Shown here: one piece after another, positions 1-64,000 of the stretch
How the letters are laid out: each line of letters opens with the position of its first letter
Position numbering within the stretch: the first letter of the stretch is position 1
Assembly: GCF_964194025.1 (NCBI RefSeq)
Contig: NC_134473.1
Span: forward strand, 53,072,001-53,136,000
Reading direction: 5' to 3'
Length of the DNA stretch: 64,000 nt
Origin: Convolutriloba macropyga
Taxonomy: Eukaryota
Made by a program: the position numbers and the translations under genes
Notes under the pieces: model-generated
What the model saw: the letters and a program-made list of their open reading frames with translations, nothing else
Told to the model about the DNA's origin: nothing
Databases searched by the model: none

Positions 1-3000
1 ATAAAAAGAGACAAAACAGTTAAACTAGCTCTAGACTCCAAAAATTTAAATAAATCCATCCACCAAAATAAATACCAAATGCCAAATATTGATAATTTAA
101 TTGACACAATTCAACAAAATTTGAATACATCCGCTTCACAAGAAACAGCATATTTTTCAACTTTGGTTTTGAAGTACGCATACAGTCAACTCAAATTAGA
201 CCCGGAAACGGCTCGGCATTGTAACTTCAAAATTATTAGCGGTGAGAGAACTGGAACATATCGCTTTATTACCGGTTTCTATGGATTAACTGATTTGCCA
301 GCAGCATTCCAGAAAGTAACGGATTATACTTTAGTCGGACTCCAAAATACCTATTGTTTCCTAGATGACATTATAGTAGTTAGCCGTGGTTCTAAAGAAG
401 ACCACTTAAAATTAGTATATAAACGCTTAAAGAAATTAGATGAGGACATTTTACAAATAAACTTACCTAAATGTCATTTCGCTAAAACTTAGCCATTCGA
501 GATCGAATGGCTAAGACATAAATTTAGTCAACCAGGAATTGCACCACTTGAGTCAAAACCAGCGGCAATCGCTTCCCTATCAGCACCTAATAATCTCAAA
601 CAACTACGATCATTTTTAGGTTCTATCCATTACTTAGGAAAATTCTTTCCTAATCTATCCCAATTGCGCCACCCTCTTCGACCACTACTAAAAAAGAACA
701 CAAAATTTGTTTGGAACACTGAACATGAAACTCACTTTCAAGCAATTAAAAATAAAGTCGCAAATGCAACAGAAAATACACATTATAATCCGCACTTGGA
801 GACGCGAATCAAATGCGATGCTTCTAGAGCGGGACTAGGAGCAGCTTTAGAACAACGCTAACCTACAGGTTGGCATACAGTTGCATTCGCGTCTCGTTTC
901 CTCAACTCAAACGAGCAACGTTATAGTGTCAATGAACTTGAATTGTTAGGGGTTGTTTGGTCTGTAGAATATTTTAAACATTATTTGTTTGGCAAATCCT
1001 TCACAATTATTACTGATCATCGAACACTACTTTCTATTATGAAAGAACATCGATCAAATAAATCCTACAAAAGTAGACTAACAAGTTGGATAGATCGTCT
1101 TTTACCTTTTGATTTTAACATCAAACATATACCGGGTGCAAAAATGGGGCTGGTAGATTACATTTCCCGTCAACCAAATCAAAAAGCAAAAGTTACAAAC
1201 AAAGACGATGAGGAATTTGCGGTAGCAACAATTACCCGCATTCGTGACGCTATTGCTGCAATTTTCGTAAATACCACACCACAAAACTGCCAATCACAGC
1301 ACTTCAACAGCGTCACTCACACATTCCACACGTGCCTCGCATCCTCGCTTAACAAACTATTCCAATTTGCTTTCTGCCTTAAATCGTAATACAAATAAGT
1401 TGCTTCTTGAGAATTCTGCAAACGCAGCACCATTCCAATCTGGTTCAAATAATACTTCAAACTCAACTTCAATCCTTACTTGTTCAGAAATCCCTACACA
1501 CGCATCACATATCCATACAATTTCCACTAACACAATGAGCAACATCACATCCAACCCACAAACTCCTCCTACACACAGCCGAGTCACATTTCAATCTATC
1601 CACAATTCAGCAGTGAACACGACGAGATCCTCTAACGAGGGTCAAAATTCACCAAACTTGGATTTGTCGAAAGAAGAAGTCTTTGAAAATAACTTGACAC
1701 AGTTATTCACTAAAGGCTTCTTGGCTGTTCTAACAAGCAAAGATGCCGTCCTTAAAGAGGTACTTGATTGCATCCTCCAGAACGACCCCCAAAGATGTAA
1801 GGAAGTGAATCATTACATGCAGTCTTATTGGAGAGACCTCCATGTCCGCTCGGGTTGTGTCTGTATAGCTGAAAGGGTGGCGATTCCTCATTCTATTCAG
1901 GACGCAGTCTTCGAAAGCCTCCATCTAACACACCCGTTGGGGAATGATAACTCTCGGGCAGTACGCGTTCTGGCCGTACATGCACCGAGAAATCCTCAAC
2001 AAGGCGGCTCAGTGCAAGCCTTGTGCTGATATCGGTAAGAATCTTAAGCCCGTTGTTCGGGCGTCCAAATGGAAACCATTGCAGACATGTACAGAGCCTA
2101 AAGAAGAAATACAAATTGATTTTGGAGGACCCATTACAGATGAAAAAGATCAAGATATTTATTTTCTTGCATGTATTGATCGTTTTTCCAAATTTCCCAC
2201 TGTAGAAGTATTTGAAAAAGCTAATGGACCAAATGTACTTAAATTTTTAGATGACTACATTCACATACATGGTGTACCCCGAAATATTAGACTAGATCAA
2301 GCATGTTGTTTAATTGGTAACAAAGTAAAAACTTTCTGTAAACAACATAACATTAACATACTCACTGCCCCTGCTAATGATCATAGAGCTATAGGATTAG
2401 TAGAGCGTTTGATACAAACAATTAAAAGACGCTTAAGCTGCATGAAATTAGATAATAGAAATAAATCATTCACAATTAAAGAAGCAATAAAGTCAATAGT
2501 CTATCAATTACGTATTTGCAAACGAAAGACAACAAACGTAACACCTTTCCAAGCACATTTTGGAAGAAAGCCAAACACGCCACTAAGTAATATAAGTACA
2601 GTTCCAAAGTCATCTAATCTTTCATATGAAGATATTCTTCATCACTTTTTAGATGCTGATACCGTCCCAGTAGAAGACTATCTTGACGAAAACGGTTGGG
2701 TCACAGGAGATCGTAGTGATATCCTCATTGAAGAGGCAATGCAGAAAGCACAAGTGGATGCGGGACACCGCTACAATGGGGATCAAAATAAGTCCATTTC
2801 CCGTTTTATTGTGCATCCTAAATTAAACAACCCCATTCCTCGGACAGAACAGTCACTTGATCTCAAATTGGCCCGCAAAGTAACGAAGCGATCAAAACGG
2901 GACCTTCGGGGAATACGGGAGACTCTAGCAACGGGTAGTAGAGTCGTACGAACATCTGATACTACCACAGTCATTAAAGAACCTGGAGTACCCGAAGTTT

Positions 3001-3599
3001 GCGTACGAAATAGTGATATCGCCAAATTTGGCACTCGCGCAGAACGCAACACAGATGTTTGGGAGTATGCAAAACGCCGCCCTCTCCCCTATGAAAAAAC
3101 CACGGAGGAAAAGATTTTGCAGCACACCAAAGAGCTCAAAAAGAAATTCCGTGGGGAAATCAAAATTCGTCACCACCCGACCCAATCAGACGCGGCCTCG
3201 AGAGTTTCGTCCGCTAATAGCAATATTTCAAAGGCGATGGCATCTCGAAAACCAAAAAGGCCCCACGTAGGAGGCAAACGTTCTAGAAATACTTCTGCAA
3301 CCCTCAACACATCGAATGCTTCTTCTGTTGCTGCGTCTTCAGTAACATCTTCCAACGCATCACCTTCAACGTCCCGAAATAAACGAACCCGACGCGCCCC
3401 CGACTATTTCGGTTTCGAAAGTTCTGTGTGCTCAGTTAGCGACGACTCTGCCGCCCCTGCACGTAAGAAGCAAAAGCCTGAAAATCCAGTAATCGCGACA
3501 ATAATACAAGAAGAGGCAGCTCAACCTCCTGCACCAGCGACCTATTATGAGCTCCAAGTAGTAAGTCTTCCCGCACCCCCTCCTGTTGGAACATGGTAA
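1..3599 (+). pseudogene. Gypsy pol pseudogene (reverse transcriptase, RNase H, integrase)
   Basis: RT: 'FYGLTDLPAAFQK', 'YCFLDDIIV'. RNase H: 'CDASRAGLGAAL', 'ELELLGVVWSVEYFKHYLFGKSFTIITDH', 'HIPGAKMGLVDYISR'. Integrase: HHCC 'LHLTHP...FWPYM...CKPC', DDE 'QIDFGGP/IRLDQA/GLVERLIQ', tail 'RTRRAPDYFGF'. In-frame stops at 490-492 and 859-861; frameshifts near 1360-1390 and ~1935-1945. Confidence 0.92.
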
Positions 3600-4095
3600 C
3601 CCGAGAGTTATGACTGTAAGGACTATACGAGAGAAATAAGTATGAGCGTCTTTGACGCCGAGAATCAAATTTAAACTACAAGCAATTATGTTTAATTTGT
3701 TAAATTGTTGCTTGTGTTAATTCTAAACTAAATAATCCTTCATTTTTAATTTAAATATGGATTCGTATCACTTGTACGCTCATTTTGTGTTAATGTTCAC
3801 CATTTATTTGCGTTTGTGTCTCAATTTCTTCAGTTAAATTTGATGCTGCATGTGTATCAATATTCTCAATGTTATTACTTTCGTGGATTCGCACTTCGAT
3901 TGTGCCTCAGTTTATGTTTTCTGTTTGTGCTTTACAGTAAATGTTGAGAGTTTACATTGATTATATTCTCTAAGTTTAAGCCCCTCATTTCCATTGCCCT
4001 GTCATCATTCATTTGCAGTTACTATTTATACTAACCAGTACATATGTTAATATTATTCAAAATTTTTACACTATTGCAGTTTAAAAATTTCTCTC

Positions 4096-4105
4096 GAGCA
4101 GAGGA
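4096..4105 (+). other. Polypurine tract (plus-strand primer) of the Gypsy element
   Basis: GAGCAGAGGA ending 2 nt before the LTR-start TG. Confidence 0.6.
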
Positions 4106-4107
4106 TA

Positions 4108-4529
4108 TGTGGTACGGTTGTACCTTATTAAGTTCATGTTTGATTACTTAGTACTAAATTAATTTAAGTTTGCCCTTGTCAGGCTAAAAGTCACATTTCA
4201 CATATAATTAATTTACCGCCGACTAATAAGTCAACTTTTCAGTTTTGTTCATATCTCTTACTTTTGATTATCTATTCATTCTCTAGAATCTTGTCATTGA
4301 ATTCAGTTGCTTTAATCTACTTTGTTTTGCACTAAGCGCGATCCTATCGGATTCGATGAGGAATTCCACACTCAATAATTTTGTCTGTAATCGCAGCACG
4401 ATTGCTAAGTAAATCTAAAAGTGGTAATCCCACAACTTAGTAAAAGTTGGATTCGCACCTCGAATCCATTCAACAAATTCTAAGTGGATTTGTGACACGA
4501 ATCGTATCTCTACAGTCAGGGATATCACA
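4108..4529 (+). repeat. 3' LTR (~422 bp)
   Basis: Starts TGTGGTAC just after the PPT and ends ATATCACA (imperfect terminal inverted repeat, TG...CA). The 5' LTR is not in the window, so the right boundary is inferred. Confidence 0.7.
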
Positions 4530-5112
4530 ACGTCATTGAAAATGCACTCGTTGGTTCAAAACTCATCAAGATCACTTTCCTTTCTTCGTAATTTTCCGGA
4601 CGTTTGCTGATCAGAAAATGACGAGAAAACAGAACTTACTTACTCTTTTTGCTTTAATCAATTAACAGTAGATATTACTTACCTTGCGATACTGAAACTT
4701 GCCGCTCACACTATCTTCAACGAGGCTAATAATCACGCAAATGTCCGTTTGATATGTCAAGTTCAGCCAGTTCAAGCCCTCCATGGTGCTTGGAATGGCT
4801 GTGAGGCAGCAGAATTCCTTTACTACAGCGAGAAACTCAATTTTGACATGAACTTTTTTCTCAACGTTACTTTTAAACTGAACTTCTTTCTTAAAATGTA
4901 TTCAAATTCTTTTGCGGAATGGTTGTACATAAATTGCATAGTATATGCTTGATTCTAAATCTTTCCATGAGGGGACCGGCCTTTGCTATCAGCTGGTTAG
5001 CTTGACTATGATCACCCCCATCAGACTTACAGTGAGTTCTGATCAAAATTCTACTGTATTGTTGACTCTTAGCTGAGACATCTGTCAGTAGTAAAAAACT
5101 GCGCTTGACTTG

Positions 5113-5225
5113 GCCTCGCCTATGATCAGGTTAGTCTGCGCTTGAAACTGCCTCTGATCATACAGTCTGCGATCGAAGTGACCTCTGATCATACAGTCTT
5201 AGACCTAAGCGACCTCTGATCAGAC
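5113..5225. repeat. ~30-bp tandem repeat (core CCTCTGATCATACAGTCT), 3-4 copies
   Basis: CCTCTGATCA recurs at about 5151, 5181 and 5213, with a diverged copy near 5119. Confidence 0.7.
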
Positions 5226-7020
5226 AAGTTCCAGACCATTGTGCAGACATGTATTCAGATTTTGTGTAGCCTTCGTTTACGCTGTATTCTTTTCTTGTCG
5301 GTAAAGTTCTTATATACACAATTATCCCTTTCCGAAAAACAGCTGACGTACACTTGATAGAACAAACATTTTTTGAGAACTCAAGCTAGCTCTTGCCTTC
5401 CTTGTTCACTAAACCTATTTTAAAGGTTTTCGACCTTAAAAGTTCCAAGTTATGACAATGTATAGCTACTTAAGAATGACGAATTTATGTGACGTTTAGT
5501 ACCTTTCTGGTGTTTAACGCTGCTATGATGGTTCGCACGAATTGTGCAAATTTGCGTATCTTCTCCGCGTCGCACAGAAGTTCTCTTATACTAGACTTTG
5601 TTAACAGCATATTTTCATTAAATGGAGATAATTTTTGCAAAGACTATAAATATCCCGAAAGGGCTTTCAATTTCATGATTGTCAAAAATTTCTAGCAAGT
5701 AGAAAAAAACAGGCAATATAATTATGCTTATTTACTGTCCTTCAAAACATCAATTTTTTGAGCGCAATCACAAATACTTTTTGCAATGAACCACCGATAT
5801 AACCAGGGCTAATAAATTGATTAAAAACCTTCTCGCACAACTTCGTCAGTAATCAGAAAAGTAAAAGTTTTCTCATTCCAATCTTCGAGATTTTTTGAAA
5901 AAATTCCCGATTGTAGTACCTGCGAACATATAATTGTCAAATAATTGATTTTTAGATTCAACTTAAAGCATGGTAAGTGCTCTCCCGTTCATCCAATTTT
6001 TAGCAGCTTTAAACATTTTTTTTTACCTTTTTGATTCATTTTCGGATTATAGCACATGAGTTTACTGTTTTCATAGCGTTGGATAACTTATTGCGTAATT
6101 TTGTATGGCTTGGGGTTGTAGAATCTGAAATACAGTTGAAATTTGTCTTAATTTCCCAAGAAACCCACGATTTCTGCTTTTCATGTTTTTTCGAATACTT
6201 TTTAAATGAAACCCCTCTCGCCATTTCATCGATTTTTTCAAGAACCAGTTAACCCCGTTTCTTAAAACCCATTTGATGAACGAACATGAAAAGAAACGCT
6301 CTATGCAAAATTCTTTTTTCAGTAGTGCATTGAGAATTCATATTATCCAAATACTTGGTTGCAATTTATAAAATGTATTTCATTTTGCACACACGCGCTG
6401 GAATCTTGGTTGTAGACGACATCATTTACACTGGAATAACAAATCAATAATCGAATAGATCTAATGTCCGGTAAAAAGAGATAGTACTTTTCAGTTGAGG
6501 CAGGTACAAAGAAGCATTTAACGAACAAATACTATTGCATGTTTCACAGTCAATCAATACTCGAGGTTGGTCAAACAGTCAAGTTATCACAGCAGAACTC
6601 ATTGCCAATTTTTCCCACAAAATAATTACCAAATCTGCTATCAAAAATCTCATTCTTGATTTCTAAGACTTGGTACAAAAATTTTCCATTGCGCTTTTGC
6701 TAACATCTTCAATTGATTTTTTTAAAGTTATTTCTATATTCTTAGTTTCGAATTCTTAGTTTTGAATTCTTGGTTCAAAAGTGCTGCTGCTGGCTTGATA
6801 ACATTTCGATGGCAAGAGAAATTGTAAATCCTGACAAAGCATCAATAAAATTTGTCTATTAGTGCAGAAGCAACATCTTCGAGTCGTAGCTGTATGCCAG
6901 ATTTTTTCAAGTTGTTTTAACGTTTGATGATCACTTACTTAATCATTCTTTTGGAAGTTTCTGTACCTCCGCGTAAAGCTCTCGTTGGCAGCTACATAAT
7001 GTGACTTGAATATTCGACAT

Positions 7021-7259
7021 CCCAATTGAACAGCTATCGCTGACATGGCCGACAGGGGCCTTAAGCCGACAACCAAAAAAGCATTAAATCCTACGACCCG
7101 ACTGCGCACCAATTTCAATGGCTGGACAAAACTAGTGATAATTATTCCCGATCAAATTAGTCAACCATTCAGAATTTAACTCTCGGTTAATTTTCTCACT
7201 TCTTCCTTGTCGGCTAAACCCCCCTATCGGCCAATATTCCTAGCACTCACTTCAACGGG
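7021..7259. mobile_element. MITE-like element with imperfect terminal inverted repeats
   Basis: CCCAATTGAA (7021) pairs with TTCAACGGG (7251-7259). TGGCCGACAGGGGCCTTAAGCCGACAA (7046-7072) pairs with TTGTCGGCTAAACCCCCCTATCGGCCA (7207-7233). Confidence 0.6.
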
Positions 7260-8063
7260 TTGCAAAAATCTTTCATTAACAATATTTCTGCAATCATACA
7301 TGTAAGAGAAACAAAATGCAATTTTTTCGCGAAAAAAAAAACAGCAAAATAATTCTCAAAACAATATAATTGCAATTTTGCTAGGTTTCGATAACTTTTG
7401 CAGATTGCGTCTTTTCAATTTATGGTTACATTATAATTCCTGAGCAGTTCAAAGATCAAACCCAAATATACTACTTTTATTATTACCAATTAATGCAATG
7501 TTTGCAATCGGTCTAAGACCATAAATTTATGATGTTCATAATTCAGGTCAGTAACAGTGCAATTGGAAATACATATTTAGCTTTTACATAATAGTTGATA
7601 GTACATAAGAAGTGAAAGAAAGTCTACTAGAGAAATATAAGAAGTGAGTTTTGCAAAATTGTTCAATTATATTACATTTAAAAAAGTGACGTGGTTCCGC
7701 TTAAGGTCAGAGAGAGAGAGAGACAGAAAGAGAACGCAGTTTAGTAGTATTGAGAGGTGGGCATATTTGTCCTGTTCATCGTTTTCCTTTATAACAGGGC
7801 CCCTTGTGGTCTTCGTCTCTTCAGCCCTTCCCTTTAAGCTGCGGTTTCTCCGACGTCGTCTGAAACAGATCATTGCATAAACATCATCGCATAATGAAAT
7901 TTATCATTGCATAAACATTGAGCGTGACCAGTGAGTATTACGTAACACCCGTGAGGTTATAAGATTAAATAGTCACGCATCCATCATTTTTATTTTCACG
8001 CAACGAGCATCCTGAGGACAAGTTTTTTATTTCGCTGGGTATGTTTGATTACGAAAAATCAAA

Positions 8064-9785
8064 CATACCCAGCAGATTGCCGGAAAATAGCCGCCGTTGA
8101 TTCCAATAAGCATGATTGGGATTAAAAGAAAAGAAGATATTCAAAAAAAAGATTTTTGTACAAAAACATTTTTTTAAGTCCGATTTATTTTGATGGCATT
8201 TCGTAGTTGAACATACTTCTGTTTCTTAGAGAGAGGCTACAGGGGATACTATCAATACCAATAAGCATTAGAGATGGTAACTAAGACTTATAGGAACGAC
8301 GTTCAAATAGCGGGCATCTAAAATTGGGCTTCATGGGTTTATCCCGTTTCTATTTCTGACTTCAATTTTTTAATACTGACTCTGTTCATTTTGAATTGCT
8401 TAGCTGAGCAACTGATGTTCAAAATCACTTAGCAGAAGGAGAGAAGAGAGAAACTAGGCTAGAGAAGTCAAAAAGATTTCACGCAAAATGTTGAAAAAGC
8501 GGCAAAATGAGGTGAAGCGAAACATTTTTTTGTTCGACGAAGTAAAAAACATTGCAGGACAAGTCCTGACGTACAATTCAAAAACTTTTCATTGACTAAA
8601 CAAAAAACTCGACCTAGAACGGACTATGAGTGAATTGGGAAAACCGTTTCCAAAAAAATAAGAGCGAAAAAATTAGAGCGAAAAAATTTCACGCCGCAAA
8701 ACCACTCGCATTTTCGCTCCACTTCCTGTTTCGGCGTGACCAATATCACCACTCCAATTTGACTTTAAACATCCTGAAAATGTGTTAACAGATCTTAAAA
8801 ACATAGCCGGAAGAATTCCGGAAACGACTCGAAGGAGAAAATTGCCCATACTTATGATAAAACAACTAGAACAACTATTGTGAAACCTGAACCTCCACAA
8901 ATGCCATAAAAAATTTAAGGAAAAATAGAAACGGCATTCAAAAACAAATTGAACTAAAAAAACTAGAAAAACTTAATGAGTTTTTTATTATTACAAGGAA
9001 ACATAAAGCCGAATAAAGTTCCTTCGCAATTAGAGCAATCGAAAGCTCGCAAAACAATGGGTAAGTCATAAAAGGCTAAGAAACTTGTCTAAGATAAAAA
9101 AGAAAAACTGCAAAAAATAAGAAAAATGGTTAGAAATTTCTCAATTTTTCTGTCAATTTTCCTAAGAAAAATGATATATATCAAAAAAATTTTAGTCAAT
9201 TGGTATCTGAACATTCCTTCAGTAACAAGCTTCTATTCAAATCTCACCTAAAGCATTAAAACAAAAACCAGGCAAAAAATCATTAAACTTCGCCTTTAAA
9301 ATGAGCAAAACTGATGAAAAATCTCCAAATTAGCACTAAACTCATATCAACTACTTGAAACATTCAATTCCGATCAAAACAAGCCTAAAACTAATACAAT
9401 ATCACAATCAAACCTCAAAACCATCAAACGTTGCAAAAAAACTGCTTTCAAAAGCCGCACGTGAACAAAAAAATTTCGCTCGCTTAGAAAAAATTTTTTC
9501 ACACATCAATTTCTCGCTCTCTCAAAAACAGCGCTCTGAACAAAACCACTCTTTCGCTCCGCTCTTCACTTTTGTTCAGTGCCAAAATCACTCAAATTTT
9601 TTCACGCGTTTCATTTCCCGCTTCAAAAATTACTCCAATAAAATTGATTAAAAAAGGGACTTCTCCAATACTCCTCTTTGAGTCGTAATAAAAAGACAGC
9701 GTCCCAATACAAATCATATTCTTTGAATTGTAAAAAAAAATAGGAGCGCAATAATAGGCGGCTAGAAGATGAGGGCGGGTATTAA
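8064..9785 (-). mobile_element. Composite non-autonomous Helentron-like element: family A with a nested family B copy at ~8802-9690
   Basis: Left end CATACCCAGCAGATTGCCGGAAAATAGCCGCC (hairpin + subTIR). Right end AATAGGCGGCTAGAAGATGAGGGCGGGTATTAAAA. Internal second end-set CCGGAAGAATTCCGG-AAACGACTCGAAG ... CTTTGAGTCGT. Confidence 0.7.
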
Positions 9786-9999
9786 AAACAAATGAATTTC
9801 TAAGCCAAAAATGTTTCGTTTCAACACAATTACAGTTTACAATACGTTTTGGTATTCAACACAACCAGCTTCATATAATGAAAAAAAATGTTTAGAGGCT
9901 TCAGACAGAACATATTAGAGTTTAAAATAGAATAGACACAGAAGTACGTAAGACTTTGTTAGTAGAGCAAGAAGCCATAAAAATTGTTCGCGGGAGATT

Positions 10000-10684
10000 C
10001 TATACGACCTCTTCGCCCTCCTCGGGTTCAGGTTCTTCCTTTATATCCGAGGGCCGCGATCTGTTTTCTGTACCTAAAAATGCAACATGCAAAATAAAAG
10101 ATTCCAACATTTCGATATAGAAAACCTTTCACTTAAAAAACCCTTTCTGATAAAAAGCAGGATCAAAGTTGATGGCCACTAGAGGCATCATTCTGAATAA
10201 ATCGCACACTAGAAACTTTCTTTCAATAAACTTTTTTAAGAGACGATGAAGCTTCGATAGCAATTATTTGATAGACAATGGGTGATAGCCAGAAGAAAGA
10301 ATTATACACCATATTCATTGTCTTGTAAAATCGAACTCCTCCGCCTGCTCTGCGATTCTCCTTTTGTACCCACTTTCGATTCTGATTTCTGACTCCCCTT
10401 TGTGGATGCGGAAGATGCGACAGTACCCTCTGCTTTAGATGACTTTTTCGATTCTACCGCTGTTTCTGTTGGCTCCTTTGAAACTTGCTGCTCGGTTGCT
10501 TTCTGACTTTGTTCTTCTGTTTTACCTTTGCCAGAGGAACTTTTTTCACCAGGTTCCGTTTCCCCTTCATAGCTGACATCGCCACTGCTAACGCTGCTCT
10601 TTTTGTCACTGCTTGAGACAGAAGTATCTTTGTCAACAACTACATCCGGGTTCGGTTCTTTATCACCTTCCTTTTTGCCACTCC
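10000..10684 (-). CDS. Probable last two exons (10684-10310, 10073-10000) of a gene with a Ser/Glu/Lys-rich disordered C-terminus
   Basis: Coding-like ORF 'GSGKKEGDKEPNPD...QDNEYG'. Phase-1 donor TAT G|GTGTAT matches a strong acceptor TTTTTAG|GT ACA GAA, giving 'GTENRSRPSDIKEEPEPEEGEEVV*'. The upstream acceptor (cccttaaAG) is weak. Confidence 0.55.
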
Positions 10685-11736
10685 CTTTAAGGGTCAAAAA
10701 CCGTTAAGGGTGCACGCAATAAAATATAACCGGCCCGCGCGGATTGCTCCAATTTCCCTCAAAAAGACATAGGAGCAAAAGTTAACAAAATTGATCTCTA
10801 ACTAATACAACGGAAGTTGTAACTAATAGGCAAAAGTGTTTCCGTATAAGACAAACGAAAACGATGACAAGTTTTTTTATATACTGATGCTTATTTATGG
10901 GTTGTATATTTTGAAGGCAATCAGCTACAATTTTTTATATTGATAGAGAGGTTCATACTTCACGCTTGAACCCTGAAGTAAGAAATGCTTTACGAACTGA
11001 ACAGTTTCTAGAGCAGAAACAGGCTGAGCGAGGGTTCTTTGTTAAACTGGCACATATATTCAAAAGCTTTTCAAACTTCTGTACCACCCTATAATGTTGA
11101 CAACAAGACAAGGTCTTCAATGCCGTTTCAATAGAAAAATTAGAACTCCGCAAAAGGAACAATTCAGCTTCAGCATTGCCCCGGAGCTTCAGCATATCGA
11201 GAAAAAAAAACATTTTCAGGCGTTGGAAATCTATCAAAATCATTCTTTTCGGGCATATTTTAGAAGAACCATAATTTTACTAAAGCCAAAAAACTGAATG
11301 CTATCAAACTCCAAAAATTACAGAGAAATGCAGTCTAAATTAATAGCACTAAAAAATTCAATTGAAAAAATTGTGGTGATTGAGTTCAACAAATAAGATT
11401 ACTTCAACGAATATTTAATACAAACTTTATGTTAGTTTATTAAGATAATTATTAGCCGTTGGTAGAGGCAATCCGAAAGAAGTCTATTTTGATTTCCTTT
11501 ATAGGATATATCAATATCTTGCATTCTTGTATTCGAAAAACCCAGAAACAAAACCCTGTTGGAATTTCAGATCAAAAGAGTAGCTCATTTTCTGTCTTTT
11601 GGAACAAGCTCCGATGACCCAATGAGTTTTTTTGTATTACTGATAAACAATTTTGTTTACTGGTCAACAAAAGAACAGATATTAGAAAGAGAAAAATAGT
11701 GGGAAACCATTTGAAAATCATTTGACTTCCTCCAAA

Positions 11737-12470
11737 CATAGCCGGCAGATTGCCGGAAAATAGCCGCGATAGACGCTTGTGGCCTACCTTGAATTGAAAA
11801 AACTAAAGAAATAATGTTGACAGATCGACCACCAGCTTTTTAATAGACCATTAGACTTTTTGGGTTAGATTCGAACTGAGATTTTTATGCGACTTATGTG
11901 CTCTACAAGGAAAAAACCCTAACGGAACTTTTTCAAAATAAATATTCGATATTAAAACTCAAGACTCTATTACTCAGGAATAAGGGCATATAAGTTTGGC
12001 ACTACTTAGATGCACACTATTGGCCTTTAATTAGTAAATGTTCATAAAATTTAAAGTTCCATAAGTGAGTTCAGATGTCATTTTTTAGTGAGGTAAGTCA
12101 CGCAATTAACCTAAAAGCAGAAATGACGTCACGAACACAAATTTTATCTGCGAAGCAGTAAAGTCACTGAAGTCATTAAAAAAGTCAATTCCAAGAAGTC
12201 AGAGCAAGACGAAACAAAAATCTGTTAGACGAAATAAAAAACATAGCAGGACAAGTCCTGACGTACAAGTCAAAAAGAATTTTCATTGACTAAACAATGA
12301 ACTAGACCTAGAACGGACTATGAGTGAGTTGGGAAAACCATTTCTAAATAGATTAAAAAAAAACAAAAAAAATCAAGGTCAAAATGACGCATGTGAACAA
12401 AAAAAAACCAATAGCGAGAAGTGTAAATTTGGTTCAAACAAAAAAATAGGCCTGGAATGAATTCTGAATG
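11737..12470 (-). mobile_element. Helentron-like (HINE) fragments, family A variant
   Basis: Terminal CATAGCCGGCAGATTGCCGGAAAATAGCCGCGATAG. Body is shared with 43495-43935 and 45490-45700; the distal part is shared with 8540-8650 and 54860-54970. Confidence 0.6.
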
Positions 12471-13403
12471 GATTGATGGCCTCAGAATTCATATTGCGAT
12501 TCATATTTATATTCAGTAGCATTTTCTGCAACAACAACATTTTTGGAATACTTTAAGAAAACAGAAATGATATGTTTAGCTTACGTCTGTTTCTATTAAG
12601 TGTCTTCGATTTGTTGCTTCACTGCAGACTCAAAAACTTTTGAAAGTCCCGGTTTAAAAGAAATCAGAGAGTAGTTAAGTGCATTATCAAAATCTACATT
12701 GATGGAATTATGCAAGCTCCCTTGAGTGCATCAGCAGAGTAATTCGTTCTTAAAAGACAAATTTCGAAAGTCAACCACACTCGGCTATTTCCCAAGATGC
12801 ACCATATATTTCAACTGATGGTATTTTGGAATGATCAAAGGGCTTATTTTGAGTTAGAAGCAATTTGAGACATTCAAACTAATGTAGTGCAAACAGTCGT
12901 GAAAATCTCAGCTAGAAACGACGCAGAGCTGAAGAAACCCGGGAGACTTTAAAGAAATGCAAAATGATGTATTATCGGTCAATCTCAGGCAAAAAAAAAC
13001 TCGCATTGAGGATATGAATTCCTTTCTGAGGAAACTTTTAACAGAGAATTGTTCATTTCAAATCAAAGGGCCGTTGTAAACCGTTGTAGTAAGCCATAGT
13101 TTCCAATGATAAGTATGGGTGCCTCAAAAGGAACGAATTGTTCGTACAGGCTGATTTTTTGAATAACAAATCTACTAAATTAGCACCTGACATCTTTCAT
13201 TTCAATGTTTAACAGTCCTTATTAAAGGTTGAAAAAGTAGAAATAGCGAAGGCGGTCAAAATGTTTTCTGCTATCTAACACTAAAAACTGACAACAGCTT
13301 TTAAAAAAGCTAAAATTGGTTGCTTCATCTTAGATTCCAATAAATTAGCTGTTCTGAAAGTATAAGTATCCGCTAATCTTAACTTCAGTATTGAAATACC
13401 AAA

Positions 13404-14535
13404 CATAACCGACTAACGATGGAAAAATTGCCCTCGAACGAGTAGTGGGAGCTCCAATCTATTGCGGGCTGCTTCAGTCGGGGGTGGGGTGAAGGTGAGT
13501 ACTTAAATTTACTAAGAGGGCTTCAAAAGACGTCATTAGAGGTTATTATATACCACTAGAAACATACCCGGCAGATTGCCGAAAAAAGCCACCATTGATT
13601 TCCATAACACCAATTGGGATTGAAGTAACAAAAACAATAAAAAATTGATTGTTGTACAAAAACATTTTTAAGTGCGAACTATTTTGATTGGATTTCGTAG
13701 TGAAGATATTCCTGTTTCTTAATGAGAGGATACAGGGGCTATTATCAATGCCAAAGCATTAGAGATGTTAACTAAGACTTAAGATCAAAGTTCAAGTAAC
13801 ACGCATCTAAAATTTGACTTCATGGGTTTATCTCGTTTCTGTTTTGGATTGTTTTACAAAAATGATTTTGTTCAATCAAGATTGCTTTGCTTAGCTACTA
13901 CTAACAACTTAAAATTACAGTATCTTAACGGAACCAATGCCGTATCAAAAATGAAAACAAAAATGAAAAAAAAAATACAGTGATTACAGAAATTAACATA
14001 AAATTTCTCTCTCCTTAAACAAAACCCCGCACATAGCAACCAATGATTTCCATAACCCCAATTGGGATTGAGAGAAAAGGAAAGTATTAATTATTGTACA
14101 AAAACATGCGAATTTGCGTACAAACATGCGCACAAAAACATGCGAACTATTGATTTCGTTTGTGTTAATGAGAGGATAGAGTGGCTAGTATCGATAATAA
14201 TAATAACGATTACAGAAGTTAATTTATACTAATCAAGCGAATTTCAGGCAAAAATTAGGATAAATGGGTTCATCCTGTTCTTATTTTAATTTCAAATTTT
14301 GATACTGAATCTGTTGATTCTAGATTGTTTTTTATGAGCAACCATTGCTTAAGAACACTTTGAGCAGAATGAGCAAAGAATGAAACTAGCCCAGAGAATT
14401 CAAAAGGATTTCAAGCACAATTTTGAAAAGGCGGCAAATGATGTAAAGCGAAACAAACTTTAATTCGACGATGATTTTTTTAAAAAAAGGAGCTTTATAT
14501 TAGCCGCCAGTGAAGATGCATGCCGGCTGTCAAAT
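13404..14535 (-). mobile_element. Cluster of HINE fragments (family C end at ~13404, family A ends at ~13563 and ~14500-14530)
   Basis: CATAACCGACTAACG...AATTGCCCTCGAA and CATACCCGGCAGATTGCCG; body similar to 33649-34185. Confidence 0.6.
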
Positions 14536-16354
14536 TTAAAGTGAAAAAACAACAATTTTGGCGCACTTTTCATTTTTTAGTAGTGAACTAAAGCTCATTG
14601 AGTTCAGTTGCTGTCATTTTTGAATGAGAAACGAAAGCCGAAAAAGTCAGAGGCTTAAAAGTACCTCAAAACATCACAACGGACAAACGAAAATTTTTCA
14701 TAAAAAAGATCAATACGTTTACAATTGCTCCAAACTTTTTCGAGAGCATTTAAAATCTACCACGATTACACAAATTTTGCAAAAATTCGTTCAAAGGTTT
14801 GTTTTGAAAGCTTCCTATGATTAATTTCCAAGAGCAGTAACATAAACTGCACATGTTATGCTCGGTGCTTAAAGAAACTGCTTCGAAAAATAGAACTTAA
14901 ATTATAAAATTGTGAGAAAAGAATTCATAGCTCTAAGACTCCACAGATATCAACTTTGCTTCGTGGGTCAAATAGCTGCTTCATTATAAAGGTAAGAAAA
15001 TGTTGTACCACCGATAACGTAGGATATTCTTTGTTTCGAATGCATCACATGCTACTAAAAACACTGTTGCCGATAGAAGCCGTCAATTTCCAGATATAGA
15101 TTTAAACGATTACTGCTAAAAGTAACTATGGAAAAACTGCAAAGATAAATTGTATTAAGTCAAATTTCCCGTTTTTCAATACAGAAAATACAAAAAGAAA
15201 AACGGGCAACATTCTCATTAAGAAACGACAAAAAATTTGAAATAATGATTCAGGTTTTTTCTGGAATCCAAACTGTTCTTCTCTAAATTCTTGTAATCTA
15301 ACTTAAAAATCCAAACATGGGCTCACAAAAATGAAAATAGTAACAAGTGATCTACTCTAACTGAGCTGTCACAATCCTTTTGTATTTATTAATTACACTG
15401 ATATTTAGCAATAGAAAAATCCGCTATTGGTCTAAAATATTTTGAGATATCCGAGAATTCACTAAAAAAACGTGCGTTTCTCGCAATGAAAACTAGTTTG
15501 AAAAATTGATAGCTCACTGGGAGTGATCATTTCAGAAATTTTCTAAGTATACCACACGGAGCCAAAAACTTTCAATCAAAAGCTGAGTTCGAAGAATAAT
15601 TATAGCCGTTGGAATTGAGTGGACATGCAATCTGGTTTCTTAGGCTACTCTGAAAAGGCTGCTCAAATTCTTTAAACTCTTCAATTGGCAAAGCCTTTTA
15701 CATTGTTTAAATAATGGAAATGAGTTCATGAAAGCACCCACAGTCTTTCATTCGTTGGTTAGCCGAGAAATGTACGGCAGCCAAGCAAAACGAGTATCTT
15801 CGACAACACATCGCAATTCAATTTAAGCAATCAAAATTGCAACAGGACCAAGCAATGTTATTCACGCTTCGTTTAATCAACAATCGGATTTTGCAACTAA
15901 TGAGTCCTTTTTATTGGAAAACGTACCATGAAGCAAAGCACGTAATCAGAATTTTTTTATTCGAACTATTTCAAAGCTGAGCGCAACCAAAGTGAACTAA
16001 AAACTTGACCCCAAAGCTCCAAATACTTATCAGATAATACACAATGCCGATCTATTGACAGACTAATTGCTATCAATATCAACACTCGTATCAGATGGAA
16101 AACTCTTTACTTTAGGTTTAACTATTGACGCATAAAAGACACTTGTCCTCACTAATCCCCCAGATAATAGAATTGACACCCAAATAAGGCAAACAGACGC
16201 GCCACAAAACTCAAAAGAATTAGCTACCCTCGTGACCACGCATTCATTGCTATCGGTTCTTATCTAATCAAAAGAAAATTTGGCTCAAGTAAGGCTGCAG
16301 CAAGTTTGAAACTTGTAACCAAAGTTAGAAAATCCCGAGAAGCGCGAATTCAAA

Positions 16355-18725
16355 ATGAGTGAACCAGTAAGAGATACCGAGCTTCTTTTCTCACAAAGCA
16401 AATTTCGGATGGATCAATTGATCGAAGGCAGAGAGCCCAACATGGATGACCACAACTTCATAATGACATCGTCAAGGGTCATGCGAAATATGCGCAAACC
16501 TAGCTTCAGTCCAGTAGCGTCATTTGCCATAACTTACATGGAATCAATCAACTACAAACAATGCAAAACTTCAGTGGATAGAAGCCAAATTCTTCCGGGA
16601 CAAACAGGTATTGTGTCAAGTTAAAATTCTTCACGTTTATGTATCTAATCTGATTGTGAGGTGAGCAGGTGAATATCAGACAACTCACAACAATTCTGTT
16701 ACAATTGGCTTAATTCAGATGCTCAATTCTTTATTTTGAACCATTTTTCAACAACTTTTCCACGCCTCAGAATTCCATCAAAAAGTAGTCCAGAACAAAT
16801 CAACAGTGTATACTAAACAAACTATCAAACAAACAAAAAAAATTACAAAAACCGACTTAAGTCGGACCAATTGCTCTCAAATTTCAGTCGAACGAATTGG
16901 GGTTAATTATAGAATGTTGCATCCGTCTTGTGAGAGGGGGCTATACAGTCTTTTAGGTGCTTTAAATGATGTTATTGGAGCTTACTACAGACAAATACTT
17001 ACATTTAATTAAAGTGAAGTAATAAAACCTTTTAGTCAACTTCCGCCATTGATTTAGAGTTGAAATTTGGGAAAATCCAGAAATTATTCCATAATGTAAA
17101 TTGAAAATTGATCCACGGTAACATCAGGTTACAGTTTCCGCTCAAATACTCTATACAAAGGGGGGAAACTCAAGCTAACATATCTCTGCGCCCAAGGGAC
17201 GATATTGGCGATATATTCAACGAAAAACGTGGAAAACAAACTATATGTTAAGGTAATAAATGAAGTCGAAGTCCACTCGCATTGCCTAACTTCCGCTATT
17301 GGCCTCCAAAATACGGCACCAAATACTCCCAAATCAATCTCTTGAAAGATAAAAAAACAAACAAATTTTGCGGAATTTTCTCAAACAGAAAGAAACCCTG
17401 CTTTATCAAAAACTACTTTCAGGTGGCATAGAAAATCTTAACAAACTTCGTTCAATTCGATTTCAGAGGCAAGTCCCCATTACGTCGCCAATCCTACCAA
17501 AATCATGCCAAGTCGCCTCGGAGAATATACTTGACAGTATATTCTCCGAGCCAGCTTGGCATGATTTCGGTAAAGCTAATATTATTGGTCGTATCTAATA
17601 TGAGAACTCATGCTTCTGCAGAGATTTTAGAAATGCTTAATATTTTCAGTTATCTCAAATTAAAATGCAATGATGTATATGACAGTAGAATTAAAACACC
17701 AAAAACTGTTGCGTCTTTTTGATATCGGAGAACCTAGAGTCTACATTGTTCTAATCAAAATTTTTATGAACCAAAAAAGGCACAGAGTAAAAACCAAAAT
17801 TTAAATAAAATAGTGTTTTAGGTTTTCAAGGCCCCTCTTATAAATGGACGAGCATTTTTTCCACAACATTCAAAAAATATCAACATAATCTTTCCAATGA
17901 ATTGGCGCTATGTGATTGACAAGAGCTAGATTAAGGATCAAATACAATCAAATTTATTAATTTAATTTTAAACGCCCGCACTCCAATTGCAGTATCTAGT
18001 GACTAAAATCGCCGAGATAGTTTGGCAGCTCCGGTTGTTTCATTATACTGTCAGTTTTTGAAACAGTCCAAGATAGTCAGGTATTATTTAATAAGCAGAT
18101 AAACGCGTTCTGCACAGCGGAAAAACTGGGTTACCTTGTCAGTGAAATAGAAAATAATATAGAAACCTTTTTGCAAATAATTCCCATTTTCCCATTCCAA
18201 ATTTTTCGAAATTCTTATTTTTCAGTGTTGGAAATTGGCGTGGGAGCCCACGGTTTTGTAATGGAGGCACTGCTTAAATTCGAAGGACTTGAGCGTCTAG
18301 TGGGAATTGAAATCAGCGAGAAAATGATGTTTGAATTCAAACAAAAATATTCTACGGCTGTAAAAGCTGAACAGCTTGAGCTATACGATACCGACTGCAT
18401 AGATATGAGACACATTTTCCCTAAAGATCACAGTGTCGATCGAATTTTAGCCGTCAACGTTATATATTTCCTACATCCCTTGGAAAAGTACCTGCAAGAA
18501 ATTTACCGCATTTTGAAGCGGAATACTGGGAAGGCTATTATCTCCTGCAAACCGATGATAAAACGCGAAGAAGATCCTGCTTTCACATTATTTAAAAACT
18601 TAGATTTTGAAACTGTGTTGGAATGTTCAAAGAATGTCGGATTCGAAGCGAGTCGTGAAGATATATGCCTCGGAGACAACGTCATAACGGATCATATGAT
18701 TATTCTCACGCTCAGCATACCTTAA
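16355..18725 (+). CDS. Class I SAM-dependent methyltransferase, YdaC-like; join(16355..16607,18226..18725), ~250 aa
   Basis: Phase-1 donor CAA ACA G|GTATTG and acceptor TTATTTTTCAG|TG TTG join to give 'ILPGQTVLEIGVGAHG' (motif I). Also 'LVGIEISEKM' (motif II), 'VDRILAVNVIYFL' and 'LQEIYRILK'. Confidence 0.85.
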
Positions 18726-18913
18726 CAACTGTTACCCAATCACACCTATAACTCAATTACGGTTCATCAACCGTGTTTCTATATTTTGTTTTTAATCAAA
18801 ACACGTCGCATAAACTTTACTGATATTTCATGTATACATATATAGCAGTTTTCAAAGCGGAAAAACTTAGAAATGAACGAGAATGCTAGTGATAGCTGTA
18901 AACCATCATAAAA

Positions 18914-21405
18914 CATAGCCCGCAAATTGCCGGAAAATAGCCCCCGTTGACCCGCTTGACGCGCATTGCGATAGAAACAGAAAGAGAAAATAAGATAGAA
19001 ATTGACTGAATTTTTCAAAGTAAAAACTTTTTTATTTGGTGTCCAAATTCCGAATCTTCGGTTAGATTATAAAACTACACTTTATTCAGCTTCTAAAATG
19101 AACGCTAATAAGCATAATACTAACGCCAGCTAGCAATCGCTTTAATGAACTTTGATAACCTAATGCACTATGACTTAAAGACCGGGCTTTATATGCTTAT
19201 CCTGTTTCTTTTGATCTTTTGATTTTGCTCTTTTGACTTTGAACGTACTCACTTTATTGCGCAATTCAACGCGTGAAAGAATTTAAAATCCATTCAGTTG
19301 AAACAGTGAGTGCGATAAGTCAGAAGTCAAACGTGAAAATCGTGACTTATGTAAAACGAAAAACGTGATCAAAAGATAAAGCGAACTATTTTTAAAAAAG
19401 GAGAGCGTCTAAATGATAGCCGTTGAGAGGCAGACAGCGGCTATTAAACAGTAAAATCTTTTAAGATATCACAAAGAATGAGGGAGATTCAAAACTAAGA
19501 CTAAAACTCGGGTTTTCACTCAAACTTGCAAACAATAACCATCTCGATATTCGATCGAGAGATCCCTCAGAATCTTAGTTCTTTGCTACTCAGCAAGAAA
19601 GAGAAACTGGTACGAATGAACCTATCAGGCAGATTGCCGGAAAAAAGCTGTCATTAATTACCACGACTTCCCATCGTAGTTAGACAAACTCTTTGTCTTA
19701 ATGAGAGGATACAGGTATTGGCATCCGCACCAATAAACAGACCTGGTAACTAAGAATAATTCAAATAAGTTCAAAAACGTGGAAACTAAAGCAGCCTTGT
19801 GTATCACGTTTCTAATTTTGATTTTGTTTCTTTTTGATCATTTTAGATTGCTTTGCTGAGCAACTGCTGTTTAAAGACATTTTTCATCAAGATAAGAGAC
19901 GACTAAAACTAGCCTCGAGAAATCAAAGATTTCACGCACGTCAAAAAAGAGGCACAATTAGGTAACGCGAAACAGATTTTCATCTAGCAAACTAAAAATC
20001 ATTAGCAGGAAGTCCTAACCTAAAATTTAAAAAAATTTCATTTTTCAATTAAAACACGACCTAGAAATGACGATGACTTGAATTGGAAAACCATTTACAA
20101 AAACCCGACCGATAGAATTGAAAAACAGCAAAAAAAATGGGAAATTGCTGCATTTGACGAAAATAATCACAACCCACAAAAGCGATATGTTGTTCAAACA
20201 CCATTTTCCCAATCTGATTTAAAATTCAAGTTAAACAATTTCACGCCGCAAAACCGTTCGCATTTTCGAATCACTTCCTGTTTCGGCGTGACCAAATCAC
20301 TGCTCCAATTTGACTTCAAATATCTGTAATATATTCTAAAAGCAGAGCCGGCAAAAATCCGGAAACGACTCGAAGTAGGAAATGGGCGATACTCACAGAC
20401 CTAATGCACAACCTACATCATTATACAAAGCATTTTAAAACAATAACAGTAAATAAATATAAAAAGAGAAAAGTAACTGATAAATATGATATACGATCTT
20501 AAATTATTTTAAGTTGCGACTCCCAAACAACTAATGGTAAAAGACCATGTAATACAGGTAGTTTGCAAAAAATTAAAACCAATAGACAAATAAAAAAAAT
20601 CAAGTCATAAAGAGAAAAACTGATGAAACGGATACATGACCAGAACAAATTTAAAAAACATTCAAAAAAATTCTTTATAAAAAGCTAAAAAGCAATTTCG
20701 TAGCCATTATTCGGACAGAAAGTTTTGTTGCATCTTCTGCAAAATCAGTCAGCCAACCATACTCAGCAGAGAAATAGAAAACAACAATCGAAAGATACAA
20801 ACATGAAAATAGCTGTGTTATAATTTATTTCAGTGAAAAGTGACATTTCTAGCTTTCAAGTGTCCCTTCATAGAAGCATCACCTACAAAATAAAAACTAA
20901 ATACAAGTTGGTCGAGAAAACTAAAGCCGAAAAAATAGAATCAGAATGACAAAAAAAATTTCAAAGGCATACAGAAATCGGCAGAAATTTGCTATAATTT
21001 AATTTCTTATTAACAAAACTTCAATTTATTATCAATTAAAAAAATGTTGGAATTAAAACAAAAAACTGCTTCCTGCAATTAACACGTGATCAAAAAATTC
21101 TGATCACTTCGAATTTTTTGCACACCTACTTTCCTCGCGCTCACTCAAAAAATCGACATGAACAGAAAACCATTCTTCTCTCTGCTCTCCAGCAATTTGA
21201 CTCTTCAGCAAATTCTATTCACAAAATTTTCACTTCCTGCTTCAAATACACCAAATACAACCAAATTACCGATACAAAAGACGCTTCTCCAAACTCCTCT
21301 TCGAGTCATTAACAAAACAGCGCCAGATACACTACAAATTCTTTAAATTGTGAAAAATTAGGAGTGCCTTAACAGCCAGCTGAGAAGATGAGGGTGGCTA
21401 TTAAA
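18914..21405 (-). mobile_element. Stack of HINE elements: family A ~18914-19447 and ~19625-21405, with a nested family B copy ~20343-21312
   Basis: Hairpin/subTIR ends at 18914, ~19627 and 20343; opposite termini at ~19417-19447, ~21297-21310 and ~21369-21405. Confidence 0.6.
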
Positions 21406-24400
21406 AATATATATGGCACATTGGCAAAAAACCAGCAATAACTTTGTAGATCTGCAGTCTTAAAAAGATAGTAAAAAACGACCAAAAAGGAACTTATTAA
21501 ATCCTGATAAAGAATCTGTTCAACTTATTTCTGCTTCTAATTGCTGCTCTCAGATAACTTTCGATTAGAGCGACAATCACTTGACCTTATCTCTTTGAAT
21601 TAAAGTACAAACAAATTTCCAAGTGAGGAAGCCATTTTTGAGTGAGGTAAGTCACGTGTTACCAAAAACGAAATCACAGGAAAGAACAAAAAAGCTTTCT
21701 CTACTCAGCGTGAAACATTAAGTCAGGCACGCATTTAAGTTGAATTTGAGAAAAAAATGAAGAAAAGGCAGATTTGAAGTGATTATGACGTCATGTGATT
21801 TTAACAAAAATCTTGACCAAGAAGTAAAAAAAACAAAGCTGGAAGCCTCTGCAACCTACTCGAAGCAGACATTAACTAAGGACCCAGCCATTCCCTCACT
21901 AAAAGAAATGAGCCTATTCGAAAATTTACTCAATCATTCCGAAAAAGAAACGAGGCAAGGTAAAAACGCGAGGGACGCTGCGACTCTAAAACAACTATTG
22001 GCAAAATAATTTGAAATACAGATAGCAATCAATCAAAAAACATTACCTTCTGAAAAAAAATGACTGACACGGCGGTATTTACAAAAAACACCAAGGAAAG
22101 GGAAAGAAAAAGAAAAGGTTACGAAAATGCTTCAAAGTTAAGAAGCTACCTCCTGACAACTATTCCGAGGAAGCCTTAAAGCATTCTGCTGCTCGATCGA
22201 TGAACATCCCAACGCTAGTCCAAAAAAACGGTAAACAATCAAAAAACTAAACAACGAAAAAACCCGATAGAAATTACATATTTACATTACGTATTTCAGT
22301 AAAAGTGGCTGAGTATAACCTTGAACTGCCAACTTTTAATAATGCTTCATCTTATTACTTAAATAATAGCTCTAGATTAAATAGTGAGCAAGAAAAGGTA
22401 TTGCACAAAGCTTAAATACAGTGAAAAAAAATACGCCTAACACAATTATCCATTCTCTAGCAAACAGAACTCAAAATAAAAATCAATCGAATCAAAAGAC
22501 AACCTAAATCACTTAAACAACTAAGTACAAATAAAAAATTCCACATATGCCATAAAATGAAAAATACAAAAAATGGTTAAAAAACGTCCAATAGGGCAAA
22601 ATCGGAAAAATAGCTCAAAATTGCGTTTAAAAGATTAATATTTGCTTCAAAAGTTCAAAAATGATCCCAAACGTACTATTTCTAGCTTAAATAATTGAGA
22701 CCAACGCATTTGGCAGAAAACAATTAGAGTTAAAACTAAACAAACATTTTGCCGCACGTGATAAAAAACACTCGCTTAGCGCAAAATGTAGCAAGCCTAC
22801 TTTTCTCGCTATCTCTCAGAATAATGCATGAACAAAAACCACTCTCTCCATTTCTTTTTACTTTTGATCAGGAGATTAACATAACACTTCTTTTTACCTG
22901 CAGCTTTTGACTTCTTCTAAAACATATCCTTTTAAATAGAACTCAACGATTAAAAATAGATAGCCATTATTCCTCTTACTGTCGTAAAAAACAAGAGAAG
23001 GCCAATAATAGCCCCAGCTATCGGTTTACGGCTATTAAAACGACTACTATCAGACAACCGACAGATGAGAAATTGGTTTTGGCTCAAAGAGCTACACGCA
23101 CTGACAGACTTTATGCCCACTGGCTTTGCCTGCTCATCGCATTTCCTTTCACTATTGAAGATCAAAATGCTCAAGTTACAAAGAACAGTCAAACAAAAAT
23201 TTCACAATTCTGATGCGGGCGGGCATTTTTGAAAATCCCATCAAAACTAACTTTAAAGATTTTATACCAAGATATTATCCCAACAAAATTAGGCGAGACC
23301 AGAAAAGATTAAAAAAGTTTCGGCTCAACATATTGATCTCAATCTTTGTTGCTTTCAGAGGATTTCATAAACTTAAGGAAGGCTGGAACATACACTTAGG
23401 ACACAAAGCCTTTAAAAATGAATACCCACTGTAAAAAAAACTCCACAATTTTATTGCAACAAAAGGCCCAGCTTACGAGAATCCATTTCTTGTGGAAGAA
23501 AGAAGACAAATCACTCAGACGAAAATGATAAAGCAAAACATACATAAAGAGGACATTATGACCCAAACATCGGCTTAAAATTTTATTTGATAGCAACGAA
23601 ACACGTTTTTGAACGGATTTAGTTTGTTGAAAAGGATTTAAAAAGTAGAAGACTTAGCCTCAAGTTCATGATTTTTCGCGAGCTCTTCTTGTCATAAAAA
23701 AAGGAAAGACAACTATTTTAAAAAGCTTCGATATTATTTAACCTCGCGTCTTAGAAAGCGGTAGAAAACACATCTACGACTTTACAGCATTTTTTAAAAA
23801 CAATTTTGAATAAAATCTAAACCCACAAAAAATAATTGTACATTTTCCGATTACCTTTATACTAACATTTATAGTTCTCTTTAGATGTTCCCAAACTCAA
23901 ATTATTTACTGATGAAACGTTAATTAAAAACATAACCGTAAGGTTAAATGCTTAGATAAATAATTAATCAACTCACTCATAATTAATTCAACATTCAAAT
24001 GCCAACAATACCCGTTGAAATTCAACATGTCCGTTCTCAAGTGTAAACGTTTGAATAAAATTTAAATCCAGAATCAGAAAAAAATGAGTCCCCAATGCAA
24101 GTGTGGCAATAAATTCTTTGAAAGACTTGCAAAAAATGAAATTAACAGGTTAGGTAGTGATGTTATGTAATGTAAAGTCATGCGAAAACCATTCGAGTGC
24201 AATGCAACATCTACCTTTCGTTTCTGGTGCTTTCTCAGCTAATACACAACATAGAATTGATCAAAACAAGAGCTACGGGCACAACTCGGGAGCGTTTGGT
24301 CAATATTTTGACCTCAAATTGAGCAGAAAATACAGCTACTACTATATGTGCAAAACTACTGCACCTAAATCAGCAAATAATGTCATTTCTAATTCCAAGT

Positions 24401-24676
24401 CCAATAGTATCTGGTCATCATATTAATTCTCATTTAAAAATATTAGCAAGCTCAAAAAAGCGATATTAAACTTGTTTCAGAGCAGCTCTCTAAATGTAAA
24501 GAGCATTTTAAGTAAACATAAACCCAGAGTATGATTCGAAGAACAAAAACATTGTTTAGATATCACAGGTAAAATAGTAGACCACATCTAATTGAAGTAA
24601 GTTAAAGTGTAGCACATTATATTAGGTCTGGCTGATACATTGGGCGGAGGGGTTAAGGGTAATGAGATGTACTGAC

Positions 24677-24855
24677 CGTTGTTGCTAGTGCCTACTCCGT
24701 CTCCTCCCTCGTTGGCCTTGTAGATGGACGGCTGTCTACTCTGGGAGGCCCTACTCTTACACTGGCTCATGTACACCATGTACCCCACCCACACAATGCC
24801 CAGGAAGGTAAAGAAGCCCACGAAGGCCACTAGCGCGCCAAACGGATAATACCAC
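24677..24855 (-). CDS. Probable internal exon encoding a transmembrane helix and juxtamembrane cytoplasmic segment
   Basis: GC-richer island bounded by acceptor TCTGCTTTTAG| and donor AAC G|GTCAGT; encodes 'WYYPFGALVAFVGFFTFLGIVWVGYMVYMSQCKSRASQSRQPS...'. Confidence 0.55.
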
Positions 24856-26044
24856 CTAAAAGCAGACAAATTTTTAAACCACCTCTCAACACTAAACGAT
24901 CGAAGTTTTTGTATTGGGAGTTTGGTTATTGTAACCTCTGAGGTACCACTAGCACTCATAATTGCGATAAACTATGTTAATTGTTAAGCCGTGTTTATTT
25001 TCTATTGATTCGTACAGTAACTATTTGACAGCAGTACAGCATTTTTAGGGTAAAAATTGGAGCCCGTCGTTTGTCGTTTATTGCTGCGAAATTAACACGT
25101 AGATGTATTTTTTAAATCTTTCCAATCGGTCTTTATTTCAAATAGTGGCTCCGTCAATTATCGGGATCTTTTACATTATAGATCCCGCCACTTCTTGCAT
25201 GGTATATCATGGTTACTGGTGGGGTTTCTCCATTCCAAAACCAATCATTAAATCGAAATTCATTGTATGACTAATTCTCGGAGCATGCTGAGCGTACGGA
25301 AAAAGGCTCAGCACCACACAACACGGTCGCGTTCTGCTGATGTGAATGAACTAGACCAACCAAGCACAGGGAATTCTCCCCCTTGTTCACGCCGCATTCA
25401 ATCTCTACCTTTTTTCACTGCAGCGCGAAAGGCGAAAAAAGCAGCGCACCAAAAAGGCAATCCGTTCACTTTGTATGCGTTTGTATAGCATACTCTAGTA
25501 CGCATACGACATTTCCAATAGCGGCTAGTGTTAATTGCTTTAAAAACCCACAAAATAAATAGCCAAGTAGCTCTATTGCTTTCCATATATTTAACAAAAA
25601 TTCTAGCGCACAATCTTCCTTGCCCATTTGGGTAGATGCACCCCTATGCTGTACACGAATTCCTTTTGAATTGTCATTCAATATAGAGAGACACGAGAAG
25701 AAAATGAACATCAATCGCCTTTCTTGTCTAAAATAGACAATGTACTTTCCAATAAAGACCTACTCACCCATATTATAACAAGAAGTTCTCACATGCCGGT
25801 ACTGAACTGTACTAACATTACATCCCCTCCCCCGCTTCAGTAGGCTAGGAACTAATAGATTTTCCCAAATATTATAATCATAACGAAAAGGCCCGCATGA
25901 TTCCGTACACGGTACAGAATGTTCGCACATTTGCAGGAAATACAGTAGGATACTAGCTTTTAAAAGCTTTTTAAAGAAATAAAAATTGTTGTTTTGAGTT
26001 AAGTATGCATCCAAATTAAAAACATCCAAATTAACAACAACGTG

Positions 26045-27235
26045 CCCCAAAATAGCCGCATTGATTCCCATAACTCCAGTTGGGCTTGCAAGAACAGAAA
26101 AAAACTGATTGCTGTAAGAACACATTTTAAAGGTGCGAACTATTTTGATTTCATTTTGTTGTTAGACATACTCCTGTTACTTAATGATAGGATGATAGCG
26201 GTCATCTAAAATTGGGCTTTATTGGTTTATGCGGTTTCTAATTTTGATATCGTGTTTTGTGATTCTATTGAATTTAGATTTCTTTGCTGAGCAACTGCTG
26301 TTTAAAAACATTTTGAACAGAATGAGCGAAGAATGGAACTAGCCTAGACAATTCGAAAACATTTCACGCAGTCGAAAAAGCGGCAAAATGAGGTAAAGCG
26401 AAGCAAACTTTTATTCGACGCAAAAAAACACAGTCGAAGCATTCCGTAAGCGGCTCGAATTCGTCTTCGCCGAAACAACTAGCCTCTCAAATAACCAGTA
26501 CCTACTCGCACAACGCAATAGAAGCAGAGAAAATTTAAAAAAATCTTCAGTTACATCAAAATGGCCAAAGTATATTAGCTTCAAAAATTAAAACGCTATT
26601 ATTTTTCGCATAGTAAAATTAGACATACAAACAGAAAACGTTGTTTCATGAAAAGAAGAACAAAATGTAACACATTTCTATTATGAGTCTGCCTATTTTA
26701 TTTTTAAAAAATACGCAGAAGTACTAGACGAATTTAGGTGAGTTAACAGCAAATGTAATAAACAATAAAATGGTCAAAACAATCGCTAAATTAGCCCAAA
26801 AATCCGACCAAACAACCATCAAATAAGCGAAAAACTTGCTTTAATTATCAAAACGCTTCAACGCGCTATCAAAACCTCCTGAACATTTCTAGTTGTCTGC
26901 AATAACTTTTGAGACATAAAAATAAATCCAAAAAAAAACATGAAAAAGCCACACGTGAACAAAAAAAATTGTTCGCTTAGCGATTTTTTTTGACACTAAC
27001 TTTTCTCCCTAGTTTCCCTAATTTCTCCCTAAGTTTCCGAAGAAGTTATAAAAAACCACTCTCACATTTCTCCACTCTTCGATTTTGTAAACCAAAACAA
27101 CTTTCATTCCCTTCCTGAACTTCCGGTTTCTTTGCTCGCTCACTTAACAAAAAATAGAAAACCGTAACGCCTCTTCGAGACGTAAAAATAGGAGCGCAAT
27201 AATAGCCTGCTGAGAAGGTGAGGGTGGCTACTAAA
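26045..27235 (-). mobile_element. Diverged composite HINE (family A/B)
   Basis: AAAATAGCCGCATTGATTCC at left; CTCTTCGAGACGT followed by TAGGAGCGCAATAATAGCCTGCTGAGAAGGTGAGGGTGGCTACTAAA at right. Confidence 0.6.
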
Positions 27236-28494
27236 CAGAAAATGATATTAAATTTATGTATGTCTGATTTATAAAAGACAAAATGGATTTTATCCCACTT
27301 CCCCCCCCCCCAATTAGTGGGTGCATATTATTTGCAAATCCAAAGCGCTCGTGTCATTTTTTTTAAATAATGGTTTACAATGTAATGGTACAGGCTCTGT
27401 AACTCGCGCTGCATAACGTAGTGGGGGCACAAATTTTTTTCATTATTTTGTTTAAATTATTTTAAGCTATTTGTTTATATACTGAAAATAATGATCAAAA
27501 GAAGAATCAGACCATTGCATTTGAAAGGCTAGCTAGATAAACTCTCATTTATACCAAAAATTGTCCCATCGGGCTGCGAAAATCTCCTATTTCTTTATAG
27601 AAATATCACGCCCGAGTTAACTCCTGCTCGTTACAGCTAGGGGTTCATGGTTGCTACTACTATATAAGAAAAGGTTCCAAATTTGAAAAGGTTCGAAAAT
27701 TGGCCGAATTTCTGAAAACGCCTGCTTCATCTAAAAAAAGTAGAAACATAGGACCTATAGGCGTGCCTTATCTTATTGTGCATACACATAATGTGTATAC
27801 AATATACATATCCATATAATATACATATCCATCAATATAATATACATATCCATATTTGGAGAGTTGGGCTCTCATGGGAAAGAGACTATAATTCCAACTT
27901 CATTTGGAAGTGCCAATACAGTGTTAAATGAAGAAGATTGGTCAAAAAGATCAAAATTTTTTTAAAATTAGATCTATACATTTATGATTTCTTGTTGAAT
28001 TCGATGCCCTGGACTTTTAAAATGATACCATACACGTTTGACTGAGGTGCCCTCGAAAAGTCAAAATCCTTGAACAAAAAAACGGCTAGCATAAAGGGGT
28101 CTTTCCCATCATAGCGCATAGCCTATTCCACCCCTTACAAAAAATATAATTTGATGGAGGATTAAAATTTCGTGGAGAGGGGGTGATAAGGCGAAAGAAT
28201 CGCATACCCGTGTTTTTGAAAAAATGAAATTGTGGGACCAAGTAAGAGGGACGAAAAATAAAAGGCACCGAAACTTGCTACCAGTGTGCGTCCTTCCTAC
28301 TATAGCCACTACCTCAATTAAAATGTAGGCCAAATTATGGTATGTTTACGGTAATTGTAGACGGAAGGTGTTTGTGTGTGTGTATGGGGGGGTATATACT
28401 GTGTAAGAGAAGCTAAATTGCCAAAGGCGAGATTGGATAAGTCTCAAATCATTTTTTGGAGGGAGGAAAAAGGTTGCTATAGTTAAGAATTAAG

Positions 28495-28630
28495 GGGTCT
28501 TTCCCATTACAGCCCCCCCTCATGAAATTATAACCCCCCATTATGGTATAATTACCATGATTGGGGGGGCTATAGGTTATCTGACCACTAAGCTGGGGGG
28601 GGGGGGGGGGGGCTATAATGGGAAAGACCC
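28495..28630. mobile_element. 136-bp MITE with ~25-bp TIRs and 8-bp target-site duplication
   Basis: TIR GGGTCTTTCCCATTAC/TAGCCCCCCC (1 mismatch); direct repeat GAATTAAG at 28487-28494 and 28631-28638. Confidence 0.85.
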
Positions 28631-29420
28631 GAATTAAGAATCAAAAATGACTTGGCAAATAAATTTAATGTTATAATAATAATAAATTGTTTTCAAGTAA
28701 GTTAGCATTGCAGTACAAATCAGGCCGCACAGAACCGCCACTTACTTGATAGGTCATCATCAAAAGGTCCGATGGTCCTCGTCAAGTGATACCAGTAGAG
28801 TGTTATTATTCTTAACGATGCCAGTAAGACAAATTACTTCCCAAAATACTTCCAATTAAAAAACAACAACCTCGAAAGGCTGTAATAAATCAAGTTTTTC
28901 AGTTGTTGCAACTCGCCTTTACCAGAATGGTCTAATACGAGGTCTTTAAAAAACAAAACCCCCCAACTGGAGCGTAAATTGTATAAAAGCGTTCAAAAAT
29001 GGGGTCTTTCCCATTATATCCAGCTTTGCGACCAGACCCCCCCATATTTACTTGGAACCACCGAAATCACCAAAATGGGGTCGGTCGTAAGATTCACTCT
29101 CGTGGAAGGTGACCCCGGTATTTTTACTCGGTTTGTCAGAAGTATTCTATAGCTTCAAGAAGCAAAAAAGGTGATTGATGAACGACATATAGTAGAGTAG
29201 TACAGCAGAAGAGTATCATACCGGAAGTTAGTCCTTGTAGCATCTGGCACTGACTTCATGTCTTAATAGAAATAATAAAGATAATAGACGTTATTACAAC
29301 TAGGTCGGCTAACGTAAACATTAACTGAGGAAGAACAACACACCAATTCCATACTTATAAACTTCGTCCAATCACTCAGTTGTTTTGGTTGATTTGGTCG
29401 AACATGTTGGGTTACATGAG

Positions 29421-32400
29421 CACGTGTTAAAACATGTCATGCAACCTTCTCATTTCAGGGTTAATGTGTGAACGCATGTCAACAATACTAAGAATTTAAA
29501 CTAGTCCTGCCTGCATAAAAAACCATTCTGATTTTTGCCTCCATTTTTATTAACATTCAAATTCAAACTATCAAAGGAACACTGCAGCACAGCAATTTAG
29601 ATACAGGATCTTTTAGTTTGGGCTCCTCCCCCCCCCCCCAGCTTCGTGGACGCAATGTATTTTCATCGCACATGCTATAATATTACAATGATTTACTACG
29701 TAATGGTACTTATTCTATAACTGGGTGGGGACACGAACGGAAAGATGCCAGATACCACCTCTGGTCGGCTAGTTTCAGTTAAACATTATCATTAACATTT
29801 GCATTACAGCCGAAGGATCTATACAGTTTTTACCCAGGGCCATTTAGGACTCCTTTAATATATAATATTCGATTATAATATATAAAAACTAACTGCTAAT
29901 GAGTGCAACAAATAACGTCACGCACAAAAAGCAGCTAAATATTGTCATGAAAAGATGGACGGAATTCAGTTTTTTGGAAAGTGTAAAAACGAAAAAGCGT
30001 CAGACGACGACAGAAAAGAGCAAACCCAGAGTATTTGAATTCACGCAAATTGATGACAACCTTTTTTGATATTCAGCTGAACAAAACTCTCAAAAGCATG
30101 GCTTCCGCAATTCGGTCAAATGATCTGATCAGGCATCAAAATACTTCGAAGACGAAAATACTTCTAATTTAGTCCTTCGTGCCATAGCACTTGTCTTTCG
30201 CAGCATTTTCCCCCGAAATTTATCGGTAAAAAATTGCAACAATTAAATCGACAAATTAATTGGGCAATAATGGTGTTTTCTGAGAAAAAAAGTACGGTAA
30301 GGTAAGATTTAAATTGTACGGAGATCTCATAGAGAAAAAGCTACTTCCAGCAGAGCTTTTTAAGACAGAGATATTTTTGTAACATTTTATGATATAATTC
30401 AGCAAGACAGCTACGATTGTTTGTTAAGCGTTCAAAAGAACTCTAGTTTTAAACAGTTCAAATTAATAAGAAAAATAGCAAACAAGCTTTGACATGAATT
30501 CAATTCAGTGTGAAAAAAATAGAAAAAGTTGACGCAAGATATTCGGTCAGCAAGAAAAAATATTTTAAGGAAAAACAAAACTTTATTCTTCAGCATGAAA
30601 AAATCAATAAACATTAAGATGGGAGCTTTTAAAAGTTTTCATTTTATAAAGAAAAAATGTTAGAAAAAGTATGATTCCAAAGCACAACGGAATTAAAAGA
30701 TGAAAACATTTGAGACAGATTTATGATTTCTTCTTATTTTAAACCTAATTGGTTATATACTAAATTCACCTGTTCGAAAAAAGTTACACCAAAAAGCTTC
30801 GCTCAGCTTATTACATCTTTGCAGCTACTAAAAATGAGTCAACAGACTATTCCGAACGAAACAAACTAATCCCACAAATAATAGCGTGACAATCTACCCC
30901 TGAGAAAAAAAATAGATATCCCTGAAAAAAAACTGAACTTTTTCAATCATTTGCCACTACGGTTCCTTATCCAAAAACTGTGTTAAAGCGCAATTTCAAA
31001 TTTGAAAAAATCGAAAACGACAGTTTTACATAATTATTCAGTAATCGATTTAAATCTTTGACATGGAAGCTGCAAAAGATTTTGGTGACTTAACTGCAAG
31101 AAGATCAAAATGTAAACACAAACGTTACTGACACTAATATGATGACAAGAGGTATTCACACGTTTTAAAACATGTCATGCAACCTTCTCATTTCAGGGTT
31201 AATGTGTGAACGCATGTCAACAATACTAAGAATTTAAACTAGTCCTGCCTGCATAAAAAACCATTCTGATTTTTGCCTCCATTTTTATTAACATTCAAAT
31301 TCAAACTATCAAAGGAACACTGCAGCACAGCAATTTAGATACAGGATCTTTTAGTTTGGGCTCCTCCCCCCCCCCAGCTTCGTGGACGCAATGTATTTTC
31401 ATCGCACATGCTATAATATTACAATGATTTACTACGTAATGGTACTTATTCTATAACTGGGTGGGGACACGAACGGAAAGATGCCAGATACCACCTCTGG
31501 TCGGCTAGTTTCAGTTAAACATTATCATTAACATTTGCATTACAGCCGAAGGATCTATACAGTTTTTACCCAGGGCCATTTAGGACTCCTTTAATATATA
31601 ATATTCGATTATAATATATAAAAACTAACTGCTAATGAGTGCAACAAATAACGTCACGCACAAAAAGCAGCTAAATATTGTCATGAAAAGATGGACGGAA
31701 TTCAGTTTTTTGGAAAGTGTAAAAACGAAAAAGCGTCAGACGACGACAGAAAAGAGCAAACCCAGAGTATTTGAATTCACGCAAATTGATGACAACCTTT
31801 TTTGATATTCAGCTGAACAAAACTCTCAAAAGCATGGCTTCCGCAATTCGGTCAAATGATCTGATCAGGCATCAAAATACTTCGAAGACGAAAATACTTC
31901 TAATTTAGTCCTTCGTGCCATAGCACTTGTCTTTCGCAGCATTTTCCCCCGAAATTTATCGGTAAAAAATTGCAACAATTAAATCGACAAATTAATTGGG
32001 CAATAATGGTGTTTTCTGAGAAAAAAAGTACGGTAAGGTAAGATTTAAATTGTACGGAGATCTCATAGAGAAAAAGCTACTTCCAGCAGAGCTTTTTAAG
32101 ACAGAGATATTTTTGTAACATTTTATGATATAATTCAGCAAGACAGCTACGATTGTTTGTTAAGCGTTCAAAAGAACTCTAGTTTTAAACAGTTCAAATT
32201 AATAAGAAAAATAGCAAACAAGCTTTGACATGAATTCAATTCAGTGTGAAAAAAATAGAAAAAGTTGACGCAAGATATTCGGTCAGCAAGAAAAAATATT
32301 TTAAGGAAAAACAAAACTTTATTCTTCAGCATGAAAAAATCAATAAACATTAAGATGGGAGCTTTTAAAAGTTTTCATTTTATAAAGAAAAATTTTTAGA

Positions 32401-32894
32401 AAAAGTATGATTCCAAAGCACAACGGAATTAAAAGATGAAAACATTTGAGACAGATTTATGATTTCTTCTTATTTTAAACCTAATTGGTTATATACTAAA
32501 TTCACTTGTTCGAAAAAAGTTACACCAAAAAGCTTCGCTCAGCTTATTACATCTTTGCAGCTACTAAAAATGAGTCAACAGACTATTCCGAACGAAACAG
32601 ACTAATCCCACAAATAATAGCGTGACAATCTACCCCTGAGAAAAAAATAGATATCCCTGAAAAAAAACTGAACTTTTTCAATCATTTGCCACTACGGTTC
32701 CTTATCCAAAAACTGTGTTAAAGCGCAATTTCAAATTTGAAAAAATCGAAAACGACAGTTTTACATAATTATTCAGTAATCGATTTAAATCTTTGACATG
32801 GAAGCTGCAAAAGATTTTGGTGACTTAACTGCAAGAAGATCAAAATGTAAACACAAACGTTACTGACACTAATATGATGACAAGAGGTATTCAC
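29421..32894. repeat. Near-identical tandem duplication, ~1.74-kb unit (29421-31159 / 31159-32894)
   Basis: Identical spurious ORFs at 30432 and 32168 (offset 1736); only a few substitutions and homopolymer indels are visible. Confidence 0.95.
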
Positions 32895-33648
32895 CTGAGT
32901 TGGAGTTGTGCAACTCCAAAAAACTAAGCATTCAAGGTTTTTTTTAACTTGGAACCACTAAATGTTTTGGGTTAAAATGCGAACTCCTTAATAACTTTCA
33001 TCCAAAAAGCCTAACTTTCATCAGCCATCATTAAGCAGTTGTCATTCATTGACCTTGAAGGTCCTTGAAGTAAACTGAAGTGAACTTGCGTCGTTTAGAG
33101 AGTGATACTTCATTATAAAAATAAATATAGCAAAAAACTGTCACACTCACTTGACCGCAACTGATTAGCGTTATCAACTAAGGGGAGGGAGGGGATGGGG
33201 AGGTAAAGGGAGAGGGGTCAAACCCTAAGAATCGACCTTTATATCACAATATGTCTCTTAAACTGCTTTGGTGAATCGTACACTAAGATAGTAGTGAGCC
33301 ATAAGGCTCTCAAAAAACTCTGGGAGTTACCTATTTATCCCATTTTTGAGGACGAAAAGTCAAAACCGATACGAAAAATCGGTCCAGCAAAAAATTGCAC
33401 AAAGACCACAGCACTAGATAAATTGGCACTAACATTGTTTGAGAGCAAATAACCACTCTTTTCATCTAAGCCATGGTTGATATTCACTCATTTGGTATAA
33501 AACACATTTGAGATATACAATGAAGCCAAATAGAAAAAACATTTTAACAATTTCAAATTCAACAAAATCAGAACTAAAACAGGATTCAGAATACCACACA
33601 GTATTCAATTTAGAATCTTGCAATGAATTTGGGAACTTAAAATTAAAA

Positions 33649-34185
33649 CATACCCGGCAGATTGCCGGAAAATAGCCGCCGTTGATTCCAATAAGCATGA
33701 TTGGGATTGAAATAACAGAAGATATTGAAAAAGAAAGATTTTTGTACAAAAACATTTTTTTAAGTCCGATTTATTTTGAAGGCATTTCGTAGTTGATTAT
33801 ACTTCTGTTTCTTAGAGAGAGGCTACAGGGGCTCCTATCAATAACAATAAGCATTAGAGATGGTAAATAAAACTTATAGGAACGACGTTCAAATAGCGGG
33901 CATCTAAAATTGGGCTTTATGGGTTTATCCCGATTCTATTTCTGACATCCATTTTTGTACTAACTCTGTTCATTTTGAATTGCTTTGCCGAGCAACTGAT
34001 GTTCAAAATCACTTTTAGCAGAATGAGAGAAGAGAGAAACTAGCCTAAAGAAGTCAAAAAGATTTCACGCAAAATGTTGAAAAGGCGGCAAAATGAGGTA
34101 AAGCGAAACATTTTTTTATTCGACGAAGTAAAAAAAAAAATAGGAGCGCTATAATAGCCGGCTGAATAGATGAGGGCGGCTATTA
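33649..34185 (-). mobile_element. Complete ~540-bp non-autonomous Helentron (HINE/DINE-1-like), family A type copy
   Basis: Perfect subTIRs AATAGCCGCC (33671-33680) / GGCGGCTATT (34175-34184); extra partial IR AATAGCCG (34153-34160); hairpin CCGGCA-GAT-TGCCGG (33654-33668); A-runs (T on minus) at both flanks; no distinct TSD. Confidence 0.82.
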
Positions 34186-35030
34186 AAAAACATGCAGAAA
34201 AAGTATCAACAAAATCTGGGATTTCACTCAGATAGACAGCTTTCTTTTCAGCCGACTTGCATCTCAACTTTTTTCTAGAAGCAGCAGCCGCAAATCATCT
34301 CCGGCTAACGTAAAAGCAAAGTTGTTCAAAAAAACAAGACGGCTAAACTGACGCACAGATATAAGAGAAGTCGATGTTTCTTCATTTCGTTGAAATTTGG
34401 GAAAAGCACAAACAGGAACCTAGAAAACTTAGAAATTCAGATTTCTCAAGATTAAACGAACTTAATTTCTCCCAATAAATTGTTGATTATTAACTCTGTT
34501 TGCAGTTGGCCAAAAACCAGAACTGCTATGAAAACTAAGCAGCATATTTTTTGGTAAATTCCAAATACATGACAGTGATGTCACAACAAAGCAAAACAAA
34601 AATCTCTACACTCAATAGAAATTAATCTTTGAACTGCATATTAAAGTCAAGTAGGTGATCATATTGCAAAAAAGAAACAGCTCACGGAAAATAAAATTAA
34701 TCCTCCTGCAGCATCAGCCGCACCCATCTCTGGCAAAACACTTTTATACAAAATTATAATTGCTGTGAAAACATTCGGAGAAATAACAATGTGAAAAATC
34801 TATCATAATTGCTCTGGAAAAAAGTGAAACTCATCAAACACGTCTTAAGAATTGAAATTTTTATAATTTGACAATTTGTATCTAATAAATTTCAAATTTC
34901 TTTAGCATCATCGTAGCTGTCACTTACTTCTAGCTATATAAATTGTTCCAAGAGAAATGATGTAACAAAAATATCAGGTTATTCTAAAAAAAAAATCAAT
35001 CGTATTTTGACATTTTTCTCAAAAATTTTT

Positions 35031-38000
35031 AAGGAAATCGGTCATCAGAAACTTTCCCGAAAAATTACTTAAATTCGATATACCAGCGAAATTGCTTGGC
35101 GCTCTGACTTTGTACACAGTCATTATTCTATCTGTAAAAATTTCTTTAAAAAACATGTAATCTTTGAACTGTGTAAAAGCGAATTTGATATATTGCCACA
35201 GAGTATTCCAAGTCTGTTTAATTAAAATAAACGTTTTAATAGCAACAATCAATAAAACTGGAAACTCTTAAAATGGAAAGTAAGATATAATGGGCGTTTG
35301 CTGAAAACCGTTTAAAACATTCTGAGACAAAATGGTAAAATCACAGTTGATCTTAAGACCGATCATTATCTGTCGAAAAAGTGAACTATTATAACAGAAA
35401 ATTTGTGGCAAGCAAAAACATATGTGCTTGAACTGCTGTGTAAAAGCATTCTACTGTATAAAAAAGAAACTTTTAAATATGAGCACCGATTTATCCATTT
35501 AACAAACGTATTTGCAATTTAACGTATTTGCAAAGATAGCTGCAAAATAAAAAGCCGGCTTATTGTATAATGCACATAAAAAAAAATAAAGAGATTAATT
35601 AGAGTAGCCGATGTGCTTTATAAAAACCGAAGTTCAATAGATTTTTACTTTAAAAGTTCTAAAAATCTGATAACATTTTTGATTCCACGCCTGGAATTTA
35701 ATTTCAACAGCCTTCATTACATAGATTATTTTTATTGACTTGAATTAGGTTTAAAGTATCCTGTAGTGAACGTAATCCAATAATATCATGAATGGTTAAA
35801 AGAGAATAATGCTAAAATTTTATTCGGCTTTTAATATTAAACCTTCGCCACTTGAGTTCAACAGCTTAAAATTGTGAAGCAGAAAGCAATTTAAATCACA
35901 CAAAACTAAAAAAAAATAACTGAATTCAAAAATAGTCCAGAAAAAAATATTTCATTAAAAAAGACACACGGCTATAATTATTGCTTCCAATTTTGTTCGA
36001 GGGCGGTTAATAAATTGGCCAATTTTTTTCAGTATTTTCCAGCCCAGTTTCTAGTTGATGTATTAAATTTTTTTTCAATAATCCAAAACCAAGAGCTGCA
36101 TTAAATTACCATAATTTTCCAGCATATCCTGAATGATAAAAGTGCGTTTCGCACATAAAACAAAGCCCTTCTCTCCATGACAGATGAAAGACATGAAAGA
36201 TTCAAAGCTAAAACTCCCCAAAATGGCATAAAAATGTCAGCAACACAGATCTAGAGAGCTACCCAATCTGCTGTAAAAATTGTTGACCATTATTCATTAA
36301 CAAATCTGCTCAGACCGGTTCTATACAAGTACAGATTCTCAAAGAACTTGAGTTAAACTTGAATTAATTGGCCAACAATAATTTTCGTGTAATGGATTAG
36401 CTAGTTCAAGGCTTATAAAAACTATCAACAAATCAAATTCAGAAAGTAGAAATGGTAAGAAACTTACTCAAACATGGCACGTGAAGTAGCTGACAGGTTT
36501 TCTTTGACCATTTTTCTCTAATTAATTGGTGAACTTTTCAAGTTGCCGTGAAGACTCGCCCTGAGCAAAGTTGTAGTGTTAACAAACAAGATAAATCTGA
36601 AACAGATCAACTGCGATCTAAGTAACTTCGTTTGCTATTCGTCCTTTCTAGTTTGTGACCGATAAATGAAAACCCTCAAGCCAATGAAGATTTCAAGATA
36701 GTTCACTTCTATTAATCTTGAACTTGAAGTCCAAGCTGCAAAATAGATTAGGCGAAGCAATGAAAATAATCGGTGGTTGCAGGTCGATACTGAAAAGAGA
36801 ATAAAAGCTAAATTCTATCTATCTACTCAAGCACCACAGAACAGAACAAATTCACAAATGCAAAGCAAAACGCATTAGGAAATACAACGCACGAAACGTT
36901 TCTTTCAGAAGCAAAACGCAAAAGACGTTCTATATTTACCATTCATATATTCACGTTCATATTCATGAGAATAATCACTTTATTCAGGCATGGTAGAACA
37001 GAGCAGCACATACCAAACCGTCCCTCTTGATAAAGGCTTAAGAAACGTAACGTTTTAAGAGATTTCTGTTCACAAAGTTCAAAATGTGGAAATTGGCGAA
37101 CTCTTAGCTGTTTTAGATAATACATTTCTGTTGTCGACTCTCAGCTCAGATTTCATCAACACAAAATATTAAACTACAACTATCAGAAAATTTTTGTACT
37201 TTTATTACAGTTGGAAATTGTCAAAATTGCGGAAACGTTTCGGCATTTCAAAATTCAAATGTTAGCAGCAAATTTCGGAAAGGAAATCGGTCATCAGAAA
37301 CTTTCCCGAAAAATTACTTAAATTCGACATACCAGCGAAATTGCTTGGCGCTCTGTCTTTGTACACAGTCATTATTCTATCTGTAAAAATTTCTTTAAAA
37401 AACATGTAATCTTTGAACTGTGTAAAAGCGAATTTGATATATTGCCACAGAGTATTCCAAGTCTGTTTAATTAAAATAAACGTTTTAATAGCAACAATCA
37501 ATAAAACTGGAAACTCTTAAAATGGAAAGTAAGATATAATGGGCGTTTGCTGAAAACCGTTTGAAACATTCTGAGACAAAATGGTAAAATCACAGTTGAT
37601 CTTAAGACCGATCATTATCTGTCGAAAAAGTGAACTATTATAACAGAAAATTTGTGGCAAGCAAAAACATATGTGCTTGAACTGCTGTGTAAAAGCATTC
37701 TACTGTATAAAAAAGAAACTTTTAAATATGAGCACCGATTTATCCATTTAACAAACGTATTTGCAATTTAACGTATTTGCAAAGATAGCTGCAAAATAAA
37801 AAGCCGGCTTATTGTATAATGCACATAAAAAAAATAAAGAGATTAATTAGAGTAGCCGATGTGCTTTATAAAAACCGAAGTTCAATAGATTTTTACTTTA
37901 AAAGTTCTAAAAATCTGATAACATTTTTGATTCCACGCCTGGAATTTAATTTCAACAGCCTTCATTACATAGATTATTTTTATTGACTTGAATTAGGTTT

Positions 38001-39518
38001 AAAGTATCCTGTAGTGAACGTAATCCAATAATATCATGAATGGTTAAAAGAGAATAATGCTAAAATTTTATTCGGCTTTTAATATTAAACCTTCGCCACA
38101 TGAGTTCAACAGCTTAAAATTGTGAAGCAGAAAGCAATTTAAATCACACAAAACTAAAAAAAAAATAATTGAATTCAAAAATAGTCCAGAAAAAAATATT
38201 TCATTAAAAAAGACACACGGCTATAATTATTGCTTCCAATTTTGTTCGAGGGCGGTTAATAAATTGGCCAATTTTTTTCAGTATTTTCCAGCCCAGTTTC
38301 TAGTTGATGTATTAAATTTTTTTTTAATAATCCAAAACCAAGAGCTGCATTAAATTACCATAATTTTCCAGCATATCCTGAATGATAAAAGTGCGTTTCG
38401 CACATAAAACAAAGCCCTTCTCTCCATGACAGATGAAAGACATGAAAGATTCAAAGCTAAAACTCCCCAAAATGGCATAAAAATGTCAGCAACACAGATC
38501 TAGAGAGCTACCCAATCTGCTGTAAAAATTGTTGACCATTATTCATTAACAAATCTGCTCAGACCGGTTCTATACAAGTACAGATTCTCAAAGAACTTGA
38601 GTTAAACTTGAATTAATTGGCCAACAATAATTTTCGTGTAATGGATTAGCTAGTTCAAGGCTTATAAAAACTATCAACAAATCAAATTCAGAAAGTAGAA
38701 ATGGTAAGAAACTTACTCAAACATGGCACGTGAAGTAGCTGACAGGTTTTCTTTGACCATTTTTCTCTAATTAATTGGTGAACTTTTCAAGTTGCCGTGA
38801 AGACTCGCCCTGAGCAAAGTTGTAGTGTTAACAAACAAGATAAATCTGAAACAGATCAACTGCGATCTAAGTAACTTCGTTTGCTATTCGTCCTTTCTAG
38901 TTTGTGACCGATAAATGAAAACCCTCAAGCCAATGAAGATTTCAAGATAGTTCACTTCTATTAATCTTGAACTTGAAGTCCAAGCTGCAAAATAGATTAG
39001 GCAAAGCAATCAAAATAATCGGTGGTTGCAGGTCGATACTGAAAAGAGAATAAAAGCTAAATTCTATCTATCTACTCAAGCACCACAGAACAGAACAAAT
39101 TCACAAATGCAAAGCAAAACGCATTAGGAAATACAACGCACGAAACGTTTCTTTCAGAAGCAAAACGCAAAAGACGTTCTATATTTACCATTCATATATT
39201 CACGTTCATATTCATGAGAATAATCACTTTATTCAGGCATGGTAGAACAGAGCCGCACATACCAAACCGTCCCTCTTGATAAAGGCTTAAGAAACGTCAC
39301 GTTTTAAGAGATTTCTGTTCACAAAGTTCAAAATGTGGAAATTGGCGAACTCTTAGCTGTTTTAGATAATACATTTCTGTTGTCGACTCTCAGCTCAGAT
39401 TTCATCAACACAAAATATTAAACTACAACTATCAGAAAATTTTTGTACTTTTATTACAGTTGGAAATTGTCAAAATTGCGGAAACGTTTCGGCATTTCAA
39501 AATTCAAATGTTAGCAGC
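35031..39518. repeat. Near-identical tandem duplication, ~2.24-kb unit (35031-37269 / 37280-39518) with a 10-bp junction insert
   Basis: ORF pair 35019..35252 and 37262..37501 (offset 2249); junction filler AAATTTCGGA at 37270-37279. Confidence 0.95.
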
Positions 39519-39628
39519 CTATTTTTAAAGATAGTCTTTGTGACAAGAACGTCGTAATTCTATTTTGATCGTACAATTTGATCACATTAGTTTCAAAAAA
39601 TTAAGATACATATACTGTCAGCTAAATT

Positions 39629-40492
39629 TCATAACAGCAAAGAATCTATTTGGGTTAAACAATCAAGCGCTCCCATTGGAAATGATAATCCGTTGATATA
39701 ACCAGGAAGTTCGGGTTCTCTCGGGTTAATTCTAATAAGACAACCCTTTTTGGTCCTGGCAGTTAACTCACTCCTTCCTCGAACTGTTGGTACGAAGTTT
39801 CCAGCACCGATTTCTATTACTACTAATTTATCATCTTGAGATATTTTGGAAAGCCATTTTTGAAACGCAAAACTTTGAGCCTCCGTACGCGTACCCACAA
39901 ATCCAAAATCGCCGAACATTAAAATATTTGGTCTTGCAAGGGAGCTGAAGTCCGCATCGGGTGGGCCTGAAGGTAGTGGAGCCTCCGCGTGCAAATCAGA
40001 ATCACGAACAACAATTTTAAAGTCATCGGGGACCGGCCAAATTTCCTCACTTTTGGATGAATCCACGAGTTGTAAAAAGTTTATGCTACCATGGCATTCA
40101 ATTACAGATTTCTCTGGGAAGCCCGCTTTCTGGAAATGTCCGTCAACATTGCTTGTAAAGACAAAGCAGCCCTTCTCTTTTCTTGCGCCCCACTTTTTGA
40201 GAATCTGGAACCCTGCGTGAGGTTCTGCTGATGAATACAACATGTAACGGTGTCCAAAAAACCCCCATGCAAAATGGGGATCATCTTCAAACCACTGCGG
40301 GTTGCTTGTATCGGGTAGCGTTAATCCGCGTTCTCTCAGAGGCGGATAGGCTTTCCAGAATCCCTCTGGTCCTCTGAAATCAGGAAGGCCAGAATCCACT
40401 GACATGCCAGCTCCAGCAGTGATTAACATAGCTTTAGAAGCTTTGATTGCTTCCGCAGCTTTAATGAAGAGCTCTTTGGAAACTGTGCTCAT
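39629..40492 (-). CDS. NAD+-dependent sirtuin (Sir2 family), non-canonical bacterial-like subfamily, 287 aa, intronless
   Basis: 'ITAGAGMSVDSGLPDFRG' NAD-binding loop, 'TSNVDGHFQKAG', catalytic 'ECHGS', 'ARPNILMFGD', 'IEIGAG', 'LIRINP'. Confidence 0.92.
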   Translation of the reverse strand: MSTVSKELFIKAAEAIKASKAMLITAGAGMSVDSGLPDFRGPEGFWKAYPPLRERGLTLPDTSNPQWFEDDPHFAWGFFGHRYMLYSSAEPHAGFQILKKWGARKEKGCFVFTSNVDGHFQKAGFPEKSVIECHGSINFLQLVDSSKSEEIWPVPDDFKIVVRDSDLHAEAPLPSGPPDADFSSLARPNILMFGDFGFVGTRTEAQSFAFQKWLSKISQDDKLVVIEIGAGNFVPTVRGRSELTARTKKGCLIRINPREPELPGYINGLSFPMGALDCLTQIDSLLL

Positions 40493-43400
40493 TGTAGTTG
40501 AGATTACATCAATTTATCTGAAACTGTGCTGAAAATTTAACAGAGTTCATACACTGTTGGGTTAGAGTAAAGTCTACTCCGCGCGCAGAAAAAATAGCCA
40601 ACTCTTTAGTCTCCTTAAGTCTTAAAAAAAGCCCATATAAGGGGTCTAACTTAACTGCGGTTGGGATAACTGGCTCACGAGTAGCTAAAATAGATAAGTA
40701 CCTCAAAGAAGGATTACCAGAAGGTAAGCTGATAAAACAAGTGCCAGGTAAACAGAAATTGGAAATTATGAGATATCTATAAATGTACTCAAGACGGCTC
40801 ACACGCAACACATAACTCTCTCCAGTGAATATGAATCCTCCTAGTCACAAGACAGTGGTAGAACTGGAACCCACAGGGCCTTACCGGTTAGACCCCGTAA
40901 CTGGAACATGGCTCACTCTATGGACTCATCCCAGCAACACAGCTCAAAATGGATTCACTGACACCTAGTTATCCTCACTCCAGGATCCATCGAATTTCAA
41001 GCAAGATTTCCTGCTGTAAGATTCCATGTACAAAATGAGTGATTCTATTCCCATTCTAATTAGCTACCACTCTCTGCCTTAAAAGATTCGGTATTAACAG
41101 TTCGCAAAGAAAACCAACCCTTCTAATCTTAGTATAGTTGCCTCGTGCAGCAAAAGCAAATATAGCTAACAGCTTGCCAGAAAATAGTTGACAATAGACT
41201 TGTAGATCTGCAGTCTCAAAAATATGAGTATTAAACACCAGAAAAAAATCACGTTCCATTGATTGCTAAGATATATTGTCATCCAGAAAGGGTACAACTT
41301 ACTGCTGTTTATATCAGCTGCACTCAAAGAACCTTCATTTAGAGTGACACTCAGTTGACCATATCTTCACATAGAGTGAGTAAAAGTCATTTTTGAAAGT
41401 GGAGAAAGACATTCTTGAGAGTCAGTTAAATCATTTGACAAAAAAAATATCGCACGAATGAACAATTTTCTCCAATGAGAGTGAAAGATGATGACAAACA
41501 AACAAAAACAAAGAAAACATCACTGAATTTCCATTTTCTTTTTACAAAAAAGTTACTCAGAGTTGAGCTCCAATACCATCCTCAAAGAGAAATAGATTAG
41601 AAAAATTTCTAAAAATTCAGCTGAATATATTGATCAGAGACAAGTATGAATTATGAAAGAGCAAATGAGACTAGTCTTTAATATGCGTCAGACAAACAAA
41701 AAGATAAACGACAAAACAGGAAAAATTCAAGAATCAGCTTAAAATTTTAAAACAAGTTTAGCTAGGGAATCAATAAAACAGTTACGTATCACTTAAACAA
41801 TGAAAGAGACTCCGATATCATTAAATAGAGAGTCAATTTGACCTGTCATTGATTAGACTAAGTGACATAACAACAAAGCAATTTAGAAAACCGCAAAACA
41901 TCAAAAATCACTCATTATTTTTAAAAGAATAAGTAGGTGACAAATTTGCTAGAAATAGTTAGAGAATAAAAACGATCGAATAGATTATAATATGGCTAAT
42001 TATGGAGCAAATCAGACCTATCATTTGCGATGTTACACGATAAACAATAAAAAATACAAAAACGAGCGATATCCAAAAAAGGAACATTTTTTGGAAACAG
42101 GTAGAAGCAAAGTCGTTAAAATATAGATTTGAAAGAACACCTTCAAATAAATTCAAATTTAACTAATTAGAGCGCGAATGAGACCTGTAATCTATGAGAA
42201 AACTGGCCGGAACAACAAAAACAACAACGCAAAGTCGAAAAGAAAAACAATATTTCCTGGAAACAGTTGGCGTCTAGGTCCTAAAACCTAAGTCTGCTTG
42301 AGGGTTTAAAAACTGCAACTTTGGATAATAGGAACACATATGCCACCTTCTGAAAACAGTCCTGCAGCAAATCAAGAGAGCAGCAGCAAAATCTAAGGTC
42401 AAATTGAGTCAAGTGAACAAAAATTTGCTCTGTAAACCAAAATACTGTTCGAACATCAAATTCACAATCCACTTTATAAGCAGATACACCCCTAACCTTT
42501 CTTCTCAAAAACAGTAACTCATTACCTCGCCGAATTTTAGTAAAAAATTTGTTAAAATTTACAACTGTCAAAGAGATTTAAGCATTGGCATCATTGGAAA
42601 AAATTAAACTATAAAAATTACGGCATCATTCAGAAACAATACAAAAAGCGGCACATATTTAAAACAAGAGATACCTTTGACTAAAAACTCACTGAAACCT
42701 TGATACCACAAAATTTCATATTAGTTAAAACATCTTGTAAAGTTGAAAAATTGCCAAAAATCATAGAATAGTCAAATGCTGATAGGCTAAAAAATGGCAG
42801 GGCCAAAAATTGTCATGAAGTAACTCATGATAGTAGTCTTAAAAAGCTAAAACTCCACAATCAATTCTTTGACCCAAGAGACACACTTTGAAAGGAGATA
42901 ATATTCTTAGATTAAATAAACTCAGTTTAGTACTTAACTGATCTAAAAAGTAGAACTCAAGAAAACACACAAAAAATTGGTTTTAGAATCACATCACTCC
43001 AGTCAAAAAAAGATATACTTCTCTGGCAGTTTTAGTTGTTGGTGATCTTCGGCAGCAATCGAATACGCAGGTGAATTGAACGCGCTGAGTTAAGGGTGGA
43101 AGCATTTGCAGAGGAAAGGGGAAGTTGGGGGAGGGGTGAAGTGGGAGGGGGTCGGAAAAGGAGGGAACAACGCTTCACACCATACAGAGATCTTATGTGG
43201 CCATAAGAACAGCCCTTCAAAGAACACAGAACAGGACAAAGAACAGCCTTTCACTCCATTAATGTTTCACCAAAGCATTTTCTGTGAACTGCGTAATTGC
43301 AAACAAAAAAATTTGAACAACCATAAAAGCAGAGCAAATAAAACTATAGGTTTAAGTAGAATGCTAGAATGATACATGCTAGAGTGTGGAGAATATGGAC

Positions 43401-44127
43401 ACATTAAACGAACAGAACATAGAAATAAACAGTACACTTCTTGATTTTTGAAAGATAAAAATCAAAATGAAAAAAAAAAAACGGATGTAAAAACGTAGCC
43501 ACGATAGACGCTTGTGGCCTTCCATGGAATTGAAACAACTGAGGAAATAATTTAGACAGATTGACAACCAGTCGTTCAATAGAACACTAGACTTTTTGGG
43601 TTAGATTCGGACTCATTTTTAAGAGACACATACATTCTATTAGGAAAAAACCATAGGAGCTTTTTCAAAATTAATATTTGAAATCAAAACTCAAGAATCT
43701 AATACTCAAGAATTAGGGCATTTAATTTTGGCAATACTTAAATGAACACTATTGATCTTCAACTAGTAAATGTTCATAAAATTTAAAGTTCCATAAATGG
43801 ATTCAGAAGTCATTTTTTTAGTGAGGTAAGTCACGCAATTGACCTAAAAGCAGAAATGACGTCACGCACACAAATTTTAACTGCAAAGCAGTAGAAGTCA
43901 CTAAAGTCATTGAAAAAGTCAATTACAAGAAGTCAGGTCGTAAGAATCATCGATGGAGACGACGAATTAAAAACAGCCAGTAGAATACCGGAAACGACTC
44001 GAATCATCGTGCATTGTAATCTATAGCCGAACCCTACCGAAATCAGAATATCAAAACAGACAAGAAAAAAAACAAAAGTAGCCCAACAAACCACCGTAAT
44101 TTTTTTTAAAATGCCGACAATTTTTTA

Positions 44128-44957
44128 GGTGTGGGGGGAGCTAGGTGGGGTGGGTGGTTAGATAGGTTGGGGAGGTAGGTGCCTACCCCCCCCCCCCCCC
44201 CCCCCCAACTTACCCCCACCTACCCCTACCCCTCCCTCCACCTAGCTACACCCCCCCCGGCCCCAACTCACCCCCTCCCCCCTACCCCGCAAACTACCCC
44301 CTCCCTTCATCTAATTACCCCCCCCCCCCCCACCTACCTTCCCCCCAACTTACAGTTTNNNNNNNNNNNNNNNNNNNNNNNNNNNNNNNNNNNNNNNNNN
44401 NNNNNNNNNNNNNNNNNNNNNNNNNNNNNNNNNNNNNNNNNNNNNNNNNNNNNNNNNNNNNNNNNNNNNNNNNNNNNNNNNNNNNNNNNNNNNNNNNNNN
44501 NNNNNNNNNNNNNNNNNNNNNNNNNNNNNNNNNNNNNNNNNNNNNNNNNNNNNNNNNNTTTGCCGACAATATTTTAGGTGTGGGGGAGCTAGGTGGGGTG
44601 GGTGGGAAGATAGGTTGGAGAGGTAGGTGCCCACCCCCTTCACCGCCCCCCCGCCCCCCCCCCCCCCCAACTACCACTACCCCCTCCCTCAACCTAGCTA
44701 CCTCCCCCCGCCCCAACTTACCCCCCTCCTCCCCCCCTACCCCGCAAACTAACCCCTCCCTTCACCTAACTACCCCCCCCCCCCCACCTACCTTCCCCCA
44801 AATTAGCCCCCCCCCACCTACCCCTACACCCTCCCTCCACCTAGCTACACCAACCTACCCTCCTCCCCCCCCCCCCCCCCCCCAACTACCTCAGCACTAC
44901 CCAACTTCCCAACCTATCTATCCACCCACAAACTTTCTACCCCCCCCCACCACCTAC
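44128..44957. repeat. C-rich low-complexity/minisatellite with a G-rich inverted arm, spanning the assembly gap
   Basis: G-rich arm 44128-44182 (repeated 44576-44630) is the approximate reverse complement of 44894-44955; the interior is CCCCACCTA-like repeats. Confidence 0.75.
44359..44558. other. Assembly gap (200 N)
   Basis: Run of N. Confidence 1.
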
Positions 44958-46584
44958 CTGTTGTTGTGCAGTGTAGTTTTGATAATTTGGGGTGACTTAT
45001 ATAGGAACAAAAATCTCAAAATGATCTCTTCACCTTGAATATTATCAGCAGTTCCTCAGTAATAAACATTACAAACGAAGCTACTGTTAAAGTCCAATGT
45101 TCGAAAACAGAAGTCAACAATCAAAAACGGAGGTAAGTACTCGAACAGAAAGAAGTCAAAATTCAAGTCATGAAAACTTGCTTACTGCTAAAAAAAACCT
45201 GTAGAATCTCAATACTACTCTTCGAGTCCTAAAAACCACGATGTCCCCAATAATAGCCGCTATCGCTTCGCGGCTATTAAAAAAACATTCAAAAAAATTC
45301 TCTGTAAAACGCTAGAAAGCAATTTCTTAGCCATTATTCAGACCAATTTTAACTGCATCTTCTGCAAGATCAGTCAGCCAACCATAACTCGGCAGAGAAC
45401 TATTAAACATTCGAAAGATACCAACATGAAAATAGCTGTGTTATAAAATATTTCAGTAAAAAGTGACATTTCTAGCTTTCAACACGTTTGATAATACTTG
45501 CTGCCATTGATCTTTAACTAAATCTTTATGCATACTATTGATCTTTAACTAGTAAATGTTCATTAAAATTAAAGTTCATTAAGTGAGCTCAGAAGTCATT
45601 TTTTTGAGTGAGTTAAGTAACGCAAGTGACCTAAAAGCAGAACAAATGACGTAACGCACACAAATTATAACTGCAAAGCAGTAGAAGTCACGAATTGAAA
45701 AAATCAATGGTCGCAAGAATCATCGATGGAGAGAGACGACGAATTAAAGAAGTCCACGATGTCACCAATAATAGCCGCTATCGCTTCGCAGCTGTTAAAC
45801 AAATACTTTTCTGGATTCAGCAATCAATGCTTAAAAAAACTGCACAACCATCCTCCTGTAGATTAAAAAAGGGAACAGATTTCAATATTCGAAACATAAA
45901 AATATTTTGAAAAAAGACAAAGCCAAAAAATAATTCAATATTAAAACGAAACTAAAATGCCTGAAAGTGCAAATAATTAAAAATTGAGAAATATGTGCCC
46001 ATTTTACACTTTGAATGCATCAAAAAGATGGTAGCTTCTCAAAAACACTGTGTTATCAATTTCAGAGGGTTACAAATTAATACGGCATGGACTATAAATT
46101 ATTTAAAAAAAACAAATTACAAAATAAACTGGGCCCATTGGACAAAAAACGGCTAAAAACGGTTATAAATATGTGCCATTTTGTCAAAAACACTTTTGAA
46201 AGTTGAAGAGTCATTCATTGAACGCATCGCTTGATCAGACTACTTCTCTAGCTCAGTTCACACGGTAATTTTACCCACTTTCTCTTTTAGGTCAAAACGT
46301 TTGAACAAATAGTACTTCTGTTAAGAAAGCCTCAATAAAACCAATAATCCCTTTCAAGTTGTATTTCGGATTGTAAAAAGACAGATCACCAATACAATCC
46401 AACCCTTGGTTATTTTCTCAGACATTCAATGAGAACAAATTCCACATTAATTTAAAGTGAAGAATGCTCTAAGTTTATTAAAAGAGTTTAGGAGCGAGGT
46501 TGATAATTCAAAACCAATTTCTCATTAAACATTTATACCGCAAATGAATTATTATCGGAGCTATTTAATATTTTTTTCATGAAT

Positions 46585-48123
46585 TCACTCAGCCCCATCT
46601 AAATTCAGATCATCCAACATTTCCGCCAGAGAAATCTTTGGATATTCTTCATCCGCATTATTCGCTCCGTCAACTTCCATTCCATCTCCGTGATCTTGCA
46701 CTCTCGATGATCCCTGCTTCTGCTTCCCTTTATCCGCATAGATATTCACTTTGCTCCTCATTACCGGATCTTCCTCCAAATCTTCTAAGAAATCGGCGTA
46801 ATCTCCGTCGTTACTGTACGACACTGAATCGCGATGATTGATTCCCAATTTTTTCAGCTTCCAGTTTCGTTCTCGGTTTCGTTTCACGCGGTTTGGGTAG
46901 ATTTTCTTCACGATAATAGCGTCTGGAATCTTATCAGCAGACATGGTCTCAAGAATCGCGTGATTGACGTTGCTGTAACGGAAGTCAAACCCCAGTACAG
47001 TATCTCCGGGTCTCAGAAGGTGTCCTAAATGAGTCCTGGTGTGTACTTGCGACAGTCCGATTTCATTTGGTCGGCTCATGTAAACATCTGCAAGCATGTG
47101 TCGGTTCGAAACGACACCACCGCTTCCAAGGTTCATTTCTGACTCGTCCACAATTTCGACCTCGATAATTACGAATTCGGTCAATTGAGTTGGCGTGCAA
47201 ATGGCCGAAAACGGCTCCCTCCAGAAAACGTTTGCCGATACCTCACCAACATGCAATGTAAATGGATCGATTAACGTAATCAGATTTGTCACGTGAATAC
47301 ATATACACAATTGAGATAAATTGCCCAAAGATTGGGCTAATTTCTTGGGAAGAGCCACTATATTTTCACGACAAACAGGAACAATTTCAATACTGAAATT
47401 GTGCTTATAATTGTACACGTTATCATGCGTATCGTGCGATTTAAGTTTCCTCGACGCTGTGTATCGACAAGGTACCACTTGCTGAACAAATTCTAGAAAC
47501 TTCCGCGCTTCCTGTTCTCGTGCAAAAAAGAAATCAACTCCACCGCTTTCGGTTTTAACATTAGTGCATAATGAATGCTGATTATATTTGAGAATTAGCT
47601 GTTCCAGGTAATAGAATGTCTTTCTATGAGTTGTTTTCTGACGAACTTGTACAACCGCTTTCCAGAAATCTTGAGCTTCAGTTCGATGACAATCATCGCA
47701 CATGTGATTTTGAATGATGAAAGTGACAACTACATTCTGTCGCAGAATTGTACCGGCTTCTATTTCTTTCTCAACCACAATTTTAACATTCACAACTTTT
47801 GAATGCGGCTCAGTCCACAGAAACGAAGCGTCCACGAGTCGAAGACTTTTCTTCAAACCTTTGATTCGCTTCAGGCAAATTCCCAATAACTGCTTTGATT
47901 CCAAATCTGCGGTTATCCATTGATTAGGTGGTTGAAGTACGCGAGAGCATTTCTGACAAACTTCAAGTGTGTTGCTAGTTGAGATTTCATCGACGATATT
48001 AGCTTGCACTTTGATGCAATTTACACACATGTTGGCTGCGTTCGGTTGAATTGGAGTCGAACATTGGCAGCATAAAATGACCACATTCTCTGAAGGTCCG
48101 AATATCGCTGAATCGGTGTCCAT
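46585..48123 (-). CDS. NMD3: 60S ribosomal subunit export adaptor NMD3, 512 aa, intronless CDS
   Basis: N-terminal Cys pairs 'CCQC...PNAANMCVNC...CQKC', 'LVDASFLWTEPHSK', 'CDDCHRTEAQDFWKAVVQVRQK', 'HTRTHLGHLL', 'DFLEDLEED', C-terminal NES 'LAEMLDDLNL'. Confidence 0.97.
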   Translation of the reverse strand: MDTDSAIFGPSENVVILCCQCSTPIQPNAANMCVNCIKVQANIVDEISTSNTLEVCQKCSRVLQPPNQWITADLESKQLLGICLKRIKGLKKSLRLVDASFLWTEPHSKVVNVKIVVEKEIEAGTILRQNVVVTFIIQNHMCDDCHRTEAQDFWKAVVQVRQKTTHRKTFYYLEQLILKYNQHSLCTNVKTESGGVDFFFAREQEARKFLEFVQQVVPCRYTASRKLKSHDTHDNVYNYKHNFSIEIVPVCRENIVALPKKLAQSLGNLSQLCICIHVTNLITLIDPFTLHVGEVSANVFWREPFSAICTPTQLTEFVIIEVEIVDESEMNLGSGGVVSNRHMLADVYMSRPNEIGLSQVHTRTHLGHLLRPGDTVLGFDFRYSNVNHAILETMSADKIPDAIIVKKIYPNRVKRNRERNWKLKKLGINHRDSVSYSNDGDYADFLEDLEEDPVMRSKVNIYADKGKQKQGSSRVQDHGDGMEVDGANNADEEYPKISLAEMLDDLNLDGAE

Positions 48124-48193
48124 GGCTCTGAAATTTGATAACAGAACTTTCCAATAATTTCAGTGACGATAAAAAACAGCAATTACCTAAAAA

Positions 48194-48652
48194 CATAACC
48201 GACTAGCGTCGGGCGAATTGCTCTCAAACGACCTGCGAGCGGTTGGCTTCTTCAGTAGCTAGCCACGGTTTAGTGAGGCTAGCTTAAGATTAATTGAAGG
48301 GGCGTAAGTTGAGCGCAGCGGGGGTGCACCGCAGCGGGGGTGCACCACAGCGGGCGTGCAAAAGTGGATTGGGGGACTAATGTGGGGGCGGTGGGTGGGG
48401 TGTGGGATCAATTTCTAAGAACCGCCCTTAACACCATAAATCTCTGTTCAGCTTCTGTTCATCGCATACTTGAAAACTAGTGGGCTGAACAGCTCTAAGA
48501 GAACTTAATGCAAACAGGGAGCTACCGCTTTATCCCGTTTCTGAAGACGAAGGTCGATTGGGTCCGACAAAAAATCGGCCAGGCGAAAAACTGCATAAAA
48601 GAGACAAACCGGATTAATATATTTGCTACAAATTGCTTTTGAGAGCAATTAA
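48194..48652 (-). mobile_element. Complete ~460-bp HINE, family C type copy
   Basis: Hairpin CCGAC-TAGC-GTCGG (48199-48212); perfect 13-bp subTIRs AATTGCTCTCAAA (48216-48228) / TTTGAGAGCAATT (48638-48650). Related copies at ~33140-33455 and ~51560-51830; isolated ends at 13404 and 16852. Confidence 0.78.
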
Positions 48653-50814
48653 CAACGATTTCCTAAAAAGTGCCTGTTAAGTCATTTAAGATAAAAAACA
48701 TTTCTAGTATAACCTATTGTTAATGAGAATCAGAGATGATGACAATACGCCACATAACAGCAGCTGAAGTGCGGCATCAACAAAGAGAGAGAGAGAGAGA
48801 AAGAGAGAGATAAAACGTGAACGAGAAAGAGGGAAAGAAACCCTAACCGACAGAGAGAGAAAGAGATACGAATATTTTCCATGATGGAATTCGACTCCGC
48901 AATTTCTAATTTTTTTTCAAATTTCGCAGTAAAAAAATTTAAAACCATTTTTTGTCAAGAAAGTTTTAACAAGTAACCCATCTCCGAGACTTAAAACGTT
49001 GGCCAGTAATGGTCGTAACTCAGAAAAGGACAAAAAATATTGAAAAATTGAATCTATTCTTCTTTGCCCCCGCTTAGTGAGCATAAACTTTTTTATGACA
49101 CCCAGGCACACGTGCTAATTTCTTAAATAGTAACGAGCTATATAACAACATATAATTTGTAACAGCGGGTCATAAAAATATTGCGGGGCCGAAACAGAAT
49201 TTTTAGATCCAAATAATTTTGAAAAAGGCAAATTTTAACAAAATCTTGCTAAAATTCAAGAAACTAAGAACTTAAGAACCATTCCATTGTCTCAAGAGAC
49301 CATCCAATATCCCTGTTGCAAGCCTGAAATAGTTTCACTGGCTCATAAAGATCCACACACTTGGAACATGATAAATTTCCAAAAACTTTAAACAAATTTT
49401 ATCAAAAAATTTCTAAAACTGGAGTAATTAAAACATTGATAACCATTTCAATAACTCTCCAAAAACTGATCCAAAAACTATGCAGCAGCTTATCAAACCT
49501 CGGAGGAGGTCCCAGGGCCCCTGGTGCCGGAAAAAATCAAAAAGAAAAAAGGGCAAATATTTTAAAAAAATTGCTTAAAATCATGATATCAAAATCTTGA
49601 AGAACACTCCATTGCATCTATAAATCAAGCAGTAACATATTATCAAACACTAGAGGAAGTTCTGTAGCGAAACCTAAAAATTAACAAAGTTTCAATAAAC
49701 TTAAAAATTGCAGATTTTATTAAAAAAAATTGCTAAAACTTGTAATATTAAAAGGTTGAAAATTAATCCATGACCAACAAAAATTTCCCATTAACTTACT
49801 ATCAAACCCTAATTGAGATTTTCTATCCCTTGAGGGTAGAAAAACTTGAGTAATGACTGTCAAAAAATTGGAAAAAAAAATGACAAAAACTGTCAAAAAA
49901 TGCTAAAATTCCTGATGTTAAAATGTTGCAAGACATTCCATTACATCTAGAAATTATACAGTAACCTATTTTCAACACCTAGAGGAGGTTCTTTGGCTCT
50001 TGAGGATGAAAAAACCAAAAAAAAACAACAAAAAACCAACAATACTGCAAGAAATGACCAAAAATTGTTATTTCTCTCAATCGAAACATTATTTTACAAA
50101 ATAAAAACAGTAATCAATGGGCAGCAACATTTTCCTTGCTTTAACTATAAACATTAGTTATCGCTTTAAATCACAATAAGAGCAATAAAACTAAACAATG
50201 ACCAACAAATAAATAAAAATTAATCGAGAAAAAGAAAAAAGACAGAATATTCAAACGCAAAATTCGTAGGTTACTAAAACCAAACCCTAGGAAAATTTGC
50301 AGAAAAAGAATTCTTCAGAAATTGTAAAAGTGAAGCTAGCAAAACCCAGTGCCATATGTTAAATAAAATCAATTGCAAACAAAAAACTTTAAAAAATTCA
50401 AAGGAAAAAGACAAAAATCATTAGTTATTTTCGATAATTTTCAATTTAATTAAGGCAGGGCGAATAAACTATAGGATTTAGGAGAAGTCTAGCAAGAAAC
50501 ACGCTAGAATGTACAGAATACATACATTGTGGAAAAAATTGAAAAACTATCTCGCAATCGCCGAAAAATCAAAAAACTAAATTACGAACTCTAATTTAAC
50601 AAATAAAAAAAGGTAAAAAATACATGGACATTTTGCAATTAAGCATTTGAAGTTTCAGAACAATACATAGCCATCTTCATGTCTAAGTAATTTTTGAAAA
50701 CGTCTCAATTGCGAAACAGTAAAACCATTCGAAAAAAAATGTTCAAAAAATAGTAAAATTTTTTACTCGATTTTAAAGAGTTACCGCCAGAAACAATTCA
50801 ATTAGCCACAAAAA

Positions 50815-51315
50815 CATAGCTCGCAGATTGCCAGAAAATAGCCGCAATAGATTCGTAGATCGGCAGTCTAAAAAAAACAGTAAAAAAGACAGACCAAAAA
50901 AATCGTCTTCTCATTGAAGGCTGATCTGTTATATTTTGATTAAAAGTCTGTATAAGTTATTGCTGCCTCTATTAGCTGATCTCAAATAACCTTCATCTAG
51001 AGTGACACACTCCCATTTGACCATATCTCTTTGAATTAAAGTAAATAAAAGTCAATTTCAAAGTGAGGAAGTCATTTTTGTGAGTGAGGTAAGTCAAGTG
51101 TGACCAAAAATTTAATCACGCGCATGAACAAAAAAAAACTCGCTCCACTAAGAGCGAAAAATGACGTCACATGCAATTCAGTTGAAATTGCATGAACGAA
51201 TGAACAAAAAGTGGCTGTGACGTCATATGGTCGTAACAAAAATCATGACGACGAAATAAAAAAAAACCAAGAGAAGGCCAATAATAGCCCCAGCTATCGC
51301 TGTGCGGCTATTAAA
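50815..51315 (-). mobile_element. ~500-bp HINE, family A variant with a different body
   Basis: CATAGCTCGCAGATTGCCAGAAAATAGCCGCA ... AATAGCCCCAGCTATCGCTGTGCGGCTATTAAAA; body shared with ~21440-21850 and ~41170-41490. Confidence 0.68.
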
Positions 51316-52080
51316 AAAAATTGTCACTAACTTATTATCAAACACCTTAGGGTGTTTTTTGGCCCCCGAAAAAAGCTAAAATTCGTGAGGTTAAAATGTT
51401 GAAACCATTCCATTGCCACTAGAAACGATGCAGTAACCTATTATTGAAGCCTAAAGGAGGTTCCTTGATACCTAGGGCTGATGAAAAATAAAAAGATGTC
51501 AAAAACTTTCCAAAAAGCTTGAAAAAAATTTGCAAAATATTATAAATTTGCGTGTTTTTAGCGAGCGGTTGTTCGTCAGTAGCTAGTCCGGAATTAGGGG
51601 GGATGCACACTTAGACCGCAAGTCTCCAAAACAATTTGAGCTGAAACAGAGCTGAAAGGCTGTAAGAGTACTTAATGACCGCTGGGCGCTACCTGTTTAT
51701 CCCGTTTCTGAGGACGAAAAGTCATAAGCGTCAGACGAAAAATCAGTCACGCGAAAAATTGCATTAAAAAGACCGACAGGGCTAATATAATTAATAATTG
51801 CTACAAACTTCGTTTGAGAGCAATTAAAAACCAATTTGGCTACGGAGAGCCTTTGAAATGCTATTAAAAAGCGTTAAGAATAGAACTAAGCATGTATTTT
51901 TTCAAACAGTGGTAAATAGCGGCTAATGGATTAAAAAAAACAATGGAACTCTAAAAATATCTATTCTTAAGATAGTCAATTATTTTATTCATCAAATGTT
52001 TCCAAGCGATACAAACAATAAAACTTTGCCTACACTACCTGAGGTTAAACTATTAAACTACATCAATAATTTAATTCCTT

Positions 52081-55000
52081 TCAGCAGCCTGTAGGTTTTG
52101 CGAAATATCCAAATCCCTTCTTATTAATCTGAGACTTTAGCACCACTGGTTCTGAAATGCCTTTTCCCTCGCTCCCCAGACCTCCTCCTGGCGTCCAGCC
52201 CATGTTCAGTAGCATCTTATGTCCAACATTGGACTCCGGTAGCACCCTTTCTGAGGGTTCCGGGCACTCTCTGAACCCCGAAAGCCTACTACTAGTCGGC
52301 CGGTTTTTCAATTCGCCCGAATAACTCCGTCGTCTTTTCTTCTTGTGCTTTGAGGAATAGTAAAATTTTGCGTAACGTTGCCTGGATGAACCGTTGCCAA
52401 CAATAGAATATCGACTACGTTTGCTCTTTGAGCTTCCGTCTGGGGAGGTAAGATGCTCATATGACTCTGAAGAATTATCGCGAGAATCCAAAACCTCCGT
52501 TGTACTAGGTAAAGCCCTTTTACAAATCCCGGGATGGAAGGTTCCCAGCGCTGCCGATGACTGCAAAAAGGCATTGACGGAATCGTGACTGGTGACGGCT
52601 TTAATTCCTTCCAATATTTGGTTCAGCTTGGCGTCGAACTCTGGTCGGTGGGTCACTTCTGATATTTCGCCTTCTTCCCACCACGGAACAGCACAGGGCA
52701 AGCCGCAAACACTTCTAGTTTCATCGTTTTCTGAGAGCTCATCGTCTCCTTCGCGACCTTCGTCAGCTATAAATCAACTACAATTCAAACTGTAGACTCA
52801 AATTAGAATTGAAACAAATAAGTAAATTCAAGTTCAACAAATTGCTCTCAACCAATGGTACAGACGATAGAGTTATAAATTTTCCTCCCTGCCACTTTGC
52901 GTGAATTAGACTAATAGACTCCCTATTGTCACCCAAACTTTCGAATGAAGACAGTAAGTATCAATTGAATAGCTTTCAAATTGAGTAGCGAGGCTACATT
53001 TGTCCCATTGTAGCAGTATTTTGCACTCAGCCACAAAAAAACTTGATTAACCAACAGCGAAATAACCAACAGTTCCTATATAAGTGCATCAAAATTTAAG
53101 AGCATTTGACAAAATTTTTAAGTATTCTGTACAATTTTGTTTCAGCAGAGGAAATCCAAGACTAACAACCGAAAATTCAACTCATTGAGATGTGCCTTAA
53201 AAACAAATTATTCCATTTTTTCCGCTGAAATTCAGTTTAATCTTGAGATAAACCGCTGTTGGGCCAACTGATTTATTTTTATTGTTCACATGGTTGATAA
53301 CCACAATATTTGCATAATTAAAATTACAAGGCTGAAAAATTCATTTTCCTTGCGTTATTTGTCAGCTTTAACACGATAAAAAAATTAAGAGAAGGCAATC
53401 TGATGTCCCTAGTATTGTCGCAAGTTTAGACGTAATATTTTTTTGCAGAACATATGTGAAATCACTAATTCCAGTTCCATGATGAATTCCATACGCATAG
53501 TACAGACGCGCAGAATGTAATATATTCCAGAAAAACTGACACTATACCAGCCTTAAAAAAGGATTTTTGGTCTTTTCAAGAAGACAATGTTATAAGCTAG
53601 TTTTCAGTGAGGTGTACCAGTAGAATCAGTTAGATATCCAATCGACAGAGCTTTTCTGGATGGACCAAAAGAAAAAGGTAGCATTAAAAGCCTCAAAGTT
53701 AATCAACTCAGTTTTACAACTGCGAGTGTACAAACACTTTTCATGCGTACACAATGACGACTGAAATAATGCTCAAAACATCAAACTATTAATTAGTATC
53801 CATCTAGTGATACAGAGATCTAACCCAACACGTCCTTGACGTGTTTTTTGCCGGCTTATGTACACTTGAGAATTGATTAAAGCATTTTAAAAATTGAAAC
53901 GTAGTTGTAACAAGATTTTTAAAGTAAGATTCATTCTGTCCTTTATTTTGAGTTTTCATTTTTCAGCAAAACCTGTCGCCTACATATTAGCAAAGATAAT
54001 CCCGGTAGAGCTCATGAGATAAAAACAATATAAGATATTGCGATGAGTTCACAAAAATTTAATAATTAAATCTCAGAATTTGTTTCTATTCTCAGAGCTT
54101 TTGGGGGGAACCAAACAATTAATTAAAAGCTAGATCTTAGATTCATCATTACTGATTTTAAAGCGAAAATTTTTGCGTGCCCCGGAAAGACCTGATGGCC
54201 AAATTTTTAACTTCATAGCTGATAAAACCATATATCATTCTTTCAGCTCACAGCCATCAATGAAATACTTAATGAAAGCATCTGTTTTTTTTCGTTTCTC
54301 AGACGAAACTGCCGATATGTAATTATCTTTTCAAGAACACAAAAGGATACTTAATTAAATTGTGACAAAGTTTAAAAAGGCAGCGCTGGAAATTTATATA
54401 CATATCCAGCAGATCGCCGGAATATGGCTGCCGTTGATTCCCACAATCCGACTGGGATTGGAAAACATACCCGGCAGATTGCCGGAAAATAGCCTCCGAT
54501 GATTCCCATAATAAAGATTGCGATTGAAAGAAAAAACTAGTGAAACAACGATTTTTGTACAAACAATTTTAAAGTACGAACTAGTATCAATATCAATAAG
54601 CATTAAATATGGTAACTAAGAACAAAGTTTCAGTACCGGGCATCTAAAATTGCGTTTTATGTGTTCATCCCGTTTCTATTTCTGATTTCATTTTTTGATA
54701 TTGACTCTGTTCAATTTGAATCGCTTTGCTAGGCAACTGCTGTCTAAAAACACTTTCAACAGAAAGAAAGAAGAGTAAAACTAGCCTGGAGAATTCAAAA
54801 AGACTTCACGCAAAATGTTGAACAAGCTGTGATCTAAGGTAAAGCAAAAAAATTTTTATTCGACGAAGTGAAAAACATAGCAGTACAAGTCCTGACGTAC
54901 AATTTAAAGAATTTTCATTGACTAAACAAAAAAATAGACCTAGAACCGACTTTGAGTGAATTGGGAAAACCATATTTAAAAAAAAATTGATAAAACAAAA

Positions 55001-58000
55001 AAAACAGAAAATCAATGTCAAAATGCCGCATGCAAACAAAAACAACAAGCCAGAATTGGAAAATTGTTTCAGGCAAAAACTAGGCCCAGAATGAACTATA
55101 AATGGATTGGGATAATCATTTAGAAAAAAAATCCAACCCAAAAAATGGAAAAAACAGTAAAAACCAAAGTGAAATTGACGCATTTGAACAGAAAACTACT
55201 AGTGAGAAAGCGAACTTTAGTTCAAACACCGTTTTCTCACTTTACTTAAAAATTAGAGCGAAAAAACTTTACGCCACAAAACCACTCGATTTTTCCATCC
55301 ACTTCCTGTTTCGGCATGAACAAAATCATTACTCCAATTTGACTTCAAAAATCATGAAAGTGGGTGAACAGATCTTTAAAAAGACAGCGCCCCAATACAA
55401 TTCCGATTCTTTGAATTTTAAAACATTAGGAGCGCTTTAATAGCCGGCTGAGAAGCTGAGGCGTCAATTAAAAAACAGAATAATATAACTGGTATTTGTA
55501 CAAAAACAGATTTAAAATGCGAACTATTTTATTTCAAGTCAAAGTTAGTCATACTTATGTTCCTTGAAGAGAGTATACATGGGGCGAGCATCAACACCAA
55601 TAACCTTTAGAGATGGTGACTAAAACTTACATGAACAAAGCTCAAGGAGTGGGCATGTAAAAACGGGCTTTTTAGGTTTCTTTTTGTGATTCCGTTCTTT
55701 GATACTGATTCCACTGATTTTACTTTGCTTTGCTGAGCAACTGATGTTTAAAAAACTATGAGTGAAAAGAATAAAGAATGAAACTAGCCTAGAAAAATCG
55801 AAAAGATTTCACGCAAAATGTTGAACAAGCTGTGAACTAAGGTAAAGCAAAAAATTTTTATTCGACGATGTGAAAAAAAATAGCAGGACGAGTCCTGACG
55901 TACAATTAAAAGAACTTTCATTGACTAAACAAAAAAATACTTAGAACGGACTTTGAGTGAATTGGGAAAACCATATTTAAAAAAATTAGATAAAACAAAA
56001 AAAAACAGAAAATCAATGTCAAAATGCCGCATGCAAACAAAAAAAACCACTAGCCCGAATTATAAAATTGTTTCAAACAAAAAACTAGGCCTAGAATGAG
56101 CTATAAATGGATTGGGAAAAACATTTAGAAAAAAATCCAACCCAAAAAATGGAAAAAACAGTAAAAACCAAAGTGAAATTGACGCATTTGAACAGAAAAC
56201 TACTAGTGAGAAAGCGAACTTTAGTTCAAACACCGTTTTCTCACTTTACTTAAAAATTAGAGCGAAAAAACTTTACGCCGCAAAACCACTCGATTTTTCC
56301 ATCCACTTCCTGTTTCGGCATGAACAAAATCATTACTCCAATTTGACTTCAAAAATCATGAAAGTGGGTGAACAGATCCTTAAAAAGACAGCGCCCCAAT
56401 ACAATTCCGATTCTTTGAATTTTAAAACATTAGGAGCGCTTTAATAGACGGCTGAGAAGCTGAGGCGTCAATTAAAAAACAGAATAATATAACTGGTATT
56501 TGTACAAAAACAGATTTAAAATGCGAACTATTTTATTTCAAGTCGAGGTTAGTCATACTTATGTTCCTTGAAGAGAGTATACATGGGGCGAGCATCAACA
56601 CCAATAACCTTTAGAGATGGTGACTAAAACTTACATGAACAAAGCTCAAGGAGTGGGCATGTAAAAACGGGCTTTTTAGGTTTCTTTTTGTGATTCCGTT
56701 CTTTGATACTGATTCCACTGATTTTACTTTGCTTTGCTGAGCAACTGATGTTTAAAAAACTATGAGTGAAAAGAATAAAGAATGAAACTAGCCTAGAAAA
56801 ATCGAAAAGATTTCACGCAAAATGTTGAACAAGCTGTGAACTAAGGTAAAGCAAAAAATTTTTATTCGACGATGTAAAAAAAATAGCAGGACGAGTCCTG
56901 ACGTACAATTAAAAGAACTTTCATTGACTAAACAAAAAAATACTTAGAACGGACTTTGAGTGAATTGGGAAAACCATATTTAAAAAAATTAGATAAAACA
57001 AAAAAAAACAGAAAATCAATGTCAAAATGCCGCATGCAAACAAAAAAAACCACTAGCCCGAATTATAAAATTGTTTCAAACAAAAAACTAGGCCTAGAAT
57101 GAGCTATAAATGGATTGGGAAAAACATTTAAAAATCCAAACCAAAAAATGGAAAAAACAGTAAAAACCAAAGTGAAAAAGCCGCATTTGAACAAAAAACC
57201 ACTAGTGAGAAAGCGAACTTTAGTTCCAACACAGTTTTCTCACTCTACTTAAAAAATAGAGCGAAAAAACTTCACGCCGCAAAACCACTCGCTTTTTCCA
57301 TCCACTTCCTGTTTCGGCATGACCAAAATCACTACTCCAATTTGACTTCAAAAATCATGAAAGTGTGTGAACAGATCTTTAAAAAAAGACAGCGCCCAAT
57401 ACAATTCAGATTCTTTGAATTTTAAAACATTAGGAGCGCAATAATAGCCGACTGAGAAGCTGAGGCGGCTTTTAAAAACAGAATATAAAAACTGATATTT
57501 GTACAAAAACAGATTTAAAGTGCGCACTATTTTATTTCAAGTCGAAGTTAGTCACACTTATGTTCCTTGAAGAGAGTATACATGGGGCGAGCATCAACAC
57601 CAATAACCTTTAGAGACGGTGACTAAAACTTATAAGAACAAAGCTCAAGGAGTGGGCATGTAAAAATGGGCTTTCTAGGTTTCTTTTTGTGATTCCGTTC
57701 TTTGTTACTGATTCCACTGATTTTACTTTGCTTTGCTGAGCAACTGATGTTTAAAAAACTATGAGTGAAAAGAATGAAGAATGAAACTAGCCTAGAAAAA
57801 TCAAAAGGATTTCACGCAAAATGTCAAAAAGCTGAAAAATTAGAAAAAGCGAAACAAATTTTTATTCGACTAGTAGAAAACACAGCGAAGGACAAGTTCT
57901 GTACTACAATTCAAATAAATTGAACTGACTAAACAAAAGACGACGAAGAATGGACAAGTGAATTGTCCGGTCGATAAAATTGAAAAAATAGCAAACATCA

Positions 58001-61000
58001 AAGTCAAATTGCCGCATGTGAAGAAAACCACAAACGAGAAAGCGATTTTTTTAATCAAACGCCGTATTCTGACTCTGCTTTGAGATTGGAGTGAAAAAAA
58101 TTAACAGAGCAAAACCACTCGCTTTTTTGCTCCACTTCCTGTTTGACTTCTCCGTTTTGACTTCAAAATCACTTTTCCAATTCGACTTCAAAAATCATGT
58201 AAAGGATTATTCTGAAGGCATGTAAACTTTAACCTTTCGGTTATATTATTAATTTACATGTTTGGAAAAAAAAGAAAAGAAAGACACCGCCCCCAATAAA
58301 AATCAAATTCTTTGATTTGTAAAAATAAAATGGGAGCGAATAGCCAGCTGAAAAGATGATAGCTGCTTATAAAAATAAAAATTTTGTTTTTGCGTAATCG
58401 CAGAGGAGCAGCGGTAGGCTTTAAGTCAGCAGTGTATTAATCGCACCCTGTTTTCAGCTGTCTTTTTCTAATATTCCCCACATTTCACTTTTCATTTAGT
58501 GAGCAAGAACGCTCTTTTTGTTGACTATGGCCACTTCTGTTCGTCTGAAACTTAAACGTGGTACAATTATTGCAGGAATATTGGTCAGGCTATGGTCAAC
58601 CTGAAGCTATGCCCTAGTCAATATCCGATGGTTATCTTGTAAAAAAAGCTTCCATCTTGCAAGACCTTACAAGACGATGGTTACCTTGCAAGATCTTACA
58701 TGACGATGGCTATAATGGAAGATCTTGCAAGACTAAAGCCTATCTTTAACGATTCTTGCATTTTCGTTCCAGTCGAGCTCTACTGTCATTGATGCATTAT
58801 TGTTTCAATTATTTTTTTAAAAATTATTTCATATTTTTAATTCGCGCAGAATAAAAAACAAAATTGATGCCATATTGGTTGTAAACCTTTAGTGTAATCA
58901 GAAAAATAACGTATCGTCTCATTCTAATCATTTTCCATCATGTTCCATTTATTTGCATATTTGCAAGATGAATAGCTCTCTTGCAAAATCTTGCGGAACA
59001 AAATTATGCAACACGATGTATCTCAATGCAAGATTCTGCCAGAATCTTGCAAGATAACAATTCGAAGCCGACAAAACGAATTCCACGACCATAATTCCCA
59101 ATTTTCAATAGGGGAAACGAACTTCACATACGAATGAGCGCTGATTTGTACAAATCTTGCGTAAAAATCAAATCTTTCTTAAAAGTTAAGCATATTGCTC
59201 ACCCCTGAGATAAATGGGCACTCTATGATTCGAAGTAGCAAAATAATTTTTCAATTCAAGCTGTTCACTTAACAGCAATAAAATTTTTATGGGTGAAAAT
59301 CGGGTAAACCAATATCAAAATCAATGATCGTCATGAAACACGATTTCAAATTTCGACGAAGCTCGAGAAAAGCGAAGCAAGGTGTCAACTACAAGCAGGA
59401 ACTAATTTTTTCAGGCGAACACAAAGTCCAATTGGCCAAGATGATCTGCCAAGTCAATCTACGCCAATCAGTTCTATCTGCTATGCTCATTACGAAATTG
59501 GAACATTGCGTTCGTTGTATCACGAAAACAGCTAATTTTCCACCCCAATCACCGATTATGAATACTTCATAAACAAATCAGTTTTAAAACCAATGAGAAG
59601 ACTGATAATTTAAAAGGTTCACTTACGTTTCTCTGAAACAATTAACATAAAACTAACACACACACACACACACAAAAACTTTTGTTTAAGTAATTTGACA
59701 AAAATCGCTCCCCATTTCTATTCGAATGTCGTATGAGCGAAAGAAGTCACGATTAAATCATAAAGCACGGAGAAAAGCTTAAGTATAAAGCATTACAAAA
59801 TCTAGAAGCGTTAGTATACCAATGGCCGTACCTGTAAAAATACCCGTGGCAGCTTCATCCTGACTGGGTGAAGAAGTATCTATTGAGCTCTCATTACTGT
59901 CACTGTTTCCAAACACGTCATCTCTTTTGTCGATTGTCTGAACATCGCTAATCTGAGCAGTGTCTTCAGTGCACACAACTTCGTCTCCATCCGAGGCAGG
60001 TTTGGATATTGCCGAAATGTTAGAAATATTCAAAATTTTCGAACTGCTAGTTTGATGTTCTATGTCCGACATTACCAACGGGTTGCTCAAACTGCTCGTA
60101 TTTAGTGTTCCTGATTGTTGACCTTCAATTGTATTCGAGCTCTGGCCGTCAAATTCCATAGTTTGATTGCTAGAGTCATCGTGGTTTATAACTGAAGTGC
60201 TGAAGTTATAGTCCGACGAGAACTTAAATGGGATGTTCTTCCACGGACTCTTTCTAGCGCTAGTGTTAGCCGACACATTGAGCGCCAAATCACTATTACG
60301 CAGATTGTCGCTGGATGGTTTACTTCTTGTCAGAGTCCCATTCCCATTTTCTCGTTCAACTTCAGGCACAGGGTAACTAATTACCTCCAAGCTGCTTTTC
60401 GAAGCACCTGTGCCTTTACGTCGATTTGTTTCTTGAGCAACAATTTCCAAGTCATTAGCATCAATTGGCGACGCCATGTCAATTGCCATTTTCTTCATCC
60501 GGCGTTTGTGTCTTCTTTGAGGTTTCTGAGATTTTGTTGCCGCTGGGTTATCGGTGAAGGAGTCGCTTTCAATTGGTACGGTGACCGCTAAAACAAAAAA
60601 TAATTTTGATACAGCAACAAAAAAACTGTGGCTACTTTCTTCAAATAAAACCTTACCTAATTGCTTAAATCTTCGATATATGTCAATGTGGTCCTTGACA
60701 GAAATTCCGCATTTATGCAATCCGCCTTGAAATTCAGCCAAATTCCTAGCAAAACGCATTTTTTGACAATCAATCATTGATCTCTGCGTTGTGCTAGCTA
60801 CATTCTGTTTCACTTGAGCTGAATACTGTGTTGAGCTTGAAGCTTCCGACGCAGTCGTCGTAACTTTGTTCGTAGGTTTTTGAGTGCAGACATTGTTTTG
60901 GTGATGATTGTTAGTTGCGCAATGAGATGTTTCGCTATTGCACGAATTGCTAACAACTGAGAGCGGGTTCGAGTTTCCACTTGTTGTGTCCCAGCTAGAA

Positions 61001-61293
61001 GCTGGCTCATATTCAGATCCTCCGGCACTGTCTTGTCTTTTGAACAATGTTCCGTTACTCCCACTAGCTGGGTCGAGTTCGCAATTACGACAGCTTTCAT
61101 CATATGGTGGAGAAAATGGGATCGGAGGAGACCCATTAGTTTGAGCTCCCGTTGCGTCTTGGGCTAAGTCTTCAATTGCATCTCTTTTCTTTCTCCTTCG
61201 CCGTCTTATGGACATTCCTGCTGCTATGAACTCTCCGCCACTGGTAACTGCATTACCGCCAGCAGATGCAGTGTTATTTGCATTTTCATCCAT
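52081..61293 (-). CDS. GPATCH2: G-patch domain-containing protein 2; join(complement 61293..60657, 60587..59832, 52766..52081), ~692 aa
   Basis: Phase-1 junction ACA G|GTACGG ... TTTATAG|CT gives 'GIFTADEGREGDDELSE...CGLPCAVPWWE', resembling the conserved GPATCH2 motif (GLFTNDEGRQGDDE...VVPWWE). C-terminal G-patch 'ESNVGHKMLLNMGWTPGGGLGSEGKGISEPV...KKGFG'. Confidence 0.88.
54401..58375 (-). repeat. Head-to-tail tandem array of ~1.0-kb HINE units in GPATCH2 intron 2
   Basis: Period ~1004 (ORF ends 55440 vs 56444). Element 5'-termini at ~55428-55475, 56432-56480, 57431-57478 and ~58332-58375; hairpin 3'-termini only at 54401-54430 and 54466-54495. Confidence 0.85.
58607..59113. repeat. MITE-like segment with many TCTTGCAAGA palindromes
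   Basis: Repeated (A)TCTTGCAAGA(T) and variants at ~58635-58760 and ~58960-59055; possible CCCTA...TAGGG ends. Confidence 0.5.
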
Positions 61294-61789
61294 ATTTTAG
61301 TGCAACAACCGGAACTTCCCACCCTCATCTGTAGTGAACTAACGCCTCATTAATCAACCTATAATTGACCAAATAATTTGCCACTACTAGCGATTGAAAT
61401 AGCCATTTTCATCATACGAAATTAAATTAATCTCGTGGCTTTTGAGCGTGCTGTGAACCAGTAACGAAAAAAAAACATTCAAAAAAGAGAGACTAATTCA
61501 ATTTGGAGTTTAAAAAAAGTTATTCAAACTGACAGTGTAATTAAATTAAGGGAGAAATATTAATTCGTCGCGATAAAGAAAAAACATGTGAATTAGAGTT
61601 TTCATGTTTAAACAAAAAGGAAATCAGGGAAACACTTGAAATGAGACAAGAACAATCAAAAACAGAGGTATTCTCTACAATCAACCTCTAGAGCAGAAAT
61701 ACTATCTATACGGACGTCTCAGCTAGTGCACGGACGCTTTAAGCTGGTTACACTACCATCTGAACAACCGGAAGCAGTCGAGCAACCGC

Positions 61790-62350
61790 AAGTATTCCAC
61801 AAGATAAAGAAACGCGGACGCACAACACGTCTTCCTACGATGCAGAGAAAGCGGCGATGCTGGCTGGCAGCACTGATGTGGCTGTCGACAAACAAGGACA
61901 AGGCCCCTGCATTAATCTGCACGCACTGGCATTCTCTATGTGAGGCCCTCAAGGGCAGGTAACACGACACAGAATCCCACCTCCACTCCCAAATCCATGG
62001 AAGTATATTGTACCTCATTGTACCTCCACAAATACCAGGGCGAAGGAGGGAAAAAAAGAAGGCAATCAGGCAGAACAGCCGTCCCTGAAACACACAGCAG
62101 AGTGATGCTCGCCTACAGAGGCCACTCAGAGGCCAAGAGCAGAAAGGATGCCGCATTACTTGCCCAATCAAGCAGTGGACATGGCAGACTTTTCAAAAGC
62201 CGACCTTTATCTCATGCATCCGTTAATAGACCTCAACTGCCAGCGTCCAGCCTTGAACAGCACACGGCAGAACATTGGATCGCCTTCGGAGCACTTCCGG
62301 CCAAGCAAGAACTAATGGGCGATTACCGACCTAGTGCACGGAGTAGCGCG
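61790..62350 (+). mobile_element. Decayed non-LTR retrotransposon 3' fragment (RNase H and C-terminal region, I/R1-group-like)
   Basis: Frameshifted pieces 'SSYDAEKAAMLA', 'ALMWLSTNKDKAPALICTHWHSLCEAL', 'SRKDAALLAQSSSGH', 'LEQHTAEHW' resemble the RNase H and (QLRTGH...EH) C-terminal motifs. Confidence 0.6.
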
Positions 62351-62569
62351 TACAAACACGTTAAATAGTTTCAAGCGCGTTAAATAGTTTCATTTAACTG
62401 TATGTGATAATACTCGAAGACAACAGCAAAGGAAAATCGCAGATCTCTGTGGGTGGAAAGTCGACGAGCTTGTAGTTCTCCCAAAATATTCAAACAACTT
62501 AGAGACAAATTAACGAAAGTGGCTAATAATTTAAGCTTATAGCGAGCTCAAAACGTGAACTTGATGACT

Positions 62570-62830
62570 GGGCGGCTGCTATTGAACTTTGGTGTGAAAA
62601 CCAAATAGTTCATAATGTTCGAAAATGTACCCTGTTAAACTTTAAAGGAAAGCGTCTGTAAGCGTCCATCAGCGGTGAACTATTAGCATGTCAGTCAACC
62701 CATAAAAACCTTGGTTTGGTTGTTGCTAGCAGCCAAAATTGGACTGATAATTGCCAGCAACAAACAAAGAAAGCCACATCAGCGCTTCATCAGATAAGAA
62801 AGCTCTCAAAATCCAACTTGAGCGAAAGCT
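62570..62830 (+). mobile_element. Decayed LINE (CR1/L2-group-like) reverse transcriptase C-terminal fragment
   Basis: 'IELWCENQIVHNVRKCTLLNF...*...HKNLGLVVASSQNWTDNCQQQTKKATSALHQIRK' fits the W..N...N..KC / KDLG / W..H..KA pattern. Confidence 0.65.
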
Positions 62831-63454
62831 CTACACGACAAGGAACACGAGATTTTATAGTGCCGAAAACAAGACTACAAACGACTGGCAGTAACTTCTA
62901 CATAAGAGCGAAACACATGGTAAACGTCTTCAAGAAAGTTTAAATGTAGAACCACGACTATGCAGTAAAAAGAGTTTGAGCGATAACTAATGGTAATGGT
63001 TGGTTAACACTACAATATGCAGAAACCCTGCACATTGCAAGTAAATTGCACCTGTAAAAGCTGCAATGAACCTGAAAATTGCTTACTCTGACAGCTTAAA
63101 ACGAATACTGTTTAACTGAACCGAGGGTTTCAAAACACGTGCGTCAAACCTAAAACCGCGTCTAATACGTATACTACTATTACTAATCTTATTGTGTGTA
63201 TTTATTATATTATTATAAGTTCACGCACCATTTGCAAACTCAAAAGTGCTTTCAAAATCAAATATGAAATAACAAAAGTTTTCAGTTTTTTTCGATAATC
63301 AATTCATGGGGTATTAGTTTCATCTCAAAAGGCAACTTATTCCATTCAAAAGGAACAGGAAATCTGAATGATCTTCGCCCAAATACAGTTGTGACATTAG
63401 GAACCTTCAAATTGTACGAAACTCACAATGAGACAGTCCACTGAAACTCAAAGA

Positions 63455-63523
63455 CAAGGATAATGATTCAGATTTTTTTCAAGGATAATGATTCAGATTT
63501 TTTTCAAGGATAATGATTCAGAT
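63455..63523. repeat. 25-bp tandem repeat x2.8 (CAAGGATAATGATTCAGATTTTTTT)
   Basis: Copies start at 63455, 63480 and 63505. Confidence 0.9.
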
Positions 63524-64000
63524 GAAAAATTTGATAATGACGCATTTTTTTAAAAGGTGATACGGCAAAATACAGAGGGCATGGAACCCACATTCGAACG
63601 TGCAGCTGAACTGGAAACTTCTCCAATTGGTTAGCGTATTAGGTTTTTCACAATCCTTAGAGATCGTAGGGTATGATTTTTAGAACATTCTGTAGACGGA
63701 AAAATTCGCCATGACGGAACGGATGAAATGCAAAACGTCTAATACAAATGAAGAAAAGGTAAACAAAAGAGGACTCATCTATGCCAAGAGCAGCATGAGT
63801 AGACTAAAATACTGCATGCAGAGTGCTGCATATACGGTCACTCTGCTGAAAAAAGTGGTTGGTATGACGATACAACTTACTTAAACGAAAAATCACAAAT
63901 AATTCCAATGTTTTACCCAATAAAAGAATCAGTCTTCCAAAACCCATGGCAGTTGTACAAAGCGCGGTTACTGGGTCTTGGTGACTGTGAATTCAATGTT

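Follow-up and report, generated by a model that had tools for sequence, protein, structure and literature searches.

An animal sirtuin branch without the structural zinc site, represented by an intact gene of Convolutriloba macropyga

We describe a sirtuin gene in a 64,000-nucleotide stretch of Convolutriloba macropyga DNA (the window). The gene is intact, under selection and resident in the animal. At a probability of about 0.78, we read its open reading frame (ORF) as a functional, vertically inherited gene from the zinc-less branch of an unnamed sirtuin family, whose product is likely a zinc-independent NAD+-dependent lysine deacylase. The zinc-less sirtuins of invertebrates are an overlooked animal family, and they are uncharacterised.

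Results

The window holds a complete sirtuin gene without introns

The ORF list of the window contains a 287-codon frame at 39629-40492 on the minus strand, running from ATG to stop. Its translation matched the Pfam SIR2 family (PF02146) with an E value of 1.8e-16 and 61 bits, the cut-off being 24. Because this one ORF covers the full length of the bacterial and animal homologues, we consider the gene intronless, just as the preliminary description had it. Nor does the ORF occur by chance, since a second haplotype and an orthologue of 73% identity both keep it intact, with dN/dS values of 0.04-0.09. The protein has cysteines at positions 109, 133, 251 and 278 and no others. The gene and the signals flanking it are as follows.

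39629 to 40492, minus strand: complete single-exon coding sequence of a 287-residue sirtuin, ATG at 40492-40490 and TGA at 39631-39629
40518 to 40535, minus strand: two pyrimidine-rich sites ending in CAG, candidate splice or trans-splice acceptors
39450 to 39455, minus strand: AATAAA, candidate polyadenylation signal, 174 nt 3' of the stop codon

The two CAG sites lie 26 and 37 nt 5' of the ATG, with stop codons in between, and are possibly splice or trans-splice acceptors. The AATAAA is a possible polyadenylation signal of the gene. Both assignments come from reading the sequence only.

A search of public runs gave four that cover the gene and no RNA run. The four belong to one study and are all DNA-like, with contigs that span genes and spacers equally. 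The short Logan contig of an orthologue with 70% identity (L089), examined for a poly(A) tail or a leader, looks genomic. In all four DNA runs, contig depth drops by half over 39518-43000, and one odd contig from the public runs connects 39444 with 43458; an allele without this segment is possible. The window also has an assembly gap at 44359-44558.

The coding sequence is under purifying selection

We compared the window gene with the second haplotype (L001). The two differ at 15 of the 864 coding positions and have no indels within the ORF. The changes comprise 12 synonymous codons and three replacements (I160M, A205V and C251F). In the flanks, the same two haplotypes show 1-3% substitutions and many indels. 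The dN/dS ratio was 0.07-0.09 between the haplotypes and 0.04-0.06 against the 73% orthologue, for which dS is saturated. Public runs revealed four heterozygous sites in the ORF, all at third codon positions. Thus, the purifying selection supposed earlier from the open frame is borne out by ratios of 0.04-0.09 and by a frame that stays intact in the second haplotype.

Residues for NAD+ binding and catalysis are kept

Using a 121-row family alignment (A2), and the alignment with CobB and bacterial sequences for the last entry, we located these motifs.

40370 to 40414, minus strand: NAD-binding loop GAGMSVDSGLPDFRG, residues 27-41
40139 to 40156, minus strand: TSNVDG, residues 113-118, counterpart of the canonical TQN-x-D
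40085 to 40099, minus strand: ECHGS, residues 132-136, with the catalytic His134
39800 to 39814, minus strand: EIGAG, residues 227-231, counterpart of the canonical G-T/S-S NAD-binding loop
40247 to 40258, minus strand: FGHR, residues 79-82, where class III has its acyl-recognition motif Y-x-x-R, with Tyr replaced by Phe

Across the 121 rows, G35, P37, D38 and G41 of the NAD loop are invariant, and G27, A28, G29, S34, F39 and R40 are near-invariant. S114, N115 and D117 of TSNVDG are invariant, as are E132, H134 and G135 of ECHGS, which aligns with the catalytic HG of Af1 Sir2 and CobB. In EIGAG, G229 is invariant while E227, A230 and G231 are near-invariant. Taken by function, the kept residues for NAD+ binding and chemistry are the GAG, S34, F39, R40, N115, D117, H134, G229-A-G231 and N256, all invariant or nearly so, and the peptide-binding FGD strand is also retained. 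The early view that the NAD-binding and catalytic motifs are intact therefore holds for GAGMSVDSGLPDFRG, TSNVDG, ECHGS and EIGAG alike.

The FGHR motif aligns with YNAR of E. coli CobB and YGHR of the bacterial members, and Arg82 is retained. Residue 79 is Phe in 94% of the zinc-less clade rows and Tyr in 93% of the bacteria. This exchange of Tyr for Phe suggests a shifted acyl preference compared with the bacterial relatives, and hints that succinyl-type acyl groups may be recognised more weakly than in those relatives.

A proline-rich turn stands where the zinc knuckle was

The part of the small domain that forms a zinc ribbon in other sirtuins is remodelled, as judged from the alignment and the model for the first entry and from clade column frequencies for the second.

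39935 to 40084, minus strand: remodelled small-domain module in place of the zinc ribbon, residues 137-186, free of Cys
39956 to 39967, minus strand: GPPD turn in place of the second Cys-Pro-x-Cys knuckle, residues 176-179

The 50-residue segment from HGS to RPNI reads INFLQLVDSSKSEEIW...APLPSGPPDADFSSLA and contains no Cys. Aligned to CobB and the bacterial members, the four zinc-cysteine positions correspond to L142, the S146/K147 region, G176 and D179, and the structural zinc site of the form Cys-x2-4-Cys ... Cys-x2-Cys is absent from the small domain of the window sirtuin. The loss of all zinc cysteines that had been noticed at first sight is thus real.

The loss has a pattern. The full set of four cysteines (Cys4; Q-C-x3-4-C and C-P-x-C) is present in 72 of the 121 rows, namely the bacteria and the Sycon-type sponge sequences. 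In the other 49 rows the second Cys pair is gone and LPxGPP(G/D) is found instead; the window gene reads LPSGPPD, and its GPPD turn is followed by an insertion of 2-3 residues. Within the zinc-less clade, the turn columns hold G176 in 94%, P177 in 100% and P178 in 87%, and then G or D at 179. The bacteria have C (100%), P (86%), any residue and C (100%) at the same columns. The first cysteine persists as a relic in about half (55%) of the zinc-less members, and is Leu in the window gene and its closest relatives. The zinc-less clade also fixes an extra Pro155 and a small insertion at residue 146. Module conservation, as mean frequency of the top residue, is 0.58 in the zinc-less clade versus 0.63 in bacteria. 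Sporadic, independent Cys losses were found in bacteria as well, in one Bacteroidetes and one Verrucomicrobia metagenome-assembled genome (MAG), and a Bradymonadaceae MAG has no last zinc cysteine.

The family is common in bacteria and patchy in marine invertebrates

With a word-index search we found more than 8000 relatives of the window sirtuin. The closest, an allele on a 257-kb ENA contig, is 99% identical; sequences of 73%, 70%, 65% and 62% identity come next. The named animals, at 53-59% identity, are Lineus longissimus, Lingula anatina, Hydractinia symbiolongicarpus, Sycon ciliatum, Paralvinella palmiformis and the jellyfish Sanderia malayensis, the last found via EukProt. Bacterial members are 46-54% identical to the window sirtuin. 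Searching one genome per prokaryotic species with the patterns [FY]TSNVDG[HQ]F and AWGF[YF]GH, we find a family gene in at least 595 bacterial species. They range over Planctomycetota, Verrucomicrobiota, Acidobacteriota, Myxococcota and Actinomycetota, and further over Campylobacterota, Aquificota, Chlorobiota, Bacteroidota and Gammaproteobacteria. The family is thus common in bacteria and patchy in marine invertebrates. Its hallmarks are TSNVDG, AWGF(Y/F)GHR, a G-A-G nucleotide loop and full-length similarity of 46-73%, and the window sirtuin has them all. Of 83 bacterial ORFs, 80 carry TSN. Both signatures, TSN and GAG, likened from the outset to a subfamily mainly of bacteria and microbial eukaryotes, run through the whole family and are mainly bacterial.

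In a maximum-likelihood tree rooted with CobB, a 51-row group (SH-aLRT 99) unites three Sycon-type Cys4 rows and 48 zinc-less rows. The 48 zinc-less rows form a clade (support 91) that is sister to the Sycon-type rows, a placement for which, as for the root, the only outgroup is E. coli CobB with its very long branch. The 49th zinc-less row (P0082) was placed among bacteria. The window sirtuin belongs to the 48-row clade, where its nearest rows are P0002-P0004 (support 99). The named members of this clade are Hydractinia, Sanderia, Lineus, Lingula and Paralvinella; only six of the zinc-less rows are tied to named animals, and most zinc-less rows come from ENA, Logan or JGI.

Because the module columns could themselves draw the zinc-less rows together, we removed them and rebuilt the tree. 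The split between bacteria and animals keeps a support of 92, and the order within the animals is unresolved in this tree. On the module-less alignment, the AU test does not reject the 48-row clade (p 0.964), and the constrained tree scores 74 lnL units above a quick free search. We conclude that the zinc-less branch of animals is shown to go back to a single shared loss. The loss of the zinc site is old, common to an animal clade and not peculiar to the window locus.

The zinc regions of the closest homologues, once aligned, proved to be without the cysteines too. The loss is therefore not special to the window gene or its genome. It is common to the 48 sequences, among them those of cnidarians, one nemertean, one brachiopod and one annelid as well as the closest relatives; an animal clade already lacking these cysteines does exist, which is the outcome that the preliminary description had named as refuting. 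The patchiness raised there is borne out: the family is scattered among animals, and the animal sequences group apart from the bacterial members.

The gene resides in an animal genome

Two conserved neighbours of the sirtuin lie in the window on the same strand.

46585 to 48123, minus strand: intronless NMD3 gene (512 residues; Pfam NMD3, NMD3_OB and NMD_SH3), a ribosome export adaptor restricted to eukaryotes
52081 to 52701, minus strand: ORF with a G-patch domain (Pfam G-patch, E 4.7e-15)

The order and orientation of G-patch, NMD3 and SIR2 are repeated in the relative of 73% identity, which comes from another assembly (L007/L008). Other neighbours in the window are a methyltransferase ORF, an integrase-bearing element and retroelement ORFs. 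Around the sirtuin gene we found no repeats that would mark it as transposon cargo. The surrounding DNA has 36% GC. The sirtuin ORF has a GC of 0.446 and a GC3 of 0.378, versus 0.424 and 0.419 for NMD3.

In three species, relatives sit on chromosome-scale contigs. The Hydractinia gene extends over 3.2 kb in three exons with two spliceosomal introns, and has a tandem paralogue of the same exon structure on the same 37-Mb chromosome. The intronless Lineus copy is flanked by WD40 and enoyl-CoA hydratase genes that have introns, on a chromosome of 29 Mb, and in Sycon two intronless copies lie in tandem on one of 98 Mb. Because the gene order is conserved, the composition host-like and the Hydractinia gene equipped with introns, recent transfer and contamination are excluded. 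The early suggestion of horizontal acquisition thus fails for a recent event, while an ancient transfer into early animals is possible.

The predicted fold lies between class III and class M sirtuins

AlphaFold, run with the family alignment, predicted a two-domain sirtuin fold for the window sirtuin at a pLDDT of 96.4 and a pTM of 0.92, with 95-98 across the module. A model of P0054, a Cys4 homologue from Planctomycetota, reached equal confidence, and the short strands of its module follow one another in the same order, so that the zinc-less module is modelled as confidently as its zinc-binding counterpart. Retention of the fold without zinc stays a prediction, because AlphaFold does not model metals and co-variation alone can give high confidence.

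Compared by VIA-align with more than 50 solved sirtuins, the model gave Z scores of 21-26 over about 239-269 aligned residues, and no close solved structure was found among them. Representative matches are listed.

SirTM (8rsn_A, 5a3a): Z 25.7, 260-269 residues aligned, identity 18-20%
SIRT5: Z 24.2, 250 residues aligned, identity about 21%
Af1 Sir2: Z 23.5, 239 residues aligned, identity about 25%

The family profile scored 90 bits against Af1, 85 against the Fusarium SirTM domain and 84 against SIRT5. By profile and fold, the family falls between class III (CobB, SIRT5, Af1) and class M.

Several features bring it close to class III. Af1 and SIRT5 are among the best solved-structure profile matches, with structural Z scores of 23.5-24.2 at an rmsd of 2.5 Å, and the best NCBIfam models are the CobB-like NF001753 and NF040867. 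The catalytic His, the NAD loops and the Arg at the Y-x-x-R position are common to both, and the bacterial family members hold the complete Y-x-x-R. However, class III identity to the window sirtuin is merely 20-27%, and no NCBIfam model reaches its cut-off, the scores against the two CobB models staying far below (94 versus 243 bits for NF001753; 77 versus 320 bits for NF040867). The family has TSN and GAG where class III has TQN and GTS, and a Pro-rich insert, YPPLxxRGLTLP, follows its NAD loop. The animal branch differs further by the lost zinc cysteines and by Phe for the motif Tyr; in place of the class III acidic-acyl motif Y-x-x-R, the window sirtuin has F79-G-H-R82.

We also clustered the ORFs flanking the family gene in 80 bacterial loci. 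No cluster was found in more than 6 of the 80 loci, and the loci thus give no operon clue. The clustering showed no recurrent macrodomain partner in these loci, and the neighbours in the window are NMD3, G-patch and retroelement ORFs.

Discussion

How the fold may hold without zinc

Mutation of the zinc cysteines abolishes activity in the sirtuins studied, and we therefore assume a compensating change in the window sirtuin. On our reading, one animal branch (cnidarians and bilaterians; 48 of the 121 sequences) swapped the second Cys-Pro-x-Cys knuckle for a rigid Gly-Pro-Pro-Gly/Asp turn, accompanied by small insertions, and its first Cys pair is no longer conserved. The proline-rich turn would hold the small domain in place of the metal. 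Since the module is conserved and its beta-ribbon shape is predicted to be unchanged, it is probably the peptide itself that now does the structural work of the metal. The enzyme would still bind NAD+, release nicotinamide and carry out the His-assisted deacylation. A zinc-independent NAD+-dependent lysine deacylase is the most likely product, because the residues for NAD+ binding and sirtuin chemistry are all invariant. For the window sirtuin we infer the retention of the fold without zinc, the enzymatic activity and the substrate; in the literature we found no biochemical characterisation of any family member, bacterial or animal.

Other readings of the gene

The preliminary description had considered a switch to NADase or ADP-ribosyltransferase activity. 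We find no support for this, given the conserved catalytic His-Gly, the lack of a macrodomain partner and the lack of a defence-type SIR2 match. Protein ADP-ribosylation in the manner of class M, with deacylation lost, is an unlikely function. In its favour, the two top structural matches, with the longest alignments, are the SirTM chains 8rsn_A and 5a3a, the Fusarium SirTM domain was the sole solved chain to align over most of the protein in a single-sequence search, and the loop G-A-G-x-x-V-P-T is similar to GVGx[NT]TP of class M (PMC4518038), both being nucleotide loops of the G-x-G-x-x-x-P type. Like the present family, class M (SirTM of Streptococcus pyogenes and Staphylococcus aureus; Fusarium Mfs1) is distributed mainly among microbes. 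Yet its members are pure ADP-ribosyltransferases whose defining marks are Gln-Gly at the site of the catalytic His-Gly and a linked or fused zinc macrodomain, and they keep the structural zinc (PMC4518038, PMC11490716), whereas His134-Gly is invariant throughout our family and no neighbour is shared by more than 6 of the 80 bacterial loci. In Z score, moreover, SIRT5 and Af1 come within about 2 of SirTM. We rejected class M membership on the retained catalytic His and the missing macrodomain. An NAD+-degrading immune or defence SIR2 protein of the ThsA, DSR, SIR2-HerA or FAM118 type is very unlikely. Those proteins, FAM118A/B included, are also without zinc-binding cysteines, as stated for the non-canonical FAM118 sirtuins in PMC12700824, but they belong to another, SIR2_2-like branch of the superfamily and are NADases that often form filaments or carry sensor fusions. 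The window sirtuin, in comparison, matches PF02146 (SIR2) and not SIR2_2, retains a complete canonical small domain with the peptide-binding FGD motif, and has no sensor or effector domain fused to it. Its closest structures are all deacylases or SirTM, and the bacterial members have no conserved partner of the defence-island kind. The absence of any PADLOC model match at E 0.01 led us to reject this assignment.

A metal might instead still be bound by other ligands, such as the relic first Cys or side chains of Asp or His. That 55% of zinc-less members retain the first cysteine and that positions 144 and 179 often carry Asp speaks in its favour, but we regard it as highly improbable: the four sites of the window protein are occupied by Leu, Ser/Lys, Gly and Asp and thus offer at most one possible ligand, the Gly-Pro-Pro turn supplies no side chains, and the closest relatives all have Leu where the residual first Cys would be. 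It is scarcely credible that the window gene is a bacterial contaminant, or that it was recently acquired by horizontal transfer and drifts unused in the animal. The mostly bacterial membership of the family (at least 595 bacterial species genomes, at 46-53% identity), the missing introns of the window gene, the absence of RNA runs from the public search and the verdict of Gold and Sinclair (2022), who deemed a similar animal set probable contaminants, could all be cited for it. The gene, however, lies among eukaryote-only genes and retroelements in DNA of 36% GC, with a host-like GC3, and its order with NMD3 and G-patch is kept in a species at 73% protein identity. The second haplotype preserves the frame at a dN/dS of 0.07-0.09, the animal sequences form one group with a support of 99, and the Hydractinia copy is interrupted by two spliceosomal introns. 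A functional zinc-less sirtuin gene of the animal itself is thus the reading that we prefer.

An animal sirtuin family possibly set aside as contamination

Gold and Sinclair (2022) removed a set of animal sirtuins with microbial best matches as probable contamination; their Table S2 lists Aurelia, Clytia, Capitella, Leucosolenia, Sycon, Strongylocentrotus and Salpingoeca. Their count of at least nine early animal sirtuin families was made after dropping that clade. Comparing by taxa and description only, we find similar animals in both sets (a scyphozoan, a hydrozoan, an annelid and calcareous sponges including Sycon ciliatum), a position outside all named families and microbial best matches. 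The difference lies in the interpretation: that clade was read as contamination, whereas the present family is truly animal by chromosome-level loci, introns and gene order. This exclusion is the only literature that we found on zinc-less canonical sirtuins and the present animal clade, and no paper found in our search describes a sirtuin that is without zinc yet intact in its deacylase site.

We tentatively propose, at slightly less than even odds, that animals hold an additional, unnamed sirtuin family, inherited by a very early ancestor or acquired by it from bacteria. In this proposal the family would earlier have been dismissed as contamination, its cnidarian-bilaterian branch would be the first known sirtuin lineage with a complete deacylase site to fold and function free of structural zinc, and the family would later have disappeared from vertebrates and from the classical model invertebrates. 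The finding bears on the number of early animal sirtuin families, since at least the present one is truly animal.

Structural zinc is usually regarded as a fixed need of catalytically competent sirtuins. The window gene alone is an ordinary clade member, which lowers the interest of the single gene and raises the point to the level of the family. The zinc-less clade is conserved, under selection and widely spread in animals. With its active site whole and its knuckle changed into a proline turn, it provides a natural experiment on whether a sirtuin can do without the metal, for which the zinc-binding sponge and bacterial relatives are matched controls.

Sequence context and haplotypes of the sirtuin locus

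We examined the surroundings of the intronless sirtuin gene and compared the two haplotypes. The following features lie near the gene:

41146-41539 and 43313-43500, very high-copy repeats flanking the sirtuin gene region
44178-44358, C-rich low-complexity degenerate repeat with CCCCxACCT-like units, abutting the N gap at 44359-44558
46585-48123, NMD3 gene, one exon, 512 codons

The two high-copy repeats are identified as such by a k-mer depth above 10,000 in each of the four DNA-like public runs. Over 44559-50918, which includes NMD3, the two haplotypes were 99.97% identical, whereas the neighbouring 7 kb carrying the sirtuin gene showed an identity of only 95.7%. This shift in divergence is sharp and falls at the assembly gap between the NMD3 and sirtuin blocks.

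Performing k-mer analyses on the same four runs, we find that contig k-mer depth falls to ~55% to the right of 39518 and stays low throughout the sirtuin gene. Within the region 39444-43500, one contig linked 39444 to 43458, with TTTC at the junction. The depth drop and the junction together could reflect an allele that lacks the 4-kb segment. They could also arise from a polymorphic repeat insertion 185 nt 3′ of the sirtuin stop codon, or the junction could be a spurious short match.

Elsewhere in the window, a 551-codon ORF was noted:

1944-3599, weak match to integrase core (rve)

Judging by this match, the ORF is probably a part of a retroelement or a DNA transposon. A Pfam search returned no match for the ORFs at 59779-61293 (504 aa) and 1367-2029.

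Animal relatives and loss of the zinc cysteines in bacteria

The sirtuin family is present as tandem pairs in Hydractinia (locus L003:6001-14244) and Sycon (L005:6001-10931). The Hydractinia paralogues have a common exon structure, yet their per-exon identity is only 48-80%; this two-gene block is listed at two positions on one chromosome (L003 and L004). The Lineus protein (L006:6001-7140) carries an N-terminal extension of ~90 residues that is absent from other family members. This extension may serve as a targeting peptide, or it may be an artefact of the annotation.

The zinc cysteines were independently lost in bacterial members of the family (loci L038, L075 and L024, and protein P0082). 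They comprise three MAG sequences (Bacteroidetes, Verrucomicrobia subdivision 3 and Bradymonadaceae) and one further sequence; the Bradymonadaceae member is missing the last Cys alone from the zinc site. Such independent losses suggest that this sirtuin family tolerates loss of the zinc site to an unusual degree.
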